Program-made: the position numbers and the translations under genes | The notes under the pieces: generated by a model | Seen by the model: only the letters and a program-made list of their open reading frames with translations | What the model was told of the DNA's origin: nothing | The model's database searches: none | Shown: piece after piece, positions 1 through 64,000 of the stretch | How positions within the stretch are numbered: the stretch's first letter is position 1 | How the letters are laid out: each line of letters begins with the position of its first letter | Source of the DNA: Mycobacteriales bacterium | GTDB taxonomy: Bacteria; Actinomycetota; Actinomycetes; JAFAQI01 | Reading direction: 5' to 3' | DNA length: 64,000 bases | Assembly (NCBI GenBank): GCA_035501255.1 | Contig: DATJWM010000086.1 | Coordinates: 8,203-72,202 of the forward strand

Positions 1-1
1 C

Positions 2-829
2 CCCCAGACCTACCGCAGGCCGACGCACCTCAATGTCACCGCGTCCTCGATTCCCCGCCGGGTCCTGGCCGCCTACGTCAACGCCGCCCGCCTCGCCGAC
101 CGGAACGACCAGGCCTGCGACCTGCAGTGGCAGACGATCGCCGGAATCGGGTTCATCGAATCCGACCACGCGCGTTCCGGGGGATCCGAGCAGCCACACT
201 GGGACGGCGTCGCGAATCCGCCGATCTACGGGCCTGCGCTCGACGGCGCGCATGGCTGGGCGCGCATCCCGAACACCGACCCCTCGATCGACGGTCCCGG
301 CCGCTGGGAGCGCGCCGTCGGACCGATGCAGTTCATTCCATCGACGTGGAACGCCTACGCCGCCGACGGCAACCATGACGGTGTCGAAAACCCGCAGGAC
401 ATCGACGACGCCACCCTCGCCGCCGCCGACTACCTCTGCGCCACGGGAAGCCACCTCGACCGACCCGCTGCGCTGATCCGGGCCGTTCACGCCTACAACC
501 ACTCCTATACCTACGTCCGCGAGGTCCTGACCGTCGCAGCGCACTACGAGGGCATCAACCCGGCCAAGCTCGGCGTGAACGGGTTGCCGGGCACCGCGAA
601 GCGCCGTGAACTTCGGCTCCGGATCACGATGCCGCCGGCCGACGCCACACCGACCCCGCCCGGACACCGGGGTTCAGGTTCATCGGCGCCGGACCCGACG
701 CCCACCTCGTCTCCGACCCATAGCCCGAAGCCGACGCCCTCCCAGCCACGACCGTCGGCGCCGACCTCGCCGACGACATCGCCATCCCCGACGGCGACCA
801 CGCTGCCCGGCCACGTGCCGGGCCACTAG
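2..829 (+). CDS. Lytic transglycosylase (SLT-like) domain protein, 5'-partial, with Pro/Thr/Ser-rich C-terminal tail
   Basis: Frame 2 is open from the window start. Motifs 'IAGIGFIESDHARSG' and 'RAVGPMQFIPSTWNAYAADGNHDGVENPQDIDDATLAAADYLC' are typical of actinobacterial transglycosylase SLT domains. The C-terminal PT-rich low-complexity tail ends at TAG 827-829. Confidence 0.6.
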   Translation, partial: PQTYRRPTHLNVTASSIPRRVLAAYVNAARLADRNDQACDLQWQTIAGIGFIESDHARSGGSEQPHWDGVANPPIYGPALDGAHGWARIPNTDPSIDGPGRWERAVGPMQFIPSTWNAYAADGNHDGVENPQDIDDATLAAADYLCATGSHLDRPAALIRAVHAYNHSYTYVREVLTVAAHYEGINPAKLGVNGLPGTAKRRELRLRITMPPADATPTPPGHRGSGSSAPDPTPTSSPTHSPKPTPSQPRPSAPTSPTTSPSPTATTLPGHVPGH

Positions 830-831
830 TC

Positions 832-1656
832 CTAGCCGAAGCGCCCGTGGACGTAGTCGGCGGTGCGCGCGTCCTTCGGGTTGTTGAAGATGTCCGTGGT
901 GAAACCGGATTCGACGATCGCGCCGGGAGTGCCCATCTCCGCGAGGAAGAACGCGCATTGCTGGGACACCCGCGCCGCCTGCTGCATGTTGTGGGTGACG
1001 ATCACGATCGTGACGTCATGATGCAGATCCGCGATCGTCTCCTCCACCCGCCGGGTCGAGGTCGGATCGAGCGCCGAACACGGCTCGTCCATCAGCAGCA
1101 CCTCCGGGCGCACCGCAAGGGCTCGGGCGATGCACAACCGCTGCTGCTGGCCTCCGGACAACGCCCCCCCGGCGTCTCCGAGGCGGTCCTTGACCTCACC
1201 CCAGAGACTGGCGCGGCTCAGGCATTCTTCGATCAAGTCTGCGCGTTCGGACTTCGACGGCGACGTGCCGGTCAACTTCAGGCCGGCCAGAACGTTGTCG
1301 CCGATCGACATCGTCGGGAACGGGTTCGGCTTTTGGAAGACCATGCCGATCTTGCGACGGGTCTCGGTGATCCGCTGACCAGGCGCATAGATGTCCACCC
1401 CGTCGAGAAGGACCTCGCCGGCTAGCTGCGCACTCGGTACCGATTCGTGCATCCGGTTGAGGATCCGCAAGAACGTCGACTTACCGCAACCCGAGGGACC
1501 GATCAGCGCGGTCACCGTCTTACCCGGCATCGCGAGGGACACCCGTTCGAGCACCTTGTTCGACCCGAACCAGGCGGAGATTCGCACCGCCTCGATCCCG
1601 CTGCCCTGGTTGGATTCGATGCGGAGCCCGGTGGCGGTCTCGTCAATCACCGACAC
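832..1656 (-). CDS. pstB: Phosphate ABC transporter ATP-binding protein PstB (orphan, PhoT-like)
   Basis: 274 aa with Walker A 'GPSGCGKST', signature 'LSGGQQQRL', Walker B 'LLMDEP' and the PstB-typical C-terminus '[19 protein letters not shown]'. Confidence 0.9.
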
Positions 1657-1871
1657 TGCGACGTCCCCTTCGTGTGAGCCTCGCTGTTGCGACCGCCGAG
1701 TGTGACCACAGCCTCGCGCCGGCTCTTCGATCGTAGAGTCGGAACGGCCCTGTGATGTCGGTTCAAGGCAGGCTGACGCCGACAGGTCATCCAGCGTTCA
1801 TCTCCCGGTCGCTTTGTGGTTGACCAACGCCGCGACCGTGGAGGATCCGACAACCACCAAAAGGATCGAGC

Positions 1872-2798
1872 GTGTCGCGAGACCAGGTGCGTCGCGGCGC
1901 CACGCTGGTCGCCATCCTCGCCGCCGCCGCAGGAATGTCGCTGACCTCGACGGCAACGGCCGCAATCGCCGCGCCGAAGGCGAAGTGCGACCTCGCAGTC
2001 ACGACGCCGTACTCGGCGGATCGACCGCTTCGCCTGCCCCTCGTTCTCGACTCGACCGGCAACGCCTACTCGGGGAGCGCGGTATTTCGCTCGATCACCG
2101 TGTCGGACACCAGACGTTCGAACAAGCGCTGGACGCTCAAGGCGCTCGCCGGCCCGTTGAGCTTGACGCCGGCGCAAGGCACCGCCGTGGGCGGCACGGG
2201 TGACGGCCAGATCAACTCCCAGAACGTCGGCATCTCGGAGCTGACCACCCTGCGCGCATGGCATGGCTTTTCTCTCGCCCATCACAACCTCACCCTGATC
2301 AACCGGACCGCGGCCTCCCCACCTGCGCCGGCGGCGGCGAGAGGAGGCCTCGGACTGGGTGGCTCGAAGGCGCACCCGATCGCGACCGCGCTCCATGGCC
2401 GTGGCTCCGTGCGCATCGGTGGCGTGCTCACGCTCGACGCGCCGACCTCGACAGCGGCCGGAAGCTTCGTCGGCGAGGTGACCTTCACCGTTGGCTGTGG
2501 GCGGGTGGTGGTTCCCGTCAAGCCGCCCAAGCACCATCACCATCACCATCACCATCACCACCACCACCCGCATTCGCCCAGGCCGACGCCGACCCCCTCA
2601 TCGACGGTGAAAGCCACCGGGGTGCCACGCGGGACCACCAACGGAGGCGGCAACGGCGGCTCGGGAGGCGTGATGCCGTTCACCGGCTTCGACCTCGCTG
2701 GATTCGTCGTCGCTGCGATCATCGCCTTGGCGCTCGGAGCGCTGTTGGTGGTGGCCGGTCGACGGCGTTGGTCGCAGCCGTCAGGTCCTGGGACCTGA
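1872..2798 (+). CDS. Secreted protein with 13-His tract, PT-rich linker and C-terminal sorting-signal-like anchor (MPFTG + TM + RRR)
   Basis: N-terminal signal peptide 'LVAILAAAAGMSLTSTATAAIAAPKA'. Run 'KHHHHHHHHHHHHHPH' at 2532-2576. The C-terminus 'GGVMPFTGFDLAGFVVAAIIALALGALLVVAGRRRW' has the tripartite layout of a sortase sorting signal. The internal module 'LTLDAPTSTAAGSFVGEVTFTV' is shared with the 4986-6842 protein. Confidence 0.6.
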   Translation: MSRDQVRRGATLVAILAAAAGMSLTSTATAAIAAPKAKCDLAVTTPYSADRPLRLPLVLDSTGNAYSGSAVFRSITVSDTRRSNKRWTLKALAGPLSLTPAQGTAVGGTGDGQINSQNVGISELTTLRAWHGFSLAHHNLTLINRTAASPPAPAAARGGLGLGGSKAHPIATALHGRGSVRIGGVLTLDAPTSTAAGSFVGEVTFTVGCGRVVVPVKPPKHHHHHHHHHHHHPHSPRPTPTPSSTVKATGVPRGTTNGGGNGGSGGVMPFTGFDLAGFVVAAIIALALGALLVVAGRRRWSQPSGPGT

Positions 2799-3728
2799 CG
2801 CCGCGGACCTCCGCCGCCAGAGATAGGCACCGCCAACCCCGACGAGAACGACCGCAACGATCACGCCCGCAATCGCGCCGGCATCCGAGCCGCCGCCGGA
2901 CGAGGACGCGTTGTCCTGCGACGCCGCGCCGCTCGTCGTGTCCGGGCCGGGAGAGGTCGTGCCTGAACCCGAGGCTTGGCTCGACGCTCCGCTCGACGGC
3001 TGGGAGGACGGGGTGGACGTGGAGGCACCGAGCGCGGCCGCGCGGGCGGCGATGTTCGCGGCACGACCGATCGGAGCGCCGACCGACTTGGCTGCCACAG
3101 GTGAGAGCAGCTGTGGTCGGCCACGTCCCTGCTTGTTCCACTTCGGCAGCGCGGACTCCGGTGACACGGCCCGACCGGCGGTGCAGTTCACCCGCACGTT
3201 TGTGACGCTGTGCCATGTCGTTCCCGTGACGTCGATGAACGAAGCCGCGTAATTCGTCGAGTAACCGGTGTCGACGCTGCTGTAGAGCACACGCAGCTCG
3301 ATGTAGTGGCCCGCCATCGCCGGGTAGTCGTTGAGAAAGTCCGACAGAGCGAGGTCGCGGGAGGTCGCCTGTGCCATCGGCACGGAAGCGTTGGTGTAAA
3401 CGCTCGCTGCGGTCAGCGTGTCACCGCTCCATTGGGCCGCGTCGATCCCGGGTCGAGGCTGGAAGGCGTAGAGCGTTGCCTTGCGCCCCTTTCCATTGAA
3501 CGGCTGCGGCGCGGCAGCGGTGCTCACTGCGCGCCAGACGAACGGCTTGTCGTACACGCTGCCGTGCGTGATCTGCTGACCGTGGCTGTTGCAGAATCCC
3601 ACGTGCCCCTGGGCGTAGGGGTCGCTCGGTACCGGTGCCGAGGCGCGAGCCGGCACGGCCGCGACGGCGAGGGATCCGGCCGCAATCAGCGCGGCGGCTG
3701 TCAGAGTCGAGGTTCGGATCAAGCGCAT
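2781..3728 (-). CDS. Surface-anchored hypothetical protein (signal peptide, Ser-rich linker, C-terminal TM + RRR)
   Basis: 315 aa. N-terminal signal 'LTAAALIAAGSLAVAAVPARA'. Ser/Gly-rich stretch, then 'AIAGVIVAVVLVGVGGAYLWRRRS' at the C-terminus. No recognisable catalytic motif. Confidence 0.5.
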   Translation of the reverse strand: MRLIRTSTLTAAALIAAGSLAVAAVPARASAPVPSDPYAQGHVGFCNSHGQQITHGSVYDKPFVWRAVSTAAAPQPFNGKGRKATLYAFQPRPGIDAAQWSGDTLTAASVYTNASVPMAQATSRDLALSDFLNDYPAMAGHYIELRVLYSSVDTGYSTNYAASFIDVTGTTWHSVTNVRVNCTAGRAVSPESALPKWNKQGRGRPQLLSPVAAKSVGAPIGRAANIAARAAALGASTSTPSSQPSSGASSQASGSGTTSPGPDTTSGAASQDNASSSGGGSDAGAIAGVIVAVVLVGVGGAYLWRRRSAASGPRT

Positions 3729-3746
3729 GCGGTGTGCCTACCCTTT

Positions 3747-4871
3747 TCAGGTTGTTCCTGCCGAAGCCGGTCCGGTCGTGACCCGGGTCCCCCGCCGGAC
3801 ATTGCGCCTCCGTCGCACCGCAAAGACGGCGGCAGCAACGACGACGAGGATGAGCGCGAGCAGGATCCAGGGGATCGCGAGAAACGTTGCGCTCGCGGAC
3901 GCCGGCTCGGCGCCAGGGTCGACATCGCCCTCAGGGATGAGCGGAGTGAGAACGACGTGCGAGTGGTCGAAGATCGCGGGAGTGACGTCCTGCGCGTGCA
4001 CGGTGATCGACGCGGAATTGCCGGGCAGGAGCGCCGGGACGTTGCTGGCCGCAACCTTGACCGTCGAGCCGATCCAGCTGCTGACCGTCACCAGCTGGCG
4101 CGCACCCAGGTTGACGTTGCCGGTGTTAACCACCCGGTAACTGATCGTGGCGCTCCCTTTCCCGATCGGGTCGAGTGTTGCCGAATACGAGGTGTGCAGG
4201 CCTTCGACCTGAAGTTGTGGGTGCACCGGCCCGGACACCCGGATAGCGACCGGGACGGCCACCCGCTGCTCGAGCTTCGGGTTGACCTTCAGTCCTTTCC
4301 GGGTCTTCACCGCGGCGCTCAGCGAGGAGATGATCCCTGCCGTGTGGTCGCCCGGCGTCGCGTGGCGCGGGACATGCACCTGGACCGCCACGATCGCGCG
4401 GGATCGCGCCGGCACCCGAAGCACATGTCCGTGGTGCGGAAGACCGAGCGTGATCCATGCCCCCGCGTCGCGCGGGGTAGCCGCCTGCGGCTGAAGCCCG
4501 AGCTGTCCGTTCGCAGCGTTCGTCGCATCCCGTGCGTACAGCGCGAGCGTCAGAGGTTTCTTGGAAAAGTTCTCGATCCCGACATGGTCGTGAACGACCG
4601 CTCCAGGACTCACGAACCACTTGAAGTCCGGCCGCCCGTCGATCTTGTGCGCGTTGGCTGGCCCGATGCCCCACGCCAAACTCTTCGGCGACGGCGCGTT
4701 GTGGGTCGGCTCGTTGGCCGCGGGAACCGTGGCCGAGCCTCGGTCGAGCCAGTGCGACGGGCCGACGGTCGTGGCGATGGCGATGGCGAGGACGAGGACA
4801 AGCGCGCGGCAGATCCGATTCGCGGCCCTGCGGGCGAAGCGGTCGCGCGGGGTGGCCACACCGCTAGCCAA
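3747..4871 (-). CDS. Cell-surface protein with N-terminal signal/TM and C-terminal TM + RRRR tail (possibly DUF916/CscA-like, uncertain)
   Basis: 374 aa. N-terminal hydrophobic 'ALVLVLAIAIATTV'. C-terminus 'FLAIPWILLALILVVVAAAVFAVRRRRNV'. The central beta-rich region carries no enzymatic motifs. Confidence 0.45.
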   Translation of the reverse strand: MASGVATPRDRFARRAANRICRALVLVLAIAIATTVGPSHWLDRGSATVPAANEPTHNAPSPKSLAWGIGPANAHKIDGRPDFKWFVSPGAVVHDHVGIENFSKKPLTLALYARDATNAANGQLGLQPQAATPRDAGAWITLGLPHHGHVLRVPARSRAIVAVQVHVPRHATPGDHTAGIISSLSAAVKTRKGLKVNPKLEQRVAVPVAIRVSGPVHPQLQVEGLHTSYSATLDPIGKGSATISYRVVNTGNVNLGARQLVTVSSWIGSTVKVAASNVPALLPGNSASITVHAQDVTPAIFDHSHVVLTPLIPEGDVDPGAEPASASATFLAIPWILLALILVVVAAAVFAVRRRRNVRRGTRVTTGPASAGTT

Positions 4872-4985
4872 GCCCGGGCGAGTGAACGCCCGTAAATCCG
4901 AGGATGAACAAGAAGCAAAGAGGTCCGGGCGGGCGCTCCACGCGCCCGCCCGGACCCTTGATCCTTCACGAACCTCCAGGGCCGG

Positions 4986-6842
4986 TTAGACCAGGCTTCC
5001 CACGAGGGTGAAGGTGATGGTGCCGGTGAACAAACCCGCCTCGGTGGAGCTCGGGGCGTTGAGGGTCAGCAGACCGGTCAGACCGATCGAACCAATCCCC
5101 TGCTGGGCCTGCGCGATGTCGTGCGCGCCGTTGCCCAGACCCGCAGTGCCGAGGTCCGTCGGCGCGACGGCCGGGTAGGCAGCCGGGTTGGCGAACGTCG
5201 TGAAGTTCGACGCGAGCCCGTTGAACCCGTTGCCACTGACCGGAACCTCGGTCAACCCGGTGAGACCGACGTCCTCACCACTGATCTGCGAACCGGCGTT
5301 GGACCCACCGTCACTCAGCGTCGACGCCGCCGCCTGGGCGGTCCAGGGCAGGTCACCGGCTCGGGTGTCGGTGACGTAGATGTCCTGCGTCGGGTCCGTC
5401 GCGCTTCCGCCGAAGGTAGCGCTCGCCGAATACACCGTGCCCGTGCTGTCCAGGTGCATGGTGCCCAGGTTCAGCGGGTTCTGGTTGGAGTACGGCGTGG
5501 TGATGCTCAGCACACCCTGCGGGATCGTGGCCTCGATGTTCTGCACGTCGGTGCACTGTGAACCGGTCGAGGCGCACGGACCGTTCGGGTTCGCCGACTG
5601 GCTGAACGTCGACGCCGCCGAGGTGGACGTTGCGCAAACCGTCGCGTCGGACGGGCTGAACACCGCGGTGATCGAGTGCGAGCCCGGCGAGTTGAACGTG
5701 TTGGTCGCGTCGAACTCGTTCGGCGTGCCCGGCTTCGGGCTAATCGGTCCTGCAACCTTCGTGGTGTCGTCGTAGAAGTTGACGGTACCGGTGCAGGCCG
5801 AAGCCGACCCGTAGTCCACCGTTGCCACGTAGCTGTTCTGGTCGCCGGCGTACTGACCCGGTGTCACCGACAGGTCGGTGCTCGTGGCCGGCGCCGGAGG
5901 CGCAACCGAGAACGGCACTGTTGCCGAGGTGGATGTCGTCAGGCTGGTGCCGATGTAGGGAGCGAACTGTGCCGTGAAGCTGTGCGTCGACGGGTTCGCA
6001 ACGCTGTCAGTCACGCTCGCCGTGTACGGGCCGGACCCGGACACGAGCTGGGTGGTCCCCACCTGGGTGGCGCCGTCGAAGAACGTCACCGTCCCGATCG
6101 GCCCGGTGTAGCTGCTCGGGACCGCGCTCGCGGCACTCACCGACGCGTTCAGCGTGACGCTCTCCGGGTTGTTCGAGGAGGTGTCCGGGCTGGTCGGCGA
6201 GGTGTGCAGCGTCGTGGTGGTCGTGTCCGTGGCGTCGGGGTAGGTGCCCGAAGCCGGGTACACGACCTGCCAGGTGTCCGCGCTCGGGTTGACCTGGATG
6301 TCGAGCGTGTCGTACTGCGTGGTGTCCGGCGGCTGGCCGGTTCCCGAGGTGTAGATCCGCAGCTGGTAGAGGTTCTGGTAGCCGCTGGTGCTCAGGTTGT
6401 TCGGGTACTCCCCGATGTAGTCGTTCATCGACAGGTCGGTCGACCCGCCGGTGACGAAAGGCAGCCCCGGAGTGCTGACGGCACTCGGCGTTCCGCTCGG
6501 AACCGGGCTGTAGGTCCCGGCGCTGAGCACGTCACTGCTCCAGGTCTGCGGGTTGCTTCCGGGCACCGGCGTAGCGACGTACAGCTGCGCCTTGGAGTCG
6601 CCCGAGCGACCGGCGTGGGACGCGATCGCGTAAGCGGCCAACGGGTGACCATCCAGGCTGCCGCCGGTAATCGGGGCACCCGAGGAGTTGAGCAGCGTGA
6701 TTGTTCCGATGGAGTTCGGGTCCGGTTCCCACCCGACGCTTGTCGTGGTGGCGGACGCGACGCCGCTCGCCGCGAGCACTAGCCCGCTCGCGAGCGCCAG
6801 GGATCCTGCCCCGGTAAGCGCACGTTTGAAGTTGGTTCGCAC
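4986..6842 (-). CDS. Large secreted Thr/Ser-rich repeat protein; N-terminal domain paralogous to the 16461-17585 product; C-terminal module shared with the 1872-2798 product
   Basis: 618 aa with signal peptide 'LALASGLVLAASGVASA'. N-terminus 'TTSVGWEPDPNSIGTITLLNSSGAPITGG...AYAIASHAGRSGD..QLY' matches 'TTPGWEPDPNAIGSITLYDSSGSPITSG...AYAVATHAGRSGD' in the 16461 gene. The C-terminus ends '...LTLNAPSSTEAGLFTGTITFTLVGSLV'. Confidence 0.6.
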   Translation of the reverse strand: MRTNFKRALTGAGSLALASGLVLAASGVASATTTSVGWEPDPNSIGTITLLNSSGAPITGGSLDGHPLAAYAIASHAGRSGDSKAQLYVATPVPGSNPQTWSSDVLSAGTYSPVPSGTPSAVSTPGLPFVTGGSTDLSMNDYIGEYPNNLSTSGYQNLYQLRIYTSGTGQPPDTTQYDTLDIQVNPSADTWQVVYPASGTYPDATDTTTTTLHTSPTSPDTSSNNPESVTLNASVSAASAVPSSYTGPIGTVTFFDGATQVGTTQLVSGSGPYTASVTDSVANPSTHSFTAQFAPYIGTSLTTSTSATVPFSVAPPAPATSTDLSVTPGQYAGDQNSYVATVDYGSASACTGTVNFYDDTTKVAGPISPKPGTPNEFDATNTFNSPGSHSITAVFSPSDATVCATSTSAASTFSQSANPNGPCASTGSQCTDVQNIEATIPQGVLSITTPYSNQNPLNLGTMHLDSTGTVYSASATFGGSATDPTQDIYVTDTRAGDLPWTAQAAASTLSDGGSNAGSQISGEDVGLTGLTEVPVSGNGFNGLASNFTTFANPAAYPAVAPTDLGTAGLGNGAHDIAQAQQGIGSIGLTGLLTLNAPSSTEAGLFTGTITFTLVGSLV

Positions 6843-7012
6843 TACAGTTTTCTCCTTTAGGAAGTGTCCAGATGCGAAAAGTCGGTCATCATGGACACGG
6901 GCTGGGCCCGTGCCCGGTCCAACGAGACCCTCTCCCCGGCGCCCGGTCCGAAGCCAAAGGCGCCGGGGAGAAGGGTTTTCTGCGGTTATTGCAACTTCAC
7001 CGCCAGGGTGAC

Positions 7013-8290
7013 TCAGCCGGATGAAACGTCGCCGAGGTCCTGGTAGTTCGGGGTGAAGTAGGCCGCGCTGATGTCCGGAGCGTTCGACGCCCGAGCGATC
7101 CAGCTGGTGCTGCCCTTCAGCAGGTCGTTCACGAAGTTCTTCGTGCCGCCTGGCTGGGAGGGCTTACAGCCGGAGTAGCTCGACGACGCACAAGTTCCCG
7201 AACCCGGCGTCAGGCCGAGGTCGTAGTCACGGGCGATGAAGTACAGCCCGCGGGTCGAGTCGTACACCGAGTCGCTGTGTGAAGTGTCGCTGTCGCTGGC
7301 CGGCTTCTGGTCAGCGGACGGGCAGTTCGGCGTCATGTCACCGGTGGTGCAGCCGCTGATCAGCGAGATGTTGAAGTTGGATGCGGGCTCCTGGCTGTTG
7401 CCGTAGTAGCCGCTCTGGATGAGGTTGATCTTGCCGACCGAGAACGGCTCGATCGCGTCCGCCGGAGTCGCCGCCAGCGTGACGCCGGTCGGGTCGTGCT
7501 CCTCACTGATCCGGATGCAAGTGCTCGAACTGATCGTCGAGTCGGACACACCGATGTCGGACTCGAAGAAGTTGCGAGTGCCCGAGCCGGACTGCGGGAT
7601 CACCGGAATGATGTGGTCGGTCGAGGCGCCGGAAGGCGCGCCCGGAACCTCAGCCCACTCGATTCCCTGGCTGCCGTCGCAGTGGCTGTAGATGTAGGCG
7701 AGTTGCGTGCCGTCAAGCGGGAAGCCGTTGAAGCTCACGCTCGACTTCGCGATCTCCAGGTTGTCGGTGGCGAACTGGAACACGTGCAGACCACCGCAGT
7801 CCGTGATACCGGCGCACGACGTCTGCTCCGAGCCCTTCGGCAACCGGGACGCACGGGAGAAGGTGAGCGACCCGGTTGGCAACCCTTGGTAGCCGCCGCC
7901 ACCGACCGAGTCCGCGATCAGCGCGCTGATACCCGCACCCGAGCCATCCGGACGCTCGACCGGCTTCGTGCCGGCCCGCAGCACCGCCGACGTTGTGCCG
8001 TTGCCGTAAAGCAACGCACCGGTGGAGTCGTAGAGCGCCCGGCCGTTGCCGTCACCGGTCGCGAAGTAGTTGTAGACGCTGTTCGTCTTGCCCGTGTTGT
8101 ACGCCGGGTCACCCGCGACGTCACCACTGAACAGGAAGTCCGCAGCGTTCTGAACCGTGTCAGAGCCGACAGCGACCGCGTCGCCCGGACGTGCTTGCGG
8201 ATCGGCCCACGCCGGCTGCATTGCAAACAGCAATGCGGCGGTGGTCCCCGCGGCACCGAGCGCCAGAGTCGCCCTTGCCTTTCTCGACAT
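7013..8290 (-). CDS. Secreted PstS-like (periplasmic binding protein superfamily) domain protein, divergent
   Basis: 425 aa with signal 'LALGAAGTTAALLFAMQPAWA'. 'AVGSDTVQNAADFLF' and 'IIPVIPQSGSGTRNFFESDIG' resemble the 'GSGSTW...' and 'IPIVPIVHSEGSGTSYQF' segments of the PstS at 12274-13956. Assigned by resemblance only. Confidence 0.4.
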   Translation of the reverse strand: MSRKARATLALGAAGTTAALLFAMQPAWADPQARPGDAVAVGSDTVQNAADFLFSGDVAGDPAYNTGKTNSVYNYFATGDGNGRALYDSTGALLYGNGTTSAVLRAGTKPVERPDGSGAGISALIADSVGGGGYQGLPTGSLTFSRASRLPKGSEQTSCAGITDCGGLHVFQFATDNLEIAKSSVSFNGFPLDGTQLAYIYSHCDGSQGIEWAEVPGAPSGASTDHIIPVIPQSGSGTRNFFESDIGVSDSTISSSTCIRISEEHDPTGVTLAATPADAIEPFSVGKINLIQSGYYGNSQEPASNFNISLISGCTTGDMTPNCPSADQKPASDSDTSHSDSVYDSTRGLYFIARDYDLGLTPGSGTCASSSYSGCKPSQPGGTKNFVNDLLKGSTSWIARASNAPDISAAYFTPNYQDLGDVSSG

Positions 8291-8460
8291 TCGCCCTCCT
8301 TGGAGGCAGTGCGGAGCCTTTCTCCGCCGGGGCGACCCTAGAGGCCCAATCGGGCTATCAAGCCGCTAGATCCTGAACAGCAGACGAACGATCACCACAA
8401 TCGCGCGATAGGCCTGCTATCGCGCGAGGCGGATGGGCTCCGTGTGACCACGGAGCGTCA

Positions 8461-9441
8461 TCACAGAAGGTTGGGGAGTAGCCGCGCTGCGGTCTCGGTC
8501 ACGACCCAGAGGATCGCGAGCATCGCCGGAACGCCGACCAGCCAGACCTGGCGGCCGCCCCATCGTCGATGCGCCCACACGAAGCCGATCCCGACGACGA
8601 CCAGCAGCTCCAACCAGAGCACCAGCGGGGTGAGCGCGGTGCGATCGATTGCCATCGCCACCTGGTTGGAGGGCTGAACCGTCGGTCCGCCTCCCGGCGA
8701 AGGTTGCGCCTTGCCGACCAGGTTGGCGTCGACGTAGACAACCTGAGAGGGCGCCCACCCACTGCGCCATCCGCTGCCCTCTGCGCTGACCAGAGTGAGG
8801 CGACCCTGGCCGGACGAGAGCAGCGGTGGTACCGGATCGCCAGGCCGTCGTACGTCGGTGACGCGATAGGTGAATGTGCCCTGACCGGTCACTGCCGTGA
8901 TGCCATCACCCGGTTGCAGCCGGGTGATGTGGGCAAACGGTGCACCAAAGGTGGCGCTCTTGCCAAAGACCACGCTCACGCCTGCCTGGCCGGGCAGAAC
9001 GGTGTCCACCCGGTGTCCCGGCCCCTTCTGCAAGTCGGTAGAGGTCGTGCCCTCCACCACAACGGCGCGGTTGATGCCGGCCTGGGAGGCGCTGATGAGA
9101 GCCACCGGCGCACCGTCGGTGATTTGCCCCCCCAGCGGCGCAACCTCGTTGGCCAGATCCGCCCGCAGGCTCGCGTACATCTGCGCCTGTGTGTGCCTCT
9201 CCTGAAAGCCGCTCAGCACCAACGCATACAGCACCACCCAAAACGCGAGTGCACACAACAGCGCGAGAACCACCAGGACCGTTCCGCCGGGTCCGGTGGA
9301 CGGCGGTCCGCCGGCCGCCCACACCGCGCGCATCCGTGCTCCGGACCGCTGGCGCCAACCCGCGAACCCTCCGGCCTCCGCCGGAGCTGACGCCGCGCCC
9401 GGATCGGAAGTGGGCGCCTTGTCCGCCACGCGGGTGCTCAT
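8461..9441 (-). CDS. Sortase-fold membrane protein (class E-like) lacking the catalytic cysteine (TLxTC replaced by 'TLVSA')
   Basis: 326 aa with an N-terminal TM helix. Sortase hallmarks 'GHRVDT', 'TFGAPFAHITRLQPGDGITAVTGQGTFTYRVTDV' (GAPF..L..GD.I......TY.V) and 'LTLVSAEG' at the TLxTC position. The DNA reads 'gtc agc gca', so the loss is not a single-base artefact. The only Cys lies in the TM helix. Two extra C-terminal TM helices. Confidence 0.6.
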   Translation of the reverse strand: MSTRVADKAPTSDPGAASAPAEAGGFAGWRQRSGARMRAVWAAGGPPSTGPGGTVLVVLALLCALAFWVVLYALVLSGFQERHTQAQMYASLRADLANEVAPLGGQITDGAPVALISASQAGINRAVVVEGTTSTDLQKGPGHRVDTVLPGQAGVSVVFGKSATFGAPFAHITRLQPGDGITAVTGQGTFTYRVTDVRRPGDPVPPLLSSGQGRLTLVSAEGSGWRSGWAPSQVVYVDANLVGKAQPSPGGGPTVQPSNQVAMAIDRTALTPLVLWLELLVVVGIGFVWAHRRWGGRQVWLVGVPAMLAILWVVTETAARLLPNLL

Positions 9442-9448
9442 CGGCCGA

Positions 9449-12325
9449 TCACGTCTTCGCGCCCGTTCGGCGCCAACCCCGGACCAACCGGGGTCCGATC
9501 ACCGCGATTGCGGTGACGACCGCCGCCAACAAGACGATCGGGATCGCGATACCCAACGGACCGACCGGCGTCGCGGGAGTCGCCACGGCGGCCGGGCTGG
9601 CACTCTCGCTCGGGGACGAAGCGGGAGACGACGCGGAGGTGGACGAACTCGGTTGTGGCGACGTTCCTCCGTCGCTGTGGGTCGAAGTCGGGCCGGGCGT
9701 TCGGGAGACCGGTGGCGTCGAGCGCTGTGACGACGGCTCGGTCTGGGTCGGTGTGGGGGTCGGATCAGGGCAACCCGACCACTTCGACCTCGTCTGCCCG
9801 GAGCCGTTGATGTTCGGGATTTCGCACTGCTGGTCCGAGACGGCCTGCGCTGCCCGAGCCGTATACGCCGACTCCGCGCCAAGGCCGTTCGCCGCGGTCA
9901 TCGGCAGGTAGCCCGGCGGAAGGTCGCCGAAGGAGTTGCCGGGCGTCTGCCCCGCCTTCGCCGCGAACGACAGCTGCTGGGCAAACGCGCTCGCCGCCTC
10001 AGACGACAACCCCGCACTCGGCACGCTCTCCGACACAAGCATCGTGCCCGGATATGCATGAGCAGTGCTGGAGCCGCTCCGCAGCTTGCCGTAGTCCATC
10101 GACCACGCGTTCATCGACGGATCGGGCTTCAGCGCACTCACTGCGCTGCGCATCGTCTTGGTTGATGCCCGCACGAACGTGCCATCCGCAGGGCCGTGGA
10201 TCTTCGACGTGGGTGACACCGACGACCGCGTCTCCAGCAGCGCGGTGTCGAGGTCGTAGCGTTTGGCCTCCGACAACGACACCACGCCGAGCATGAACCG
10301 CACGCCGGGCTGCTGACGAGGGTCGGCGCTGATCTTGTCGGCCGCCGCCACCGTGGCGATCGTGCAGTTGGTCGTCGAGTTCGGCAGTCCGAACTCCATG
10401 TCATAGGCGGCCGTGGACAGGCTCAGCACCGGGGCGGCAACCAGCGGGAGATACGGCACCTGGAACTGGGTCTGGGCGAAGCATCCTGACTTGTCGGCGT
10501 TGTAGGACTGGGTGGGGACGAAGGTGTCCTTGAGCGGCCAGAAGTCGACCGGAAGCTTCATCCCCTTGTATGCGGGATTGACCACCATCCCCCACGGATC
10601 GGGCTTGCCGTTGATGAACGCCCGGGCGGCCGGGTCAGCCTCGATGTAGGAGGTCAGGGCGCGCATGATGTCGGAGTTCGAGGACAACGCCATCAACTCG
10701 GCCCGGGCCTCGTAGTAGATCAGGTAACCCGGCTGCGGGCTCGCCTTCGGGATGTCGGGGTTAAGCGCTTGGAATTCCGGGTCATCGGTGATGTTCAGCG
10801 GGTTGTCGGCCATCGGACCGGGTGTCGTACCGCCGTCCGGAGAGCCGTCGTCCTGAGCAACCTCGTCGAGCACCGGGTAGGACTCGGTGAGTAACTTTGC
10901 GAGCAGCCTCGGGTCCAGCCTGACATCGAAGACCTCGTTATGGTCGCCGTCGTCGACCAGCGTGGCGATGGCAAACCCGTTGACCGCGACCGGTGCATTG
11001 ACGACGGGATGCCCCGACTTGCCCTCGGGTTTGGAAGGGTAGGTGTCATACGCAGCCTGAATGTTGCCTTCGGACAGGCTGTTGACGGAGGCCGGCTCCG
11101 CCTGCGGGACCTGTGTGAACGGCGTACGCTTCGGATCCGTGCAGAACGCCGGCGCCCACTGTTGGGCGGCCTCGGTCATCAGCTCCGAGCCGTACACGAA
11201 GACCGCGGGCTTGCTGCCGACCACCGAGCAGTAGTCCGCCGGCTTGGCAAAACTCAGCGGCACGGTGATGCGATTGCGCCAGTTCGACGCCGACCACCAC
11301 AAGGCGCCGGTGACGGACTCGAGCGCCATGTTTCCCGGATCACCATCAAGCTCGCGGGTTGCGTTCTCGGCCTGCCCCGACTGGTCGTCGGAGTAGGTGC
11401 AGTTGGCAATGTCCTGCGCACTGAGATCACCCCTGGCCTGCTCGTCACAACTCATCCCGTCGATCGGGATGACGACGAGCGAGCAGGGCACCGACGACGA
11501 ACAGCCGAGGGTCGCGTTGGTCTCGTCGCTCCAGAGAACGAACTTTGCGAGCCCGCTCCCATCGCTCCCGGTCGTGCCAAAAGTGGTGTTGTCCGGAAAG
11601 TCCGCCGTGAACGTACCCTGCTCGGGGGCCAGCTTGCTGCACGCCACCGTGGGACCGCTGTAGTAGGTCTTGCCATTGGCGCCGTCGAGAGGCTGGAAGT
11701 AGTCCGCCTCGTTGAGCGCGTACTTGCTGCAACCAGTGGGCAACGGCTTTGGAACGTTGTTGAAGGCGGGGAGATTTCCCGCGTAGCGATCCATTCGCCA
11801 CGGTGGGTAGTCAGTACCGGGCGCGGTCGCGTTGCGCTCACTCAGGTACTGCGTCCAGCAAGTGTTGGGGCTCAACCGCTGCGCAGCGGGCGCCTTGGAC
11901 GAGTCGACACCCCGGCACTCGAGGACCACGACCGGGTACTCCTCGAGGGTCGCCGCGGTCGAGGAGTTCGGGTCAGGATCGACGTAGTTGCTGGGATGCG
12001 CCCCCTTCCACGAAACGTTGATCTCCTGCAAGGTGCGCAGCTGCTTGGTCGCACTGACACTCACGGTCACTTTCCGCTTGTCGACGGTCTTGGTCTTCCC
12101 GTCCGGAAGAACGTCGCTGCGAGTGATCTGCTTACTGACCGTGACCGCGCCGGCGCCCGCAGCGCTCTTGGCCTGAGCCGCTCCCGAGGCGCCCGCGGCG
12201 CCTGCGACCTGCGCCAGGGAGCCGGCCGCGATCAAAGCCGCCGCAGCGATCGCGACCGCCCGACGCCGGCTGCTCACGACGCCGCACCCGGCGGCGGTGC
12301 GCCGGGCTTGGACCAGCGCCGCCAA
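9449..12325 (-). CDS. Large (~945 aa) surface-anchored Cys-containing hypothetical protein; PT/S-rich linker + C-terminal TM + RR tail
   Basis: Longest ORF on the track. The true start is probably the GTG near 12280 ('VSSRRRAVAIAAAALIAAGSLA' signal peptide), immediately after the pstS stop. The C-terminus reads 'PDPTPTPTQTEPSS...PVGPLGIAIPIVLLAAVVTAIAVIGPRLVRGWRR'. No recognised catalytic domain. Confidence 0.55.
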   Translation of the reverse strand: MAALVQARRTAAGCGVVSSRRRAVAIAAAALIAAGSLAQVAGAAGASGAAQAKSAAGAGAVTVSKQITRSDVLPDGKTKTVDKRKVTVSVSATKQLRTLQEINVSWKGAHPSNYVDPDPNSSTAATLEEYPVVVLECRGVDSSKAPAAQRLSPNTCWTQYLSERNATAPGTDYPPWRMDRYAGNLPAFNNVPKPLPTGCSKYALNEADYFQPLDGANGKTYYSGPTVACSKLAPEQGTFTADFPDNTTFGTTGSDGSGLAKFVLWSDETNATLGCSSSVPCSLVVIPIDGMSCDEQARGDLSAQDIANCTYSDDQSGQAENATRELDGDPGNMALESVTGALWWSASNWRNRITVPLSFAKPADYCSVVGSKPAVFVYGSELMTEAAQQWAPAFCTDPKRTPFTQVPQAEPASVNSLSEGNIQAAYDTYPSKPEGKSGHPVVNAPVAVNGFAIATLVDDGDHNEVFDVRLDPRLLAKLLTESYPVLDEVAQDDGSPDGGTTPGPMADNPLNITDDPEFQALNPDIPKASPQPGYLIYYEARAELMALSSNSDIMRALTSYIEADPAARAFINGKPDPWGMVVNPAYKGMKLPVDFWPLKDTFVPTQSYNADKSGCFAQTQFQVPYLPLVAAPVLSLSTAAYDMEFGLPNSTTNCTIATVAAADKISADPRQQPGVRFMLGVVSLSEAKRYDLDTALLETRSSVSPTSKIHGPADGTFVRASTKTMRSAVSALKPDPSMNAWSMDYGKLRSGSSTAHAYPGTMLVSESVPSAGLSSEAASAFAQQLSFAAKAGQTPGNSFGDLPPGYLPMTAANGLGAESAYTARAAQAVSDQQCEIPNINGSGQTRSKWSGCPDPTPTPTQTEPSSQRSTPPVSRTPGPTSTHSDGGTSPQPSSSTSASSPASSPSESASPAAVATPATPVGPLGIAIPIVLLAAVVTAIAVIGPRLVRGWRRTGAKT

Positions 12326-13956
12326 AGTAGCGGCGGAACGATCAGTGCGGCGAGGAACAGACCGACAGCGAGGAGCCCTAACGCCGTGCTGTTGTCCTGA
12401 CCGTCGGCGACCGTCACCGGCTCACCCTCAACGTTGGCGTTCGTGGTCCCCCCGGTCGATCCGACCCGCTGGCCGGTCACCGGATCGACCGGACCCGTGC
12501 TTGCCGATCCCGTCTTGGTCCGCCCGTTGCCGGATCCCGGCGAGGTCGGGCCCGGAGTCCCGCCTCCCTGGTTGGACCCGCCACCACCGTTCTTTTTGCC
12601 GCCGTCACCGCCCTGCGTTTTGCTCTGGTTCTGCTTCACGCTGGTGATCGAGGGGCCGGTCGAATCGTTGGGGGTCGTGCACGGTCCGTGACCCTGCTCA
12701 TCGCACAGCGGAGGCTCGGGGGCGATCTTGGCGAGGTAGTTCTCGGCGGGGTGGTTGGCGACGAAGGTCGGGTTCCCGCACGTGCTCACGTTCAGGTTGT
12801 TGAGCGAGACCTTCGAGTCAGCCTTGTGCAGCAACCCGATCTGCTGGAACCCTGCCTCCACCAGGTTGATCGGCAAGGCGGAGTACCCGAGGCCGCCGAC
12901 CGCGCCTTGGCCCTGGCAGATCGAGGTGTACAGAAAGTCGGCGAGAGTCTGGCGCTTCGGCGACGTCATCGTCCGGTCGCTGCTCGACGTAGGGATGATG
13001 CCGTAGGAGTACGACGAGACGGGATAGGTCCGTTTGTCGTTGTACCCGTATACGTCCTTCAAATTCTCGAGCAGGTAGTTGTTCGAGTGCCGGTTGTAGT
13101 TGATGATCGCTTTCGTCAACGCCACGGCCACGTTGTACTGCGTCGGGAGCGTGTAGTACCCCGCGGTGTTCTCGACCTTGGCGACCGGAATCTTCTTCGC
13201 GATCGCATAGGAATACTCGTCGTAGCCGATCGTCCCCTGCCCGGACGACGATGCGATGTAGTTCATCAACTGGTCCGAGCCGTTCTGAGCAATCTGTCCG
13301 GACTTGCCGCTCGGCCAGTACTCCGTCGGCTTGTCAGCTCCTGCAAAGCCGGTCCACAGGCTCCTGTCCTCCTGGGCGAGATACGCGGAGAACTGGTAGC
13401 TCGTGCCCGATCCCTCCGAATGCACGATCGGCACGATCGGGATCGAGGGGAACTTCCGACCGTTGTTGTCCGCAGAGATGTGGGAGTCGTCCCAGTTCTT
13501 GATCTGCCCGGTGAAGATCTTGGCAAGAGTCGGCCCTGACAACCGGAGGTTGCGCACGAGCTTGCCGGCCACGGTCAGGTGATATGGGAACGAGGTACCA
13601 CCGGCAACCAGTGGTACATAGGCGTATGGTCGCCCGTTGGACGTGTCGGACACGCCGGTCAGCGGGTCGTGACCCTGGAATCCGATGTCGGACACCGCGA
13701 AGTCGACCGCTTTGTTGGCGAAGTCCTGACGGCCCGCCGCCGAGCCGTTCCCGGTGAAGGTCACCCGCAGACCTTGTCCTGACACCTCGCCGATCCAGGC
13801 GTTGACCGCGTTGTAGGCCCAGGTCGAGCCGGAACCGTTGATCTGCGCCGTGCCGGTGGCGTACGACGGCGTCGCGGTCAGTGCGACCAGACCGGACGCG
13901 GCACACAGGGACAAAACCCGCGCCCGGGCGCGGCCGGCGCGGCGGTGTCCGGTCAT
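12274..13956 (-). CDS. pstS: Phosphate-binding protein PstS with Gly-rich C-terminal extension and C-terminal TM anchor
   Basis: Start ATG 13954-13956 overlaps the pstA stop (ATGA). Signal 'VLSLCAASGLVALTATPSYA'. PstS core motifs 'NGSGSTWAYNAVNAW', 'SAAGRQDFANKAVDFAVSD' and 'SEGSGTSYQF'. Then a 'GGDGGKKNGGGGSNQGGG' linker and 'ALGLLAVGLFLAALIVPPLLWRRW' at the C-terminus. The upstream part of ORF 12274-14271 is an unsupported extension. Confidence 0.8.
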   Translation of the reverse strand: MTGHRRAGRARARVLSLCAASGLVALTATPSYATGTAQINGSGSTWAYNAVNAWIGEVSGQGLRVTFTGNGSAAGRQDFANKAVDFAVSDIGFQGHDPLTGVSDTSNGRPYAYVPLVAGGTSFPYHLTVAGKLVRNLRLSGPTLAKIFTGQIKNWDDSHISADNNGRKFPSIPIVPIVHSEGSGTSYQFSAYLAQEDRSLWTGFAGADKPTEYWPSGKSGQIAQNGSDQLMNYIASSSGQGTIGYDEYSYAIAKKIPVAKVENTAGYYTLPTQYNVAVALTKAIINYNRHSNNYLLENLKDVYGYNDKRTYPVSSYSYGIIPTSSSDRTMTSPKRQTLADFLYTSICQGQGAVGGLGYSALPINLVEAGFQQIGLLHKADSKVSLNNLNVSTCGNPTFVANHPAENYLAKIAPEPPLCDEQGHGPCTTPNDSTGPSITSVKQNQSKTQGGDGGKKNGGGGSNQGGGTPGPTSPGSGNGRTKTGSASTGPVDPVTGQRVGSTGGTTNANVEGEPVTVADGQDNSTALGLLAVGLFLAALIVPPLLWRRWSKPGAPPPGAAS

Positions 13957-15059
13957 CGAACGGAGCCCTTCTGACGGGATGCGAGGAAACGAATGAGGAC
14001 GAAAACGACCAGCACGATGATGAGCAGCAGGCTCGCGGCACCGAAGGCGCGGGTGATGAAGTTGGGCTCGCCGCTGCGCACGCCCGAGTAGACGAACAGC
14101 GGCAAGGAGTTCATCGGGTTGTTGACCGGGTTCGTGTTGAAGTACGTCGACGCACCTGAGGTGATCAAAACTGGCGCTGTCTCGCCGACGGCCCGAGCGA
14201 ACGCGAGAATCAACGCGGTCGCGAGACCGGCTCCGGCCGTTGGCAGCACCACCCGCCAGACCATCCGCCACTTCGGAGCACCGAGCGCGAGCCCCGCCTC
14301 CCTCAGCCCGCCCGGCACAACCCGAAGCGAAAGCTCAGCCGATCGCGCGATGATCGGCAGCATGGTGATGGTGAGTGCGATCGCGGCGGCGAGTCCGCTC
14401 TTTTGCATCCCCAGGCCGACGATCAGCAGGGTGTAGACGAACAAACCGGCGATCAGGTCAGGAAGGGCGGTCATCGCCTCAACGACGGTTCGCACGGTAC
14501 GCGCGAGCGGGCCACCAACCTCCGTCATGTACACGGCGGTCGCGATTCCGAGCGGAAGTGCGACCGCGGTCGCGATCGCCAGTTCGATCAGGCTGCCGAC
14601 CACCGCGTGCAAGACACCACCGCGAGTCAGCGGATCCGTCGGCTGCACCGCGTTCATGTCCTGGGTGTAGAAGTTCATGTGGTGGAGCGCCGGCCACCCG
14701 CGAACGAACGTGTAGATGATCGTGGTGGCCAGGGCGAAGGCGACGATCCCCGCCCCGGCACAGATGATCGCGCGCATGAGTCGATCCACGACGACCGGGC
14801 GCGGGTGCGACATCGCGGTGACCGCGGTGTACAGCGCGAGGAAGCTGAGATACCAGCACACGATGAAGCCGAGCAGGCCATGTTCCGGAAGGAGCTCGCC
14901 GTAGACGATCCAGACGGCGCCGAGCGATCCGAACAGCGAGCCGAAGAAGGACAGCACGTCATCGGTCGTCCGGACGGCGAGCTCGCGCGGACGGTCCTCG
15001 CCGGCACCATCGGGGAGGTTGCCGGACACGGACGGCATCGGCAGTGACTCGGTCGACAT
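13953..15059 (-). CDS. pstA: Phosphate ABC transporter permease PstA
   Basis: 368 aa with 6 TM helices. ABC permease EAA-like region 'ARAVGETAPVLITSG'. Position after pstC and before pstS. Its stop overlaps the pstS start. Confidence 0.8.
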   Translation of the reverse strand: MSTESLPMPSVSGNLPDGAGEDRPRELAVRTTDDVLSFFGSLFGSLGAVWIVYGELLPEHGLLGFIVCWYLSFLALYTAVTAMSHPRPVVVDRLMRAIICAGAGIVAFALATTIIYTFVRGWPALHHMNFYTQDMNAVQPTDPLTRGGVLHAVVGSLIELAIATAVALPLGIATAVYMTEVGGPLARTVRTVVEAMTALPDLIAGLFVYTLLIVGLGMQKSGLAAAIALTITMLPIIARSAELSLRVVPGGLREAGLALGAPKWRMVWRVVLPTAGAGLATALILAFARAVGETAPVLITSGASTYFNTNPVNNPMNSLPLFVYSGVRSGEPNFITRAFGAASLLLIIVLVVFVLIRFLASRQKGSVR

Positions 15060-16243
15060 CAGATCTCCGTTGCCGCGCCACTACGGCTGCGAGTGACGAT
15101 CATCCCGGCGATCGTGTTCACGACCAGCGTCAGCGCGAAGAGGACAAAGCCGGCGGCGAGCAATGCCTTGAGCTGGAGTGAGGTCGAATCGCCGAAGCGA
15201 TCGGCAATCAACGACGAGGTCGTGATCGCACCGACCTGCAGCGCGTGAATGTTGACCTTGTAGACCAGCGAGATGATCAGCAAAACGGCGATCGTCTCGC
15301 CCAATGCGCGACCGAGTCCGAGCATCGTCCCCCCGATGATCCCGCCCCGACCGAATGGCAAGACGACCGTTCGAATCACGCCCCACTTGGTCGAACCCAG
15401 GGCAAGGGCGGCTTCACGTTCACCGATCGGTGCCTGCGCAAAAACGCCGCGCATGACCGCACACGTCAGCGGGGTCACCATCATCGCGACCGCGATCCCG
15501 GCGATGAACGCCGAAGCCGTGAACTGTGTCTCCGCCCAGGTCGCAGAGTGCGCATCGGTGTCGACGGACAGGAAGGGGATCCAACCGAAGTACTCCGCAA
15601 GCCAACGGGAAAGCCCGAGGACATGCGGTTGGAGGAGGAAGAAGCCCCACAGGCCATAGACGATGCTCGGCACCGCGGCCATCAGGTCGACGAGCGAGAC
15701 GAGGGTCGCCTTGATCCGCCTGGGCGCGAACTCGGTGATGAACAACGCCGTACACAACGCGAGCGGAAAGGCGATCGCGAGCGCGATCAGGCCGATCTCG
15801 ACCGTGCCGAACAGCGCAGCTGCCACACCCAACTTGTTCTGGTCCGGGTTCCAATCGGTTTCGGTGAAGAAGCTGAACCCGTAGTGCTTGATCGTCGGGA
15901 TCAGCTGAAGGGCCAGGAAGAACCCGATTGCGGCGGTCAGGACCAGAACGAGCACGCCGATGACCGTTGACACGCCGTTGAACGCACGGTCCGAAGGAGC
16001 CAGACCGGCATGGATGAACCGCGGTTTGTCAGGTGCTTCCGCGTCGAACGCGGTGATGTCGACGTCCGGCACTGTTACAGCCGTCGAACGGCGCTGGCCA
16101 CGCACCCAGCCACGGTGCTCGGGGTGGGCGACCACGGAGATGACTCGATCGAAACAGGTCGTGGCTTCGCAGCGAACAACAGGTGAACGACCACAACGCC
16201 CGGACGCCCAAGGCGGCCCCGGCAACGGGCAAAGCGGGTGCAA
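15059..16243 (-). CDS. pstC: Phosphate ABC transporter permease PstC (true start probably internal, ~16078)
   Basis: TM core 'FTETDWNPD', 'LGRALGETIAVLLI'. The annotated N-terminal ~55 aa ('MHPLCPLPGPPWASGRCGRSPVVRCE...') is non-membrane, Cys-rich and overlaps the PHO-box-like repeat. A GTG/ATG start around residues 46-63 is more plausible. Confidence 0.75.
   Translation of the reverse strand: MHPLCPLPGPPWASGRCGRSPVVRCEATTCFDRVISVVAHPEHRGWVRGQRRSTAVTVPDVDITAFDAEAPDKPRFIHAGLAPSDRAFNGVSTVIGVLVLVLTAAIGFFLALQLIPTIKHYGFSFFTETDWNPDQNKLGVAAALFGTVEIGLIALAIAFPLALCTALFITEFAPRRIKATLVSLVDLMAAVPSIVYGLWGFFLLQPHVLGLSRWLAEYFGWIPFLSVDTDAHSATWAETQFTASAFIAGIAVAMMVTPLTCAVMRGVFAQAPIGEREAALALGSTKWGVIRTVVLPFGRGGIIGGTMLGLGRALGETIAVLLIISLVYKVNIHALQVGAITTSSLIADRFGDSTSLQLKALLAAGFVLFALTLVVNTIAGMIVTRSRSGAATEI
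16160..16187 (-). promoter_or_regulatory. PHO-box-like direct repeat (GTTCACCTGTT GTTCGCTGCGA) upstream of pstCAS
   Basis: The minus strand reads 'GTCGTTCACCTGTTGTTCGCTGCGA': two 11-nt direct-repeat units with the GTTCACC core of actinobacterial PhoP/PHO boxes. It lies just upstream of the likely real pstC start. Confidence 0.4.
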
Positions 16244-16460
16244 TGGGTGGCGGCCAAGGTTAACGATCGGCGATTCATCGATGAAGCACAGATGACCATC
16301 TGAGGGAATCTGGTGCAGACCGCTCGAAACTGACCGTCAACCGCGCATGCTGTTGCGTCGCGGGGTGCGTTCCGAACCGGCCGGACGGACGGCCGGAGTC
16401 GCAACGCGCACCTGACGCATCGCAACCACCCAACTTTGCAGGCGGATACGGAGGACAGGA

Positions 16461-17585
16461 ATGGCACACCTTCGGCGACGAATCCTTGCCGGAATCGGCG
16501 CGCTTGCCGTCTCGGGGGTGACGGTCCTTGCGGCCGGCTCCTCGGCTTCGGCGGACTCGACCACCCCCGGCTGGGAGCCCGATCCGAACGCCATCGGCTC
16601 GATCACTCTCTACGACTCGAGCGGGAGCCCGATCACGAGCGGCAACCTCAGCGACGTACCGTTCGCGGCCTACGCCGTGGCGACCCACGCCGGCCGCAGT
16701 GGTGACGATCACGCCCAGCTTTACGCCTACACCCCCCAGGAGGGTGGCGCGAACCCACAAACCTGGAGCGGGGATGAGCTCGGCGCGAGCGCGTACAACC
16801 CGGTGCCCAACGGCACGCCTGCAGCGGTTTCGGCGAGCGGTAATCCGTTCGTGACCGGTACTGACCTGTCCATGGACGACTACATCGGCGAGTACCCGAA
16901 CAACCTCACCGACAGCGGCTATGCCGACCTCTACGAGTTGCGCATCTTCACCGCAGGCCCCTCCCAGCAGCCCGACACCTCCCAGTACGACCGGCTTGAC
17001 ATCTCGGTCGACTCCGGTGCGGGCACGTGGCAGGTCGTCTACCCGGGTTCGGCGCCGACGCTCAACGGCAGCGTCACCATTTCCGGCAAGGTGCGGGTCG
17101 GCAGCACCGTCACCTGTAACGCCTCCTTCACCGACGCCACGTCGACCAGCTACGCGTGGTCGGTCAACTCGGCGGCGATCAGCGGAGCCACCAAGAGCAC
17201 CTTCATGATCCCGGCGAAGGACTACAAGAAGTCGCTCACGTGTACCGCGACCGGCATGAACGGCGGCGGATCGACGCCAGGTACGAGTTCGGCCTCGAAG
17301 GTCGGGCTGGGCGCGGCCCTTCATGCGACGAAGAAGCCGACCATCTCCGGCAAGCCCGCCGTAGGCAAGACTGTGAAGGTCTCCCACGGCACCTGGTCGC
17401 CGGCGGCGAAGTCCTACGCCTACCAGTGGGAGCTCAACGGCAAGAAGATCAAGAAGGCCACCAAGGACAAGCTGAAGATCTCCAAGTCCGAAAAGGGGAA
17501 GAAGCTGTCCTGCAAGGTGACGGCGATCCTGACCGGTTACGCCGATGGTGCAACCACGACGAAGTCGGTCAAGGTCAAGAAGTAG
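16461..17585 (+). CDS. Secreted protein: N-terminal domain paralogous to the 4986-6842 product, plus two Lys-rich Ig-like tandem repeats
   Basis: 374 aa with signal 'ILAGIGALAVSGVTVLAAGSSASA'. The N-terminal ~200 aa are strongly similar to the 4986-6842 protein. The C-terminus has two ~65-aa repeats ('ISGKVRVGSTVTCNASF...YAWSVNSAAISGATKSTF...KKSLTCTATG' / 'ISGKPAVGKTVKVSHGTW...YAYQWELNGKKIKKATKDKL...KKLSCKVTA'). Confidence 0.7.
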   Translation: MAHLRRRILAGIGALAVSGVTVLAAGSSASADSTTPGWEPDPNAIGSITLYDSSGSPITSGNLSDVPFAAYAVATHAGRSGDDHAQLYAYTPQEGGANPQTWSGDELGASAYNPVPNGTPAAVSASGNPFVTGTDLSMDDYIGEYPNNLTDSGYADLYELRIFTAGPSQQPDTSQYDRLDISVDSGAGTWQVVYPGSAPTLNGSVTISGKVRVGSTVTCNASFTDATSTSYAWSVNSAAISGATKSTFMIPAKDYKKSLTCTATGMNGGGSTPGTSSASKVGLGAALHATKKPTISGKPAVGKTVKVSHGTWSPAAKSYAYQWELNGKKIKKATKDKLKISKSEKGKKLSCKVTAILTGYADGATTTKSVKVKK

Positions 17586-17605
17586 TTCAAGGCTCCGACC
17601 CACGA

Positions 17606-17655
17606 GCCGGCCGGGTCCCGCCGCATCGCGGTGGGACCCGGCCGGTTTCTTCGTA
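17606..17655 (+). terminator. Rho-independent terminator (bidirectional candidate) between convergent genes
   Basis: 'GCCGGCCGGGTCCCGCCGC atc GCGGTGGGACCCGGCCGG TTTCTT': a ~19-bp GC stem (one G-T wobble), 3-nt loop and T-tract, 20 nt after the stop of 16461-17585. Confidence 0.6.
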
Positions 17656-17675
17656 GGCGCGCGGTCCGGAGCGGC

Positions 17676-18173
17676 TCAACCAGGTTGAACGGAGGCGACG
17701 TCGGTGTCTGCCCCGCCTGCCTCGGCTTCCCGACGGCTCTCGAGCAATTGCCAGACCCGCGGAGGTTCGGAGTCCGACAGGCTCGCGGTGGCCGCCGCGG
17801 AGATGAAGGTGGTGAGGTTGTACGTGCACTCGCGGTGCCGTAAGTAACCACGGCTGGAGGTCGCCACCGCGGCGCCGTCGAGCGTGAGGCGCCACCCCCA
17901 GGTCGCGGTGTGGGGGACGGTCAGAATCTGCGTCTCCGCACTCGCGATGTCATCGCTGAGCCGCTGGGCGTCGGCCCGCGCCGCGCCAAGGTTCGGAAAG
18001 ACTCGAGCGCTGCGGCCGAGCTCCCGGTGGTTCGCGCCGGTCAGGCGCCAAGCCACCCAGGAACCGTCTGGGGCGACCTCACCCTCGAACGGTTGGTATG
18101 CGTCCGGCCAGACGGGATGGGCCGACATCCCGCTGCCGACACCGACCACGAAGAGAAACCGCGGCGGCTTCAC
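17676..18173 (-). CDS. YegP/DUF1508 family protein (tandem 'WRWRL' repeats)
   Basis: 165 aa with two half-domains: 'DGSWVAWRLTGANHRELGRSARVF' and 'TATWGWRLTLDGAAVATSSRGY', matching the DUF1508 'WRWRL..NGe.iA.S..Y' consensus. Confidence 0.5.
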   Translation of the reverse strand: MKPPRFLFVVGVGSGMSAHPVWPDAYQPFEGEVAPDGSWVAWRLTGANHRELGRSARVFPNLGAARADAQRLSDDIASAETQILTVPHTATWGWRLTLDGAAVATSSRGYLRHRECTYNLTTFISAAATASLSDSEPPRVWQLLESRREAEAGGADTDVASVQPG

Positions 18174-18336
18174 GGGTACCCTCCGGCGTCCGACCTCGGC
18201 CGCGGCGAGGGTCAGACTTCACAATCCGCGCTCGGCCATGCTGTGCAGCGAGTACACCCGATCGACGACGACGGCGGCTGAGCGGCAGACGAACACCAAA
18301 TGTGCGGTACGTGAACGAACGGTGGACGCCACCGCC

Positions 18337-19281
18337 TCACTGGTCTTCGAGCACGGTCTCTGGCGGACCGACCAGCACCGGATCCGCCATCGCCACCACC
18401 TCGTGGTTCTTTCCCGGATAGTCGAACAACGACAGGACGTAGCGCATTGATTCGAGTCGACCGCGCCGCTTGTCGTTGCTCTTGACGATCGTCCACGGGG
18501 TCCGCTCGGTATGCGTCGAGCGGAACATCTCCTCTTTCGCCGCGGTGTAGGCGTCCCACCGATCGAGCGAGGCCAGGTCCATGGGACTGAGCTTCCACTG
18601 CTTGACCGGGTCGACCCGGCGGAGAGTGAAGCGAGTGCGCTGCTCGCTGCGGGTCACCGAGAACCAGAACTTGATCAGGTCGACGCCGTCCTCGACAAGC
18701 ATCTGCTCCATCAGCGGAGCCTGGTGCATGAACAGCTCGTACTCCTCGTCGGTGCAAAAGCCCATGACCCGCTCGACGCCGGCCCGGTTGTACCAGGATC
18801 GGTCGAAGAGCACGATCTCTCCCGCCGACGGCAGTTGCTCGATGTAGCGCTGGAAGTACCACTGCCCGCGCTCCACCTCGGTCGGCTTCTCCAGCGCGAC
18901 GACCCGAGCACCACGCGGATTCAGGTGCTCGAGATACCGGCGAATCGTGCCCCCTTTGCCCGCCGCGTCACGCCCTTCGAACAGGAGCGCGAGCCGACGA
19001 CCGCTCTCCTTCACCCAGGACTGAAGCTTCAGCAGCTCAATCTGAAGGAGGCGCTTGGTCCGTTCGTACTCCAGCCGCGTGATCCGGGCGTCGTACGGGT
19101 AGCCCTCGCGCCAGGTCTCGATCGGACGCCCGTGGGCATCGAGAAGGGTCGGCTCACCGTCGTCATCGATCAAGACGTCGATCTCGAGGTCATCGAGGCT
19201 GTCGAAGAGTTCCTCGGCATCGATCAGACCACTGGTGAACTCGTCGACGACCTGGCGTATGTCGGTCAACCGTCCCTCCAA
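18337..19281 (-). CDS. ppk2: Polyphosphate kinase 2 (PPK2)
   Basis: 314 aa. 'LLFEGRDAAGKGGTIRRYLEHLNPRGARVVAL' (Walker A), 'WYFQRYIEQLPSAGEIVLFDRSWYNRAGVERVMGF' and 'LIKFWFSVTRSEQRTRF' are canonical PPK2 motifs. Confidence 0.9.
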   Translation of the reverse strand: MEGRLTDIRQVVDEFTSGLIDAEELFDSLDDLEIDVLIDDDGEPTLLDAHGRPIETWREGYPYDARITRLEYERTKRLLQIELLKLQSWVKESGRRLALLFEGRDAAGKGGTIRRYLEHLNPRGARVVALEKPTEVERGQWYFQRYIEQLPSAGEIVLFDRSWYNRAGVERVMGFCTDEEYELFMHQAPLMEQMLVEDGVDLIKFWFSVTRSEQRTRFTLRRVDPVKQWKLSPMDLASLDRWDAYTAAKEEMFRSTHTERTPWTIVKSNDKRRGRLESMRYVLSLFDYPGKNHEVVAMADPVLVGPPETVLEDQ

Positions 19282-19445
19282 CCGAGCAGTGCCACCAAGC
19301 CCTTGCTGGCGTCGAGGTTACTTGCCCGCAGTTCCAAGCGCCGGTCTGGCGAACGCCGGACGAAGGTTCATCAGGCTACGCCGTGCGCCGGCTGTGATTC
19401 CGCTCCGGTAACGACCGTCGGCAAGACGCTGGCACCCGGTTACTT

Positions 19446-21227
19446 TTGAGTCGTGCCTCGAGCAATCAGCGATCGAACGTGAACCCTCTGCTGCTGGCAA
19501 TCGGCTTCGTCGCCGGTCTGCTCACGATCGTCTCGCCCTGCATCCTGCCCGTGCTCCCGGCCGTGATCGCTTCAGGCGTGACGACCGGAGGGCGGCGACG
19601 CGCACTCGCCGTCGCCACCGGCCTCGCGCTCGCGTTCGGGCTGGCCGCACTGTTCAGCATTCGGGTTCTCGATGCGCTTCACTTGTCGCTCAACCTCCGC
19701 CGCGACGTGGCGGAGGTTGCCCTGTTCGCCCTGGCCCTCGGCCTGTTCTTCCCCATCATCGGACAGTGGCTCGAGCGCCCCTTCGCCCGACTGGGCTTCA
19801 ACCGCTCCCCCGACGCCGCCCGCAGCGGCCTGGTTCTCGGCGCGATGCTCGGCCTGCTGTACCTGCCGTGCGGCGGGCCGATTCTCAGCGCGATCTCCGC
19901 GGTCGGCCAGACGAACAGCATGATCGGGGCCCCGGTCGTCGGTCTGACCCTCGCGTACTCGCTCGGGATCGCGGCGCCGATCTTCGCGCTCGTGCTGATC
20001 ACCTCCCGGCTGACCACGACGACGACCTGGCTACGCACTCACGCACTCGCAGTCCGCCGGTCCGGCGCGGTCCTTCTCGCGGCCAGCGCGGCGGCGATCT
20101 CGCTCGGCGCTGCCATGTCGCTGCAATCCGACACCCCGTCGTTCGCGTCGGCGATCGAGCGGCACTTGACGAGCAACTCATCGGTGAGCTCGGACCTCGC
20201 CCACATCAGCAACCCGCACGAGAGCCGCAATGCGCAGAAGATCCACCGTTCGCTGAGCAGCAAGCCGGCAGCGTCCAGCGCATCGCACCCCGCAGCCCAA
20301 GCCGATGCCATCCCGGCGCTCAAGGCATCGGCGCTTCCGGACTTCGGCAAGGCGCCGAACTTCACCGACGCCACGCGCTGGTTCAACACCCCGGATGGCG
20401 CGCCGATCAACATCAGTCAGCTGCGCGGGAAGGTGGTGCTGATCGACTTCTGGACCTACTCGTGCATCAACTGCCTGCGCAGCCTTCCGCACGTCAAAGC
20501 CTGGTACGCCCGGTATCACTCTGCCGGACTGGACGTGATCGGGGTTCACACCCCCGAGTTCGATTTCGAGCACGTGCCTGCCAATGTCCAAGCAGCGATC
20601 CACCGACTCGGAATCACCTACCCGGTGGTCATGGACAACGACTACGGGACCTGGGACGCCTGGGGCAACAACTCCTGGCCTGCGGAGTACCTCGTCGACG
20701 CGCAAGGAAACGTGCGCTACGGCTCCATCGGTGAGAGCGACTATGGCACGACCGAGGCAGCGATTCGCGCGCTGCTGAACGAGAACGGCGCAAAGCTTCC
20801 ACCCAGCACCGACGTGCCCGATCGGACACCGACCGAACGCACGACTCCGGAGAGCTATCTCGGGTACGAGCGGCTCGCGCGCTATGTCGGTACCCCGATC
20901 GTCAAGAACCGTCCGGCGACGTACTCCTTTGCGTCCTCACTTCCTCGCAATGGTCTGAGCTACTCGGGCGTCTGGACGGTGCGCAACCTCGAGATCGCGG
21001 CGGGTGCCGGCGCGGCACTTCGGATCAACGTGAGCGCCGACGACGTCTACCTCGTGCTGTCCGGCAACGGCACTGTCACCGGCACCTTCAATGCAAAGCC
21101 GATCAGCGAGATCCATGTCTCGGGCGTTCCCGAGCTCTACCCGGTCCTGTCAGGCTCATCGCTGCACGGCGTTCTCCAGCTCGATGTCCCGTCGGGGATC
21201 ACGGCCTACGACTTCACCTTCGGCTGA
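19446..21227 (+). CDS. dipZ: DipZ-like cytochrome c-type biogenesis / thiol:disulfide interchange protein (CcdA membrane domain + thioredoxin-like CxxC domain + C-terminal beta domain)
   Basis: 593 aa, TTG start on the track. CcdA motif 'TIVSPCILPVLP' and multiple TM helices. Redoxin motif 'WTYSCINCLRSLPHVKAWY'. Architecture as M. tuberculosis DipZ. Confidence 0.75.
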   Translation: MSRASSNQRSNVNPLLLAIGFVAGLLTIVSPCILPVLPAVIASGVTTGGRRRALAVATGLALAFGLAALFSIRVLDALHLSLNLRRDVAEVALFALALGLFFPIIGQWLERPFARLGFNRSPDAARSGLVLGAMLGLLYLPCGGPILSAISAVGQTNSMIGAPVVGLTLAYSLGIAAPIFALVLITSRLTTTTTWLRTHALAVRRSGAVLLAASAAAISLGAAMSLQSDTPSFASAIERHLTSNSSVSSDLAHISNPHESRNAQKIHRSLSSKPAASSASHPAAQADAIPALKASALPDFGKAPNFTDATRWFNTPDGAPINISQLRGKVVLIDFWTYSCINCLRSLPHVKAWYARYHSAGLDVIGVHTPEFDFEHVPANVQAAIHRLGITYPVVMDNDYGTWDAWGNNSWPAEYLVDAQGNVRYGSIGESDYGTTEAAIRALLNENGAKLPPSTDVPDRTPTERTTPESYLGYERLARYVGTPIVKNRPATYSFASSLPRNGLSYSGVWTVRNLEIAAGAGAALRINVSADDVYLVLSGNGTVTGTFNAKPISEIHVSGVPELYPVLSGSSLHGVLQLDVPSGITAYDFTFG

Positions 21228-21243
21228 GGCGACGGCACATCAC

Positions 21244-21278
21244 AACGCCCCGCCGCGCGGCGCGCGGATCGGGGCGTT
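21244..21278. terminator. GC-rich hairpin between convergent dipZ and the aminotransferase gene (terminator candidate, no U-tract)
   Basis: 'AACGCCCCGCCGCGCG GCGCGCGGatCGGGGCGTT': a ~16-bp stem with a 2-nt bulge, 17 nt after the dipZ stop. Confidence 0.35.
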
Positions 21279-21512
21279 CGCTGATGTGCGTGACCTCAGG
21301 CAGACCGGTCAGTCATGCCAAGGGCCATATTCGTCGTCGTTCATGGCACTCTCCTTCTGTACTGCTCATCGGCAACTTCGCGCTCCTGTTGAGCCTGCGC
21401 GGGCGACGAGCCATTTGCTAGTGGGCCGCGGTGCGGCCTCAGGATCGAAACAACAGGTTTCGACAGCCTCGTCCGGGCTGGTACATCCAGGTTAACCGAA
21501 GCGCCCGATCGG

Positions 21513-23228
21513 CTATTCCGCCCCAGCGCCGGGCGATGCGATCACACACTCGGCCGGCAGGTCGAACCAGCGGAGCGCTTCGACGTCCGGTCTCAGGCCG
21601 GTCGCGCATCCGTCGACGACAGGACGATCGCGCGACGCCGCTAGCCGTCGGGCATCCGCGAGGTGATCGACGAGGACGGAGACGTCCGCTCGTGCCGTAT
21701 GCGCGGGGTAGACTAGCGCGTGCTGCCGCTCGTCGTAGCGGACGTCGTGAAGCCGCAGCGGCGGCAATGCAGGCGCGTCGCGATGCCGCCACAACCCGGT
21801 CTCCGGCTCGAAGGTGTAGTCGGTGAGGAAGCGCTCGCCCTCGCTCGCCACGAACCGCACCGCTTCGATGATGTAGTCGGCGACGGTCTCGTCGAGGAAG
21901 TAGGTGAAGTTCACCCGGACCCAACCGGGTTTGATCCCTTCGCAGCCCGCTGAGATCTCGTGCTGGAAGGCATGCGAATGTTCGATGTCGATCCCGAGCA
22001 GGCGGTGTCCGTACGGCCCGGCGCACGAGCAGCCGCCGCGGGACTGAATCCCGAACAGGTCGTTGAGCAGTGCAACGACGAAGTTGTGGTGAAGGTACTT
22101 CCCGCTGGGACGGCGGACGACGAAGGAAACGATCGAGAGTCGTTCGGCGGCGAGGTTGCCGAGCACCTCAATCGCCGGCTCCTGCGACCACGCGGTAATC
22201 GCGCGCTCGAGCAGGGCGTCCTCCACCGCCTTGATGAGAGAGACGCCCACGGCCTGCTTGAGCTGGAAGACCAGTCCGGCCCGGATCGCCCCGATGATGT
22301 CGGGGGTTCCGCCCTCCTCGCGGGCGACCGGATCGTCGAGGTAGACGTGCTCGAGCGGGTTGACGTAGGCGACTGTGCCACCGCCCGGAACCGTCGGCAC
22401 CCGATTGGTGACCAGCTCACGACGTACGGCGAGCACCCCCGGCGTACCGGGTCCTCCGATCAGCTTGTGCGGTGAGACGAACACCGCGTCGAGGCGGGCC
22501 TGCGGGTCGTCCTGCGGACACATCGTGATCTCGACGTACGGCGCGGCCGCCGCGAAGTCCCAGAACGACAGCGCACCGTGGCGATGGAGTGTTCGCGCGA
22601 CGCCAGCGGTGTCGGTCACGATCCCGGTGACGTTGGACGCGGCCGAGAACGAACCGATCCGCAGCGGACGATCCGCGAACTCGACGAGCCGCTCCTCAAG
22701 GACGCCGAGGTCGATGTGCCCATCGCGGTCGGCGGGGATCTCGATGACGTCGGCGATCGTTTCGCGCCAGGGCAGCTCGTTGGAATGGTGCTCGAACGGG
22801 CCGACGAAGACAACCGGGCGCTGGCCGGGCGGGATCAGCGAGGACAGCACATAGTCGTCCTCGAGCTGGGAGGGAATGCGCAGCCCGAGGATGCGCACGA
22901 GCTTGTCGATCGCTCCGGTCGCGCCGGACCCGGTGAAGATCACGAGGACGTCCTCGTCGCCGCCGAGAGCATCCCGGATCAGTTCACGGGCCTCCTCGCG
23001 GAGCCGGGTGGTCTGGCGGCCAGTGCCGCTGGACTCGGTGTGGGTGTTCGCGTACGTCGGAAGAACCGACTCGCGGATGAAGTCCTCGATGAACGACAGC
23101 GCTCGCCCGCTGGCGGTGTAGTCGGCGTAGGTCACCCGTCTCGGTCCGTACGGGCCGTCCATCAACGTGTCGTCGCCGATGACCGCGCCGCGGATCTGAT
23201 CGAGCAGATCGGACGCGGGCAAGCTCAT
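21513..23228 (-). CDS. Class V aminotransferase / cysteine desulfurase-like PLP-dependent enzyme
   Basis: 571 aa. 'VFVSPHKLIGGPGTPGVL' is a PLP-lysine motif region (SPHK). Fold-type I N-terminal 'YADYTASGRALSFIEDFI..YANTHTESS'. A long C-terminal extension is present. Confidence 0.7.
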   Translation of the reverse strand: MSLPASDLLDQIRGAVIGDDTLMDGPYGPRRVTYADYTASGRALSFIEDFIRESVLPTYANTHTESSGTGRQTTRLREEARELIRDALGGDEDVLVIFTGSGATGAIDKLVRILGLRIPSQLEDDYVLSSLIPPGQRPVVFVGPFEHHSNELPWRETIADVIEIPADRDGHIDLGVLEERLVEFADRPLRIGSFSAASNVTGIVTDTAGVARTLHRHGALSFWDFAAAAPYVEITMCPQDDPQARLDAVFVSPHKLIGGPGTPGVLAVRRELVTNRVPTVPGGGTVAYVNPLEHVYLDDPVAREEGGTPDIIGAIRAGLVFQLKQAVGVSLIKAVEDALLERAITAWSQEPAIEVLGNLAAERLSIVSFVVRRPSGKYLHHNFVVALLNDLFGIQSRGGCSCAGPYGHRLLGIDIEHSHAFQHEISAGCEGIKPGWVRVNFTYFLDETVADYIIEAVRFVASEGERFLTDYTFEPETGLWRHRDAPALPPLRLHDVRYDERQHALVYPAHTARADVSVLVDHLADARRLAASRDRPVVDGCATGLRPDVEALRWFDLPAECVIASPGAGAE

Positions 23229-23252
23229 GTACCGATCGTAGGCGCGATCACC

Positions 23253-24002
23253 TCAACTCACGCCGGTTGGCCGCCCATCGGCTTGGACGGTCGATGCGAT
23301 CCCACGGACCAAGATGTCGAGGCCAAACTCGAAGCGATGGTCACCGTCGCCATCGGTGAGCGGCCCGGCGAGCATGTGGAGATACGGGTACTTCTCGACC
23401 GGCAGCGAAATGAAGAAGTTCTGCAGCTCGACGTGGAAGTCCTCGCTCGCCTTCTCGCTTCCGGGAAAGCTGTCGAGGCTCTCCTCGTAGGCGGTCGCCG
23501 TGAGATACAGGCCAAGGATGTCGACCGACAACGAGGCAACTCGCTCGCTCACGCCACCGGCCAGGATCAGGCCAACGATCGCGTTCATCCCGGGCAGTGC
23601 GCCCTCGCCGGTCGGAATGTTGCCGAGGCCGGCGCGGGCGATATCACGATGACGACCGAGGGCGGCGCGCACCGACCGGCAGACGTCCTTGAGCTGCTCG
23701 TCCCAACGTTCGGCGTCGATCTGCTGCGGGTACTCCACTTCACTGAGCACGCGGTCGAAGACGAGTTGCACCATCTCGTCCTTGTCCGCGACGTGTGCGT
23801 ACAGCGACGCCGGGCCGGTGTTGAGCGCCTGGGCGACCCGGCGCATGGTCACGGCGTCGAGCCCTTCGGCGTCGAGGACCTGGAGGGCGGCATCCACGAT
23901 CGCCGCCCGGCTCAGGGTCCGGGGCCCGCGACGCGACACCGGCCGGGATTTGCCGTGCCGCCGGGGCCCGAGCGCAAGGGCGGCGGCGTCGATGTTCGCC
24001 AC
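23253..24002 (-). CDS. TetR/AcrR family transcriptional regulator (start taken as GTG 24000-24002; longest ORF extends to 24113)
   Basis: HTH 'LSRAAIVDAALQVLDAEGLDAVTMRRVAQALNTGPASLYAHVADKDEMV'. Divergent from an MFS transporter gene. The longer N-terminal extension would overlap the MFS start and the operators. Confidence 0.65.
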   Translation of the reverse strand: MANIDAAALALGPRRHGKSRPVSRRGPRTLSRAAIVDAALQVLDAEGLDAVTMRRVAQALNTGPASLYAHVADKDEMVQLVFDRVLSEVEYPQQIDAERWDEQLKDVCRSVRAALGRHRDIARAGLGNIPTGEGALPGMNAIVGLILAGGVSERVASLSVDILGLYLTATAYEESLDSFPGSEKASEDFHVELQNFFISLPVEKYPYLHMLAGPLTDGDGDHRFEFGLDILVRGIASTVQADGRPTGVS

Positions 24003-24025
24003 GGACGAAGTGTAGCGGTTGACAC

Positions 24026-24052
24026 GAACGGTGTTCGTTTGGAACAGTGTTC
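24026..24052. promoter_or_regulatory. Two adjacent palindromes (CGAACggtGTTCG and GAACAGTGTTC) in the TetR/MFS divergent region: candidate TetR operators
   Basis: 'aCGAACGGTGTTCGtttgGAACAGTGTTCga': both share the GAAC..GTTC half-sites. They sit immediately upstream of, or overlapping, the MFS start region. Confidence 0.45.
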
Positions 24053-25507
24053 GATATGACGAACGACGTTCGGACGCTACCGCCCGAAGAATCCCTTCCC
24101 GACCGGCACCCACGCTACGACCTGCGGTGGTGGATCCTCGCCGTCGTACTCGCCGCCGAGTGCATGGACCTGATCGACTCCACTGTCGTCAACGTCGCGG
24201 CACCGCAGATCGCCCGGGACTTCCACGCGTCGACGACCTCGCTGCAGTGGATCGTCGGTGGTTACCCACTCGCGATTGCGGTCGGGCTGATCATCGGTGG
24301 CCGACTCGGGGACCTGGTCGGCCGCAAAACGATGTTCATCCTCGGCTCAATCGGATTCGTCGGCGCCTCGGTCCTGTGCGGGCTCGCACCGAACTCCGGA
24401 GTCTTGATCTTTGCGCGACTCGTGCAAGGCGCCTTCTCCGCGATGATGCTCCCCCAGGGCTTCGGCATCATCCGCGAGGTGTTCCCCGAACAGGAACGCC
24501 AGAGCGCTTTCGCCGTCTTCGGGCCGGTCATCGGGTTCTCGGCCGTTCTCGGCCCGATCATCGGGGCCTCACTGATCAAGTGGAACCTGTTCGGGACCGG
24601 GTGGCGCATGGTCTTCTTGATCAACGTCCCACTTGGCGCGGCCGCGATCGCCGGCGCTATCCGGCTGCTCCCGGCGTCGATCCGCAACAGCGACACCAAG
24701 GTCGACTGGGTGGGAACCGCTCTGGTTACCGCGTTTTCGATCCTGCTCGTCTATCCGCTGATCCAAGGTCGCGAGTACGGCTGGCCGTGGTGGACGTTCG
24801 CGATGATGGCGACGAGCGTGGTCCTCATCGTGACCTTCGCCTGGCATCAGCGGCGGCGTGATCGCAACGGCCTCGCCCCGCTCGTCACCCCGAGCGTCTT
24901 CGGCCACCGTGGTTTCTCCGCCGGCATGGTCTTCCTCATGCTGTTCTTCGGCGGTTTCAGCGGCGTACTGCTCTGCTCGACCCTGTTCCTTCAGATCGGT
25001 CAGAGCTTCACCCCCATCCACGCCGCGCTGTGCACCGTCCCGATGACCGTCGGCCTGGTCATCGGGTCTGCGGCATCGGGGGGCTTCCTCGGGCCGCGTT
25101 ACGGTCGGCGGATCCTTCAGGCTGGGGTGGCGCTGAGCGGCCTGGGTTGGGTGTTGCTCGTGCTGGCGCTGCGCGACGCCGGCACGATCGGGTTCGTCGA
25201 CCTGATGCCCGGACTGTTTGTCGCCGGTCTTGGCTTCGGGCTCATCGTCGCCCCACTGTTCGACATTGTGCTCGCGTCAGTGACCGATGAAGAGACCGGT
25301 TCGGCATCCGGGGTCCTCAACGCGGGTCAGCAACTAGCGGCGTCGATCGGTGTCGCCGTGCTCGGAACCGTGTTCTTCGACGCCATCGGCCCCGGGAACT
25401 TCCATCATGCGCTGTCACAGGTGCTCGCCGTACAAGTGGCGGTCATGGTGGTGCTGCTGGTGATCTCACCGCTCCTGCCACGATTCGCGCGCGAACCAGC
25501 GGCGTAG
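24047..25507 (+). CDS. MFS transporter, DHA2 (14-TMS EmrB/QacA-like) drug:H+ antiporter
   Basis: 486 aa. 'LDLIDSTVVNVAAPQIARDF', 'GGRLGDLVGRKTMFILG' (motif A) and 14 predicted TM helices. An alternative ATG start lies at 24056. Confidence 0.8.
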   Translation: MFDMTNDVRTLPPEESLPDRHPRYDLRWWILAVVLAAECMDLIDSTVVNVAAPQIARDFHASTTSLQWIVGGYPLAIAVGLIIGGRLGDLVGRKTMFILGSIGFVGASVLCGLAPNSGVLIFARLVQGAFSAMMLPQGFGIIREVFPEQERQSAFAVFGPVIGFSAVLGPIIGASLIKWNLFGTGWRMVFLINVPLGAAAIAGAIRLLPASIRNSDTKVDWVGTALVTAFSILLVYPLIQGREYGWPWWTFAMMATSVVLIVTFAWHQRRRDRNGLAPLVTPSVFGHRGFSAGMVFLMLFFGGFSGVLLCSTLFLQIGQSFTPIHAALCTVPMTVGLVIGSAASGGFLGPRYGRRILQAGVALSGLGWVLLVLALRDAGTIGFVDLMPGLFVAGLGFGLIVAPLFDIVLASVTDEETGSASGVLNAGQQLAASIGVAVLGTVFFDAIGPGNFHHALSQVLAVQVAVMVVLLVISPLLPRFAREPAA

Positions 25508-25519
25508 TCGGCCTAGCCA

Positions 25520-26473
25520 CTAGCGTCCGGCGAGTGAGCGCGACCGGAACAGCTGCACCCCGCATCCGGTCAGCGTCACCTCGCCGACGGCCCGGGCTGA
25601 TGCACTTCGAGGGAGGTTGAGCATCGGACCGAGCTCACCGAAGTACCCGCCCGCCGAGATGGTGGTGACGTGCTCTTCCGACCCGTCCGCACGCACCCGG
25701 AAGATCTCGATCTCACCAGACTCGACGAAGTACACGAGATCGCTCTGGTCGCCCTGCGAAAACAGGACCTCACCGGGGGCGAGCGTCACCGTTGTCTCGA
25801 CGCGGTCGGAATCCTTGCGATGCGGGACCAGCTCGATGACCTGATCGGCGAGCTGGGTGATGCGATCGTCGTGGGTCGCGACGACCACTAACCGGCCGCG
25901 GCTCGCGATGTCACGGATCAGCCGCAGGATGCCCTCCACCTGGATGAAGTCGAGGTGCGCGGTTGGCTCGTCGGCAAGGACGAGCGGAGGGTTGTGCACG
26001 AGCGCCCGCGCGATCGCCACCCGCTGTTGCTGACCGCCGGAAAGCTGATCGGGGCGATGGTGCGCACGCTGCGCGAGATCGACCTGGGCGAGCAACTCCT
26101 CCGCCCGCGCGCGGGCGGAGGACGCGTTCATGCCGGCGAACCGGAGCGGCACCATGACGTTCCCTCGCGCCGACAGGCTGGGAATCAGGTTGAACGCTTG
26201 AAACACGACGCCGACACTGTCGCGACGGTAGGCGGACAGCGCCGACCCATGCAGGCTTGGGACCTCGACGTCGTCGAGCGTGATCGACCCGCTCGTCGGC
26301 GTGAGCAGTCCGGCCAGGCACGAGAGCAGCGTCGTCTTGCCGCAACCGGAAGGTCCGAGCAGGACGACGAGGTGGCCGTCGGCGCACTCGAACGACAACC
26401 CGTTGAGCGGACGCACCTTGTATCCACCCGAGGTGAACTCGACCGTGAGATCCGCAACCGACAGCGTCGCCAT
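25520..26473 (-). CDS. ABC transporter ATP-binding protein with C-terminal cyclic-nucleotide-binding domain
   Basis: Walker A 'GPSGCGKTT', '[15 protein letters not shown]', Walker B 'VLADEPT'. The C-terminal ~110 aa 'GEVLFSQGDQSDLVYFVESGEIEI...GGYFGELGPML..RSASARAVGEVTL' is a canonical cNMP-binding fold. Start taken at M19 (ATG 26471-26473), 1 nt after the permease stop; the ORF extends to 26527. Confidence 0.75.
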   Translation of the reverse strand: MATLSVADLTVEFTSGGYKVRPLNGLSFECADGHLVVLLGPSGCGKTTLLSCLAGLLTPTSGSITLDDVEVPSLHGSALSAYRRDSVGVVFQAFNLIPSLSARGNVMVPLRFAGMNASSARARAEELLAQVDLAQRAHHRPDQLSGGQQQRVAIARALVHNPPLVLADEPTAHLDFIQVEGILRLIRDIASRGRLVVVATHDDRITQLADQVIELVPHRKDSDRVETTVTLAPGEVLFSQGDQSDLVYFVESGEIEIFRVRADGSEEHVTTISAGGYFGELGPMLNLPRSASARAVGEVTLTGCGVQLFRSRSLAGR

Positions 26474-26474
26474 G

Positions 26475-27524
26475 TCAGGCCCCGAACGCCGAAACCGGAT
26501 CGGCTCCGGTCGCTGTCCGAAGGGCAACGAGGCTCGCGAGCATGCCCACCCCGACTGCGACCAGCGGCAGCGTGACGAACGCGCTGACCGGGATCGCGAT
26601 CGGTTGGGCGAACAACCCGGTCATGAAGTTGCACGCGACCGCCGCGAAGACCGCCGCGAAGAGCGTCACCACGATCGCCTGAAGACACAAACTCCCGAAC
26701 AACGCGCCCGAACTCGCCCCCAATGCCTTCAGCACCGCAAAGTCCCGGACCCGCTGGAGAGCCGAAACGTAGATCAGCGCGGCGATGATGATCGTCGCGA
26801 CCAGCCACATCAAGCCCCGGGTGTTCTTGATCGTGGCGATCGCGCTGGACATTCGCGCGAGCGTCTTGTCCTCAACCCGCTGGGTGGTCAACACATCGAG
26901 GTCGGCCGGCGCCGACGTCGGGGTTCCTTGCACCGTCACCGCGGTCACGAGCGGAAGACCACCGAAGCCGAACTGCTGCGCCGTTGCCAGCGGCACGTAG
27001 ACCACCGGCAACCCGCCGAGCAGGGTGCGGCCGTGGACCTTGCCGACGACGTGCAGGCTCGTCGAGCCGGCCGTCAACACATCACCGATCTGGCCGTGGA
27101 CCTTGGTGTCGATGATGGCGTCATTGCGATCCGACAATCCCGATCCGGTCACGTCCCCCGGTGCACCGAACCCCGTCGTAGGGACGCCGATGAGGTTGAC
27201 CAGGGTCGTCTTGCCGTTGAGGATCAGCGGCACCTGTGGGAGCACCGCAATCCCTGCAGCCTGTGTGACCGACGGTTCGTGCTCGATGGCCGCCACCGTC
27301 GTCTCGGGAAAGGTCGAGGCGGCGGTGAGCTGGCCTTCCGCCTTGTGGCTGAGAACCCAGTAGTCGGCGTGTTGCGCGTCGACCACCTGATTGATCTCCC
27401 ACGCGAAACCACTGACCAGGCCCGCGAGTAGCACGCCCATCGCCAGGACCATGCCGGCGCCGACCACCGCGATCAGGAACTGCCGGTACCGAAAGCGCAG
27501 GTCGGCGAAGGTCACGCTCAACAT
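26475..27524 (-). CDS. ABC transporter permease, FtsX/MacB-like (4 TM + large extracytoplasmic loop)
   Basis: 349 aa. N-terminal TM, ~200-aa loop, then three C-terminal TM helices ('LMWLVATIIIAALIYVSALQRVRDFAVLKALGAS'). Sits adjacent to the ATPase. Confidence 0.7.
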   Translation of the reverse strand: MLSVTFADLRFRYRQFLIAVVGAGMVLAMGVLLAGLVSGFAWEINQVVDAQHADYWVLSHKAEGQLTAASTFPETTVAAIEHEPSVTQAAGIAVLPQVPLILNGKTTLVNLIGVPTTGFGAPGDVTGSGLSDRNDAIIDTKVHGQIGDVLTAGSTSLHVVGKVHGRTLLGGLPVVYVPLATAQQFGFGGLPLVTAVTVQGTPTSAPADLDVLTTQRVEDKTLARMSSAIATIKNTRGLMWLVATIIIAALIYVSALQRVRDFAVLKALGASSGALFGSLCLQAIVVTLFAAVFAAVACNFMTGLFAQPIAIPVSAFVTLPLVAVGVGMLASLVALRTATGADPVSAFGA

Positions 27525-27693
27525 GCGGCAGCCCCCGCCGAGTTGGCCCTACGTGCCCGGTCGGACCTGAATGTAGACACCTCGGCCGAGCTTGTCGCCC
27601 GCGCGACCAGGACTCACGTGACAAGGCGGCACAACCGCGACATTCGCCGCCACGATGCCTGCCGGACGAACCGACCGAGGCGTCGCCCGGCGA

Positions 27694-28194
27694 TCAGTCG
27701 TCGAAGGTCTTCTGGATGCTCGGCAACAGCATTCCGAGCAGTCCGCGCGCGTTCGCGGAGAGGATGTCGGCCCAGTCGAAGTAATCCCGCCACAAGGTGA
27801 TCTCACCGGCGTCGTTGACCTCGAACGCACCGCACACCCAAAACTGAGCGCGGAACTTGCCCCACATCAACGCATCGGTTCGTTCGGTCATCACCGAGTT
27901 GCCGGTCTGGGTCATCCGATGGATCCGTACGTCGAAGCGGATCCCCCGCTCGCGCATCCGCTCCGCGCCTTTCGCGAACCGCTGCTTGCCGCGAATCGTG
28001 GGGAGCGAGACGTTCTCGTACACGAGGTCGTCGGCGACGAGGGCGACCGCCGCGTCAATATCACTGTCGGCGAGGACCGCGAAAAACCGTCGGACCACCT
28101 CCGATTCACGTGGCTCAGCTCCGTCGGTTGGTGGTTGTCCCGGTTCGGGACCGGAGTCTGGTTGCGGAACAGGATCGGGATCGGCGTCGGTCAC
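27694..28194 (-). CDS. Limonene-1,2-epoxide hydrolase family (NTF2/SnoaL-like) protein
   Basis: 166 aa. 'VVRRFFAVLADSDIDAAVALVADDLVYENVSLPTIRGKQRF' matches the EphG/LEH N-terminal signature. Pro-rich N-terminal tail. Confidence 0.6.
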   Translation of the reverse strand: MTDADPDPVPQPDSGPEPGQPPTDGAEPRESEVVRRFFAVLADSDIDAAVALVADDLVYENVSLPTIRGKQRFAKGAERMRERGIRFDVRIHRMTQTGNSVMTERTDALMWGKFRAQFWVCGAFEVNDAGEITLWRDYFDWADILSANARGLLGMLLPSIQKTFDD

Positions 28195-28270
28195 GGCGAA
28201 GCTCCTTCGCGAAACGAATCAGATCCAAACTCTGTCATGCCCATTCGCGTTGGTCACCACACCCGGTCAC

Positions 28271-29107
28271 TCACGGCTGATCGGGCAGGTTCGTCCAGCC
28301 GGGAGCGCCCGCCCGGCGGTACCAGCCGCTTGCCGCAAGCGTTCCGCCGTCGACGGGGATCGTGTGACCGGTCACGAATCGTGATTGTTCGCTGGCGAGA
28401 AAGAGCGCGACTTCGGCGTAGTCCTCCGGCACGCCGAAGCGTCCCAGCGGAACCCACGATCGGAGCAGTTGCGGGTCGCGACCTCCCAACATGCTCTCGG
28501 CCGGCGTCTGCGGAGTGTCGGCAAGGTCCGGAGCGATCGCGTTGACCCGCACTCCGGACCCTCCGACCTCGACGGCAAGGCTGCGGGTGAACGCCACAAC
28601 CGCCGCCTTGAACGCGGAGTACACCGTGTTGGCGGGAATCCCGCGATACGCCTCGACCGTCGAAACGTTGACGATGCTCCCGGCCTTGGCCTCGAGCATC
28701 GATGGAAGGACAGCCCGGGTGACTCGGAAGACGTGCCGCAGGTTGACGTCGTACTGTGCCTCCCAGTCCGCCTCGCTCGAGGTCACGAACCGCCCGTTCG
28801 GGCGGTAGTCCCCGACGTTGTTGACGAGTACGCCGATCCGGCCGGCAGCGACGTCGGTCGCCGTCGAGACGAGCGTCTCGACCGCGCGCGGATCACGAAC
28901 GTCGCCGGTGACCGTAATCAACCGACCGTCGGGTTCGACGATGCTCGCCGACAATGCCTCCAGCGCCGCGGCATCGGTGTCGAGCGCGACCACCGTGGCG
29001 CCGGCCAGCGCAAACCGACGGCTGATTCCGCCGCCAATGCCGGCAGCACCGCCGGTGACGACCGCGACGTCGCCCGCCAGCGGGAGTCGCGGTGAACGTT
29101 GGATCAC
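28271..29107 (-). CDS. SDR family oxidoreductase
   Basis: 'VAVVTGGAAGIGGGISRRF' (TGxxxGxG) and 'YSAFKAAVVAFTRSLA' (YxxxK). Confidence 0.85.
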   Translation of the reverse strand: MIQRSPRLPLAGDVAVVTGGAAGIGGGISRRFALAGATVVALDTDAAALEALSASIVEPDGRLITVTGDVRDPRAVETLVSTATDVAAGRIGVLVNNVGDYRPNGRFVTSSEADWEAQYDVNLRHVFRVTRAVLPSMLEAKAGSIVNVSTVEAYRGIPANTVYSAFKAAVVAFTRSLAVEVGGSGVRVNAIAPDLADTPQTPAESMLGGRDPQLLRSWVPLGRFGVPEDYAEVALFLASEQSRFVTGHTIPVDGGTLAASGWYRRAGAPGWTNLPDQP

Positions 29108-29145
29108 GAATGCACGCTAACCGCTCACCTCCCGACCCGATCAAA

Positions 29146-29220
29146 ACGGCGTCACGCCGTACCGGCTCGATCAAAACGGCGTCACGCCGTACCGGCTGGA
29201 GCGAAACGGCGTCACGCCGT
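29146..29220. repeat. Three tandem 30-bp repeats, each containing a perfect 15-bp palindrome ACGGCGTCACGCCGT: candidate triple operator in a divergent promoter region
   Basis: Palindromes at 29146-29160, 29176-29190 and 29206-29220, centre-to-centre 30 bp apart, between the SDR start (29107) and the HhH-GPD gene start (29233). Repeat unit 'gatcaaaacggcgtcacgccgtaccggctc'. Confidence 0.7.
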
Positions 29221-29232
29221 TACGGTGGGGCC

Positions 29233-29811
29233 ATGGCGCCCGAACTGCACCTCGCCCAGAAGCCGGACGCGGACGCCCTCTTGTCCGAGAACCCGTTAGC
29301 ACTGCTGATCGGCATGGTCCTCGACCAGCAGATCCCGCTCGAGTGGGCGTTCACCGGCCCGTTCACATTGAGCCAGCGACTCGGTCGCGATCTCGACGCC
29401 GCGGACCTGGCCGATCGTGACCCCGAGAAGCTGGCCGCGGTGTTCGCGACCCCGCCAGCGCTGCACCGCTTCCCCGCATCGATGGCCGCGCGCGTCCAGC
29501 AGCTGTGCGCTCAGATCGTCACGGATTACGACGGGCGGGCGGAGAACATCTGGACCGGAGTGACCACCGGATCCGAACTCCGCAAGCGGATCGAGAACCT
29601 GCCCGGCTTCGGCAAGCAGAAGGCGAAGATCTTCCTCGCGTTGCTCGGCAAGCAGTACGGCGTTCGACCGCGCGGGTGGCGAGAGCAGGCCGGGGAGTTC
29701 GGCCTCGCGAAGTCCTACTGCTCGGTCGCCGACATCGTGGATGACGCGTCGCTCGCCAAGGTCCGCGCATTCAAAAAGGACATGAAGGCGGCCGCCAAAG
29801 CGGCGTCGTAA
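29233..29811 (+). CDS. HhH-GPD superfamily (DNA glycosylase-like) protein
   Basis: Start at the M after the repeats ('MAPELHLAQKPDADALL'); the upstream part of ORF 29092-29811 is the repeat read in frame. HhH hairpin 'LPGFGKQKAKIFLALLG' and a downstream Asp-rich 'VADIVDDAS'. Confidence 0.45.
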   Translation: MAPELHLAQKPDADALLSENPLALLIGMVLDQQIPLEWAFTGPFTLSQRLGRDLDAADLADRDPEKLAAVFATPPALHRFPASMAARVQQLCAQIVTDYDGRAENIWTGVTTGSELRKRIENLPGFGKQKAKIFLALLGKQYGVRPRGWREQAGEFGLAKSYCSVADIVDDASLAKVRAFKKDMKAAAKAAS

Positions 29812-29815
29812 CACC

Positions 29816-30181
29816 TCACGTCGGGCGGGAGTGCGCGATCGCAGCCGCCACCGAATCAGGATCCCGAGCGACGTACGCCGTGCCGTCATCCGCAACGACG
29901 AGCGGCCGCTGGATCAGCATGGGGTTGGCGACGAGAACATCGATCCACGCATCGACATGAGCAGCGTCGCGGTCGGGCAGCGTGACTCCCGCACCGCGGG
30001 CGTCCGCGGTCCGGCAGATGTCCCACGGAGCCAGCGCGAGCCGGGCGAGTACGGCGCGAAGATCCGCCGGCGACGGCGGCTCCTGCAAGTAGTAACGCAA
30101 CTCATACGTCAGGCCGACCTCGTCCACGGCTTCCTTCGCGATCCGACACTTCGAGCACCGCGGGTTGAACCAGATCTCCAT
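29816..30181 (-). CDS. ArsC/Spx-family (YffB-like) thioredoxin-fold protein
   Basis: Start at internal ATG 30179-30181 'MEIWFNPRCSKCRIAKEAVDEVGLTYELRYYLQEPPS'. The ArsC-family CxxC/N-terminal Cys context is present. The 270-aa ORF extension upstream lacks support. Confidence 0.6.
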   Translation of the reverse strand: MEIWFNPRCSKCRIAKEAVDEVGLTYELRYYLQEPPSPADLRAVLARLALAPWDICRTADARGAGVTLPDRDAAHVDAWIDVLVANPMLIQRPLVVADDGTAYVARDPDSVAAAIAHSRPT

Positions 30182-30271
30182 CGAAACCTCGCTGTGGCGA
30201 GCGTCCCTCGCGCTCGCCGCCGCGACCTTACCGAGCAGAGACACCGACCGGGGCGGCACTAGGGTTCCGAT

Positions 30272-31009
30272 ATGAGGTTCGTGTTGGTTCACGGCGGCGG
30301 CTTCGACGCGCGCTGCTGGGACGAGATGATCCCCGCTCTGCGCGCTGACGCCATCGCCGTCGACCTGCCCGGACGCGGGCGTCACCCTGCGGACCTCGAC
30401 AGCGTCACCCTCGATGGCTGGGCCCACTCGGTCGTCGTCGACATCGCCGAGGTCGACGAGGTCGACGAGTCGAATCCCCCGGATCTCATTCTCGTCGGGC
30501 ACTCGATGGCCGGCCTGACGTTGCCGAGGGTCGTGAACCTCATCCCCGAGAGAATCCGACACGTGGTGTTCGTCTCGTGCTCGGTCCCCGCTCACGGTAG
30601 GACCATGCTCGACGTGCTCAGCGCTCATTTCGACCGGCAGATCTCCACCCGCGCAGGGGAGGCCGGCACCCAGGCCGAGAACCAGAGTGCGACGATGTCA
30701 GCCGACCTCGCGGTCGCGATGTTCTGCAACGACATGACTCCCGCACAGACCGAAACGACGCTGTCGTTGATGGTCCCGGAAGCCGCGGGACCCCTCGCCG
30801 AGCCGGCCGACAACTCGGGCCTCGCGCATCCAATCCCTCGAAGTTGGGTTCGCCTGAGCCGAGACGCCATCGTTTCCCCCGCCACCCAGGATCGATTCAT
30901 CGCGACCGTGGGTGACCTTGATGTCATCGATCTGGACGCCGGCCACATGGCGATGCTCAGCCGTCCCGATGAACTCGCCGCGATCCTCAACCGGATCGCG
31001 GATCTGTGA
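30272..31009 (+). CDS. Alpha/beta hydrolase fold protein
   Basis: 'RFVLVHGGGFDARCW', nucleophile elbow 'VGHSMAG', 'LDAGHMAML' (His). Confidence 0.75.
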   Translation: MRFVLVHGGGFDARCWDEMIPALRADAIAVDLPGRGRHPADLDSVTLDGWAHSVVVDIAEVDEVDESNPPDLILVGHSMAGLTLPRVVNLIPERIRHVVFVSCSVPAHGRTMLDVLSAHFDRQISTRAGEAGTQAENQSATMSADLAVAMFCNDMTPAQTETTLSLMVPEAAGPLAEPADNSGLAHPIPRSWVRLSRDAIVSPATQDRFIATVGDLDVIDLDAGHMAMLSRPDELAAILNRIADL

Positions 31010-31045
31010 CCACACCAAGTAGCTGATCACCCCCGAGGAGCGGCC

Positions 31046-31879
31046 ATGAGCGAGAGCCCGCCCGTTGTCATCGTCGAGACGAGCGAGCGCATTGCGACCG
31101 TGACGCTCAACCGACCCGAGGCCCGCAACGCCCTCAGCCGGCAGCTCATGAGAGCGCTTTGGGACGCGGTCACCACCGCCGACGCCGATCCCGACGTCTC
31201 GGTCATCATCCTGACCGGCGCCGATCCCGCCTTCTGCGGTGGCGTCGACTTGAAGGAAATCGCCGCGGACACTCAGCCTGCTCACCTCACCCCGCCCACG
31301 CAGCCGACCGAACCGCCGGGTCAGGGACCGTCCCGGTTCTCCAACGGACTGTTTCGATTCCTGCCGCTGACGACGACGCCGATCATCGGCGCGATCAACG
31401 GGGTCGCGGTCACCGGTGGTCTGGAGATCGCACTCCAGTGCACCTTCCTCGTTGCCTCGGAACGCGCCCGGTTTGCCGACACGCACGCGCGGATCGGAAT
31501 TCTGCCCGGAGGTGGGATCACCGTTTTCATGGCCGAGTCTCTCGGCCTCAGGCGAGCGATCGAGATGTCGTTGACCGGCAACTTCATCTCCGCCGACGAT
31601 GCGCTTCGTCTTGGCTTGGTCAACCACGTCACCTCACATGACGACCTCCTGCCCTTCACTCGCGGCCTCGCTCTCGACATCGCAAGCAACGACCAAGTTG
31701 CCGTCCGTCGGCTTCATGCGCACTACCAGCAGATCGCCAACGCCGCCACCCGCGACGAGGCGCACCGGATCGAAGGTGACATGGCGCAAAGCTGGCAGGC
31801 AGCGGTCGGCACCCGTCTCGTTGCGGACCGCCGGGCGCAGGTGACGGCACGAGGTCGGGCGCAAGCATCCGGATGCTGA
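31046..31879 (+). CDS. Enoyl-CoA hydratase/isomerase (crotonase) family
   Basis: 'IATVTLNRPEARNALS', 'ILTGADPAFCGGVDLKE', 'AINGVAVTGGLEIAL'. Strong SD GAGGAG upstream. Confidence 0.85.
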   Translation: MSESPPVVIVETSERIATVTLNRPEARNALSRQLMRALWDAVTTADADPDVSVIILTGADPAFCGGVDLKEIAADTQPAHLTPPTQPTEPPGQGPSRFSNGLFRFLPLTTTPIIGAINGVAVTGGLEIALQCTFLVASERARFADTHARIGILPGGGITVFMAESLGLRRAIEMSLTGNFISADDALRLGLVNHVTSHDDLLPFTRGLALDIASNDQVAVRRLHAHYQQIANAATRDEAHRIEGDMAQSWQAAVGTRLVADRRAQVTARGRAQASGC

Positions 31880-32859
31880 TCGACACCTACCTGTCCGGCA
31901 GCGAGCGCGCGGCACCGGAATCGGCCGCGGCGCAAGCCGCCGGGTACGACGGGGCGTTCACCGGCGAGGTCAACGCGGATCCCTTCCTGCCGCTCGCCAT
32001 CGCGGCGACGGCGACCGAACGCATCGACCTCGGTACGTCGATCGCGGTCGCGTTCGCGCGATCGCCAATGACCCTCGCCTATACCGCGTGGGACCTGCAA
32101 AGGCTCTCGCGAGGACGGTTCATGCTCGGGCTCGGGTCGCAGGTCAAGGCGCACATCACCCGGCGATACTCGATGGCGTGGGGACGACCCGTCGCCCAGA
32201 TGCGGGAGTTCCTCCTTGCGATGCAAGCAATCTGGTACAGCTGGGACTCCGGCGAGCCACTCTTCTTCGACAGTGAGCACTACCAGCACACGTTGATGCC
32301 CGCGAACTTCGTGCCAGCCTCGCACGGATTCGGACCACCGAAGGTGCTGGTCGCAGGCGTCGGAGACACCATGACGGCAATGGCGGGCGAGGTCGCGGAC
32401 GGATTCCTGTGCCACGCGTTCACCACCGAGCGCTGGTTTCGTGAGCACACCCTGCCGGCGCTACACACCGGCCTCGTCCGAGCCGGGAAGTCACCAGCGG
32501 ACTTCACGATCAAGGCCTCGACCTACCTTGCGACCGGCACGGACGAACAGATCACAGTCGCCCTCGACGAGATCCGCGGCCAGATCGCGTTCTATGCATC
32601 AACCCCTGCCTACCAACCGCTGCTCGAGTTGCATGGGTGGGGTGAGATCGGGGTCGAGCTGATCAGGATGTCGAAAGCCGGCCAGTGGGCTCGGATGGGC
32701 GCGCTCGTCGACGACGACATGGTGGCCGAGTTCGCGGTCGTCGGGTCGATCGAGGAGGTACCCGCCCTCCTCGACAAGCGCTACGCAGGCGTCCTCGACC
32801 GGGTCGCGTTCTTGGTGCAGGAGCCCAGCCCGGAGTTGCGCGAGGCACTGCGTCACTGA
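31873..32859 (+). CDS. LLM class F420-dependent oxidoreductase
   Basis: 'AGYDGAFTGE', 'RIDLGTSIAVAFARSPMTLA', 'SRGRFMLGLGSQVKAH'. Start overlaps the crotonase stop (ATGcTGA). Confidence 0.75.
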   Translation: MLIDTYLSGSERAAPESAAAQAAGYDGAFTGEVNADPFLPLAIAATATERIDLGTSIAVAFARSPMTLAYTAWDLQRLSRGRFMLGLGSQVKAHITRRYSMAWGRPVAQMREFLLAMQAIWYSWDSGEPLFFDSEHYQHTLMPANFVPASHGFGPPKVLVAGVGDTMTAMAGEVADGFLCHAFTTERWFREHTLPALHTGLVRAGKSPADFTIKASTYLATGTDEQITVALDEIRGQIAFYASTPAYQPLLELHGWGEIGVELIRMSKAGQWARMGALVDDDMVAEFAVVGSIEEVPALLDKRYAGVLDRVAFLVQEPSPELREALRH

Positions 32860-32874
32860 GGCGGTGACTCCCCG

Positions 32875-33420
32875 TCACCCGAGTAGCGAACGGACCGGAT
32901 CGCTTCCGTCCCAGTTCGCGGCGGCATCGCGCACGAGCGTCGCCATCCCTCGCGTCAGATCGGTGAGTTCCATGATTTCGACGATCGTCGCGGGACCGGA
33001 GTCCGGCGGCTCGACATAGGCATAGCGCGCCCCGCCGTCGCCTCCGCCGGACCACACAACCGGCCAACCCTCGGCGCCGACCGTCGCCATCGTGGCGTCG
33101 AAGTCCGACGCCCACCAAGCGAGCTGATGCATGCCCGCTCGGCCCGCGTCGAGGAATTCGGTATAGATGCTCGGCACCTCGTCGTCCTGGTGAATGAGCT
33201 CGATCTGAAGATCCCCGCTGTTCGCAAACGCGACCGACAGGGTCACGGTGCACGGATTCCCGCGGTAGTCGGCGGTTTGCTCGATCCCGCGGATGACGAA
33301 AAACGGACCGACCCCGAGCGCGAGCCAACCGGCAATCGCCGCATCGAGATCGCGAACGACGTACCCGATCTGGCGAAACTCACCGGGCAGGAACGCGAAC
33401 CCATGGCGGTCGTTTCCCAT
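32875..33420 (-). CDS. VOC (glyoxalase/bleomycin-resistance/dioxygenase) family protein
   Basis: 181 aa: 'IGYVVRDLDAAIAGW..LGVGPF' and a second beta-alpha-beta-beta-beta module 'HQLAWWASDFDATMATV'. Confidence 0.55.
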   Translation of the reverse strand: MGNDRHGFAFLPGEFRQIGYVVRDLDAAIAGWLALGVGPFFVIRGIEQTADYRGNPCTVTLSVAFANSGDLQIELIHQDDEVPSIYTEFLDAGRAGMHQLAWWASDFDATMATVGAEGWPVVWSGGGDGGARYAYVEPPDSGPATIVEIMELTDLTRGMATLVRDAAANWDGSDPVRSLLG

Positions 33421-33439
33421 GCCGACGAGCGTGCCACAG

Positions 33440-33495
33440 CGCCCCCGATTCGCCGTTTTCTTGACTTAGTCCATTCTTGGCGCGAGGATGCGGGT
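33440..33495 (+). promoter_or_regulatory. furA promoter / probable FurA autoregulatory site (TTGACT -35-like element)
   Basis: 'cgccgttttcTTGACTtagtccattcttggcgcgaggatgcgg' immediately upstream of the furA GTG start. Mycobacterial furA promoters carry a TTGACT -35 element overlapping the FurA box. Confidence 0.35.
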
Positions 33496-33927
33496 GTGCC
33501 CACAACCGCCGACCTCGAGCAGCTGTTGCGCGAGGCCGGGTTGCGGGTCACTCGCCCGCGGGTCGCCGTTCTCGCCACGGTCTATGCAAATCCCCACATC
33601 GACACCGACACCATCATCAGTGCGGTCCGCGACGACCTCGGCGAAGTCTCCCGCCAGGCGGTGTACGACGTCCTGCGAGCGTTTACCGACGTCTCCCTGG
33701 TACGCCGGATCGAGCCCGCCGGGTCGGTGGCCCGCTACGAGTCGCGGGTCGGCGACAACCACCATCACGTGGTCTGCCGATCGTGCGGCGTCATCAACGA
33801 CGTCGACTGTGCTGTCGGCGAGCGGCCGTGTTTGACCGCATCCGACGATCGCGGCTTCACCATCGATGAGGCCGAGGTCGTCTATTGGGGAATCTGCGCC
33901 GAGTGCGCAACCGCACCAGATCGTTAA
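33496..33927 (+). CDS. furA: Fur family transcriptional regulator FurA
   Basis: GTG start 33496. 'LRVTRPRVAVL', 'HIDTDTI', 'SRQAVYDVLRAF', 'ARYESRVGDNHHHVVCRSCGVINDVDCAVGERPCL' are near-identical in pattern to M. tuberculosis FurA. Immediately upstream of katG. Confidence 0.85.
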   Translation: MPTTADLEQLLREAGLRVTRPRVAVLATVYANPHIDTDTIISAVRDDLGEVSRQAVYDVLRAFTDVSLVRRIEPAGSVARYESRVGDNHHHVVCRSCGVINDVDCAVGERPCLTASDDRGFTIDEAEVVYWGICAECATAPDR

Positions 33928-36195
<2,268 letters not shown>

Positions 36196-36310
36196 TCACC
36201 TGGTTGACGGCTCCGGCCGGGTCGTCCGGTTCGAACGGGACGGCTCGGCCGGCGCGTCGCCGCGTCTATCGTGGACGAAACTCGGTACGGCGAACTCGGA
36301 GGCGGTCATC

Positions 36311-37480
36311 GTGAGGGTTCTCGTTCTTGGCGGAGACGGGTTCTGCGGCTGGCCGACGGCGCTCCACCTCTCCGCCGAGGGTCATGACGTCGTCATCGCC
36401 GACAACCTGGTCCGGCGCAAGATCGACGTCGAGCTCGAGGCCTCGTCGCTGACCCCGATCTCGCCGATCTCCACCCGGCTGGCTGCCTGGAACGAGGTTT
36501 CCGGACGGACGATCGAGTTCGAGAGCATCGATGTCGCGGATCAGTATCACCGGCTGTTGACACTGATCTCCGACTGGCAGCCAGACGCGATCGTTCACTT
36601 CGCCGAGCAGCGCGCCGCGCCGTACTCAATGAAGTCCTCGTGGCACAAGCGCTACACGGTCAGCAACAACCTCAACGCCACCAACAACCTGCTGGCAGCG
36701 ATCGTCGAGGCCGACCTCGATGTTCACGTCGTGCATCTGGGCACCATGGGTGTGTACGGCTACGGGACGGCGGGGGTGAAAATTCCCGAGGGATACCTAC
36801 GGGTGCACATTCCCGCTGAGGACGGAAGCATCGTCGAGAGCGAGATTCTCTACCCGCCGAATCCCGGTTCGATCTACCACCTCACCAAGACCCAAGATCA
36901 ACTCCTATTCGCCTACTACAACAAGAACGACGGAGTCCGGGTCACCGACTTGCACCAGGGCATCGTGTGGGGGACGCAGACGAAGGAGACCCGTTTGGAC
37001 GACCGGTTGATCAACCGGTTCGACTACGACGGCGACTACGGCACGGTCCTCAACCGGTTCCTCATGCAGGCGGCAATCGGATATCCACTGACCGTCCATG
37101 GCACGGGCGGACAGACTCGCGCCTTCATTCACATTCAGGACACGGTCAGATGCGTCCAGCTCGCGGTCGAGACACCGCCGCCCCCTGGTCAACGGGTTCG
37201 GGTGTTCAACCAGATGACCGAAACCCACCGGATCATCGATCTCGCGAAGCTGGTCTCCCGCCTGACCGATGCGGAGATCGACAACGTCGAAAACCCGCGC
37301 AACGAAGCCGCCGAGAACGACCTCGTCGTCGAAAACCGCCAGCTCATCGAGCTCGGCCTCGACCCCATCACTCTCGAAGAAGGTCTACTCGGCGAGGTCA
37401 CCGAGATCGCAAAGAAGTACGCGGATCGCGCCGACCTCGACAAGATCCCGTGCCGGTCCTTGTGGCGTCAGAAGCGCTGA
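36311..37480 (+). CDS. sqdB: UDP-sulfoquinovose synthase (SQD1/SqdB)-like NAD-dependent epimerase/dehydratase
   Basis: 389 aa, collinear with plant SQD1: 'VLVLGGDGFCGW', 'DNLVRRKIDVELEASSLTPIS', 'HFAEQRAAPYSM', 'HLGTMGVYGY', 'YHLTKTQD', 'GTVLNRFLMQAAIGYPLTVHGTGGQTRAFIHIQDTV', 'RVFNQMTE'. Confidence 0.7.
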   Translation: MRVLVLGGDGFCGWPTALHLSAEGHDVVIADNLVRRKIDVELEASSLTPISPISTRLAAWNEVSGRTIEFESIDVADQYHRLLTLISDWQPDAIVHFAEQRAAPYSMKSSWHKRYTVSNNLNATNNLLAAIVEADLDVHVVHLGTMGVYGYGTAGVKIPEGYLRVHIPAEDGSIVESEILYPPNPGSIYHLTKTQDQLLFAYYNKNDGVRVTDLHQGIVWGTQTKETRLDDRLINRFDYDGDYGTVLNRFLMQAAIGYPLTVHGTGGQTRAFIHIQDTVRCVQLAVETPPPPGQRVRVFNQMTETHRIIDLAKLVSRLTDAEIDNVENPRNEAAENDLVVENRQLIELGLDPITLEEGLLGEVTEIAKKYADRADLDKIPCRSLWRQKR

Positions 37481-37487
37481 TCGGTTC

Positions 37488-38186
37488 ATGACCCTCGACC
37501 GAAGCGACGCGCTTCGTGGTCTCGTCGAGAAGGCGGCCATCGAGCTCGCCGGGAGCGAGGCCGAGGACATCCTGCGCTGGGCGGATGAACAACTCGACGG
37601 CCGCCTGGTGGTGGCGACCAGCCTGCAGGACGCGGTCGTGCTCGATCTGGCAGCACGAGTTCGCCCAGGAATGGACGTCGTCTTCCTCGACACCGGGTAC
37701 CACTTCAGCGAAACGATCGGCATGCGCGACGCCGTGCAAGCGAGCTATCCGATCCGCCTGATCTCGGTCGAACCAGGTCAGACGGTCGCCGAGCAAGATG
37801 ATGTGCACGGCCCCGACCTTTTCGCCCGTAACCCGGACCTGTGCTGTCACCTTCGCAAGGTGCAGCCACTCAACGCGATGCTCGAGATGTACGACGGCTG
37901 GGTGACGGGCTTGCGTCGCAGTGAGACTCCCGAACGCCAGGACGTCCGGGCCGTCGACTGGGACGCTGCGCGAGAGATGGTCAAGGTCAACCCGATCGTC
38001 GACTGGGACGACGCGCGCATCGACGCCTACCTCGCCGAGCACGACGTGCTGGTCAATCCGTTGCGATCCGAGGGCTACCTATCGATCGGATGCGCCCCAT
38101 GCACGACCCGTTCGGCCGACCCGAACGACCCCCGATCCGGCCGGTGGGCCGGATTCGACAAGCGGGAGTGCGGCCTGCACCTGTAA
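37488..38186 (+). CDS. cysH: Phosphoadenosine phosphosulfate / adenylylsulfate reductase CysH (Fe-S cluster type)
   Basis: Start ATG 37488, 8 nt after the sqdB stop. 'VVFLDTGYHFSET', Cys pairs 'DLCCHLRKV' and 'GCAPC', C-terminal 'KRECGLH'. Confidence 0.85.
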   Translation: MTLDRSDALRGLVEKAAIELAGSEAEDILRWADEQLDGRLVVATSLQDAVVLDLAARVRPGMDVVFLDTGYHFSETIGMRDAVQASYPIRLISVEPGQTVAEQDDVHGPDLFARNPDLCCHLRKVQPLNAMLEMYDGWVTGLRRSETPERQDVRAVDWDAAREMVKVNPIVDWDDARIDAYLAEHDVLVNPLRSEGYLSIGCAPCTTRSADPNDPRSGRWAGFDKRECGLHL

Positions 38187-38317
38187 CTGGACACGGGTAG
38201 TCACGGTAAAACCGAACGGTGTTCGAATCTGTGGCCAGATCGAGACGTCATACCTGATGAATCGCGCCGCGTGATGCTCTAACGTGTGCCACCGGTAGCC
38301 AACTCAAGGGAGAGGTC

Positions 38318-39538
38318 ATGGCCCGAAGGTCTCGCGGTCTGATCGGTATCGCTGCACTCGTGACTGTGGCCGCAGTCGCCTGCAGTTCGGGCTCGTCAGG
38401 TGGCAGCAGCCCGAGCACCACCAAGACCATCAAGATCGGTCTGCTCACCGACGTGACCGGCCTCGCGGCGTCCGGTGAACAGCACATCCAGGACGGCGTC
38501 AAGGCCGGCATCTACGCCGCCGGTCAGGACGGTTACCACATCCAGTACGTCGTCGCCGACAGTCAGACCAGTCCTTCCGCCGTTCTCAGCGCTGCGCAGA
38601 AGCTGGTCAATCAGGATCACGTCCAGGCGGTCATCGCCTCGTCGGCGTTGACCTTCGGCGCCGCACCATGGCTGGCCGCCCACCACATCCCGGTCGTCGG
38701 TGCCGCGATCGACGGGCCGGAGTGGGCGAAGTACGCCAACATGTTCTCCGTCAACGGTCCGATCGACACCACGAAGGTGACCACGCTCGGCGGGGACTTC
38801 TTCAAGCTCGTGGGCGGCACGAACGTCGGATCGCTCGGCTACGCGATCTCGCCGACCTCCGCCGAATCGGCGAAGGCGACGGCGATCTCGGCCGAGCACG
38901 CCGGGCTGAAGGCCGGCTACGTCAACGCGGCCTTCCCGTTCGGCAGCACGAACGTGCAGCCGATCGCGATCGCGATGAAGAACAAGGGCATCGACTCGCT
39001 CGCTCCGCAGGTGGACCCGAACACCTCGTTCGCGTTGATCACCGCCCTTCGCAACGAGGGCGTCGACCTCAAGGCCGCACTGTTGCCGATCGGGTACGGC
39101 GGTGACCTGCTCGACGCGGGCCCGGGCGAGAAGCAGGCGGCACAAGGGGTCTACTTCACGGTGTTCTTCCAGCCGATCGAGATGGACACGCCGGGCACGA
39201 AGTCCTTCCTCGCGAACCTCAAGGCCAGCGGCGGCACGCAGACGCCGTCGCAGCCGACGTACACCGGTTACGTGTCGGTCTTGCTTCTCGAGGCTGGGCT
39301 GAAGAACGCGGGAGCAAACCCGACGTCCACCTCCATCCTCAACGGGCTGACGAAGGTCACGTCCTTCGACGCCGGTGGTCTCGCGAACGCGCCGTACAAC
39401 CCGAGAAACCTCGCCGACGTGAGCGGACCGAACAACTGCGAATACACGGTCAAGTTCGTCGGAGACGCGTTCCAGTTGGTCAAGGGCGCGGACCCGATCT
39501 GCGGGACGGTCATTCCCGGCGAGACCGTCTCGGGATGA
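38318..39538 (+). CDS. ABC transporter substrate-binding lipoprotein, LivJ/LivK-like (type I PBP)
   Basis: Signal + lipobox 'LVTVAAVACSSG'. 'IKIGLLTDVTGLAASGEQ'. Strong SD 'AAGGGAGAGG' upstream. Confidence 0.7.
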   Translation: MARRSRGLIGIAALVTVAAVACSSGSSGGSSPSTTKTIKIGLLTDVTGLAASGEQHIQDGVKAGIYAAGQDGYHIQYVVADSQTSPSAVLSAAQKLVNQDHVQAVIASSALTFGAAPWLAAHHIPVVGAAIDGPEWAKYANMFSVNGPIDTTKVTTLGGDFFKLVGGTNVGSLGYAISPTSAESAKATAISAEHAGLKAGYVNAAFPFGSTNVQPIAIAMKNKGIDSLAPQVDPNTSFALITALRNEGVDLKAALLPIGYGGDLLDAGPGEKQAAQGVYFTVFFQPIEMDTPGTKSFLANLKASGGTQTPSQPTYTGYVSVLLLEAGLKNAGANPTSTSILNGLTKVTSFDAGGLANAPYNPRNLADVSGPNNCEYTVKFVGDAFQLVKGADPICGTVIPGETVSG

Positions 39539-39539
39539 C

Positions 39540-40238
39540 TTACGCCCGCCTGGGCGGGCGGCGGGTCCCCGGATCCGCTCGCCCGCCCAGGGCGGCGTAG
39601 CAGAACGACCACAGCCGATCGGCAATTTCCTCGACCGACTCCTCGCTGCGCGCATATTCGTAGTGGTGAAACACCGCGATGACCAGCTGGGTCACGAGCC
39701 AGGCGTCGTGATCGGCATTGCTGGGCGCGAGCAGCCCCGCCGCCGTCGCGGCCCGGATCTGCGGGAGCAGCAGATCGGTGAACGCGCTCGTCGCCTGCGC
39801 GAGCTCCTGCGGGTGAAGGCGGTGCAGGCGCCAGTGCTCGGTCGTGATGAAGCGCGAGCCACGATCTCCCTGGCCGTTATCGATCCCGCCGACGACCGAT
39901 CGAACATAGAACTCCAGGCGGGACACCGGGTCCGGTAGGTCGCGAGCCGCGAGCTCGAGCCACGCGCAGGTTTCGGAGATGAGCTCCTCGAAGACGGCGA
40001 GAAGCACTTGGTCCTTGCCTTCAAAGTGCGTGTAGAAGGTCTGGACCGCGATCCCCGCCTCCTTGACCAACTCGTGTGTGGTGAACTCGGACCCCTTGAG
40101 TACGACGAGGCGACGGGCCGCATCCACGATCTGCTGCGCCCGTTCCGCACTGCGCTGACGCGATCGCTGCACCGAGGGGGACCGGTCGGCGGCGCGTTCC
40201 AACCAGGCGGCAGCGGCAGGCTGAGGATCGCCGGTCAT
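39540..40238 (-). CDS. TetR family transcriptional regulator (last gene of the catabolic operon)
   Basis: Start at internal ATG 40236-40238, which overlaps the thiolase stop (ATGA). HTH 'AERAQQIVDAARRLVVLKGSEFTTHELVKEAGIAVQTFYTHFEGKDQVL'. Confidence 0.7.
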   Translation of the reverse strand: MTGDPQPAAAAWLERAADRSPSVQRSRQRSAERAQQIVDAARRLVVLKGSEFTTHELVKEAGIAVQTFYTHFEGKDQVLLAVFEELISETCAWLELAARDLPDPVSRLEFYVRSVVGGIDNGQGDRGSRFITTEHWRLHRLHPQELAQATSAFTDLLLPQIRAATAAGLLAPSNADHDAWLVTQLVIAVFHHYEYARSEESVEEIADRLWSFCYAALGGRADPGTRRPPRRA

Positions 40239-41434
40239 CGGTCCGGCTCCGAGGTGTAGACGACGGCTCCACCGAGGTGCGGCGAAGCGTGGCACGCGAC
40301 GCCGACGGTCGCGTCGCGACGTTGGCGCGGTCCGGCCCGCCCAGACAGCTGCAGGTAACACTCGAGCATCTGCGGAATCCCGTGCATCCGGCCGTTACCG
40401 AGCGCTCCACCGCCGGACAGCACCGGCAGGCCGCCCTCGTCCGCGTCAAGACCACCGGACAGCGCGAGCTCGTGCGCCTCGCCAACGGCGCAGTAGCCGA
40501 GACACTCGAGCCAGAAGTAGACGAACGGCGAGAATCCGTCGTACACCTGCGGAAGGTCGACCTCGTCGACAGTGACCCCGCTTGCCCGCCACAGGCGGCG
40601 CGCAAGCGCCGCACCGACTTCCATGATGTCCTCGAGTGGCCAGTGCGCCGGCAGACGGCGAGTCCGCGGCTGGCCGGCGGCGAAACCACTGACGAATACC
40701 GGCCGATGAGGAAGGTCCTTGGCGCGTTCGACCGAGGTAAGGATGAAGGCGGCGACGCCGTCAACCGGAAGGTCGCAGTCATACCGGCAGATCGGATCGC
40801 TGATCAGCGGCGCGTTGAGGTACTCGGCGCTGGCCAACGGCCGGTCGTGCCAGAACGACCAAGGGATTCGGGCGCCCTGCCGACGGGCTTCGACCAGCAC
40901 CGCGGCCATCGCTTCACGGCTCGCGCCGTACCTCTGGACGTACTCGTTGTAGGTCAGCGCGATCATCGAGATCGGCCCGAAGAAACCCTGCGGCACGGTC
41001 CACTGGAGCGGCCCGCTGACCGAGGTCATCGGGTTTCGGTGGTATTGGCCGCGCGGGTTGTGCAACGCCCGGTGCATCAGCACGTAGTCGGCGGCGCCGC
41101 TCGCCACCGCGTTGACCGCCATCGCCACCGCCCCCGGAATCTGGCCGAACCCCTGAAAACCTGCGACGTAGCTCGGGTCGGAGCCGAGATGCTGCGCCAA
41201 CCAGTTGGCCGACACGATGCTGACGCCGTCGGTGATCTCGTGCGCTCCGGCCGTCGGAAACAGACTGCCGGTGACGAATCCGTCCATGTCCGCAACCGTC
41301 AGGCCGGCGTCGGAAATGGCCGCCCGCGCCGTGTCGACGGCCAGCGCGCCGAGCGGAACCGGAGCGTGCCGGGTGATCGGACTCTGCGCGTAGCCGACGA
41401 TCGCGACCTTGTTGCGCGCCTCGAATCCGCTCAT
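40235..41434 (-). CDS. Thiolase-like lipid-transfer protein (Ltp/SCP-x type, non-decarboxylating)
   Basis: 399 aa: 'KVAIVGYAQSP', thiolase-fold C-terminus 'GGALGNGRMHGIPQMLECYLQLSGRAG'. Paired with a DUF35 gene. Confidence 0.75.
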   Translation of the reverse strand: MSGFEARNKVAIVGYAQSPITRHAPVPLGALAVDTARAAISDAGLTVADMDGFVTGSLFPTAGAHEITDGVSIVSANWLAQHLGSDPSYVAGFQGFGQIPGAVAMAVNAVASGAADYVLMHRALHNPRGQYHRNPMTSVSGPLQWTVPQGFFGPISMIALTYNEYVQRYGASREAMAAVLVEARRQGARIPWSFWHDRPLASAEYLNAPLISDPICRYDCDLPVDGVAAFILTSVERAKDLPHRPVFVSGFAAGQPRTRRLPAHWPLEDIMEVGAALARRLWRASGVTVDEVDLPQVYDGFSPFVYFWLECLGYCAVGEAHELALSGGLDADEGGLPVLSGGGALGNGRMHGIPQMLECYLQLSGRAGPRQRRDATVGVACHASPHLGGAVVYTSEPDR

Positions 41435-41856
41435 TGCGTCTCGTCCAGGGTGAAGGCGGGAATCGAGACGCCCGGCGCGACATCCTCGAAGGTCACGCGC
41501 ACGCCGGCTCCGAGCCGAAGGTCGGCTGCCGTGCCATTGACCAAGCGGGCGACCATGCGCAAGTCGGCCTGATCGGCAAGCTCGACGTCGACGAGAACAT
41601 AGGGGACCTCATCGTCAAACCCCGCAAGGAACGACTGGCGCACGACGGTCCAGGACCGAACCACCCCGCGGTGGCTCACCGGCGTGAAACAGATGCCGGC
41701 AGACGTGCTCGCGCAGGACGCGCACACGCTGTCCGGCGGAAGACTCAGAGCCCCGCACGCCGAGCAACTTGCCATCGTGAGCGTGTGCTCCGCGGCCGCC
41801 TGCCAGTAGGGCGCGGACTGCTCATCGGGAACCGGGAGCGGGCGGGCCGCGGTCAC
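41431..41856 (-). CDS. DUF35 Zn-ribbon + OB-fold protein (ChsH2 C-terminal-like partner of Ltp thiolase)
   Basis: 141 aa: 'CSACGALSLPPDSVCASC' Zn-ribbon, then an OB-fold. Start overlaps the thiolase stop region. Confidence 0.7.
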   Translation of the reverse strand: MTAARPLPVPDEQSAPYWQAAAEHTLTMASCSACGALSLPPDSVCASCASTSAGICFTPVSHRGVVRSWTVVRQSFLAGFDDEVPYVLVDVELADQADLRMVARLVNGTAADLRLGAGVRVTFEDVAPGVSIPAFTLDETQ

Positions 41857-43070
41857 GGGATCGCGCTCGCTTCCTTGAGCTGGGCGACCCGATCCCAGTC
41901 GTAGCCCAACTCGATCAGGATGGACTCGGTATGCTCACCATGCTCCGGTGCGCGGCGAAGCGCCGCAGGCCGCCCGTCGAACTGGACGGGAACGTTGGGC
42001 AAGCGGTAGCTCCCGCCGTCGTGCGCAACCTCGCCGATATAGGAGTTCGCGATCACCTGCGGATCGTCGAGCAACTCCGGCACCGACTGCACCGGCGACC
42101 ACGGCGCGTCGATCCCCGACAGGAGCGTTTTCCACTCCTCGAAGGTCCGGCCCGCGAACTCGGCGTCCAGGATGGCGACACATGCGGCGCTGTTCGTCCG
42201 CCTCGCCGCGAGGTCGGCAAACCGGCGGTCGGTCGCGAGGTCCTCGCGGCCGATCAGGGCACAGAACTCACCCCAGTAGCGATCCCCCTCCAAGAACACG
42301 AGCTGGATGTGTCGCCCGTCCTTCGTGCGATAAACGCCGACGAGCGGGTTGGGGGTCGCACCCCGGTCGGGCATGTGCATCGGACCGCTCCCGTCGAGTG
42401 CGGCGAGAACGTCCGAGGACAGCGTCCACATCGCGGTCGCGAGGAGCGACACGTCAACGATCGCGCCACGACCGTGACGCTCGCGGTTGAACAGTGCGGT
42501 CGCAATTCCGAACGCCAGCGACATGGCACCGTTGCGGTCACCCATCGCCCCGCGTTGACTGATCGGGTAATCCCGATCGTCCGGGCTCAGCATGTGCGCC
42601 AACCCCCCGCGTGCCCAGAATGCAGAGGCGTCGTAACCGGCTTGGTTGGCGTCGGGCCCACGAACTCCGTAACCGTGTCCCCGGGCGTAGATCAGCCGGG
42701 GAAAGCGTTCGAGCACCCCCGCGGCCTCAAGTCCGAGGCGTTCGAGCGCGCGCGGACGAAGGCTCGTGAGGAACACGTCCGCGGACTCGAGGAGTCGATC
42801 GAGAACCTCGCGACCGGCGTCGCGACGGATGTCGAGCGCCAGTGATCTCTTTCCCCGGTTGGCGAGCGCCATGGACAGGTTCACCCCGGCGCGGTCCGCA
42901 CCGATGCCTTGGGTGAGCAACCCTCGGTAGGGATCTCCACTGGGCGGTTCGACATGAATGACGTCCGCACCCCAGTCCGCGAGCAACGCCCCCGCGACCG
43001 GTACGAAGACCCACTGGGCGAGCTCGACGACCCGGATCCCATCGAAAGCCTCGTCGAATGACGCGCTCAT
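41853..43070 (-). CDS. CoA-transferase family III (CaiB/BaiF)
   Basis: Start at internal ATG 43068-43070 (overlaps the upstream stop, ATGA). 'GIRVVELAQWVFVPVAGALLADWGADVIHVEPPSGDPYR'. Confidence 0.8.
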   Translation of the reverse strand: MSASFDEAFDGIRVVELAQWVFVPVAGALLADWGADVIHVEPPSGDPYRGLLTQGIGADRAGVNLSMALANRGKRSLALDIRRDAGREVLDRLLESADVFLTSLRPRALERLGLEAAGVLERFPRLIYARGHGYGVRGPDANQAGYDASAFWARGGLAHMLSPDDRDYPISQRGAMGDRNGAMSLAFGIATALFNRERHGRGAIVDVSLLATAMWTLSSDVLAALDGSGPMHMPDRGATPNPLVGVYRTKDGRHIQLVFLEGDRYWGEFCALIGREDLATDRRFADLAARRTNSAACVAILDAEFAGRTFEEWKTLLSGIDAPWSPVQSVPELLDDPQVIANSYIGEVAHDGGSYRLPNVPVQFDGRPAALRRAPEHGEHTESILIELGYDWDRVAQLKEASAIP

Positions 43071-44533
43071 CCGCCACGCGCCTCGACCAGCCGGCGCCGA
43101 TTCACTTTGGTTGCTTCGCTGCGCGGCATCGACTCGACCAGCTCGATCGACTTGGGAACCTTGTACGGCGACAGTCGCCCCTTTGCATAGGTCACCACCT
43201 CGTCCAGGGTCGGCGGATCCGCCACGTCGGACGGCTCGATGATCGCGTGGACCCGCCGACCCCACTCCTCGTCGCGAAGGCCCACGACGACGACGTCGGC
43301 AATCTTCGGGTGGTCGATCAGGGCCTTTTCCACCTCAGCCGGGAACACGTTGGCCCCACCCGTGATGATCAGGTCGACCCGGCGGTCGGCGATGTAGAGG
43401 TAGCCGTCGTCGTCGACGTAGCCCATGTCGCCGACCGTGCGAAACCCGTCCGGTGTCTCGCGGAGAGCAGGAGCGTCCCCGAGATACAGCGATCCCCCGT
43501 AAGTCGCCGATCGCAGGAAGATCTCACCGATCTCACCGGCTGGCACCTCGGCGCCATCGTCACCAACGATCCTGATCTCGGTGCCCCGCATCCCGCACCC
43601 GACGCTGCCCTCGTGAGCCATCCACTCGTCTCCCCGCAACGCGGTAATGCCCACCGCCTCGGTCATGCCGTAGGCCATGATGATCCGCTCCGGCCCGATC
43701 AGTGCCGCCCACCGATGCACCAGAGACGGAGGCATCGGCGCCGCTCCCTGCTGGATCCAGACCAGACTCGACAGATCCCGGTCATCGACACCCGGCGCAT
43801 CGGCCATTCGCTGGAGCATCGTCGGAGTCGCGGTGAAGGTGGTGATCCGATGCGTCTCGATCAGCTCGATGGCCAGCGACGCGTCGAATTTCTCCATCAC
43901 CACGAGGCGATCCCCGGCCAACAAGTTGTGTAGTGCGGTGAAGGCGTTGACGTGGTACATCGGGGCGAGAACGAGGATCGTCTGGGGTCGCGGAATCGGC
44001 ATCCAGTTCTCGGCCATCGGCGTACTGAAGACCGGGTTGAACACGGCAGGTGCCGCGCTCAGGATGATCTTCGGGGTGCCGGTGGAACCGCTGCTACAGA
44101 TTCCCTGGAGATGCGGCGCGATGAGGTCGGGAAGGACCGGCGCCTCCCGACCTGCGGTCGCCGCGATCCAGGGCACGTCGTCGGTGGACAGGTAGACCTT
44201 CGGGCTGATGACCTCCCGTAGGCGGGCGAGCTCCCAGTCGGGTACATCCCAGCGCACGGGCACCGGCACGGCGCCGAGCTTCCATGTGGCGAGTGCCGCA
44301 AGGACGAACTCCGGCGAGTTTCGCAGCCCGAGACCGACGCGGTCGCCGAAACCCACGCCACGCTCGGCCAACGCGCCTGCCAGTTCGCTGGAGCGGCGGT
44401 CGAGCCAACCGTAGGAATCAATGTTCTCGTGACCGTCGAGGCCAACGTGACGGCACGCCTCCTCGTCCGGGCGCTCCCGGGCGAGCACCGCGATCCGGCC
44501 CGCCTGGCTGATCGCACCTTCGGTCAGCGTCAC
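43067..44533 (-). CDS. AMP-dependent synthetase/ligase (acyl-CoA synthetase)
   Basis: GTG start. 'SSGSTGTPKIIL' (AMP-binding), 'YGMTEA', 'GDMGYVDDDGYLYIADRRVDLIITGG', 'PKSIELVESMPRSEATKV'. Confidence 0.85.
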   Translation of the reverse strand: MTLTEGAISQAGRIAVLARERPDEEACRHVGLDGHENIDSYGWLDRRSSELAGALAERGVGFGDRVGLGLRNSPEFVLAALATWKLGAVPVPVRWDVPDWELARLREVISPKVYLSTDDVPWIAATAGREAPVLPDLIAPHLQGICSSGSTGTPKIILSAAPAVFNPVFSTPMAENWMPIPRPQTILVLAPMYHVNAFTALHNLLAGDRLVVMEKFDASLAIELIETHRITTFTATPTMLQRMADAPGVDDRDLSSLVWIQQGAAPMPPSLVHRWAALIGPERIIMAYGMTEAVGITALRGDEWMAHEGSVGCGMRGTEIRIVGDDGAEVPAGEIGEIFLRSATYGGSLYLGDAPALRETPDGFRTVGDMGYVDDDGYLYIADRRVDLIITGGANVFPAEVEKALIDHPKIADVVVVGLRDEEWGRRVHAIIEPSDVADPPTLDEVVTYAKGRLSPYKVPKSIELVESMPRSEATKVNRRRLVEARGG

Positions 44534-44534
44534 C

Positions 44535-45002
44535 TCAACCCGCCTCGCCGGACCCCACCGGCGTCAGGGCCACCACCGGAATCGACCGCTGCGTTCGCGA
44601 CTGATACACGTCGTAGTTGGGCCAGACGGACGTGACGATGGCCCACGCTCGATCCTTGTCCTCCTCCGACACGGTCCTCGCCACGACGTCGATCGAGTCG
44701 GCCTTGACCTGGATCGACGCCCGCGGCGCGGCCGAGAGGTTCAGGTACCACTGCGGGTGCATCGGCGCACCGCCCATGGACGCGACCACGAGGTAGTCAT
44801 CGCCATCACGCGCGAAGATCAGCGGGGTCGTGTAAGCCTTCCCGCTCGTGCGGCCGGTGTGGGTGAGCAGCAAACTCGGAACGCCGTTCCAGATGTATCC
44901 GACCTCGCCACCCGTCTCCTGGTAGCGACGCACGTGCTCCGCTCCCAGGAGATCGATGTTCGGCTGCTGGTAGTTAGCCTCGGTCGCCGGTCCCTCAGTC
45001 AC
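44535..45002 (-). CDS. Nitroreductase-family deazaflavin (F420H2)-dependent oxidoreductase (Ddn-like, DUF385)
   Basis: 155 aa: 'LLLTHTGRTSGKAYTTPLIFARDGDDYLVVASMGGAPMHPQWYLNL..ASIQV'. Confidence 0.75.
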   Translation of the reverse strand: MTEGPATEANYQQPNIDLLGAEHVRRYQETGGEVGYIWNGVPSLLLTHTGRTSGKAYTTPLIFARDGDDYLVVASMGGAPMHPQWYLNLSAAPRASIQVKADSIDVVARTVSEEDKDRAWAIVTSVWPNYDVYQSRTQRSIPVVALTPVGSGEAG

Positions 45003-45014
45003 TGGCTCCGCCTT

Positions 45015-46262
45015 TCAGTCGAAGACAACCGGAATCGCGGTCGCGCCGCGTTCGTAAAACCCGATCAGCCTCGGTGGCTCCGCGTCCGGGTCGAGACGCA
45101 GGTTGGGCAGCCGGTCCAGCAGCGCGTTGACGCCGGTGGTCATCTCCGCTCGGGCAACGTGCATCCCGAGGCAGATATGTGAGCCGCTGCCGAACGCCAG
45201 CGACGCCTTCGGAGGTCGGTGAATGTCGTAGGCGTCCGGGCGGTCCCAGCGGGCGGGGTCACGGTTGGCCGCGCCGAGACACAGGTGGATCACCGACCCC
45301 TCCGGGATCCGCACTCCGAAATGCTCGACGTCGCGGGTGACCCAGCGGGAGAACATCGGGTCGGTGGGCTGCCAACGCAGGCACTCCTCGATTGCCGGCT
45401 TCAGCAACGACCGATCTGCCCGCACAGCCTCGAGCACTTCAGGCCGCTGGAGCAGCGCGGTGAGCAGGATGCCCATCTGTTTCCAGGTCGTACCGGAACC
45501 CGCAGCGAGCAAGAGCAGAGCGAAGGAGTGGATCTCCGCGTCCGTCAGGCGGTGACGCGTTCCGTCCTCGTCGGTGATCTCCGCCTCGACGAGCACGCTG
45601 ATCAAATCGTCCTCGGGCTGCTCGCGGCGGGCCGCCACGATCGGCGCGACGATCGCGAGGACCTCGTCCGGGCGCCCGAGTGCCGCCCGAACGTCGAGCG
45701 CCTGGGACACCGGTATGCCGAAGCTCCCAGTGATCGTGAGCACCGGGATCGCGGCGCAGAAGTCGACGTTCAGCTCACCGCGACCCTTGCCCGCGAGCTC
45801 GTCCACGAGCAGCGAAACCGTCTGTTCGATCCAGTTCCGAATCCACCACTGCGCCTTCGCGGGGACGAACGAGGGCTGGACCAGCGTTCGATAGCGGCGA
45901 TGCTGAGCACCGTTCATCGACAGCATGCTGTTCGTGATCCCAGGGGCGGCGTCAAGGTCGACCGCCTCGGCCGACGAGGCGAACGTCTCGGAATCCCGGT
46001 ACGCCGCATCGCAGGCGGCGAAGGAAAACGCCGAGAAGTGCGGTCGGTCCGGCTCGGGTAGCCCGTGAAAGTAGAGCGTGTCGTTGACGCCGCTCAACTC
46101 GTGCACAGTGCCCACGTGGACGGGTCGCTCCTCGCGGAGGCCGGCCCAGATGGGGTACGGGTCGTCGTCGTAGGCACCGCCCAGCAACGGCATGAAGCTG
46201 CTGCGCAGATCGAACAGCTCCCGCACCCGGGCGACGTCCAGCAAACCGCTCATCTCGGTCAT
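45015..46262 (-). CDS. Cytochrome P450
   Basis: Start at ATG 46260-46262 ('MTEMSGLL', overlapping the SDR stop). 'AGSGTT' I-helix, 'ECLRW' (ExxR), heme loop 'FGSGSHICLG'. The upstream extension to 46670 is unsupported. Confidence 0.9.
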   Translation of the reverse strand: MTEMSGLLDVARVRELFDLRSSFMPLLGGAYDDDPYPIWAGLREERPVHVGTVHELSGVNDTLYFHGLPEPDRPHFSAFSFAACDAAYRDSETFASSAEAVDLDAAPGITNSMLSMNGAQHRRYRTLVQPSFVPAKAQWWIRNWIEQTVSLLVDELAGKGRGELNVDFCAAIPVLTITGSFGIPVSQALDVRAALGRPDEVLAIVAPIVAARREQPEDDLISVLVEAEITDEDGTRHRLTDAEIHSFALLLLAAGSGTTWKQMGILLTALLQRPEVLEAVRADRSLLKPAIEECLRWQPTDPMFSRWVTRDVEHFGVRIPEGSVIHLCLGAANRDPARWDRPDAYDIHRPPKASLAFGSGSHICLGMHVARAEMTTGVNALLDRLPNLRLDPDAEPPRLIGFYERGATAIPVVFD

Positions 46263-47038
46263 CGGGCGACGTACCCCCCGTCGACCGGCAGGAGGACCCC
46301 AGTGATGTTTGCGGCCCGGTCCGAGCAGAGGAAGACCGCGGCCTCGGCACAGTCCTCTGCGCGGATCGGCTTGCCTAACGGATGCGTCGAACCCACCTGC
46401 TCGGCGATCCGCTGTAGATCCTCGCCGGAGGCCTGCAGTCCACCCGCGGCCATGAAGCCGGTGAAGGGCATCCCGGCAGGGCAGATCGCGTTGACCCGGA
46501 TGCCGAACGGAGCGACCTCCACAGCAACGGCACGAGTGAGTTGATGCACAGCGCCCTTTGTCGCGCCATACACGGTGCCGCCCCATCCGACCAGGCCGGC
46601 CACCGAGCCGGTGTTGAGGATGACACCGCCGTTGCCCTGTTGTTTGAACCGGATCACTGCCTGCTTGCAACCGAAGAAAACGCCGCGGAAGTTGATCGAG
46701 GTGAGGCGTTCGAAGTCCTCAGCCGTGTGATCCTCGAGCAACGAGCCAAGCCGGGGAGTCGGCACTCCCACATTGTTGTAAAGAACGTCCAGAGAACCGT
46801 AAGCAGCGATTGCGCTATCGACAAGTGCGACAACGTCCGGCTCGGAGGAGACGTCACACTGCTGCGCGACTGCCTCACCGCCCGCATCCGCGATCAGCGC
46901 GGCGGTCTCCTTTGCGGCATCAACGTTGATGTCCGCGCACACAACCCGGGCGCCCTCGGCGGCAAACCGCAACGCTGACACGCGGCCGACACCGGATCCC
47001 GAACCGGTGATGATCGCGGATTGGTCTTTGAGCAACAC
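46259..47038 (-). CDS. SDR family oxidoreductase
   Basis: 'AIITGSGSGVGR', 'NNVG', 'YGATKGAV'. Confidence 0.85.
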   Translation of the reverse strand: MLLKDQSAIITGSGSGVGRVSALRFAAEGARVVCADINVDAAKETAALIADAGGEAVAQQCDVSSEPDVVALVDSAIAAYGSLDVLYNNVGVPTPRLGSLLEDHTAEDFERLTSINFRGVFFGCKQAVIRFKQQGNGGVILNTGSVAGLVGWGGTVYGATKGAVHQLTRAVAVEVAPFGIRVNAICPAGMPFTGFMAAGGLQASGEDLQRIAEQVGSTHPLGKPIRAEDCAEAAVFLCSDRAANITGVLLPVDGGYVAR

Positions 47039-47043
47039 GCGTT

Positions 47044-47265
47044 CTACTCCCTCGGGTCAATGCTGGAGAGCGACAGCGCACCCGTCGGGCACGACTCGAC
47101 GGCCGCACGGATGGTGTCGAGCGAGTCGTTGGGGGGCGGGAGCACGATCGCCCGCGCGTCGTCGTCCTGGTCGAACGTTGCCGGCGCCCCCAACGTGCAC
47201 ACGCCGCTACCGATGCACCGGTCTCGGTCGACCACGACCGTCCAGCCCGCGGAGGCGTCAGGCAT
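47044..47265 (-). CDS. Ferredoxin (3Fe-4S/4Fe-4S, P450 redox partner type)
   Basis: Start at internal ATG 47263-47265. 'VVVDRDRCIGSGVCTLGAPATFDQDDD..AVESCPTGALSL'. Confidence 0.75.
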   Translation of the reverse strand: MPDASAGWTVVVDRDRCIGSGVCTLGAPATFDQDDDARAIVLPPPNDSLDTIRAAVESCPTGALSLSSIDPRE

Positions 47266-48472
47266 GGGCAGGCACCGGTGGCTCGGCGGGAGTAAACCGG
47301 TAGAGCGATTCGGCGTTGCCCCGCAACAACTTGTACTGAACCTCGGGCTCGAGATGGGCGATGAGTCCCTTCGCGGTGTCGATACAGTGCGGCCAGGTCG
47401 AGTCCGAGTGCGGATAGTCGGTCTCGCACATGACGTTGTCGACGCCGATCTCATCCAGGCTCGCGATGCCGTGGTGGTCCTCGATGAAGCAGCCGTACAC
47501 GTGGTCGTGGAACAGCGCGCGGATGTCGAGGGTGTCCAGGTCGACGTCCGTGCTCGCGTGGTTCATGAACTTCTGACCCTTGGCCACCCAGTAGCGCTGC
47601 TTGTCGAGCACCTGCTCGGCGCGCTCGAGGAAGTACGGCATCCAGCCGATCTCGCCCTCCGACAAGGCGATCTTTAGCCCGGGAAACCGGGTGAACATCC
47701 CGCTGAACAACCAGGACAGCATCGCGCCCGACGTGCGAATCGCTCCCCACGCGAGGTTGGCCATGAACGGCGAGTCGGGCGCGATCTGGGGGACCTGGGA
47801 GGAGGAGCCGACGTGCATCGACGCGACCATTCCGATCTCGGACGCCGCCGCCATCACGGGATCCCAGTAGCGGCTGGGGTCGTGGATGGTCGGCAGGCCG
47901 AGTGGCGCGGGATTCTCCGAGAACGCAAAGGCGGTTGCGCCTTTGGCCGCACAGCGCTGCATCTCCGTCGCCGCGAGGCTGGGATCCCACATCGGGATGA
48001 GAATGAGCGGGATGTAGCGCCCGGGAGCGCTTGCGCACCACTCGTCGATGATGAAGTCGTTGTACGCCTGCAGGCAGACGAACCCGAATTCACGGTCGCT
48101 CGCATCCATGAACAACTGGCCGCAGAACCGGGTGACCGTCGGGAAGCACAACGAGGCGAGGATCCCCGCGCGGTCCATGTCGGCAAGACGCGCTGTTGGG
48201 TCGTAACACCCCGGCCGCATCTCCTGATAGGTCACCGGCTCCGGACTGAACTCCTCCTTGGACTTGCCGGCCACCGCCGACAACCCGGAGCTGGGGAACT
48301 TCTTCCCGTCGTAGGTCCAGTACTCGCTCTCCCCGTCCTGCACCAGGCGAGGCGCGCGATCACGGTCCTTGGCGGCCACGCGATCGACCCACAGGTGAGC
48401 GGGCTCCAGGATGTGGTCGTCCACGGAGATCAGCCAGTCGAGGTTCGGTTGCGTGGTCATCGTTGACTCCAT
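47258..48472 (-). CDS. Amidohydrolase-2 family (ACMSD-like metal-dependent hydrolase/decarboxylase)
   Basis: Start ATG 48470-48472 ('MESTMTTQPNLDWLISVDDHILEP'). 'SLCFPT', 'GIDNVMCETDYPHSDSTWP'. The upstream extension to 48757 is unsupported. Confidence 0.75.
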   Translation of the reverse strand: MESTMTTQPNLDWLISVDDHILEPAHLWVDRVAAKDRDRAPRLVQDGESEYWTYDGKKFPSSGLSAVAGKSKEEFSPEPVTYQEMRPGCYDPTARLADMDRAGILASLCFPTVTRFCGQLFMDASDREFGFVCLQAYNDFIIDEWCASAPGRYIPLILIPMWDPSLAATEMQRCAAKGATAFAFSENPAPLGLPTIHDPSRYWDPVMAAASEIGMVASMHVGSSSQVPQIAPDSPFMANLAWGAIRTSGAMLSWLFSGMFTRFPGLKIALSEGEIGWMPYFLERAEQVLDKQRYWVAKGQKFMNHASTDVDLDTLDIRALFHDHVYGCFIEDHHGIASLDEIGVDNVMCETDYPHSDSTWPHCIDTAKGLIAHLEPEVQYKLLRGNAESLYRFTPAEPPVPAHA

Positions 48473-48500
48473 CCATTCCAATTCGCCGTCAGTCTGGACC

Positions 48501-49982
48501 TCATGGGCGCAACTCGCCGATCGCGAGGTGCTTGAGCTCCTGGAAGGCACGGATGCCGTCAACACCGCGCTCCCTGCCCAAGCCGCTCTGCTTGTATCCA
48601 CCGCCGGGGGCGTAGGCGCTGAACAAGCCAATGTTGACGTTGACCGCGCCGCTCCGAAGGCGCCGCGCGACCGCGGACGCCGATGCGACGTCGGTCCCGT
48701 AGACCTGCGCCGAGAGCCCATAAATGCTGTCGTTGGCCATTTCCACTGCATGATCAAGGTCGCGATACCCGATCACCGACAGCACGGGGCCGAAGATCTC
48801 CTCGCGCGCGGCCGGGTTGCTGTTGTCGGGAACGTCGAGAACCGTCGGCTCGAAGTAGTACCCGTGAGCGAGATGCGCCGGCCGCTTCCCGCCGAACGCG
48901 ACCGTGCCGCCGTACTCGGTGGCCAGTTCCACGTAGTGCTCGCACCGTGCCCGAGCGCTGGCGTTGATGACCGGTCCGATCAAGGTCGTCGGCTCGGTCG
49001 GGGGCCCCACCGCGAGCGCGCCGTACATCCCCGCCACCTTCGCGAGCACCTCGTCCTTGCTCTCCTGCGGCACGAACATGCGGGTCGCCGCGACGCAGGC
49101 CTGGCCTGACGTCATGGCCACCACCGCCGCGGCGCCCGTCGGCGCCCTGTCGACCGCATCCGGCAAGTAGATCTGCGCCGACTTGCCGCCGAGCTCGAGT
49201 GCGACCCGCTTCACGGTGTGAGCACCCTGGGCGAGGATCTGCTTGCCCACCGCGGTCGAACCGGTGAAGGACACCATGTCGACGCGCGGATCCTGCGTGA
49301 GCCGCTCGGCCACGGCGGAACCAGCCTCCGCCACCACGCTGAGCACGCCAGGAGGGATGCCCGCAGCATCCGCAGCGGACCCGAGCGCAAGCGAGGAGAT
49401 CGGGGTCAGGGGGCTGGGACGCAGGACCACCGAGTTGCCGGCCAACAACGCCGGAACGATCTTCTGAAAGGCCATGATGATCGCGGCGTTGTACGGCGTG
49501 ATGGCGGCGACTACCCCCGCCGGTTCCCAGCGCCGGACGCTCAGGGCGAGGCGACCGTCGGTCAGCTCATCAAGTGGCACCTGGTTGACCTGCTCGTCGG
49601 ACATCGACCGGTAGATGTCGATCAGGCCACGGGCGAGGGAGAGACCGCCACGCAACTGAGTCGTTTCGGCAAACCGGGTCGGTTGCCCGGCCTCGGCCAC
49701 CATGGTCGCGACGAGCGAGTCACCGAGCGACTCGACGTAATCGCAGAGCGCGCTGACCGCAGCCGCCCGCTCTCGCCGGTCCCGATCGGCCCACACGCCG
49801 CTGTCGAAGGAGCGCCGCGCGCCCGCGATCGCCTCGTCGGCGTCCGCCTCCGACGCGCCCAGCACCTCGCACACGGGCTGCTCGTCGGCCGGGTTCTCGA
49901 CCTCGAACGGTACGCCGTCGCTCGACCATCGACCCGCCAGGTAAGAGGCGCGCTCACCGATCAGGGTCGACATCCGGACCAT
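48501..49982 (-). CDS. Aldehyde dehydrogenase family protein
   Basis: 'VSFTGSTAVGKQI', 'ELGGKSAQI', 'MTSGQACVAATRMFV' (catalytic Cys), 'EEIFGPVLSV'. Confidence 0.9.
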   Translation of the reverse strand: MVRMSTLIGERASYLAGRWSSDGVPFEVENPADEQPVCEVLGASEADADEAIAGARRSFDSGVWADRDRRERAAAVSALCDYVESLGDSLVATMVAEAGQPTRFAETTQLRGGLSLARGLIDIYRSMSDEQVNQVPLDELTDGRLALSVRRWEPAGVVAAITPYNAAIIMAFQKIVPALLAGNSVVLRPSPLTPISSLALGSAADAAGIPPGVLSVVAEAGSAVAERLTQDPRVDMVSFTGSTAVGKQILAQGAHTVKRVALELGGKSAQIYLPDAVDRAPTGAAAVVAMTSGQACVAATRMFVPQESKDEVLAKVAGMYGALAVGPPTEPTTLIGPVINASARARCEHYVELATEYGGTVAFGGKRPAHLAHGYYFEPTVLDVPDNSNPAAREEIFGPVLSVIGYRDLDHAVEMANDSIYGLSAQVYGTDVASASAVARRLRSGAVNVNIGLFSAYAPGGGYKQSGLGRERGVDGIRAFQELKHLAIGELRP

Positions 49983-50138
49983 CCTCCGCTAGAACGGTGT
50001 TCTACCAAATCAGGACACCATAGTTCGTGTCAAGATGATCCGGTGTTGATCGGCGTCGCTCACGGGTGGGCGCGCGGGGGAACCAGGAGGCCGAACGGTG
50101 ATTGCGACAGCCATTGCCGCCACGCGGCACGACCCTCG

Positions 50139-51185
50139 ATGACCGTTCCGGTCCCCGACACGCTCGAGGAGGCACTCTCGCCGAGGTGGCTCTCGGCCGC
50201 ACTGCGCCCGCACCTCGGCGACATCGACGTCGTGGACGTCATTCCCGGGCCGGTTGTCAGCCGGATCACGACCAACGCCCGCTTCCGCATTGTGTGCTCG
50301 CGCCCGCTGCCGCCCACCTTCTCTGCGGACCTGTGCGTCAAGGGGTACTTCAACGACCTCGGCCGCGCGGCGCGCGTCGCCGGACCGCCCGAGGCGCTCT
50401 TCTACCGCGACCTCGCCGGCGAGGTCGGACTTCGGACGCTGCGCGCGGTGTACGCCGACGTCGACCGCGACTCCGGTCACGGCGTGATCGTCACCAGGGA
50501 CGTGATTGTGGACGGTACGTCGTTCCTTTCGGCGGCGAGCGAGTTCAGCGTCGACCAAGCGGCGACCAGCCTCGGCGAGCTAGCGCGCCTGCACGCCGCG
50601 ACCTGGAACCGCACCGACCTCGCCGAGCAACCGTGGCTGGCAAGTCGGTTCGACCGGATCGCCTGGCCGTCGAATGACGAACAGATTCGGCGGCAGTTCG
50701 CCGGACCCAACGCAGCAAACATGCCGGCCGCGGCGCGTGACGCGGATCGACTGCTCGCGGCATACCGCATCGTCGAGCAGCTGGCCTCGACCGCCGACCC
50801 GTGGTGCGTCATTCACGGCGATCCTCATCCGGGGAACCTGATCATCGATCGCGCCGGATGCCCGGGGTTCATCGACTGGCAGTTGGTCCAGTGCGGCCCG
50901 TGGTTCATCGACGTCGGGTATCACCTCGCGGCCGCGCTCACCACCGAGCAGCGCAGGACAGCGGGACACTCGCTGGTTCTGCACTACCTCGACGAGCTAT
51001 CCGGACACGGCATCATTCCCCCGGGCGAGCGCGATGCGTGGCAGGCCATCCGCGCTGGCATGGTCCACGGCTTGTTTCTCTGGGCTATCACCCGTTACGT
51101 CGATCCGCCGACGATCGCGATCATGTTGGAGCGTCTCGGCACCGCGGTGGTCGACCACGACGCGTTCGCATTGACGCCGGCCTGA
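50139..51185 (+). CDS. Phosphotransferase (APH/choline-kinase-like) family protein
   Basis: Start ATG 50139 ('MTVPVPDTLEEAL'). Brenner motif 'CVIHGDPHPGNLIID', 'FIDWQLV'. The upstream part of ORF 49218-51185 is antisense to the ALDH gene. Confidence 0.65.
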   Translation: MTVPVPDTLEEALSPRWLSAALRPHLGDIDVVDVIPGPVVSRITTNARFRIVCSRPLPPTFSADLCVKGYFNDLGRAARVAGPPEALFYRDLAGEVGLRTLRAVYADVDRDSGHGVIVTRDVIVDGTSFLSAASEFSVDQAATSLGELARLHAATWNRTDLAEQPWLASRFDRIAWPSNDEQIRRQFAGPNAANMPAAARDADRLLAAYRIVEQLASTADPWCVIHGDPHPGNLIIDRAGCPGFIDWQLVQCGPWFIDVGYHLAAALTTEQRRTAGHSLVLHYLDELSGHGIIPPGERDAWQAIRAGMVHGLFLWAITRYVDPPTIAIMLERLGTAVVDHDAFALTPA

Positions 51186-51198
51186 GTACATTCTTGGT

Positions 51199-51978
51199 GT
51201 GTCGCGTCGCGAACTCGAAGCGGCCATGGGGCTCGTGATCACCAGCACGGACGCCGCGGAGCGGTTCCGTGCCGATCCGGTGCGCTTTGCCGGCGACCTC
51301 GAGATGACCGACGTCGAACGTCGTTGGCTGGTCGAGATGGTCACCGACCTGACCGGGCTCACTCCGAGCTTCGTGGAGAAGCGGCGCCGCCAGCTGTCAA
51401 ACGCGGCGAACCTCACCCTTCGGTTCCTCGGAAGCCGCGGTGACCGCTGGCTGGACAGGTACATCGAGGCCAACCCGCCGGTGCCTGTCGTTGCCGATGA
51501 CCCGGCGCGGTGGATCAGTTGGCTCGTGGCCGAGATCGACGCCCACTCTGCCGACATTGATGGCGTCGCGCTGATCCGCTCGATGGCACAGCTGGATCAC
51601 ATGCGCCACCGCGCGTTTCGGACACCAGGACCGTTGACGCACCACGACGTCGGGGGACCGCCGTCCGCCTCGACGCCGCTTCGGCTCGCCGCCCCCACCG
51701 ACCTCGGCCGATTCGACTACGACGTACGCAAGCTCCGGGACATCCCACCCGAAACCGCCGCGCAGGTCCCCCCGGACCCGTGCTACTTGCTCGTCTACCG
51801 CCAGCCCGGTGGGCGAGTGATGTTCGAGCGAATCGAGAACGAGGCAGTCCTCGACGCGTTGATCGACCTTTCCGGACAGGCCCATCCGATTGACGATCTG
51901 GTTAGCGTGAGCCATCACCCCGACGGGCTGCGGGCCCGGCTGACCCGACTCTACGAAATGGGGGCGTTGACAACATGA
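51199..51978 (+). CDS. Hypothetical protein (possible DUF692 partner, MbnC/DUF2063-like; unverified)
   Basis: 259 aa with no recognised motifs. Sits 13 nt after the kinase and overlaps the DUF692 start (ATGA). Confidence 0.4.
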   Translation: MSRRELEAAMGLVITSTDAAERFRADPVRFAGDLEMTDVERRWLVEMVTDLTGLTPSFVEKRRRQLSNAANLTLRFLGSRGDRWLDRYIEANPPVPVVADDPARWISWLVAEIDAHSADIDGVALIRSMAQLDHMRHRAFRTPGPLTHHDVGGPPSASTPLRLAAPTDLGRFDYDVRKLRDIPPETAAQVPPDPCYLLVYRQPGGRVMFERIENEAVLDALIDLSGQAHPIDDLVSVSHHPDGLRARLTRLYEMGALTT

Positions 51979-52820
51979 CGGCGACGCCGCTGATTGGAGC
52001 GGGCTTCCGACCGGAACTTCCCGGGTTGTTCAACGACCCGGCGGCCGCCGGAATCGACGTGGCTGAACTGATCGCGGATCGGTACTTCGCCGCGGAGGGA
52101 TTCAACCGAGCGTGGGAGCTCGACCTGCTCCGAGAACACCAGGTGCCCACCGTTATCCACGGTCTGTCCGGCAACGCCGCCTCCGCGACCGGTCCGACCC
52201 GTGAGTACCTCGCCACCATCCGGACGCTCGCGGACGCGGTGGACTGCATCGCCTACAGCGACCACCTCGCGCTCACCGGCACGACCGAGCGCTCGCTTGG
52301 CCACCTCGCTCCCAACCGGTTCGACGACGACCTGCTCGCTCATGTCGTGACCAACATCGATCTGATGGCAGACATGACCGACCGGCGACCGAGGCTGGAA
52401 AACCTCGCGACGACGATCATGATGAGCGGATCGACGTACTCCGTTGAAGAGTTCTATCTGCGTCTGTTGGATGCCAGCGACAGGTGGGATTGCCTGGTCG
52501 ACGTCACGAACCTCTGGATCAACGCGCAGAACCGCGAGCTCGACCCGTACGCCTTTGTCGATGCGATCCCGCCGGACCGGCTCCGCTACGTCCACCTTGC
52601 CGGCGGTCACTTCATGCACGGTGAGTGGGTCGACTCACACTCGCACGCCGTGCATGACGGCGCGTTCGACATCCTCGAGCACCTTCTGACGCACGCCGTT
52701 CCCGACGTGATCATCGTCGAGCGCGATACCAACTGGGAAGGGGCCGAGGAGCAGGTGCGCGCCGACATCGCCCGCGCACGCTCACTCGTCGCCGCCTCTC
52801 CTCTCCTCGTGGCCGCCTGA
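51975..52820 (+). CDS. DUF692 (UPF0276; MbnB/TglH-like multinuclear non-heme iron enzyme, TIM-barrel)
   Basis: 281 aa: 'IGAGFRPEL', 'PTVIHGLSGN', 'SDHLALTG', 'LENLATTIMMSGSTYSVEEFY', 'LVDVTNLWINAQN', 'VHLAGGH', 'IIVERDTNW'. These are the conserved metal-ligand / TIM-barrel motifs of DUF692. Confidence 0.75.
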   Translation: MTATPLIGAGFRPELPGLFNDPAAAGIDVAELIADRYFAAEGFNRAWELDLLREHQVPTVIHGLSGNAASATGPTREYLATIRTLADAVDCIAYSDHLALTGTTERSLGHLAPNRFDDDLLAHVVTNIDLMADMTDRRPRLENLATTIMMSGSTYSVEEFYLRLLDASDRWDCLVDVTNLWINAQNRELDPYAFVDAIPPDRLRYVHLAGGHFMHGEWVDSHSHAVHDGAFDILEHLLTHAVPDVIIVERDTNWEGAEEQVRADIARARSLVAASPLLVAA

Positions 52821-52821
52821 C

Positions 52822-54066
52822 ATGAGTCAGATCGACGGTCAGGTCGAACCCGGCGTCGCACTCACCGACCCGTGCGAGACCGCTCGAGTGGTGGGTGAGC
52901 GAGCCGCGCCGTACGTCGCGATTCACGACCGCGAAGGAAGTTTCGTCGTGGAGGGGTACACCGCGGTCCGCGAGAGCGGGTACGGCGTCCTTGCGATTCC
53001 GGCCGATCTCGGTGGTGACGACGCCGACCTCGGGGAGGTGTGTCGGGCGCAGCAGGTTCTTGCCGGCTACTGCGCGAGCACGGCACTTGCCATCGCCATG
53101 CACCACCACACCGTGCTGTCGCTGGCCGTTCGTTGGCGTGCAGGGGACGACGCTGTGGGGACCTTCCTTCAGCGGGTTGCCAGCGAGAACCTGATCCTGT
53201 GCTCGAGCGGCACCGTCGACCCCTCGAAACCCGGCCTGCGCGCCACTCGGGTTGCGGGCGGCTTCCGAGTCTCCGGTCGCCGGCCCTACGCCAGCGGTGT
53301 GCCCGGTGCCGACTTCTTGCTTGCGCTCGCCGGCGACACCAACGGCGAGTGGATCATCAACGTAGTCATCGATCCCGCCGCTGATGGAGTCGTCATCCAC
53401 GACGACTGGAACGGCATGGGGATGCGCGGATCCGGGTCAAATTCGGTCACGCTCAGCGACGTCTTCGTCGCCGACGCGGACACGTACATGCAACGCCCCT
53501 GGCCGCGGCGCGGGCGTCGGCCGCGAGCGGGGGCCGACGGCGCCCAAACGCCTGCACCGCCCCAGGGCACGGTGTCTCCGGCACTGCGACGGCTCCCGTT
53601 GCGGATCCATGGCCTGATGGTGGCGCTTCCGGTGATCACCGCGGTGTACGTCGGTGCAGGCACTGCGATGTACGAACGGGCGGTAGCCCTCCTGAGCGAA
53701 GGTCGACGCGCACACGAAGAGGTCACCTACCGCCTGGTCGGCGAGATGGCCTCCCACCAGCACACGGCTGCGACGGCGCTCGAATCGATGGTCAGTGAGG
53801 TCCACGACGACGCGCTCGGATCCGAAGACCTCTACGTGCGGGTCATGCTGGCCAAACGTCAGGCCGTGCTGGCGTCGATCTCGACGGTGGAGCTTGGGAT
53901 GGAAGCGCTCGGAGCCATGTCCTATGACCGCGACCAACCTTTCGAGCAGGCGCTGCGTGATCTTCGGGCCGGCATCACCCACCCGCTCCCACCTGAACAC
54001 ACCCTCCGCGGAGTCGGTCGCTCGATCATGGTCCGTGCCGACTGGGCTCGCGGAGCGACCGACTGA
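52822..54066 (+). CDS. Acyl-CoA dehydrogenase family (ACAD-like flavoenzyme)
   Basis: 414 aa: 'AIPADLGGDDADL', 'HDDWNGMGMRGSGSNSVTLSDVFV'. Contains a Pro/Arg-rich insertion 'RPWPRRGRRPRAGADG'. Confidence 0.6.
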   Translation: MSQIDGQVEPGVALTDPCETARVVGERAAPYVAIHDREGSFVVEGYTAVRESGYGVLAIPADLGGDDADLGEVCRAQQVLAGYCASTALAIAMHHHTVLSLAVRWRAGDDAVGTFLQRVASENLILCSSGTVDPSKPGLRATRVAGGFRVSGRRPYASGVPGADFLLALAGDTNGEWIINVVIDPAADGVVIHDDWNGMGMRGSGSNSVTLSDVFVADADTYMQRPWPRRGRRPRAGADGAQTPAPPQGTVSPALRRLPLRIHGLMVALPVITAVYVGAGTAMYERAVALLSEGRRAHEEVTYRLVGEMASHQHTAATALESMVSEVHDDALGSEDLYVRVMLAKRQAVLASISTVELGMEALGAMSYDRDQPFEQALRDLRAGITHPLPPEHTLRGVGRSIMVRADWARGATD

Positions 54067-55178
54067 TGGGGAAGAAGTCGACGACCTCCGGCACCAAGGC
54101 CCGCAAGCACAAGAGGAACAAGAAGGTCGAAAGCCGCGGCAACGATCACCCCAACAGCACCGGCCGCCCGGAGAACGAACAGGTGTCGCCGGACTGGCAG
54201 CAGTGGGCGGCGCAGCGGCTCCTCAGCGGCGCACCTCTTGCCGAGGTGATCGCGGCCCTGGTCGCATCGGGGGTGTCCGAACACACGGCCGCGACGCTGT
54301 GCGCGCACACCTATGCCGATCCAATCTTCGACGCGGCGCGGTCGGTCTCCCAACAACTGCGAAAGATCAACTCCACGCTGGCGATTCGCGCCTCGCTCGC
54401 CGCGTTGAATCCCGCGCTGGCGGACGTCGAACGGCGCAGTCGGTTGAGCGCCCGCTCCTTCGTGGAGAAGTACTACGCCGCCAACCGACCGGTGGTTATC
54501 ACCGACGCCGCGAGCCGCTGGCCGGCGATCGAGCGCTGGACGCCCGACTACCTCGTCGAGCAGGTCGGCGGCGAGGAGGTGGAGGTGATGTCGGGCCGCG
54601 ACGCCGACCCCAACTACGAGGTCAACTCCGCCTCCCACAAACACGTCATGCCGTTCGACGAGTACGTGCGCAAGGTTGTCGACACGGGTGCCAGCAACGA
54701 CATCTATCTGGTTGCGAACAACCATCTACTGGACTCGGCTGCCGCCGACGGCCTGTGGTCCGACGTCACGTTGGATAAGCGCTATCTCAACCCGGCCCGC
54801 GCTCGCGGACACACGTTCCTGTGGTTCGGCCCAGCCGGCACCGTCACGCCGTTGCACCACGACACGATGAACGTCATGTTCCATCAGGTCCTCGGGCGAA
54901 AGCGGATCACGCTCATCTCGCCGCTGGACACGCGCTACCTCTACAACTCGCGGTCCGTGTACTCCGACGTTCGCCTCGAGGAACCCGACCTCGAGCGATT
55001 TCCGGAGTTCACCCGCGCGACCCGGACACAGGTCATCGTCGAGCCTGGAGAGGCGCTGTTCATCCCGGTCGGCTGGTGGCACCACGTTGAGGCTCTCGAT
55101 CTCAGCATCAGCGTGTCGAGCACCGCGTTCATTGCCGTCAACAGCTTCGACTGGTTCTTGCCCGACCCGGTCGGATGA
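54066..55178 (+). CDS. JmjC / cupin-8 family Fe(II)/2OG-type hydroxylase-like protein with Lys-rich N-terminal tail
   Basis: 370 aa: 'HTFLWFGPAGTVTPLHHDTMNVMFHQVLGRKRI', 'LFIPVGWWHHVEAL'. N-terminus 'MGKKSTTSGTKARKHKRNKKVE'. Confidence 0.65.
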   Translation: MGKKSTTSGTKARKHKRNKKVESRGNDHPNSTGRPENEQVSPDWQQWAAQRLLSGAPLAEVIAALVASGVSEHTAATLCAHTYADPIFDAARSVSQQLRKINSTLAIRASLAALNPALADVERRSRLSARSFVEKYYAANRPVVITDAASRWPAIERWTPDYLVEQVGGEEVEVMSGRDADPNYEVNSASHKHVMPFDEYVRKVVDTGASNDIYLVANNHLLDSAAADGLWSDVTLDKRYLNPARARGHTFLWFGPAGTVTPLHHDTMNVMFHQVLGRKRITLISPLDTRYLYNSRSVYSDVRLEEPDLERFPEFTRATRTQVIVEPGEALFIPVGWWHHVEALDLSISVSSTAFIAVNSFDWFLPDPVG

Positions 55179-56074
55179 CGGAGCCGGCACCGCCGAGGCG
55201 CCGCGGAGAGCCGCATCAAGGCCCGTTTCGGATTCTGGCGGCACCCGACCCGCGCGGCACGACGATCACGACCTGCGGCTTGGTCGCGACGTTGCCTCGC
55301 TCGGGCAGCTGGCTCCTCTCCGACGCTCTTGCATCGACCGGACTCGTGGGTCAACCGGCCGAATTCTTCCGGCCCGACTACCTCGCGGCGTACCGGCGCT
55401 CGTGGGGTCTTGCTGCGGATTGCTCGACGACCTCCTACGTCGAGGCGGCCATCGACCGCACGGCGTCGGACAGCGGCATCTTCACCGCGAAGTTGCACTG
55501 GTATCAGTTCGAGTGGTTGTGCGAGGAACTTGCGATCGAGCTCGGCGTCGAGTCCCCTCCAACACTCGACCTCATCGCTCCGTACTTTCCGCAACTGCGA
55601 GTCATTCGCCTGACTCGTCGCGACCGTGCCCGCCAGGCACTGTCGTACTACGTCGCGATTCACTCGCAGCGCTGGTTCGACCACGCCCCGCCCGCGGCCA
55701 GGCTGACCGACGATCCCGACTGGGCACCGGATCTCCAGCAGGTGCGGTTCCTCGACGATGCGCTGGCGAATCACGAATCCTGCTGGGAGCGGGTTCTCGC
55801 GAGTGCGTCAGCCCCGACCCTGACCGTCGCCTACGAGGACCTCGTCGCCGACCGGGAGCTGACCTTGACAACGGTGCTGCGCTTCCTCGGTGTTGAGGCC
55901 GATCCGCAACTGGTCAGTGCTCCGGCGGGTCTGAGTCGACAAGCCGGGAAATACACCGACATGTGGGTACGCCGCTACGAGGGGGTTCGTGACCTGCTGC
56001 AACCGCTCACGAGCGCGCACGTCTGGTCCGATCAGGTCGGCGGGTACGTGCCTCGGGACTCCGCCGACGGGTAG
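55175..56074 (+). CDS. Stf0-family sulfotransferase (PAPS-dependent carbohydrate sulfotransferase-like)
   Basis: 299 aa: 'TLPRSGSWLLSDALASTGLVGQPAEFF' (5'-PSB loop), 'TAKLHWYQFEWL', 'IRLTRRDRARQALSYYVAIHSQRW'. Start overlaps the JmjC stop. Confidence 0.6.
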   Translation: MTEPAPPRRRGEPHQGPFRILAAPDPRGTTITTCGLVATLPRSGSWLLSDALASTGLVGQPAEFFRPDYLAAYRRSWGLAADCSTTSYVEAAIDRTASDSGIFTAKLHWYQFEWLCEELAIELGVESPPTLDLIAPYFPQLRVIRLTRRDRARQALSYYVAIHSQRWFDHAPPAARLTDDPDWAPDLQQVRFLDDALANHESCWERVLASASAPTLTVAYEDLVADRELTLTTVLRFLGVEADPQLVSAPAGLSRQAGKYTDMWVRRYEGVRDLLQPLTSAHVWSDQVGGYVPRDSADG

Positions 56075-56214
56075 CGACCGTCACGCGCCAGCGAGGTGTG
56101 TCACACTCGCTGTCAACCCTGGGTGACATCGGGTTCGCCGAGCACTATCGTTCCCCACCGGAGCCCCAATCGTCGGGTGATCCAGGTCCACCGCCGCATT
56201 CCAGGGGTTGTGAC

Positions 56215-57108
56215 ATGTCAGAGGACGAGCTTGCCAGGCGCTACATCCAAGGGCGGATCGATCGACGGGCGTTGATTCGCGGGCTGGTTGGATCCGGCCT
56301 GACGATGGCGGCGGCCGCCACGTTCGCCGAGGCGCTCGCCACCCCGGCTGCGGCAGCAGCCACCGCCACGGTGGGGAAAGCCGGCTCGAAGAAGCCATCC
56401 AACCGACCGGTCATCTCCTCGCTCTCGCCGGACCATGGCACGACGCACGGCGGCACCAGGGTCACGATTCGCGGTCACCACCTCTCTGGCGCGACCGCGG
56501 TCCACTTCGGCGGCAAGAAGGCGAAGATCCACAAAGAGGTGTCATCCTCCGAACTTCAGGTGACCTCCCCCAAAGAGGGTTCGGGCACCGTGTTGGTGAC
56601 GGTGACGACCGGGCACGGGACGTCGGCCAAGACCGGCGCCTCGGCGTTCACTTACCACCACCCGGCGGCGCCCGTCGTCCACTCCGTGTCGCCGTCCTCG
56701 GGACCGGCAGCCGGCGGGACGACAGTGACAATCTCCGGTAGCAATCTGTCGAAGCCGAAGTCCGTGCACTTCGGATCCCACAAGGCAACGATCACAAGTT
56801 CCTCCGCCTCCAAGGTCGTCGTCACGTCTCCGGCGGGTACCGGACTGGTCGACGTGACCGTGACCACGACCGGTGGCACCTCACACAAGCACGCCTCGGC
56901 CTCCTTCACCTACACGTCGACGCCCACACCGACCCCCACACCGACCCCGACACCGACGCCGACTCCCGGATGTGGCTGCGGCGGGTGCGGCGGATGTGGC
57001 GGGTGCGGCTGCGGCGGCTGCGGCGGGTGCGGCTTCGGCTGCGGCGGCTGCGGCGGGTGCGGCGGATGCGGCTGCGGGTGCGGACCGAGCGGGAACGCGA
57101 AGAAGTAA
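56215..57108 (+). CDS. Tat-secreted protein with two IPT/TIG domains, (TP)10 linker and C-terminal poly(Cys-Gly-Gly) tail
   Basis: Start taken at ATG 56215 (the ORF opens at 56098). Tat signal 'DRRALIRGLVGSGLTMAAAATFAEALATPAA'. Two ~90-aa repeats 'PVISSLSPDHGTTHGGTRVTIRGHHLSGATAVHFGG..A' / 'PVVHSVSPSSGPAAGGTTVTISGSNLSKPKSVHFGS..A' (IPT/TIG). Then 'TPTPTPTPTPTPTPTPG' followed by 'CGCGGCGGCGGCGCGGCGGCGFGCGGCGGCGGCGCGCG' (14 Cys). Confidence 0.6.
   Translation: MSEDELARRYIQGRIDRRALIRGLVGSGLTMAAAATFAEALATPAAAAATATVGKAGSKKPSNRPVISSLSPDHGTTHGGTRVTIRGHHLSGATAVHFGGKKAKIHKEVSSSELQVTSPKEGSGTVLVTVTTGHGTSAKTGASAFTYHHPAAPVVHSVSPSSGPAAGGTTVTISGSNLSKPKSVHFGSHKATITSSSASKVVVTSPAGTGLVDVTVTTTGGTSHKHASASFTYTSTPTPTPTPTPTPTPTPGCGCGGCGGCGGCGCGGCGGCGFGCGGCGGCGGCGCGCGPSGNAKK
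56917..57084. repeat. Coding microsatellite: (ACNCCN)n followed by (TGCGGCGGC)n-like GC-rich tandem repeat
   Basis: 56917-56966 encodes (TP)n. 56968-57084 is an imperfect tandem repeat of 'ggctgcggcgggtgcggcgga'. It is open in several frames on both strands (spurious ORFs 56873-57151, 56906-57115, 56970-57266). Confidence 0.8.
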
Positions 57109-57154
57109 CCACCACCAGCGCGGGTCAGGTCGATCGGCCCTCAGGGAATAGCGA

Positions 57155-57913
57155 TTACCCGTGCGTCCAACGGATCCGGAACGTGTGCCTCCGATCCGCG
57201 ATCACACCCGGCCTGGATCGGACCGTGCCCGCGCGCCGCATGGTGACCGCGCGGGTGTGTGGGTAGGCGGTGATGGCCTGCGAACCCTGACCGGTCGAGG
57301 CCCGGGTGCGTGAGAAGCTCACGGGAGTGAACCGGGCAAGCGGGTCGTACCCGCACGTCTGGCAGCTCCTGGGCGAGGAGACGATCCACTCGGCCGACGC
57401 GGCCTTAGCGGTCCCCTTCCGGGTTGTCGCAAACGACCAACCGGCACTGTTCGTCAGGCGCAGCCGGTAGCGCGAACCGGTGCGCCGCACGGTCGCTGTC
57501 AGCCGGTCCCCCGGGACTACCGGGTACGTCGTCGCCGCGAGGAAGTGCACCGGCTTCGGCCACATCTGCCACCACACCCGATAGCGAGGCGTGCCGTCGA
57601 CACACGTCGTCTTCGAGCCGATCTGCTCGACGGTTCGGCTGCGGTAGCCATCGAGGCCGTCCCAGATCGCTACCGATGCATGCCCGGTCGAATCGGGACA
57701 CCGAACGGTGGGCTCCTTCCAGGTCCCGACCACAGCGGCGAACCGGTGCGGGGAGAGCACGACGTACCCGGACCAGTTCGGCGAGTGCACCGCACGGGGG
57801 GCCGCGGCGTGATTCGGCAGGCCGATGGCCGGCGGGACGAGGGCCAGGACGCCGGCTGCGGCTGTGAGCACCAACCGCCAGCCGATCCGGGCACCGATAC
57901 CGACCATCGTCAA
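57155..57913 (-). CDS. Peptidase A4 / G1 (glutamic peptidase, scytalidoglutamic-type) family secreted protein
   Basis: 252 aa. N-terminal TM/signal. G1 hallmark 'SPNWSGYVV', beta-sandwich, conserved 'AEWIVS'. Confidence 0.5.
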   Translation of the reverse strand: MTMVGIGARIGWRLVLTAAAGVLALVPPAIGLPNHAAAPRAVHSPNWSGYVVLSPHRFAAVVGTWKEPTVRCPDSTGHASVAIWDGLDGYRSRTVEQIGSKTTCVDGTPRYRVWWQMWPKPVHFLAATTYPVVPGDRLTATVRRTGSRYRLRLTNSAGWSFATTRKGTAKAASAEWIVSSPRSCQTCGYDPLARFTPVSFSRTRASTGQGSQAITAYPHTRAVTMRRAGTVRSRPGVIADRRHTFRIRWTHG

Positions 57914-59226
57914 CCCCCGACGAGCTCAGCGAGCGCGGTGGTGATCGCGACCGTTGGGCCGTCGGGTCGGCGCCACTCACCGAGCTCCTCGATCAAGCTC
58001 CGGCCGCGCGATCCGACCTCATGCAGAGCTGCGGGATCGGACAGCCAGGAACGCAAGGTATCCGCCAGGGCATGCCGGTCGGTGGGATCGTCGACCCGAA
58101 TGTAGTTCTGCCCCGGGACCAATCGCGCCCGGAACGGCACCTTGTCGGCAATCTCACCGGACAGCACGAGCGGCCGGCCGCGGCTCATTACCTCCTGCGG
58201 CACGCGACTGCGGTGCAGCGGCACATCGAAACGGCGCTCGAGCACGCACACCATCGAGCACGCGTCGAGGAATCCCGGAACCCGCCACGGGGCGATGAAC
58301 GGGAAGAGCACGGCCCGCTGCCCGATCCGATCAGTGCGGGCCACCTGGTTGAGATAGCTGCGATGGAGGCCGTCCGGGCCCCCGATCGCGCCGAGGAGGG
58401 TGATCTTCCGGGTCTCTCCCACCTGGTCGAGCGCACTAAGCAGATCGTAGGAACCTTTCGATTCGGCCACTTTGCCGTAGATACCGATCGTCGGGGCGCC
58501 CAGAAGGTCGCCGCTGCGAGCCAGGTTGTCGACCAGGACGCGTCGGGTCGACGGCGACAGTCCCATCGACCGGTACCTGTCCGCGCCCAGCGCCGCGAGC
58601 TCCTCAAAGTCCGTCATCGCGTCGGCCGACGCGAAGTACTCGGGGATCCGGCCACGCTCAACCATTCGCAGGATTGTCGGATCGGCCCCAAGCTTCTCCA
58701 GCAGTTTGGCGCTGCCCGGGCCGGTCAGGATCCGGTCTGCCTGCTTGGTCAACCAGCGGTACGCCGATCGGAGCTCCGGTTGGCGGGCGAGCCTGCCCAC
58801 GTCGCTCCCGGCGTGACGCACGATCAGCGGAATCCCGGCCGCCGTCGCCACTTGTGCGGCCACCAGGGCATAGGGCTCCCAATACCACCCGAGGACTGCG
58901 TCGTAGTCGTTGGTCTCGGTGAGCTGCGACCCAAGCCCGAACAGCTGCGACGCGAACGGTTTGGCCCAGGGGACGTAACTGCTGTCCTCGAGCGCGGTCG
59001 TGTGGTGAACCTTCACCCACCCTCCGGTCGGTGAGGCAGGAGGCTCGCTCAATCGCACCCGGTCACTGTCGGTCATCAGCGCGCGAACCGACGGTTCCGC
59101 TTGCTCGGCGTTGGTGACCACGTCGACACCGTGCCCGGCCTCGGCGATCAGTCGGGTGGTCAGGTAGGTCTGACTGGCGGTGCCCCCCTCGATCGGCGGG
59201 TACTTGCCGAACACCAGAAGCCGCAC
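57910..59226 (-). CDS. Glycosyltransferase family 4 (GT-B)
   Basis: 438 aa: 'RLLVFGKYPPIEGGTASQTY' N-terminal GT4 motif, C-terminal 'E..G.P' region 'RGRPLVLSGEIADKVP'. Confidence 0.65.
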   Translation of the reverse strand: MRLLVFGKYPPIEGGTASQTYLTTRLIAEAGHGVDVVTNAEQAEPSVRALMTDSDRVRLSEPPASPTGGWVKVHHTTALEDSSYVPWAKPFASQLFGLGSQLTETNDYDAVLGWYWEPYALVAAQVATAAGIPLIVRHAGSDVGRLARQPELRSAYRWLTKQADRILTGPGSAKLLEKLGADPTILRMVERGRIPEYFASADAMTDFEELAALGADRYRSMGLSPSTRRVLVDNLARSGDLLGAPTIGIYGKVAESKGSYDLLSALDQVGETRKITLLGAIGGPDGLHRSYLNQVARTDRIGQRAVLFPFIAPWRVPGFLDACSMVCVLERRFDVPLHRSRVPQEVMSRGRPLVLSGEIADKVPFRARLVPGQNYIRVDDPTDRHALADTLRSWLSDPAALHEVGSRGRSLIEELGEWRRPDGPTVAITTALAELVGG

Positions 59227-59350
59227 CCGCGAACGTTACCGCGATAAGACCGCCTCCCTGGACCGTTCGGGCGGCCCGCGGAGCCCGCCCCTTCACGCCG
59301 ACTTCGCAGTCCGGGAGACACCGTCCGAGCGCGCAGTGCAGGATGGTCCG

Positions 59351-62300
59351 ATGCTGCGCCGCCTCCTGCTCTCCCTCGCCGCTATCTCGGTCGTCGTCGT
59401 TGCCGTCGCCCTTCCGGTCGGCCGCGCCACCGCGAGCTCGGCGAGCTCCGACACCGCGGGGTCGACACTGGGCGACACGACGATCTCGGTGAACGACCTG
59501 CGCGACGGCTGGGACCAGGACGAACCCCAACTGTCGCCTTCGATCGTCGGCAGCTCGGACTTCGGTCAGCTGTTCAGCACGCAGGTGGACGGCCAGGTGT
59601 ATGCCGCGCCACTCGTCGTTGACCGCACCGACACCTCGCCCGGAATCCTGATCGTCGCGACCGAGAACAACGACGTCTACGGGTTGAACCCGGTCGACGG
59701 ATCGATCGAGTGGGGGCCGATCAATCTCGGGACGCCGTGGTCAGCGAGCGTTCTGGGGTGCGGCGACCTCACGCCGAACCTGGGCGTGACGTCGACACCG
59801 GTGTTCGACCCGTCAACGGACACGGTGTATGTCATGGCCAAGGACGCTCCCGACGGGGCGACGAGCACCGACCCCCGGTTCCAGTTGCACGCGCTCGACG
59901 CCCAGACCGGGGTGGAGCGCACGGGCTGGCCGGTGACGATCAGCGGGCACCCGGACAACGATCCAACCCGGACGTTCAACCCGGAGACCGCCGCACAACG
60001 CCCCGGCCTCCTGCTCCTCAACGGCGTGATCTACGCCGGCTTCGCGAGCCACTGCGACTACGGGCCCTACGTCGGGTACGTCGTCGGCGTGAGCACCTCA
60101 ACCGCAACCAGGACCGCAATGTTCTCCACCGAGGCCGGATCGGACAATGGAGAAGGCGGGATCTGGCAGGGCGGTGGAGGTCTGGTCTCCGATGGGGACA
60201 ACCAGATCATCGTCTCCACCGGAAACGGCAACACCGCCCCGGTCGCGCCGAGCGACGCACCGCCCGCCGACCTCAGCGAGGCGGTCGTGCGACTTCAGGT
60301 GCAATCCGACGGCACTCTGAAGCCGACCGACTGGTTCAGCCCGGCGAACGGCGCATCGCTCAACCAGACCGACTCCGACCTCGGGTCCGGCGGTCCACTC
60401 GCGATTCCCGACGGCTACGGAACGTCGAGCTATCCGCACCTGTTGGTGCAAGCGGGCAAGGACGGGCGGGTCTTCCTGCTGAACCGCGACGAGCTCGGCG
60501 GGGAGGCCCAGGGGCCGGGCGGCACGGACGACGTCTTGAACATGATCCAGCTGGGGCACGGACAGTGGGGTCACCCGGCGTTTTGGGGAGGGACGCCGGA
60601 CACCGACTCGGCGGGTGGCTACGTCTACATCGACCCATCCGAGAGCAGCCTGCAGGCCCTCAAGCTCACCGCGAACGGCTCGGGAACACCGCAGCTCGTG
60701 GCGACGGCCACCAGCGCCAATATCTTCCACTACACCTCCGGCTCACCGATCGTCACCTCGGACGGAACGACCGCAGGCAGTGCGCTCGTCTGGGTCGTGA
60801 GCGTTCATGACTCGAGCGGTGCGCAACCGATGCTCTACGCCTACAACGCCGAGCCCGACAACGGCGTCCTCGACAAGGTTTACAGCGCACCGCTCGATCC
60901 GCCAGGGGTCGCGAACACCGACGCACGGGGGGTGAAGTTCACCACCGTGGCCACCGACAACGGACGGGTCTTCGTCGGCACCCGCGATGGCTACGTGTTC
61001 GGGTTCGGCCATCCGTCGGGTTCGCCGGTGTATGCACCGCACACCGACTTCGGACCCGTGCCCGTCGGGACGAGCTCGTCCACGGTTGCGGTGACCCTGA
61101 CGGCCTCCCGGCCAGTCGAGGTGACCGGTGTCTCGACGAATGCGCCGTTCCACCTCGTCGACACGACGCCGGCGCTTCCCGTGACCCTCGACACAAACGA
61201 CACGATGACGGTCGACCTCACGATGACACCGACCGTCCCGGGCGACCAATCCGGGACGCTCACCGTGGACACCGCCGAAGCAGGAGGGGCGATCACCGGC
61301 ACGGTCGACTTCGGTCTGTCCGGTTACGGCACCAGCCCGGGTCTGGTGGCGAACCCATCGTTCGTCGACTTCGGGACCGTACCGATTCCCGGTTACGCCT
61401 CCGAGGGGGTGAACCTCGTCAACACATCGGGGGAGGACGAGACGATCTCGAGCGTGACCCCGCTGAGCGCGCCGTTCTCCTCCACCGACCTGCAGTCATT
61501 GGTGGGCCAGGTGCTGCCGGCGGGCGCATCGATCGCCGTGCCGTTGGTGTACTCGCCGACAATCGCGTCGACCAACGACGCGGCCACGCTCACGATCAGT
61601 GTCACCAGTCAAGACAACCCCGACCCTGTGCCCGTGTCGATCCCATTGTCGGGCGCGGCGATCGTCGGCGCGCCGAAGCTGGTGCGCAAGCCACGCACCC
61701 TCGACTTCGGGCCGGTCGCCCAAGGTGCGTCCCGCACGTTGACGTTCCAGATCTACAACGCGGGCAACGTCTTGCTGAAGATCGACAAGGCCAAGGCGCC
61801 GTTCGGTCAGTTCTACGCTGCACTGCCAGTCGATGAAGGGGCGACGATCCAGCCCGACCAGGCCATCGTTCAATCGGTGACCTTCGCGCCAACGAAGAAG
61901 GGCACGTCGACCGCGACGTACGAGGTCACCGGCAATGACTCCTCGGGAGCGCAGTACGAACAACTGGTCGGCCTCGACGACCAACTCACCGATCGCTACA
62001 ACCGCGATCAAGCGCTGCAGAGCCAACTCGGGAAGCCCCACGGCCCGACCACCAAGGTGGGCGGAGGATACGAACGGCTCTTCGCGCACGGCGAGATGTT
62101 CTGGTCAACCAAGGGTGGAATTCGTGCGTTGACGCGGCCCATTCTCACCAAGTACCTCGCGTTGGGTGGTCCGAGCGCCGCGATCGGCTACCCGTCGTCC
62201 AACGTCGTCGCGCTGTCGCCCAAGGGCCATCGGGTGCGGTTCGTCAGCGGCTGGTCGATCTACTCATCGAAGCGTTCGGGCGCCTGGTCGGTGCACGGGC

Positions 62301-62458
62301 GCACGGGCACGAAGTGGATCAAGCTCGGCGCGCAGCACTCCTCCCTCGGTTTTCCGACGAGCGATCCGAAGGCGATCGCCGGCGGGACCAAGCAGACCTT
62401 CGAGCACGGCTCGATCACCTGGACGAGGGCGCACGGGTACGTGGTCACCCACACCTGA
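59351..62458 (+). CDS. Large secreted protein: PQQ-like beta-propeller + Ig-like/choice-of-anchor-D-like domains + C-terminal LGFP repeats
   Basis: Start at ATG 59351 ('MLRRLLLSLAAISVVVVAVALPVGRATA'). Propeller repeats 'NDVYGLNPVDGSIEWG', 'DTVYVMAKD..LHALDAQTGVERTGWP'. C-terminal LGFP repeats 'LGKPHGPTTKVGGGYERLFAHGEMFW' and 'LGFPTSDPKAIAGGTKQTFEHGSITW'. Confidence 0.65.
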   Translation: MLRRLLLSLAAISVVVVAVALPVGRATASSASSDTAGSTLGDTTISVNDLRDGWDQDEPQLSPSIVGSSDFGQLFSTQVDGQVYAAPLVVDRTDTSPGILIVATENNDVYGLNPVDGSIEWGPINLGTPWSASVLGCGDLTPNLGVTSTPVFDPSTDTVYVMAKDAPDGATSTDPRFQLHALDAQTGVERTGWPVTISGHPDNDPTRTFNPETAAQRPGLLLLNGVIYAGFASHCDYGPYVGYVVGVSTSTATRTAMFSTEAGSDNGEGGIWQGGGGLVSDGDNQIIVSTGNGNTAPVAPSDAPPADLSEAVVRLQVQSDGTLKPTDWFSPANGASLNQTDSDLGSGGPLAIPDGYGTSSYPHLLVQAGKDGRVFLLNRDELGGEAQGPGGTDDVLNMIQLGHGQWGHPAFWGGTPDTDSAGGYVYIDPSESSLQALKLTANGSGTPQLVATATSANIFHYTSGSPIVTSDGTTAGSALVWVVSVHDSSGAQPMLYAYNAEPDNGVLDKVYSAPLDPPGVANTDARGVKFTTVATDNGRVFVGTRDGYVFGFGHPSGSPVYAPHTDFGPVPVGTSSSTVAVTLTASRPVEVTGVSTNAPFHLVDTTPALPVTLDTNDTMTVDLTMTPTVPGDQSGTLTVDTAEAGGAITGTVDFGLSGYGTSPGLVANPSFVDFGTVPIPGYASEGVNLVNTSGEDETISSVTPLSAPFSSTDLQSLVGQVLPAGASIAVPLVYSPTIASTNDAATLTISVTSQDNPDPVPVSIPLSGAAIVGAPKLVRKPRTLDFGPVAQGASRTLTFQIYNAGNVLLKIDKAKAPFGQFYAALPVDEGATIQPDQAIVQSVTFAPTKKGTSTATYEVTGNDSSGAQYEQLVGLDDQLTDRYNRDQALQSQLGKPHGPTTKVGGGYERLFAHGEMFWSTKGGIRALTRPILTKYLALGGPSAAIGYPSSNVVALSPKGHRVRFVSGWSIYSSKRSGAWSVHGRTGTKWIKLGAQHSSLGFPTSDPKAIAGGTKQTFEHGSITWTRAHGYVVTHT

Positions 62459-62549
62459 GCACGCCACAGGCTGCACGGCCGGATAGGCGCGTGGACGATC
62501 GGCTCGGCGCGTATTGCCGGGTGGCCGGAATCATGTAAAGGTATCGGCC

Positions 62550-64000
62550 ATGACGGCGTACGTCTCGTTCCTTTTGCTCGGCCTGGCAAACGGGGCGACG
62601 TACGCGGCGCTGGGTCTCGCGCTGGTCGTGACCTACCGCAGCTCGAAGGTGATGAACCTCGCGGTGAGCGCGATCGCGCTCTTTGCAGCGACCATCTACG
62701 CCGGCTTGCGAAGCGGCCAGGTACCGCTGCTGCTTCCGGGGCTCCCTGAAACCTGGAACATCGGCGGCGAGCTCGGATTCCTGCCGGCGGCCCTGCTGGC
62801 CCTGGCCGTCACCGCGGCTCTCGGTCTGATCCTCTACCTCCTCGTGTTCCGACCTCTGCGCTCGGCGCCGGGAGTCGCCACCGCGGTCGCCTCGCTCGGA
62901 ATCTCCGTAGTGCTGACGAGCCTCATCGCCTTGCGTAGCGGCACGGCTCCCCCACCGGTCCCCGAGGTATTCCCCTCGGGCCTGATCCACATCGGCGGAG
63001 TGTCCGTGCCGAAGGACCGGGTCTGGTTCGCACTCACGGTGATCGCGATTGCACTGGTCGTCGGTGCGATCTGGAAACACACCCGGTTCGGCCTAATCAG
63101 CCGCGCGGTCTCGCAGAACGAAAAGGGGGCGTTCGTCTCGGGGATCCCCGCGGACCGGGTGGCCGCGGCGAGCTGGATGATCAGCACGATGGTCGCCGGT
63201 CTCGCCGGGATCCTGATGGCGCCGATCGTCGCCCCGGTTCCGATCAACTACGCCTTGTTCCTCGTCCCCGCCCTCGCGGTCGCGACCCTCGGCGGTTTCG
63301 AGTCGATTTGGGCGGCCGTGGCGGGTGGGCTCGCCGTCGGGATGATCCAATCGGTGCTCAACTACGCGCAGGCGAAGCACACCTGGTTGCCGAGTTCGGG
63401 ACTTGCCGAGTTCGTGCCGCTGGCGTTGTTGCTGATTGTTCTGGTCGTACGGGCCAAACCGCTGCCGAGCCGCGGAATGTACGAGGCCCGCCGCCTGGGC
63501 CACGCCCCGCGGGCTTACCACCTGCTTCCCACCGCAGCAGCAGCGACGGTCGTGGCGGCGGTCGGGCTCGGGCTCCTTCACCACCAGTGGCGGGCGGCGT
63601 TGCTCGTCACCGTGATCTTCGCGTTGATCTCTCTGTCGCAGATGGTCGTGACCGGCTTGTCCGGGCAGATCTCCCTGGTGCAACTCCCCCTGGCCGGGGT
63701 GGCAGCCTTCCTGACCGCGGAGCTTTCCGCCTATTGGACGATGCCGTGGGGTGGACACCTGCCGTTCCCGCTGACCACGTTGGTTGCCGCCCTCGGCGCC
63801 ACCGTGGTCGGGGTCGTCTTCGCACTCCCGGCCGTGCGGATTCGCGGCCTGGCCGTCGCGGTGCTGACCCTTGCCCTCGGCGTGGAGTTGGAAGCGTTGT
63901 GGTTCCGCAACTACGACATCGTGGGGGCGTCGGGGAAGAACGTGGACGGCCCGTCGCTGTTCGGCTGGGATCTGTCGGTGGGTGGCGGAGCCGGATACCC
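62550..64000 (+). CDS. Branched-chain amino acid ABC transporter permease, fused LivH-LivM type (3'-partial)
   Basis: Hand-translated continuous frame from ATG 62550 to the window end ('MTAYVSFLLLGLANGATYAALGLALVVTYRSSKVMNLAVSA...'). Not on the ORF track because no stop occurs in the window. Polytopic, with LivH-like then LivM-like halves. Confidence 0.7.
   Translation, partial: MTAYVSFLLLGLANGATYAALGLALVVTYRSSKVMNLAVSAIALFAATIYAGLRSGQVPLLLPGLPETWNIGGELGFLPAALLALAVTAALGLILYLLVFRPLRSAPGVATAVASLGISVVLTSLIALRSGTAPPPVPEVFPSGLIHIGGVSVPKDRVWFALTVIAIALVVGAIWKHTRFGLISRAVSQNEKGAFVSGIPADRVAAASWMISTMVAGLAGILMAPIVAPVPINYALFLVPALAVATLGGFESIWAAVAGGLAVGMIQSVLNYAQAKHTWLPSSGLAEFVPLALLLIVLVVRAKPLPSRGMYEARRLGHAPRAYHLLPTAAAATVVAAVGLGLLHHQWRAALLVTVIFALISLSQMVVTGLSGQISLVQLPLAGVAAFLTAELSAYWTMPWGGHLPFPLTTLVAALGATVVGVVFALPAVRIRGLAVAVLTLALGVELEALWFRNYDIVGASGKNVDGPSLFGWDLSVGGGAGY

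Follow-up and report, generated by a model that had tools for sequence, protein, structure and literature searches.

The 64-kb stretch of DNA analyzed here (the window) carries, on its minus strand, a block of genes in the order pstC-pstA-pstS'-g958-pSrt, followed by genes for surface proteins and a PstB-like ATPase. The first gene of the block, whose exact start is uncertain, encodes a pstC-like permease (15059..16243, minus strand) and is followed by a gene for a pstA-like permease (13953..15059, minus strand); the two products score 244.2 bits with TIGR02138 (cut-off 196.45) and 212.4 bits with TIGR00974 (cut-off 193.45), respectively. The pstS' gene (12274..13956, minus strand) encodes a PstS-like substrate-binding protein that matches PBP_like_2 at E=4e-33 and TIGR00975 at 174.7 bits, below the cut-off of 205, and ends in a low-complexity stalk and a transmembrane (TM) anchor. 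From N- to C-terminus, the giant secreted protein g958 (9449..12277, minus strand; start taken from P0269) comprises a beta domain, a PstS-like domain interrupted by insertions, a stalk rich in Pro, Ser and Thr, one TM helix and a basic tail. Its PstS fold comes from an AF2 model (pLDDT 73), for which the best Foldseek matches are PstS proteins (e.g., 4lvq, E=4.6e-10, TMt 0.79). A 7-nt spacer separates g958 from pSrt.

On the other side of pSrt lies g425 (7013..8290, minus strand), a secreted PBP_like_2/PstS-related protein with no membrane anchor, a weak PstS-family match and homologues that carry PF12849. It is followed by g618 (4986..6842, minus strand), a secreted protein with a Pfam Big_3_5 match, whose C-terminus (...TGTITFTL) is conserved across loci. 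The surface protein g374 (3747..4871, minus strand) has an N-terminal domain like that of WxL-interacting proteins, whose WxLIP_PGBD match (25.2 bits) narrowly misses the cut-off of 27.3, and is anchored by a C-terminal TM segment; it also has a weak match to GVDTG_CTERM (19.4 bits, cut-off 29), a model for which we found no literature. From its translation, g315 (2781..3728, minus strand; syntenic in 15 of 44 loci) is secreted, with a stalk rich in Ser and a TM anchor at its C-terminus. The PstB-like ABC ATPase (832..1656, minus strand) reaches 333.5 bits with TIGR00972 (cut-off 343.2), and all four PstB-like proteins that we tested fall just short of this PstB equivalog cut-off (331-338 vs 343 bits). 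Since PstS' and the PstB-like protein score below their equivalog cut-offs, we regard the system as a paralogous, Pst-like one. A plus-strand gene product (1872-2798) shares with g618 a C-terminal domain that is WxL-like by motif only; the Pfam WxL model matches neither of the two proteins. Two further candidates, 'g442' (16275-17603, minus strand) and 'g308' (1647-2573, minus strand), were discarded as shadow ORFs of plus-strand genes.

The preliminary description of this DNA placed pSrt in a surface-protein operon with sorting-signal-like C-termini. A search for LPXTG/LAXTG in the cluster proteins and in all ORFs of the window gave nothing meaningful, and 3 of 70 g958 homologues contain such a motif, which is at chance level. 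The pSrt neighbours end in a TM helix and a basic tail, and no second sortase or sortase substrate was found within the window. The operon is a Pst-like ABC-transporter operon with PstS-fold surface proteins and not a sortase-substrate operon.

The pSrt (pseudo-sortase) gene itself occupies 8461..9441 on the minus strand, an interval that its ORF fills exactly from ATG to TGA, and encodes 326 amino acids. M37 (9333) is an alternative start, giving a 290-aa form that is found in databases as P0001. A GC-rich hairpin with a perfect 10-bp stem, seen by eye in the sequence, lies 35 nt 3' of the stop codon (8402..8426, minus strand; fold -27.9 kcal/mol, z=-3.55), and is possibly a terminator, an attenuator or an mRNA end. 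A scan for consensus terminators and promoters around pSrt made no calls; the hairpin escapes it because it has no T-run. Rfam had no matches in the whole window, and PHO-box-like direct repeats occurred once, against 0.66 expected by chance.

The protein belongs to the sortase superfamily (PF04203, MEROPS C60 fold). Pfam PF04203 matches it at E=6e-11 (42.6 bits, cut-off 26.6), a PDB search with the profile of the family retrieves sortases D, E and F at E=2e-16, and the AF2 model (mean pLDDT 80) has the eight-stranded sortase beta-barrel, mostly above 90. The barrel is extracytoplasmic and spans approximately aa 105-245 (8707..9129, minus strand), with beta4 at 154-159, beta7 at 213-221 and beta8 at 233-242. 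The motifs from which a class E signature had been read beforehand are all present (GPGHRVD 140-146, TFGAPF 164-169, PGDGI 177-181, TYRV 191-194 and LTL 215-217), and in profile comparisons the closest relatives are class E/D sortases. The class assignment itself, however, did not hold. The NCBIfam class E model NF033747 gives 64.2 bits against a cut-off of 160 and aligns with aa 53-197 only. In class E sortases, a conserved Tyr of the beta3/beta4 loop (GxGH-Y) reads the Ala of LAXTG (PMC5148588). The equivalent position is R144 in pSrt and R, L, Q, K or E in the family, with Tyr in 6 of 121 sequences; in the alignment, 5uus and 5go6 have GHY where pSrt has GHR. With a score below the cut-off and the Tyr absent, pSrt is not a class E sortase. 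In public annotation the family appears as 'class E sortase' or 'sortase A', and the class E label is very probably wrong.

All three positions of the catalytic triad are replaced, as judged from alignments and the DNA. In place of TLxTC, pSrt has TLVSA (T216-A220; 8782..8796, minus strand), aligned to 'MTIVTC' of 4d70 and 'LTLVTC' of 5go6, and the profile alignment sets A220 opposite the catalytic Cys of both structures. The codons ctc act ctg gtc agc gca read L215 T216 L217 V218 S219 A220 in a frame that is uninterrupted on both sides; the agc-gca reading given earlier is thus correct. At the catalytic His position stands K161 (aag; 8959..8961, minus strand), which sits in 'FGKS' where the catalytic-His motif 'AGHR' after beta4 aligns. 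In SrtE1, the catalytic His comes directly after beta4 (PMC5148588). The 'GHR' quoted beforehand contains H143, the only conserved His of the family, and is part of the GxGH motif, which lies in the beta3/beta4 loop and has no catalytic role. The catalytic Arg of beta8 is replaced by V234 (8740..8742, minus strand), aligned to 'HRLIVWA' of 5go6 in a segment of lower confidence than those of the His and Cys positions. These assignments agree with the model, in which the three positions fall at the ends of beta4 and beta7 and at the start of beta8.

The same replacements run through the family. We used three samples: 121 close homologues, 85 sequences from 84 genomic loci (Streptomyces to Acidimicrobiales) and 149 representatives of 50%-identity clusters. 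None of the three contains a Cys in the Cys-position column, which holds A, S, G, T or V across the relatives, or a His in the His-position column, which is always R or K (R95/K26, R78/K7 and R138/K11, respectively). The beta8-Arg column holds T, V, A, I, P or L, with Arg in at most 3 of 149. The sole Cys of pSrt is C63, within the first TM helix as described earlier; its column is A, S or G in most relatives, and a Cys conservation scan over the family alignment found no column above 10% Cys, so another Cys as nucleophile is ruled out. The idea of a Ser-dependent enzyme also fails, since position 220 offers no conserved nucleophile, S/T219 is the ordinary Thr of TLxTC, and the His and Arg are lost. 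Because the His-Cys-Arg triad is lost, pSrt should be incapable of thioester-based transpeptidation, and transpeptidase activity is very unlikely. Therefore a non-enzymatic role, as an adaptor or as the retention factor that the preliminary description suggested rather than a transpeptidase, is the best reading. That description was right to see a sortase-fold protein without a catalytic Cys; the His and Arg, whose retention it had left open, are not kept either.

With E<=1e-30 as the limit, the family counts at least 606 cluster representatives; it has relatives in no fewer than 305 species-level genomes, nearly all from Actinomycetota, including Streptomyces, Kitasatospora, Kribbella, Cellulomonas, Janibacter, Aeromicrobium, Nocardioides and Micromonospora. 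Identity between orders is approximately 45-60%, with many invariant residues that are also found in the TM hairpin and the LLPNL tail; such conservation indicates that pSrt is kept under selection across Actinomycetota. Our search of the open full-text literature found no conserved sortase without a catalytic triad, no pseudo-sortase and no paper on sortases and pst, and the family is apparently undescribed. Of the papers seen, one on the five sortases of A. missouriensis and a preprint on Tat tail anchors both concern other proteins than the pSrt family.

The topology that we predict from the positive-inside rule has three TM helices. TM1 (aa 54-76; 9214..9282, minus strand), supported by a model helix at 51-97 and by conserved columns, comes after an Arg-rich cytoplasmic N-terminus and leads into a conserved juxtamembrane helix (S77, E81, Q85, Y89 and R93). 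The two extra C-terminal TM helices noted previously are borne out by model helices at 270-294 and 296-325 and are conserved: they form a hairpin of TM2 (aa 270-294) and TM3 (aa 296-321; together 8479..8634, minus strand), which are joined by a short conserved cytoplasmic loop, RRWGxxQ, with W294, P305 and W312 conserved in the hairpin. The family alignment shows a conserved extracytoplasmic C-terminal tail, LLPNL(L) (8464..8481, minus strand), in which L321, L322, P323 and N324 are each 87-95% identical among the 149 representatives. In the barrel, the beta6/beta7 loop is conserved (R198, G201-D202-P203-x-P205).

Synteny with the Pst-like genes is persistent. In the 44 loci flanked by 8 kb or more on each side, same-strand neighbours of pSrt were counted: a PstB-like gene lies within 10 kb in all 44, and g958 is found in 43, g425 in 40 and pstS'/A/C in 37. 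Directly upstream of pSrt lies g958 (47 loci) or pstS' (8), directly downstream g425 (45) or pstB (13). The start of pSrt overlaps the stop of the upstream gene by 4 nt in three loci (L001, L002 and L004). No sortase or LAXTG protein adjoins pSrt in the loci examined.

The closest known systems differ from pSrt and its cluster in several respects. Relative to the class E sortases considered (SrtE1 of S. coelicolor, 5CUW; SrtE of S. avermitilis, 5GO5/5GO6; SrtF of C. diphtheriae, 5UUS), pSrt lacks the His, Cys and Arg, has R144, variable in the family, for the Tyr, carries two more C-terminal TM helices and the LLPNL tail, and lies in a Pst-like operon with no LAXTG nearby rather than in a surface-protein or housekeeping locus. 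In the class D sortase of Clostridium perfringens (4D70), 'MTIVTC' contains a TC where pSrt has T/S and then A/S; phylum, membrane architecture and gene context are different as well. The transporter resembles canonical PstSCAB in that pstC and pstA exceed the NCBIfam equivalog cut-offs. In the alignment, PstS' retains equivalents of E. coli T10, S38, D56 and S139-G140-T141, residues with ascribed roles in the E. coli protein; unlike that protein, it has His at R135 and Glu at D137. Also unlike the canonical system, PstS' is anchored by a C-terminal TM helix rather than a lipobox, and the operon holds two further PstS-fold proteins and a pseudo-sortase. The WxL/Csc clusters of Firmicutes consist of WxL proteins and a WxL-interacting DUF916 protein. 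Our locus recalls them in that g374 comes near the WxLIP_PGBD cut-off and g618 and the 1872-2798 product have WxL-like motifs only; unlike them, pSrt clusters are actinobacterial, and Pfam WxL matches neither of the latter two proteins. Csc clusters are not known to be linked to Pst-like genes and a sortase-fold protein.

Based on our findings, we propose that pSrt is a sortase-derived pseudoenzyme that forms a fixed part of the Pst-like cluster and works as a non-catalytic membrane adaptor, a reading to which we assign a probability of roughly 0.55. Its extracytoplasmic domain, held by three TM helices, keeps the barrel, with the hydrophobic strands beta4 and beta7 along the peptide groove (groove-facing residues were assigned from the strand register and by comparison with SrtA). 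The cluster comprises pstC, pstA, the anchored pstS', the PstB-like ATPase and the PstS-fold proteins g958 and g425. Through the former substrate groove and the beta6/beta7 loop, and/or through the conserved TM hairpin, pSrt may contact its partners and hold or position the C-terminally anchored PstS-fold proteins beside the permease; g958 would be the first candidate partner. What the analysis shows is the fold, the lost triad, conservation throughout the family and the synteny; that pSrt has no enzymatic activity of any kind, which partner it binds and that it serves as an adaptor are inferred. A bolder version, which we consider rather improbable, is that pSrt belongs to a non-covalent 'sorting' machine: its barrel would recognize, and never cleave, the C-terminal stalk or anchor of PstS-fold surface proteins, and the conserved three-TM module would be wired to the Pst-like permease or the PstB-like ATPase. 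Such a complex would build a relay of phosphate-binding proteins across the thick actinobacterial wall and could possibly be driven by ATP, as FtsEX or MacB are.

Several other explanations have to be weighed against the adaptor. The residue at position 161 is basic in every sequence of every sample, and R198, D238, E130, T185 and H143 are 85-95% conserved across the family, tighter than simple pocket decay would leave them. In a phosphate-related operon, the basic residue, together with R198, D238, E130 and H143, could belong to a new active site instead of forming a binding site: pSrt would still be an enzyme, for instance a hydrolase or transferase in which Arg/Lys161 cooperates with H143, E130, D238 or a Thr/Ser to convert a cluster substrate, either a peptide or a compound containing phosphate. 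We think this unlikely, as no nucleophile is conserved at or beside the Cys position, and H143, E130-G-T and most of the conserved residues are common to class C/D/E sortases, where they are structural; we know of no enzyme that uses a sortase barrel without its Cys. A different use of the old surface is suggested by the beta7/beta8 loop, near which real sortases bind lipid II. The loop carries a GWRSGWAP motif conserved in the clade of the window, and the cluster encodes a protein with a WxL-interacting, peptidoglycan-binding-like domain, so that pSrt might use this second-substrate site to anchor the surface complex of the Pst-like cluster where cell wall is made, instead of binding protein partners. 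The motif is not family-wide, however (Streptomyces, Kribbella and others have deletions or other residues at W225, R226 and W229), and we hold such an anchor to be rather doubtful.

The loci that depart from the usual order raise the question of the ATPase. In some Streptomyces loci and one Microbacterium locus (L070), pSrt adjoins pstB with no pstC/pstA within 10 kb, and therefore the essential partner of pSrt may not be the permease or g958. Together with the 13 loci with pstB directly downstream, the sub-threshold scores of the four PstB-like proteins and the conserved cytoplasmic loop (RRWGxWQ), these pairs would fit a three-TM module that couples ATP hydrolysis to movement of the sortase-like domain, FtsX/MacB-like, and so assembles or releases surface proteins. 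Nevertheless, the ATPase is approximately 70-80% identical across loci and plainly PstB-like, and docking on PstC/PstA is therefore expected; a normal coupling helix would not fit into the cytoplasmic loop of approximately 7 residues, and in most loci pstB is 3-9 kb from pSrt. This direct partnership is accordingly given little credence. Still less credible is the idea that pSrt regulates a genuine housekeeping class E sortase from another locus or acts as its decoy, for example through substrate competition: pseudoenzymes often regulate active paralogues, and class E/D sortases are the closest relatives, but in the loci examined pSrt is linked to Pst-like genes and never adjoins sortase or LAXTG genes, and the window holds no such enzyme or substrate. 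An artefact, whether from faulty sequencing, a frameshift or the decay of a real sortase gene, is ruled out for practical purposes: the reading frame runs unbroken past both the K161 and the A220 codons, and hundreds of independent genomes and metagenomes carry these substitutions in a protein that is otherwise strongly conserved.

To our knowledge, the described sortase classes (A-F) are all cysteine transpeptidases, and pSrt would offer a concrete case of the sortase scaffold being reused for a non-catalytic purpose. Its annotation as a sortase inflates sortase counts and misleads substrate predictions. The constant association of pSrt with a second, Pst-like transporter and its several anchored PstS-fold proteins is a sign of an as yet unstudied envelope system; phosphate acquisition by Actinomycetota of soil and fresh water is its probable task. 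Since cultured carriers exist (e.g., Cellulomonas humilata ATCC 25174 and Aeromicrobium sp. Root495), the question of its role is directly testable. Finally, g958 and pSrt are encoded as a single fusion in one case (P0159/L064); its source is a long-read MAG, in which an indel error may have joined the two genes.

pSrt is encoded at 8461-9441, the coordinates given in the preliminary description, but by an ATG-initiated ORF for 326 amino acids on the minus strand, and every sortase motif quoted there is found in it. Pfam Sortase matches at 42.6 bits against a gathering score of 26.6 (E=6e-11), over residues 125-198 only, and a profile from an alignment of 33 relatives finds sortases D, E and F among solved structures at E ~2e-16. 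In the AlphaFold2 model built from the same alignment (mean pLDDT 80), the barrel is mostly above 90, and the top Foldseek matches in the PDB are all sortases (4d70, E=8.5e-10, TM 0.74), which bears out the expected sortase-like fold. These independent lines, from profiles and from modelling, concordantly indicate that pSrt has the sortase fold; fold and Pfam alike place it in the sortase superfamily.

According to the profile alignment, none of the His, Cys and Arg of the sortase triad is kept in pSrt. The catalytic Cys is indeed missing: TLVSA stands in place of the active-site pentapeptide in an uninterrupted frame (ctc act ctg gtc agc gca, L-T-L-V-S-A), A220 lies opposite the Cys of 'MTIVTC' (4d70) and 'LTLVTC' (5go6), and the sole Cys, C63, is within the first transmembrane helix. 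In class E, 'AGHR' supplies the catalytic His, which immediately follows beta4 (PMC5148588); it aligns with K161 in the 'FGKS' of pSrt (codon aag). V234 is opposite the beta8 Arg of 5go6 'HRLIVWA', in a segment over which the alignment is less certain. The predicted strands match the triad positions, beta4 (154-159) and beta7 (213-221) at their ends and beta8 (233-242) at its start. The 'GHR' initially read as a sortase signature is present, but its H143 is not the catalytic His; it belongs to the GxGH motif of the beta3/beta4 loop, which is non-catalytic and common to active class C/D/E sortases, and the class E-specific Tyr that follows this motif is replaced by R144. The assignment to class E does not hold: pSrt reaches only 64 of the 160 bits that the NCBIfam class E model sets as its cut-off, and it fails every class E membership test, as it fails every test run for catalytic competence (the Cys, His and Arg positions). 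A Ser-dependent mechanism, suggested earlier, is unlikely, given the lack of a conserved nucleophile and the loss of the general base.

The triad columns were followed in three samples, each with the query added: 120 close database homologues, 84 genomic loci from species-representative genomes, and 148 sequences that represent 50%-identity clusters recovered by an exhaustive HMM search. The outcome is identical in all three: every sequence has Arg or Lys in the former His column, the former Cys column is A/S/G/T/V, rarely E or L, and never Cys, and the former Arg column is hydrophobic or small, with Arg in at most 3/149. No column of the family alignment exceeds 10% Cys, and its only conserved His is H143. 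The remainder of the protein keeps 45-60% identity between orders; the barrel motifs, a beta6/beta7-loop motif (R198, G201-D-P-x-P205) and D238 are conserved. The two extra C-terminal transmembrane helices noticed at first reading are real, the cytoplasmic loop between them is also conserved (W294), and the C-terminal LLPNL tail shows 87-95% identity. As judged from these alignments, the pattern marks pSrt as a pseudoenzyme under purifying selection.

In the window, the minus-strand genes around pSrt are tightly packed. pstC (16243 to 15059) overlaps pstA (15059 to 13953) by 1 nt, there is no gap from pstA to pstS' (13956 to 12274) or from pstS' to g958 (12277 to 9449), and a 7-nt spacer separates g958 from pSrt (9441 to 8461). 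A perfect 10-bp, GC-rich hairpin on the same strand (8402-8426; -27.9 kcal/mol, z=-3.55) lies 35 nt past the pSrt stop, ahead of the g425 RBS, and may end or attenuate the pstC-pSrt transcript; a consensus scan missed it because it has no T-run. Further downstream on this strand are g425 (secreted, PBP_like_2-type), g618 (Big_3_5 plus a WxL-like C-terminal domain), g374 (3747-4871; WxLIP_PGBD just under the cut-off, with a C-terminal TM helix), g315 (also with a C-terminal TM helix) and a PstB-like ATPase (832-1656; 333.5 bits against a cut-off of 343.2). Of the Pst-like products, PstC and PstA score above their equivalog cut-offs, and PstS' falls below its own (174.7 against 205). Compared with the phosphate-ligating residues of E. 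coli PstS, PstS' keeps most positions, but R135 is replaced by His and D137 by Glu. No Pfam family covers g958, and most sources list it as a 'hypothetical protein', with at least 614 database relatives; PstS structures are the best matches of its AF2 model (pLDDT 73), with M. tuberculosis PstS3 at E=4.6e-10 and TM 0.79. The model also has a beta domain at the N-terminus, a stalk rich in Pro, Ser and Thr, and a TM helix at the C-terminus, and 14 cysteines are invariant across homologues; g958 is predicted to be a giant PstS-fold protein. From the analyses of g425, PstS' and g958, the cluster has three PstS-fold proteins, two of them tethered via C-terminal anchors.

This partnership recurs. 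Among 44 loci with at least 8 kb on either side of pSrt, same-strand homologues were found for the PstB-like ATPase in all 44, g958 in 43, g425 in 40, pstS', pstA and pstC in 37, and WxL-like and WxLIP-like proteins in about 25. As direct neighbours, pSrt has g958 (47 loci) or pstS' (8) on its upstream side and g425 (45) or pstB (13) on its downstream side; in L001, L002 and L004 pSrt overlaps the upstream gene by a 4-nt start/stop. Gene order is permuted from clade to clade: pstC-pstA-pstS'-pSrt-pstB in Kitasatospora and Streptomyces sp. CB01881, pstC-pstA-pstS'-pSrt...g425-g958-pstB in Kribbella, and g958-g425-WxL-like-WxLIP-like-...-pSrt-pstB in several Streptomyces, with pstC/pstA absent within 10 kb. 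A Microbacterium MAG has pSrt-pstB alone (L070, 9608-11799), flanked by recR and ask; locus L043 (9923-11709) is another example of the pair. With 331-338 bits, every PstB-like copy tested stays slightly short of the PstB equivalog cut-off (343.2), and these copies may form a distinct paralogue group. Two database proteins are apparent gene fusions: P0159 (L064, 1211 aa, Microthrixaceae MAG) combines g958 and pSrt in a topologically sensible way, and in P0369 (1525 aa) a PstS (PF12849) domain is attached to a g958-like protein. They may be genuine Rosetta-stone fusions or have arisen from indels in long-read assemblies.

The neighbours' C-termini had been called sorting-signal-like. Those of the anchored proteins do resemble the back half of a sorting signal (low-complexity stalk, TM helix, basic tail), but LPXTG/LAXTG is absent. 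Among 70 g958 homologues, 68 have the TM helix and 64 the basic tail, and L[PA]xT[GAS] occurs in only 3, at chance level. g374 matches NCBIfam GVDTG_CTERM ('GVDTG sorting domain') weakly over its C-terminal region (19.4 bits against a cut-off of 29; ...EGDVDPG...TM...RRRR), a signal for which we found no literature. By eye, across L001-L084, many g958 anchors open on the outer side with x-[AL]-[LI]-P and close on the inner side with G-P, and in PstS' anchors P-P-[LV]-L immediately precedes the basic tail; these motifs suggest specific helix-helix recognition over generic anchoring.

Taking together the established features of pSrt (sortase fold, triad loss, conservation across the family that extends to the membrane module, and a fixed place in a cluster of Pst-like and PstS-fold genes), we propose as the simplest reading, at a probability of about 55%, that it is a non-catalytic adaptor holding g958 and PstS' at the PstC/PstA permease. 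By the positive-inside rule, the N-terminus would be cytoplasmic, with the barrel and the LLPNL tail outside and TM2-TM3 forming a hairpin. The barrel would bind a peptide segment without cleaving it, and/or the conserved hairpin would pack against a partner helix; g958 and PstS' would thereby be held at the permease. The hydrophobic beta4 and beta7 residues V157, L159, L215 and L217 are kept, and we take them, from strand register and what is known of SrtA, to be the peptide-groove lining of SrtA-type enzymes. Among the most conserved parts of pSrt is the loop between beta6 and beta7, by which real sortases select the sorting signal. Of the chaperone or retention role originally suggested, the non-catalytic part fits the triad loss; the adaptor function we infer. 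A phosphate-related function would follow from homology of the neighbours, not from pSrt itself.

Other readings are less probable. The invariant basic residue at 161 could center a new enzymatic activity, which we consider unlikely; a tether binding lipid II or the wall ranks after it, also as unlikely. Coupling to the PstB-like ATPase would suit those pSrt-pstB pairs found without pstC and pstA and is improbable beside the adaptor. That pSrt is a decoy for a true sortase is very improbable: the window holds neither a second sortase-like ORF nor a credible substrate. An artefact has a negligible chance; a decaying gene or sequencing error is excluded by the intact frame, the recurrent substitutions and the conserved remainder.

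The exhaustive search gave 606 cluster representatives at E<=1e-30 and 3408 at E<=1e-10, the latter expected to take in true sortases as well, and a search of the species-genome collection with one degenerate pattern turned up relatives in 305 stretches. Almost all of the listed loci come from Actinomycetota, among them Streptomyces, Kitasatospora, Actinacidiphila, Kribbella, Cellulomonas, Janibacter, Terrabacter, Aeromicrobium, Nocardioides, Micromonospora, Polymorphospora, Microbacterium, Frankiales- and Jatrophihabitans-like MAGs, Nanopelagicales and Acidimicrobiales. Two contigs binned as cyanobacterial or acidobacterial are probably mis-binned, since both carry the same actinobacterial-type neighbours. 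Proteins of the window are 100% identical to those of a Mycobacteriales MAG. Family members are labelled 'class E sortase', 'sortase A', 'sortase' or 'hypothetical protein' in the sources, and we found no description of any pseudo-sortase or of the cluster in the open full-text literature searched. Since the fold places pSrt in the superfamily, the competence and class E tests fail, and that literature holds no description, we rate the family as a conserved non-catalytic branch whose membrane architecture and genomic partnership are both new.

A gene for polyphosphate kinase 2 (PPK2; 18337-19281, minus strand, E=3e-95) is found some 2 kb upstream of the Pst-like operon, and L004 also has PPK2 near the cluster; this proximity fits a phosphate-related role for the region. 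Two plus-strand genes are hidden by minus-strand shadow ORFs. The gene at 1872-2798 (GC3 0.82), beneath shadow ORF 1647-2573, converges on the cluster; the first ~200 residues of its secreted product are 41% identical (E=2e-26) to the WxL-like C-terminal domain of g618, and a run of 12 His follows. The gene at 16461-17585, opposite shadow ORF 16275-17603, is divergent from pstC and encodes a secreted 374-aa product with an N-terminal domain that looks g618-like by eye in the two translations, followed by a Lys-rich Ig-like repeat.

Follow-up and report, generated by a model that had tools for sequence, protein, structure and literature searches.

Bacterial ABC importers are taught to hold their binding proteins in one of three ways, namely free in the periplasm, anchored by a lipid, or fused to the permease, and the PstS-1, PstS-2 and PstS-3 proteins of Mycobacterium tuberculosis are lipoproteins. 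The window analyzed here, a stretch of 64,000 nucleotides from a Mycobacteriales bacterium, encodes a PstS-like protein that ends in a membrane segment. How is such a protein held at the cell surface, what does it bind, and what do the surface proteins encoded around it contribute? The initial annotation had described a PstS core followed by a Gly-rich stalk, a C-terminal transmembrane (TM) helix and a basic tail, in place of a lipid anchor, and profiles, composition and hydropathy all agree with this description (Table 1).

Table 1. Features of the tethered-PstS locus, with positions in the window, strand and supporting evidence.
Feature	Position	Strand	Evidence
pstB ATPase, displaced to far end of locus, likewise in Nocardioides and Marmoricola	832..1656	-	TIGR00972, synteny
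Small WxL-like protein (308 aa), His12 run, MPFTG + TM + RRR sortase-type signal	1872..2798	+	motif, domain identity
315-aa protein, Ser-rich linker, C-terminal TM anchor (aa 278-305)	2781..3728	-	BLASTP, hydropathy
WxLIP-like protein (374 aa), DUF916-type + Ig-like domain, C-terminal TM anchor	3747..4871	-	PF06030
Large WxL-like surface protein, 618 aa	4986..6842	-	Big_3_5 match, orthologue WxL matches
Secreted anchor-less PstS-fold protein, 425 aa	7013..8290	-	family profile, AlphaFold, Foldseek
Pseudo-sortase, class-E-like fold, three TM helices, conserved C-terminal LLPNL	8461..9441	-	profiles, orthologues
942-aa protein (958-aa ORF), degenerate PstS fold + C-terminal TM anchor	9449..12277	-	fold comparison
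PstS-long, TM-tethered PstS-type binding protein, 560 aa	12274..13956	-	profiles, homologues, hydropathy
PstS-long: basic, Arg-rich tail RRWSKPGAPPPGAAS, predicted cytoplasmic	12277..12321	-	family tail comparison
PstS-long: transmembrane helix TALGLLAVGLFLAALIVPPLLW, aa 524-545, near-invariant PP	12322..12387	-	hydropathy 2.5
PstS-long: Gly/Thr/Ser-rich low-complexity stalk, aa 427-523, 97 aa	12388..12678	-	composition
PstS-long: Cys-rich extension, aa 369-426, family-specific	12679..12852	-	invariant alignment columns
PstS-long: PBP type-II (PstS) core, aa 34-368, VHSEGSGT motif	12853..13857	-	profile + alignment
PstS-long: signal peptide, aa 1-33, SPase-I site SYA/TG, no lipobox	13858..13956	-	sequence
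pstA permease, N-terminal extension of ~65 aa vs E. coli	13953..15059	-	TIGR00974
pstC permease, longest ORF; true start probably further downstream	15059..16243	-	TIGR02138
PHO-box-like direct repeat GTTCACCTGTTGTTCGC, upstream of pstC	16172..16188	-	motif match, weak evidence

The protein, which we call PstS-long, belongs to the PstS family of binding proteins and is exported by means of a cleavable SPase-I signal. Residues 33-343 match Pfam PBP_like_2 (PF12849) with an E-value of 2.8e-33 and 116 bits against a 27-bit cut-off, and the best sequence matches in the PDB are PstS proteins without exception (E about 1e-21). Against the NCBIfam PstS model TIGR00975 it scores 175.4 bits, below the equivalog cut-off of 205 bits. 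Cys393, Cys418, Cys426 and an NPTF motif are invariant columns of the family alignment in the Cys-rich extension. Residues 427-522 consist of 25% Gly, 16% Thr and 10% Ser (74% G/S/T/N/P/Q), and both the length and the sequence of the stalk vary within the family. It leads into the single strongly hydrophobic segment of the protein (521-546, Kyte-Doolittle 2.5), which is followed by RRWSK. Among the best 120 database homologues, one partial sequence excepted, lengths range from 493 to 651 aa, and the C-terminal hydrophobic segment is present in 118 of 119; the same is true of 72 of the 73 complete orthologues taken from genome loci. Because homologue lengths and the hydrophobic segment are kept throughout the family, the layout is not a product of chance. 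Lipoprotein anchoring is out: besides the SPase-I site, no lipobox was seen on reading the sequence, in which Cys18 sits within the h-region after a Leu, and a lipobox-like string occurs in only 3 of the 119 family members.

The ligand site of PstS-long is largely that of the E. coli protein, with 7 of 8 ligand positions kept (T10, the F11 backbone, S38, D56, S139, G140 and T141). The position of Arg135, which contacts phosphate directly in E. coli PstS, is occupied by His179. This replacement is a family trait, as 117 of 119 members have His there (Gln occurs in some) and 118 of 119 have Glu at the position of Asp137, the partner of Arg135. In the genome orthologues the motif reads VHSEG(S/A)G in 51 of 73 and VQSEGSG in 6 of 73, with Arg at the 135 position in one only. 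Since Arg135 is replaced, the specificity, affinity or pH dependence of PstS-long may differ. The putative ligand, orthophosphate or a molecule very similar to it, would be bound via the His/Glu pair that replaces Arg135/Asp137.

The permeases argue for phosphate import, because both exceed their equivalog cut-offs and keep the transmembrane Arg/Glu pairs. PstC scores 244 bits against TIGR02138 (cut-off 196 bits), and PstA scores 212 bits against TIGR00974 (cut-off 193 bits). The window PstC aligns with E. coli PstC at E 9e-48, and its GLGRALGET sequence keeps R237/E241, as FARAVGET of PstA keeps R220/E224; in an E. coli cryo-EM study these residues form the transmembrane Pi site (PMC12976172). 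PstB reaches 333.5 bits against TIGR00972, just short of the 343-bit cut-off. The link to phosphate is further supported by an adjacent PPK2 gene, which adjoins the locus in the window and in the related loci L004 and L010, and, weakly, by PHO-box-like repeats upstream: with at most one mismatch, two such repeats occur in the window against 0.32 expected, and their density upstream of related loci is 3.8-fold background. The locus itself has no phoU, and positions 19-44 kb of the window, which hold ordinary metabolic genes, contain no phoU, phoR/phoP or second pstS.

We therefore consider it fairly likely that PstS-long is the C-terminally tethered receptor of a putative second, non-canonical Pst-type phosphate ABC importer. 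The C-terminal helix would stay in the membrane after export (N-out, C-in), substituting for the lipoprotein anchor, and the 97-aa stalk may allow the binding domain to range through the cell-wall zone before returning to dock on PstCA.

Two further proteins of the locus have a PstS fold. The initial annotation had proposed that the 425-aa product is a second, divergent PstS-like protein without an anchor, and this holds: it has a signal peptide, shows no hydrophobic anchor by hydropathy, and is a member of the PBP_like_2/PstS superfamily by both profile and fold. The window copy falls below the Pfam PBP_like_2 and TIGR02136 cut-offs, but PF12849 is present in most of its homologues, and the family profile matches solved PstS structures with E 6e-12. 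Its AlphaFold model (pLDDT 81, pTM 0.83) returned phosphate-binding proteins as the best 41 Foldseek matches (41/41). Invariant in the family are the motifs GSDT, GSGAG, RASR and SGSGTR. The 425-aa protein retains the motifs that make up the anion site in the short PstS subfamily, and probably binds a phosphate group too, whether free or wall-held. The original suggestion of tethered plus released phosphate capture is tempered by the His (or Gln) and Glu replacements in the PstS-long family, and release of the 425-aa protein is hypothetical.

The 942-aa protein consists of an N-terminal beta-rich and Cys-rich domain, a PstS fold, a Ser/Pro linker and the C-terminal TM anchor. Single-sequence Pfam and NCBIfam scans gave nothing usable for either the 425-aa protein or the 958-aa ORF, and single-sequence PDB searches gave nothing. 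For the latter even the family profile found no real match among PDB sequences, and its PstS domain, complete but degenerate at about aa 370-850 of the 958-aa ORF, is visible by fold comparison only. In an hhalign alignment with a probability of 47%, Glu381, Glu410 and Asp552 fall at the T10, S38 and SGT positions, and SSNSD (SSDSDV in the family consensus) stands in place of SEGSGT. Because acidic residues occupy the places where anion ligands are expected in that alignment, and in view of synteny and fold, the 942-aa protein is probably a scaffold or pseudo-receptor that does not bind phosphate.

The gene next to it, to which it is translationally linked, encodes a sortase homologue whose family profile matches sortase structures with E 3e-19. 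Like class E sortases such as Streptomyces coelicolor SrtE1 (PDB 5cuw), it has a beta-barrel, an N-terminal TM anchor and a GPGH sequence. Unlike them, it has Arg or Lys in place of the catalytic His (R33/K8/H2 in 43 orthologues) and Ala or Ser in place of the catalytic Cys (A20/S20, with no conserved Cys anywhere), and it carries two extra C-terminal TM helices and the LLPNL end. The match to Pfam Sortase (PF04203) covers only profile positions 9-83 of 125, leaving unmatched the C-terminal third (84-125), where the catalytic Arg lies, and the score against class_E_sortase is 64 bits, with a cut-off of 160 bits. A conserved VYVDA stands at the place of the catalytic Arg, an assignment made by eye only and outside every alignment to real sortases. 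On the basis of synteny and fold, this dead sortase is probably a non-catalytic membrane partner of the anchored proteins.

On the other side of the 425-aa gene lies a module that resembles the WxL clusters of Firmicutes. A WxL cluster is defined by at least one WxLIP and at least two WxL proteins within adjacent genes, and the commonest make-up of the Firmicutes clusters (Csc/Elr) is one WxLIP with a small and a large WxL protein, often together with one LPXTG protein (PMC10599100). The module in the window likewise combines a TM-anchored WxLIP-like protein, large and small WxL-like proteins, and an LPXTG-like signal. The 618-aa protein has a 'GWEPDPN' domain at its N-terminus, then Big_3_5 repeats, and at its C-terminus a WxL-like domain that shares 41% identity with its counterpart in the 308-aa protein. 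Pfam WxL (PF13731) is matched by 2 of the 29 orthologues of the 618-aa protein (E 2.5e-5) and by neither WxL-like copy in the window. The 374-aa protein matches WxLIP_PGBD (PF06030) with E 1.8e-5, just under the cut-off, whereas 17 of its 29 orthologues do match, the best with E 1.3e-10. The N-terminal domains of the 315-aa and 618-aa proteins are related (BLASTP E 5e-11). In contrast to the Firmicutes clusters, the host belongs to the Actinomycetota, the sequences are divergent, with most copies missing the Pfam thresholds, the sortase-type signal sits on the small WxL protein itself, and the module is joined to the genes of a Pst transporter, of three PstS-fold proteins and of a dead sortase. 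Synteny and fold suggest that this module could place the assembly in the peptidoglycan layer. The third PstS-fold protein, the dead sortase and the fusion of the locus to a WxL-type cluster go beyond the initial annotation, which had also assigned the anchoring layout of PstS-long to four neighbours. A C-terminal TM segment is indeed found in the 958-, 315-, 374- and 308-aa proteins, but the last of these is probably anchored differently, because it bears a real LPXTG-like motif (MPFTG).

This company raises the alternative that the locus is mainly a cell-surface complex of the WxL type, whose PstS-fold domains bind something other than free orthophosphate, such as the phosphates of a wall teichoic-type polymer, eDNA, phytate, organophosphates or another oxyanion, with the ABC transporter importing that ligand or having a structural or signalling role. 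The obligatory linkage with WxL, WxLIP and Ig-domain proteins and the presence of three PstS-fold paralogues in a single locus, one with an apparently acidic pocket, are in keeping with this idea. So are the family-wide change of Arg135 to His or Gln and of Asp137 to Glu, and the scores of PstS-long and PstB below their equivalog cut-offs, observations that also count against the phosphate-importer reading. However, the phosphate-site Arg/Glu pairs of PstA and PstC are intact, both permeases pass their cut-offs, seven of the eight PstS ligand positions are kept, and the PPK2 adjacency and the PHO-box-like repeats suggest phosphate; we regard such a complex as unlikely.

A second alternative concerns the anchor. 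The C-terminus of PstS-long might be a cleavable sorting signal and not a permanent anchor, the helix being removed by a sortase-like or other enzyme, so that PstS-long, and with it the 942-aa protein, would be covalently joined to peptidoglycan or lipid, or released. The C-terminus of the family is tripartite, with a helix and a basic tail preceded by about 10 residues by a loosely conserved PT(E/D)L(A/S) motif (a weak 'VPTELA'), and could thus be a processing signal; a sortase-family gene always lies two genes downstream of PstS-long, and the neighbouring 308-aa protein bears a real signal of the MPFTG type. Yet the window copy has no PTEL, reading EPVTVADGQ instead, and neither LPXTG nor LAXTG occurs ahead of the hydrophobic segment in the PstS-long tail. 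Even with the E-value limit relaxed to 10, curated C-terminal sorting-domain models gave zero matches to the tails of PstS-long and the 942-aa protein, which leaves LPXTG, LAXTG and curated sorting domains out as the identity of these tails. The PP, found in 115 of 119 members together with a Leu at -15 (90/94) and an RR tail, lies at the cytoplasmic end of the helix and not before it. Furthermore, the locus encodes no cognate active sortase for PstS-long, the linked homologue lacking the catalytic His in 41 and the catalytic Cys in all 43 of 43 orthologues. We regard cleavage as improbable. As for the helix itself, conservation of the TM segment is 0.36 against 0.25 in a shuffled control, modestly above the composition-based prediction, and the idea of a strongly conserved helix with specific packing is weakly supported.

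With the tethered importer as the preferred reading, the cohesion of the locus across genomes becomes relevant. In 80 loci from Actinomycetes and Acidimicrobiia, the core pstB-pstC-pstA-PstS-950aa-pseudosortase, in which 950aa denotes the counterparts of the 942-aa gene, is syntenic in essentially every long-enough locus, and conservation of the locus extends across non-mycolate Actinomycetota. The WxL module adjoins this core, on either side, in nearly all long loci. Translational coupling links the PstS-long gene to both its neighbours, pstA upstream and the 942-aa gene downstream: the pstA stop overlaps the PstS-long start as ATGA, and ATGA and GTGA overlaps join the three genes. An ordinary redundant Pst operon beside unrelated surface-protein genes, with the accessory genes uninvolved, would fit the several pst paralogues of many actinobacteria, established for Mycobacterium, and the position of the WxL module upstream of the core in some genomes, but it is very improbable given that downstream of PstS-long the 950-aa gene and the pseudo-sortase are present in all long-enough loci of two classes, that start and stop codons overlap, that the 950-aa and 425-aa proteins are PstS-fold paralogues, that the WxL module is so regularly adjoining, and that in P0184 the 950-aa protein and the pseudo-sortase are fused in frame (one case, and weak evidence). 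An apparent Rosetta-stone fusion of PBP_like_2 with the 950-aa protein, P0222, was rejected as a frameshift artefact, its middle being Arg-rich out-of-frame junk.

A much bolder proposal, which we offer as a long shot, is that the locus encodes an unrecognized wall-spanning, multi-receptor phosphate relay of monoderm Actinomycetota. The dead sortase would have taken on a new role as a membrane adaptor that non-covalently grips the conserved C-terminal helices and motifs of PstS-long and the 942-aa pseudo-receptor, while the WxL and WxLIP proteins would fix the assembly in peptidoglycan. The 425-aa protein, acting in the outer wall, could then capture phosphate or its esters and hand the ligand inward to the His-containing PstS-long, which would feed PstCAB. 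Such a relay, if true, has no known counterpart among ABC importers.

In comparison with canonical PstSCAB of E. coli, the system shares the same four component families, the type-II PBP fold, seven of eight ligand positions and the Arg/Glu pairs. It differs in gene order (B-C-A-S), in the absence of phoU from the locus, and in the six to seven accessory surface-protein genes that are always attached to it. PstS-long itself has the Cys-rich extension, the His and Glu substitutions, and a 97-aa stalk leading to a C-terminal TM helix, whereas canonical PstS has an N-terminal lipid or is free in the periplasm. No curated family or paper describing the tethered-PstS locus was found, and a full-text literature search for C-terminally anchored PstS, PstS with sortase, or Cys-less sortase returned no relevant paper. 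An identical anchoring logic is known from oligopeptide-class binding proteins of Sulfolobus solfataricus and Aeropyrum pernix, in which an SPase-I signal is combined with a TM segment at the C-terminus, preceded by a Ser/Thr-rich, probably glycosylated linker (PMC3387779). These crenarchaeal proteins differ from PstS-long in domain of life, PBP class and substrate, and the likeness is an analogy, with nothing to indicate that the anchors share an origin. Tethering by a C-terminal TM helix on a flexible stalk, a trait of the whole family, represents a fourth solution to holding a binding protein, known mainly from archaea, and it defines a large unannotated PstS subfamily in which a His/Glu pair replaces the Arg/Asp ligand pair. 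This pair could alter pH dependence or oxyanion selectivity, and the locus is common in Actinomycetota of acid soil and freshwater. The locus also adds a conserved pseudo-sortase and a PstS-fold protein without a recognizable sequence family, and is evidence for WxL-type wall clusters outside the Firmicutes. Its cultured hosts include Nocardioides, Dactylosporangium and Jatrophihabitans, and the locus is hence testable.

The 560-aa protein PstS-long carries a Pfam PBP_like_2 domain at residues 33-343 (E 2.8e-33), and a sequence search against solved structures returned PstS proteins in 17 of 17 matches (E about 1e-21); its score against the NCBIfam PstS model TIGR00975, 175 bits, falls under the 205-bit equivalog cut-off. 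The window is high-GC (~66%), and one of its proteins shares 100% identity with a hypothetical protein from a 'Mycobacteriales bacterium' MAG (P0121). The PstS core is followed by a family-specific extension and a Gly-rich stalk, and then by TALGLLAVGLFLAALIVPPLLW, the sole strongly hydrophobic stretch in the mature protein (Kyte-Doolittle 2.5), and a terminal RRWSK... tail. The signal peptide is of the classical SPase-I type (ending in TPSYA, followed by TG), and there is no lipobox, because the lone Cys sits within the h-region, after a Leu. These results bear out the layout given in the initial annotation, a PstS core on a Gly-rich stalk with a C-terminal TM helix and basic tail, together with its view that the protein is not N-terminally lipidated. 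It had also ascribed this anchoring layout to four neighbors, and the 958-, 315-, 374- and 308-aa proteins all end in a hydrophobic segment and a basic tail.

Features of the locus, in window coordinates unless residues (aa) are given
Feature	Position	Strand	Remarks
pstB	832-1656	-	slightly under NCBIfam cut-off, 333.5 vs 343 bits
Small WxL-like protein	1872-2798	+	308 aa
315-aa protein	2781-3728	-	
WxLIP-like protein	3747-4871	-	374 aa
Large WxL-like protein	4986-6842	-	618 aa
425-aa PstS-like protein	7013-8290	-	
Pseudo-sortase	8461-9441	-	class-E-like sortase homologue; gene directly after 942-aa protein
942-aa protein	9449-12277	-	958-aa ORF
PstS-long	12274-13956	-	560 aa
PstS-long, PBP core	aa 34-368		
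PstS-long, family-specific extension	aa 369-426		conserved cysteines
PstS-long, low-complexity stalk	aa 427-523		Gly 25%, Thr 16%, Ser 10%
pstA	13953-15059	-	above NCBIfam PstA equivalog cut-off
pstC	15059-16243	-	above NCBIfam PstC equivalog cut-off
PHO-box-like direct repeat GTTCACCTGTTGTTCGC	16172-16188	-	5' of pstC
Further GWEPDPN-domain protein	16461-17585	+	
PHO-box-like direct repeat	18311-18327	-	beside PPK2
Polyphosphate kinase 2 (PPK2) gene	18337-19281	-	adjoins locus
DsbD/CcdA-type fusion	19446-21227	+	
ABC ATPase fusion	25520-27548	-	

The C-terminal anchor layout is a trait of the PstS-long family. A database search with PstS-long gave 3726 relatives, and among the best 120 of these (119 complete), on which traits were scored, length is 493-651 aa throughout, barring one partial sequence. 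A C-terminal hydrophobic segment is present in 118 of the 119 complete sequences and a lipobox-like string in only three of the 119, while 72 of 73 complete orthologues from genome loci carry the anchor. The family tail follows the consensus L(A/G)xLAxLLLLAALxxPP(L/V)L(A/S)RR(L/W)RRR, in which Pro-Pro is near-invariant (115/119). Some 10 residues further upstream the family shows a loosely conserved VPT(E/D)LA, which is absent from the window copy. As conservation of the helix (0.36 vs 0.25 in a shuffled control) is just modestly above that expected from composition, we make no case for specific helix packing.

The binding site was mapped by HMMER alignments of PstS-long to PstS from E. coli and Xanthomonas. 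The family retains the equivalents of E. coli T10, F11, S38, D56, S139, G140 and T141, with Trp in PstS-long at the F11 position, a backbone ligand. Arg135 is replaced by His in 117 and Asp137 by Glu in 118 of 119 members, giving the motif VHSEGSG(S/T); the 73 genome orthologues include 51 with VHSEG(S/A)G, six with VQSEGSG, and one with Arg at the Arg135 position. Judging from these alignments, the His/Glu pair marks the subfamily and is not one genome's oddity. The Arg-to-His change speaks for one of the two main alternative readings, that the PstS folds of the locus bind something other than free phosphate; the intact transmembrane phosphate site speaks against that reading. In the cryo-EM structure of E. 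coli PstSCAB (2026), the membrane-domain phosphate is flanked by Arg220 of PstA, which pairs with Glu224, and by Arg237 of PstC, which pairs with Glu241 (PMC12976172), and FARAVGET in the window PstA and GLGRALGET in the window PstC fall exactly at these Arg/Glu positions.

PstS-long is translationally coupled to these permeases, which carry intact phosphate-site residues, within a conserved multi-gene locus: the pstA stop overlaps its start (ATGA), and its own stop overlaps the start of the following gene, that of the 942-aa protein (GTGA). PPK2 adjoins the locus in the window, as it does in the related loci L004 and L010. The pattern GTTCAC N5 GTTCAC, allowing at most one mismatch, matches twice in the window vs 0.32 expected, both matches carrying one mismatch, and across 68 related loci such PHO-box-like repeats reach 3.8 times the background density in upstream regions, a weak indication. 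Taken together, the permease scores above cut-off, the intact Arg/Glu sites, the gene overlaps, the adjacency of PPK2 and the PHO-box-like repeats lead us to argue that the cargo is phosphate or a very close analogue. The ligand of PstS-long would be orthophosphate, held by His/Glu instead of Arg/Asp, and by its sequence the system is a Pst-type importer, a known kind, in a new form. The window PstA is longer than E. coli PstA by about 65 aa at its N-terminus; this extension adds one or two hydrophobic segments and might serve to dock the PstS-long TM tether.

The protein encoded after PstS-long is a third PstS-fold protein of the locus, overlooked in the initial annotation. The real start of its 958-aa ORF is the GTG at 12277, giving 942 aa arranged as a Cys-rich beta domain, the PstS fold, and a Ser/Pro linker that leads to a TM anchor; the ORF has no match in Pfam, NCBIfam or PDB sequences. 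A low-confidence hhalign alignment (47%) puts Glu381, Glu410 and Asp552 at anion-ligand positions, and because of these acidic residues the protein is probably not a phosphate binder. The pseudo-sortase gene always lies immediately after the gene of this family (the 950-aa family), and one metagenomic protein, P0184, is a single in-frame fusion of the two; a second apparent fusion, P0222, of PBP_like_2 with the 950-aa protein, was rejected as a frameshift artefact. Among 43 pseudo-sortase orthologues, the catalytic His is lost in 41 (Arg 33, Lys 8, His 2) and the catalytic Cys in all 43 (Ala 20, Ser 20), with no conserved Cys at any position. The C-terminal part has acquired two TM helices and closes with an invariant ..LLPNL. 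With the linked sortase dead, LPXTG absent and sorting-domain models unmatched, the other main alternative, that the PstS-long C-terminus is a processing signal, finds little room.

PstS-long is a receptor of the PstS family: it has a signal peptide but no lipid-anchor signal, and its core is followed by a stalk, a TM helix and a basic tail. Its helix would remain in the membrane as a substitute for the lipid anchor, and the stalk would allow the receptor to roam the wall zone and then return to PstCA. The anchoring principle is not new, since oligopeptide-binding proteins of Crenarchaeota show the same layout (PMC3387779); our literature search found no description of a C-terminal TM tether on a bacterial PstS.

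The 425-aa protein has a signal peptide (ending in QPAWA, followed by D) and no anchor. The window copy alone is under every Pfam threshold; a profile from 46 orthologues matches PstS and DING proteins of solved structure, with E from 6e-12 to 1e-4, hhalign relates the family to PstS-long (E 3.7e-6), and most database homologues carry PF12849 and a phosphate-type binding protein annotation, which places the protein within the PBP-like 2 superfamily. Its AlphaFold model (pLDDT 81, pTM 0.83) gave phosphate-binding proteins as 41 of 41 best Foldseek matches. The family motifs GSDT, GSGAG, RASR and SGSGTR vary little or not at all, and they align with counterparts in the Vibrio cholerae PstS, which is of the short (TIGR02136) type. 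Profile, hhalign and Foldseek therefore agree with its earlier description as a second, divergent PstS-like protein without an anchor.

The genes at 1872-6842 form a probable actinobacterial counterpart of the Firmicutes WxL cluster: their WxLIP-like, large WxL-like and small WxL-like proteins mirror its set of one WxLIP, one large and one small WxL protein (PMC10599100), and divergence keeps most copies under Pfam thresholds. The 374-aa protein is WxLIP-like (PF06030, E 1.8e-5 in the window copy; 17 of 29 orthologues match). The 618- and 308-aa proteins have a WxL-like C-terminal domain in common, and Pfam WxL is matched by two of 29 orthologues of the former. In the small WxL-like protein, a 12-His run is followed by a linker rich in Pro and Thr and by an MPFTG + TM + RRR signal, and LAXTG-type anchor models weakly match its tail. 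A domain of about 190 aa that could be assigned to no family ('GWEPDPN...YQLRI') stands at the N-terminus of the 618-aa protein, the 315-aa protein and a further 374-aa protein, encoded at 16461-17585; the identity between the 618-aa protein and this 374-aa protein is 45%, and the 315-aa protein is matched by BLASTP at E 5e-11.

The tethered PstS is the visible part of a larger actinobacterial locus, widely conserved and previously undescribed, and the finding is real and of more interest than initially stated. Scanning a single genome for each species gave 217 loci, and in the best 80 of these the order pstB-pstC-pstA-PstS-long-950aa-pseudosortase is held wherever the contig suffices. The second module (425-aa PstS-like, WxL, WxLIP and 315-aa genes) lies directly downstream or directly upstream of this core, and pstB is at the far end of the locus in Nocardioides, Marmoricola and the window. 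Hosts include Frankiales, Jatrophihabitans, Acidothermaceae, Nocardioides, Marmoricola, Dactylosporangium, Pseudonocardiales, Streptosporangiaceae, Nanopelagicales and Acidimicrobiia. Among 1.84 billion proteins, clustering at 50% leaves 272 representatives of the 950-aa family at E <= 1e-30. No curated Pfam/NCBIfam or sorting-domain model was found for the PstS-long subfamily, the 950-aa protein or the pseudo-sortase. Beside this locus of Cys-rich secreted proteins lies a gene for a DsbD/CcdA-type membrane domain joined with redoxin and thioredoxin-like domains in one protein, which may supply disulfide handling. Elsewhere in the window, an ABC ATPase is fused to a cyclic-nucleotide-binding domain, an unusual combination, and adjoins an FtsX-like permease.

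Follow-up and report, generated by a model that had tools for sequence, protein, structure and literature searches.

INTRODUCTION

Why should the gene for a UDP-sulfoquinovose synthase be followed directly by the gene for a sulfite-producing reductase in a non-photosynthetic actinobacterium? This question is raised by positions 36311-38186 of the window, by which we mean the whole 64-kb stretch of an actinobacterial metagenome-assembled genome (MAG) that was analyzed here. Few organosulfur compounds are as abundant as sulfoquinovose. Sulfite, the co-substrate of the plant synthase SQD1, is a reactive compound that sulfite reductase normally removes. Isolated UDP-sulfoquinovose synthases have been described as sluggish and in need of high sulfite, with 0.1 mM sulfite the archaeal enzyme Agl3 builds up an ene intermediate, and the transfer of sulfite to these synthases in vivo has explicitly been called unknown in the literature.

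The producers of sulfoquinovose on record comprise phototrophs, some archaea, and a small number of bacteria, Bacillus coahuilensis among them; actinobacteria appear in the current picture (2026 review) as sulfoquinovose degraders only. The first-pass annotation had called the pathway unusual for an actinobacterium of this kind. This stands as far as producers are concerned, which are absent from the review, but not for the genes, as numerous close homologues occur among the genomes and MAGs of Actinomycetota, and a mycobacterial SqdB homologue is already included in a published tree. From the comparisons presented below, we consider it likely that 36311-38186 is a two-gene operon that would make UDP-sulfoquinovose with its own sulfite supply.

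RESULTS

Organization of the locus

Positions of the genes and signals are listed in Table 1. The TGA stop codon of sqdB occupies 37478-37480, and the plausible ATG of cysH lies in the frame of an open reading frame at 37269-38186; a start at 37489 was rejected, being out of frame and giving stop codons on translation. The spacer, previously given as 8 nt, is one nucleotide shorter, and its length and its lack of a Shine-Dalgarno sequence are consistent with coupling of cysH to sqdB by re-initiation. From the gene arrangement and from the fusions described below, we infer both co-transcription and translational coupling of the two genes.

Table 1. Features of the sqdB-cysH locus and two other genes discussed in the text (positions in the window)
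Feature	Position	Strand	Description
GC-rich hairpin	36213-36252	+	15-bp stem; directly 3' of the katG stop (36195)
GGAGG ribosome-binding site	36298-36302	+	8 nt 5' of the sqdB GTG; read from the sequence
sqdB	36311-37480	+	GTG start, 389 aa; predicted UDP-sulfoquinovose synthase, SQD1/SqdB-type extended SDR
Spacer TCGGTTC	37481-37487	+	7 nt, without Shine-Dalgarno sequence
cysH paralogue	37488-38186	+	ATG start, 232 aa; predicted Fe-S APS (adenylyl-sulfate) reductase
Stf0-like ORF	55175-56074		last gene of an unrelated MNIO/DUF692 operon
GT4-like ORF	57910-59226	-	no similarity to SqdX-like GT4 (E 0.9)

The RNA fold of 36190-36315, which covers the hairpin between katG and sqdB, has an energy of -62.6 kcal/mol (z = -2.1). 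This hairpin has no T-tract and was not called by a simple terminator scan; it is probably a terminator or insulator of katG, in which case sqdB-cysH would be a separate transcription unit. A scan for promoter and terminator consensus sequences gave nothing useful at the locus, and neither a riboswitch nor another known RNA was detected with Rfam in 35900-38500. Since katG was seen next to sqdB in just one other locus (L051), this adjacency was treated as coincidence. The neighbors of cysH in the window are sqdB and a gene for a Peripla_BP_6 protein.

The upstream gene product

The reported collinearity of the 36311-37480 product with SQD1 was confirmed: residues 2-386 align with residues 3-383 of 1qrr_A, the crystal sequence of Arabidopsis SQD1, giving a full-length match with an E-value of 3.7e-95. 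The protein is 70-75% identical to SqdB of cyanobacterial loci, and two cyanobacterial loci (L051 and L072) have a gene for an SqdX-like GT4 immediately 3' of sqdB. The enzyme is defined by an N-terminal G-xx-G-xx-G motif and the SDR triad Thr145/Tyr182/Lys186 (SQD1 numbering), and mutagenesis of Agl3 has found His95, Arg101, and Met145 to be essential, with His183 adjoining the catalytic Tyr (PMC4388408). The window protein has the NAD-binding GxxGxxG motif as GGDGFCG at 6-12 and keeps the Agl3-essential H95, R101, M145, Y182, and K186; the SqdB residues H96, R101, T145, M146, Y189, H190, and K193 do not vary among 163 sequences. To judge from its sequence, the upstream product is a full-length SqdB/SQD1 orthologue with all catalytic residues.

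The best profile match is NF041015 (UDPsulfquin_syn equivalog), with a score of 339.4 bits under a curated cutoff of 575. Scores elsewhere are similar, with 344-351 bits for cyanobacterial SqdB and 339-340 bits for other bacterial SqdB. Because L051 and L072, which lie next to SqdX-like GT4 genes, also fail the cutoff (349-351 bits), it is uninformative on SqdB membership, and it marks a group narrower than SqdB.

The downstream gene product

The assignment of the next gene to the Fe-S type APS/PAPS reductases likewise held up, with a match to PF01507 (PAPS_reduct) of 146 bits (E 1e-42) and with the CC...CxxC cysteines and the ECGLH tail present. Scores of 249 bits for NF002537 (cutoff 154) and 190.5 bits for TIGR00434 (cutoff 165.1) were obtained, and that for the APS_reductase subfamily TIGR02055 is borderline, 215.6 bits being below the cutoff of 235.3. 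The best solved relative is the APS reductase of Mycobacterium tuberculosis (7lhr, E 7e-77). The window protein is 58% identical to M. tuberculosis CysH (192 residues) and to a sirA-linked CysH, and its cluster and catalytic cysteines align with those of M. tuberculosis CysH; Cys119/120/202/205 (Fe-S) and Cys228 (catalytic) are kept in more than 95% of 121 CysH sequences. In the CysH family, the Fe-S cysteine signature marks the use of APS and dependence on thioredoxin. With this signature, the window enzyme would be expected to use APS over PAPS and to be thioredoxin-dependent.

The canonical actinobacterial arrangement sirA-cysH-sirB/cbiX is not found at the window cysH, and no SirA or CbiX homologue was detected anywhere in the 64-kb window. 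The 120 closest CysH clusters were placed in a tree (built, as was the SqdB tree, by neighbor-joining without support values), where all 22 known sqdB-linked CysH fall in one group of 231-233 aa, from which both M. tuberculosis CysH and the sirA-linked sequence are separated. The window CysH, with 232 aa and a 7-nt spacer, groups with these 22 sequences and has the four clade-diagnostic residues L36, V41, R90, and G137. Among five sampled close relatives, four (P0242, P0332 from Nocardioides cynanchi CP044344, P0315, and P0312) are encoded immediately after sqdB, and the remaining one (P0341) sits in a canonical sirA-cysH-cbiX operon. Spacers between sqdB and cysH in clade relatives are -47, -4, +1 (five loci), and +18 nt (two loci). 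Judged by its residues and its place in the tree, the window CysH is a member of a specialized sqdB-linked clade, distinct from the sirA-linked housekeeping CysH.

Linkage and fusion of sqdB and cysH

A cysH gene was found within the flank of 23 of the 162 sqdB loci, 119 of which have at least 900 bp on both sides, and in 21 of these 23 the two genes are directly adjacent or fused; chance would give about 0.1 locus by our own rough estimate. The orders sqdB-cysH, cysH-sqdB, divergent, and fused all occur, and no fewer than three unrelated CysH lineages have become linked to sqdB. The pairing of the two genes is beyond chance. Several of the closest sqdB relatives (L006, L081, L082, L085, and L126) have no adjacent cysH, and a private reductase is therefore optional.

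In 10 of the 162 loci, CysH and SqdB form a single open reading frame of 641-673 aa, and the complete Isoptericola jiangsuensis genome confirms such a fusion (L054 7152-9239, 695 aa). The PF01507+PF01370 architecture was found in all of the top 120 protein database clusters, i.e., in at least 120 fusion clusters, which include cultured Isoptericola, Nocardioides antri, N. coralli, and N. maradonensis. Database entries for the fusions are named just "phosphoadenylyl-sulfate reductase" or "UDP-sulfoquinovose synthase." The CysH domain of the L054 fusion scores above the TIGR02055 cutoff (246.5 vs. 235.3 bits), and neighbors of the fused-type loci are GT2/GT4 and sulfotransferase genes. In a search of 50%-identity representatives, in which the CysH-SqdB fusions are collapsed into other clusters and not listed as such, SqdB was also found fused to GT8, the family of SqdD, to other transferases, and to inteins; the GT8 and transferase fusions indicate that SqdB fuses with its pathway neighbors. 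An AlphaFold2 model of the Isoptericola fusion (63-sequence alignment) has a pLDDT of 63.6 and a pTM of 0.46, which is too poor for a domain interface; in this low-quality model, the linker of about 60 aa and the CysH tail are predicted to be disordered.

Transferases in the window and in related loci

No transferase was found in the window that would accompany sqdB as in the operons for the sulfolipid SQDG. At E 1e-6, the window has no relatives of the GT4/GT2 proteins that accompany sqdB in 80 loci, the SqdX-like GT4 group among them; further sqdB partner proteins had no window match at E 1e-3, and PpgS-like GT2, the 744-aa GT4 protein, and the multi-TM partners of sqdB (80+ loci) were likewise not found there. 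As for an SqdD-type enzyme, the Pfam annotation of the window ORFs has no GT8 domain. The sulfur-glycoconjugate theme that the first-pass annotation had seen in the GT4-like and Stf0-like genes was not upheld, as the former has no similarity to the SqdX-like GT4 or to sqdB-associated transferases and the latter belongs to another operon (Table 1).

In loci of the same sqdB clade, the neighbors encode a PpgS/AglJ-like polyprenyl-phosphate sugar synthase, 7-11-TM proteins, and GtrA. These neighbors speak more for an envelope glycoconjugate made via a polyprenyl-phosphate sugar than for the classical SQDG lipid.

DISCUSSION

Alternative explanations

Whether the two proteins are what they seem has to be considered before their cooperation. 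Pfam gives just Epimerase/GDP_Man_Dehyd for the upstream product, NCBI names the identical protein "NAD-dependent epimerase/dehydratase family protein," and the NF041015 score does not reach the curated cutoff (339 vs. 575), so that it might be taken for an ordinary UDP-hexose 4-epimerase or 4,6-dehydratase. We regard this as hardly credible: SQD1 is matched at E 4e-95 and the next SDR families, UDP-glucuronate decarboxylase and GalE, only at 1e-12 and 1e-7; the GalE HMM gives 46 bits vs. 339 for NF041015; cyanobacterial SqdB proteins, to which the window protein is so similar and which have the SqdX-like GT4 downstream, themselves score only 349-351 bits; and the residues essential in Agl3/SQD1 are all kept. 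Grouping with ordinary epimerases or dehydratases and loss of the SQD1 sulfite-site residues, which the first-pass annotation had named as evidence against its own reading, were thus looked for, and the residues and the match to SQD1 both speak for a synthase. A chance neighborhood, in which a housekeeping assimilatory APS reductase happens to lie beside sqdB, is also very improbable. It would accord with the 58% identity to M. tuberculosis and sirA-linked CysH and with the full set of normal catalytic features, and a second cysH of the source MAG is not demonstrable from a 64-kb window; however, the two genes lie side by side much more often than chance would allow, in independent lineages and orientations, the clade of the window CysH is one that follows sqdB and is distinct from the sirA-linked type, and CysH-SqdB fusions exist. 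The comparative data have already largely refuted this explanation.

Two further alternatives accept the pair and concern its working and its purpose. The genes may be co-regulated only, with sulfite diffusing freely and with neither complex nor channeling. This is a real possibility, though on balance we doubt it: the two genes are not fused in the window, the linker of the fusion is long and predicted to be disordered, and many sqdB genes do without a linked cysH, but repeated gene fusion is a classical signature of physically joint action, and SqdB enzymes need high sulfite in vitro. The product may, on the other hand, serve the classical purpose of an SQDG lipid that replaces phospholipid under phosphate limitation, with the transferase encoded elsewhere. 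Such a role is known in cyanobacteria, Rhodobacter, and Bacillus coahuilensis, and a phosphate-type ABC transporter and PPK2 are encoded 17-35 kb upstream; it nevertheless seems rather unlikely here, as the window has no SqdX or SqdD homologue by the searches above, the neighbors in the same sqdB clade point to polyprenyl-phosphate sugars, and the fused type is accompanied by GT2/GT4 and sulfotransferase genes.

A proposed private sulfite supply

The functional coupling of SqdB with a sulfite-making CysH, proposed in the first-pass annotation, has been substantiated by the conserved pair, the sqdB-linked CysH clade, and the natural fusions, and a private supply of sulfite to UDP-sulfoquinovose synthesis is strongly supported. 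CysH enzymes convert APS to AMP and sulfite via a thiosulfonate intermediate on the C-terminal Cys, which is resolved by thioredoxin. The downstream paralogue would do so via Cys228, and the upstream SqdB would make UDP-sulfoquinovose from UDP-glucose and this sulfite. Translation of both genes from a single mRNA, and probably also closeness of the two proteins, would give a high local sulfite concentration at SqdB, and the gene arrangement and the fusions suggest that sulfite may even be channeled physically from CysH to SqdB.

Comparison with known systems

SQD1 and the cyanobacterial and proteobacterial SqdB belong to the same family as the window SqdB over the full length, sharing GxxGxxG, the catalytic T/Y/H/K, H96, and R101. 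In the known sqdB-sqdX and sqdB-sqdD-sqdC operons, the partner is a sulfoquinovosyl transferase, whereas the window partner is a sulfite producer, and the host is a non-photosynthetic actinobacterium, unlike those of cyanobacterial SqdB and Arabidopsis SQD1. Agl3 of Sulfolobus acidocaldarius catalyzes the same reaction and provides a precedent for sulfoquinovose in N-glycans and not in lipid; it is about 40% identical to SQD1 and forms a separate archaeal cluster, and no cysH linkage is described in the Agl3 paper.

M. tuberculosis CysH, encoded in the sirA-cysH-sirB operon between the sulfite reductase and chelatase genes, has the same fold, Fe-S cysteines, and catalytic tail as the window CysH, which differs in being shorter, in following sqdB, and in its four diagnostic substitutions. 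The logic of the pair is that of plant plastids, where APS reductase provides the sulfite for SQD1 and APS-derived sulfite is thus the co-substrate. A protein partner has been reported for native SQD1, which forms an SQD1-FdGOGAT complex. The plant link between APS reductase and SQD1 is metabolic, with no operon or fusion, whereas that in the window is hard-wired genetically. The fusions of Nocardioides, Isoptericola, and MAGs, also Actinomycetota, have the same two activities and presumably the same flow of sulfite, but join them in one polypeptide with CysH at the N-terminus; their CysH domain is of another lineage than the window CysH (33-39% identical, with an RWWWE insertion), and their SqdB is from another SqdB clade.

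Significance

A literature search of incomplete coverage found no paper on an sqdB-cysH operon or a CysH-SqdB fusion. We regard the finding as a known pathway in a new arrangement. The window instance is a plain two-gene module, and the interest lies in the wider pattern, several carriers of which have been cultured, with complete genomes for three (Nocardioides cynanchi, N. coralli, and Isoptericola jiangsuensis). For making UDP-sulfoquinovose, a CysH-SqdB fusion could outperform SQD1 and Agl3 as a biocatalyst.

The conserved operon, the CysH clade, and the fusions together offer a concrete answer on the source of sulfite, namely a private APS reductase, and the pattern predicts sulfoquinovose-containing molecules in soil actinobacteria. 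That the physiological sulfur donor is hereby explained and that the product, carried on polyprenyl phosphate, also decorates the actinobacterial envelope with sulfoquinovose is, as a joint reading, possible but tentative. If it is true, a sulfoquinovose-bearing wall glycoconjugate would represent a sulfonated class not yet described.

SqdB and CysH encoded in the window

The window, whose G+C content is about 66%, carries a predicted UDP-sulfoquinovose synthase gene (sqdB) followed by a predicted Fe-S APS reductase gene (cysH); these and the other features discussed are listed in the following table.

Features of the window, with coordinates in nucleotides
Feature	Coordinates	Strand	Remarks
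Phosphate-type ABC transporter genes and PPK2	832-1656, 12274-19281	-	17-35 kb from sqdB; unusually long PBP_like_2 binding protein (665 aa), two permeases, distant ABC ATPase, then PPK2 polyphosphate kinase
Sortase gene amid large ORFs	3747-12325 (-), 16461-17585 (+)		958, 618, 425 and 374 aa
Fusion protein gene	19446-21227	+	593 aa; DsbD-type transmembrane domain, AhpC/TSA-redoxin, Thioredoxin_10
Fur-family gene and katG	33127-36195		upstream of sqdB
Fur-family gene (FurA/PerR-like)	33127-33927		longest ORF 266 aa; Fur domain only at residues 136-251
Hairpin	36213-36252		15 bp, GC-rich, very stable, no T-tract; directly after katG
Ribosome-binding GGAGG	36298-36302	+	5' of the sqdB start
sqdB	36311-37480	+	GTG start; 389 aa
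cysH	37488-38186	+	ATG at 37488; 232 aa; within the frame of ORF 37269-38186
Peripla_BP_6 binding-protein gene	38318-39538		downstream of cysH
Catabolic genes	40235-46670	-	thiolase-like, ChsH2-type OB-fold, family III CoA-transferase, AMP-ligase, F420H2-dependent quinone reductase, P450
Five-gene operon	51199-56074	+	unknown protein (weak NGO1945_C/DUF2063-like match), MNIO/DUF692 maturase, flavin-monooxygenase-like protein, Cupin_8/JmjC, Stf0-like
Stf0-like ORF	55175-56074	+	last gene of the operon
Peptidase_A4 family and GT4-like genes	57155-59226	-	overlap by 4 nt; GT4-like protein at 57910-59226, 438 aa

Collinearity with the synthase SQD1, proposed in the first-pass annotation, holds along the whole length, since residues 2-386 of the window SqdB align with 3-383 of the Arabidopsis SQD1 crystal sequence (E 3.7e-95), while other SDR families reach 1e-12 at best. 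An ordinary epimerase or dehydratase lacking the catalytic residues is very unlikely: the UDP-sulfoquinovose synthase model of NCBIfam is by far the top match (339 bits versus 46 for GalE), and the SDR triad and the positions inactivating the Sulfolobus acidocaldarius counterpart Agl3 when mutated (mutagenesis in PMC4388408) are all kept (H96, R101, T145, M146, Y189, H190, and K193), being invariant in an alignment of 163 sequences. The 339 bits lie below the 575-bit cutoff of that model, which is uninformative here because cyanobacterial SqdB genes also fall short of it (344-351 bits), two of them directly upstream of a GT4 gene resembling the sulfoquinovosyl transferase SqdX. Identity to those cyanobacterial genes is 70-75%; Alphaproteobacteria, Deinococcota, Firmicutes, and many Actinomycetota have homologues in the same identity range.

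The downstream product is an Fe-S type APS/PAPS reductase, as had been noted: it carries the PAPS_reduct domain, exceeds the cutoffs of NF002537 and TIGR00434, has M. tuberculosis APS reductase 7lhr as the nearest solved structure (E 7e-77), and retains Cys119/120/202/205 as Fe-S ligands and, within ECGLH, the catalytic Cys228. The cutoff of the APS-reductase subfamily TIGR02055 is narrowly missed (215.6 versus 235.3 bits). The N-terminus from the listed ATG agrees with that of relatives, and position 37489 is not in the reading frame. The gap from the sqdB TGA to this ATG is 7 nt, not the 8 nt first reported; the gene pair is otherwise as described there.

Linkage of sqdB and cysH across genomes

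Among 162 loci around SqdB homologues (80 from genomes, 80 from metagenomes, and two further contexts), a CysH homologue was found in the flank of 23: fused in frame in 10, immediately downstream in 6, immediately upstream in 3, divergently adjacent in 2, and about 3.5 kb away in 2. By our own estimate, which assumes that a genome has one or two copies of cysH, the two genes would be adjacent by chance in about one locus per 1000. Since the linked CysH sequences belong to at least three lineages (M. tuberculosis-like, a fused type with an RWWWE motif, and alphaproteobacterial) and their loci are scattered over different parts of the SqdB tree, the linkage arose repeatedly.

Four close relatives of the window CysH (P0242, P0315, P0312, and P0332, the last from the complete genome of Nocardioides cynanchi) are encoded directly after a 389-aa SqdB gene, and another, P0341, lies in the canonical housekeeping operon sirA-cysH-cbiX; for sixteen further relatives, the longest contig has the same length as that of a top SqdB match. 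When the 120 closest CysH clusters and M. tuberculosis CysH are placed in a neighbour-joining tree, the 22 CysH proteins known to be sqdB-linked all fall in one large group of uniform length (231-233 aa), and the M. tuberculosis protein, the sirA-linked sequence, and other proteins of variable length form a separate basal group, distinguished by four positions. Judged from its sequence, the window CysH is a dedicated type belonging to the sqdB-linked clade. Within this clade the spacer from the sqdB stop to the cysH start is -47, -4, +1 (TGAcATG, five loci), +7 (window), or +18 nt, spacings typical of translationally coupled genes. The flanks vary from locus to locus (katG in the window, ETF genes or glycosyltransferases elsewhere), and sqdB and cysH are therefore kept as a unit.

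Fusion proteins

The complete genome of Isoptericola jiangsuensis has a 695-aa ORF (locus L054, 7152-9239) in which the CysH domain comes first and is joined to SqdB by a linker of about 60 aa. Fused ORFs of 641-695 aa, each with an Fe-S APS-reductase domain bearing the RWWWE insertion and a full SqdB, occur also at loci L018, L027, L034, L042, L047, L076, L104, L136, L154, and L171. This PF01507+PF01370 architecture is shared by at least 120 database clusters (all of the best 120 matches to the L054 fusion), including Nocardioides antri, N. coralli, N. maradonensis, and several Isoptericola, which are named for one activity only, "phosphoadenylyl-sulfate reductase" or "UDP-sulfoquinovose synthase". 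An AlphaFold model of a fusion was of poor quality. In other entries (P0367, P0368, P0452, P0405, and P0478) SqdB is fused to GT8 (SqdD family), in one case with an added HAD hydrolase domain, or to another, DXD-motif, transferase domain, or it carries LAGLIDADG intein insertions. Fusion therefore joins SqdB to enzymes that precede it in the pathway and to enzymes that follow it.

Other genes in the window

The hairpin after katG probably closes the katG unit as an actinobacterial-style terminator separating it from sqdB, and no riboswitch or known RNA was found around sqdB-cysH. The real start of the Fur-family gene is probably much further downstream. A katG gene also lies about 4 kb upstream of sqdB in cyanobacterial contig L051 (1846-4017); as the sole recurrence among the 162 loci, this proximity is probably coincidence. 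Beyond the Peripla_BP_6 gene lie, on the minus strand, a TetR gene and an acyl-CoA/steroid-type catabolic block, which resembles the steroid/lipid side-chain catabolism clusters of Mycobacteriales. The large ORFs near the sortase gene have few or no Pfam matches (traces of Big_3_5 and WxLIP_PGBD), and several have atypical codon-position G+C (GC1 <= GC2). Either surface proteins or wrongly called reading frames could account for them.

A sulfur-glycoconjugate theme had been proposed from the GT4 and Stf0-like genes, and it is not upheld. The GT4-like ORF has no similarity to an SqdX-like protein (E 0.9), and nothing similar to the transferases adjoining sqdB elsewhere was found in the whole 64 kb. 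The Stf0-like ORF scores 81 bits against a 400-bit cutoff and ends an operon possibly starting from about 50000, in which stops and starts overlap or abut. Its maturase is BufB/HvfB-like, under cutoffs, and its monooxygenase has an HsaA/SfnB/DszC-like fold; the operon looks like a candidate RiPP/peptide-modification cluster that includes sulfation. It is immediately preceded by an APH-like kinase domain. In the GT4-like protein only an N-terminal GT4 domain was matched, with no NCBIfam family, and its pairing with Peptidase_A4 is odd and unrelated to sqdB.

Possible function of the gene pair

CysH converts APS to sulfite via a cysteine thiosulfonate resolved by thioredoxin, and SqdB converts UDP-glucose to a 4-keto-5,6-ene, to which sulfite is then added. 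At 0.1 mM sulfite the ene accumulates with Agl3, recombinant SQD1 has low in vitro activity, native SQD1 is reported in complex with FdGOGAT, and in vivo sulfite transfer was called unknown by the same authors (PMC4388408). If co-translated with SqdB or fused to it, an APS reductase would increase the local supply of sulfite and keep it from sulfite reductase. That SqdB and CysH function together is well supported; from the fusions we infer that sulfite may be physically channelled between them.

Conserved neighbours in the SqdB clade of the window (L081, L082, L163, L166, L167, and L170) include a 274-aa GT2, whose top NCBIfam matches are polyprenyl-/dolichyl-phosphate sugar synthases (AglJ, PpgS, ArnC), proteins with 7-11 predicted transmembrane segments, and GtrA in L081; GT2/GT4 and Sulfotransfer_2 genes lie beside the fused type. 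These neighbours suggest that the product may pass by way of a lipid carrier (polyprenyl-phosphate-sulfoquinovose) into an envelope glycoconjugate and not into SQDG.

The flux from APS reductase to SQD1 in plastids is textbook knowledge, and both window enzymes are members of known families. An actinobacterial SqdB homologue, Mvan_5143, appeared previously in the tree of PMC4388408, and in a 2026 review actinobacteria figure solely as degraders of sulfoquinovose. In the searchable literature we found no account of an sqdB-cysH operon, of a dedicated CysH clade, or of CysH-SqdB fusions. The window instance is ordinary by itself and is part of a wider pattern, which makes the question of sulfite supply testable in cultured organisms.
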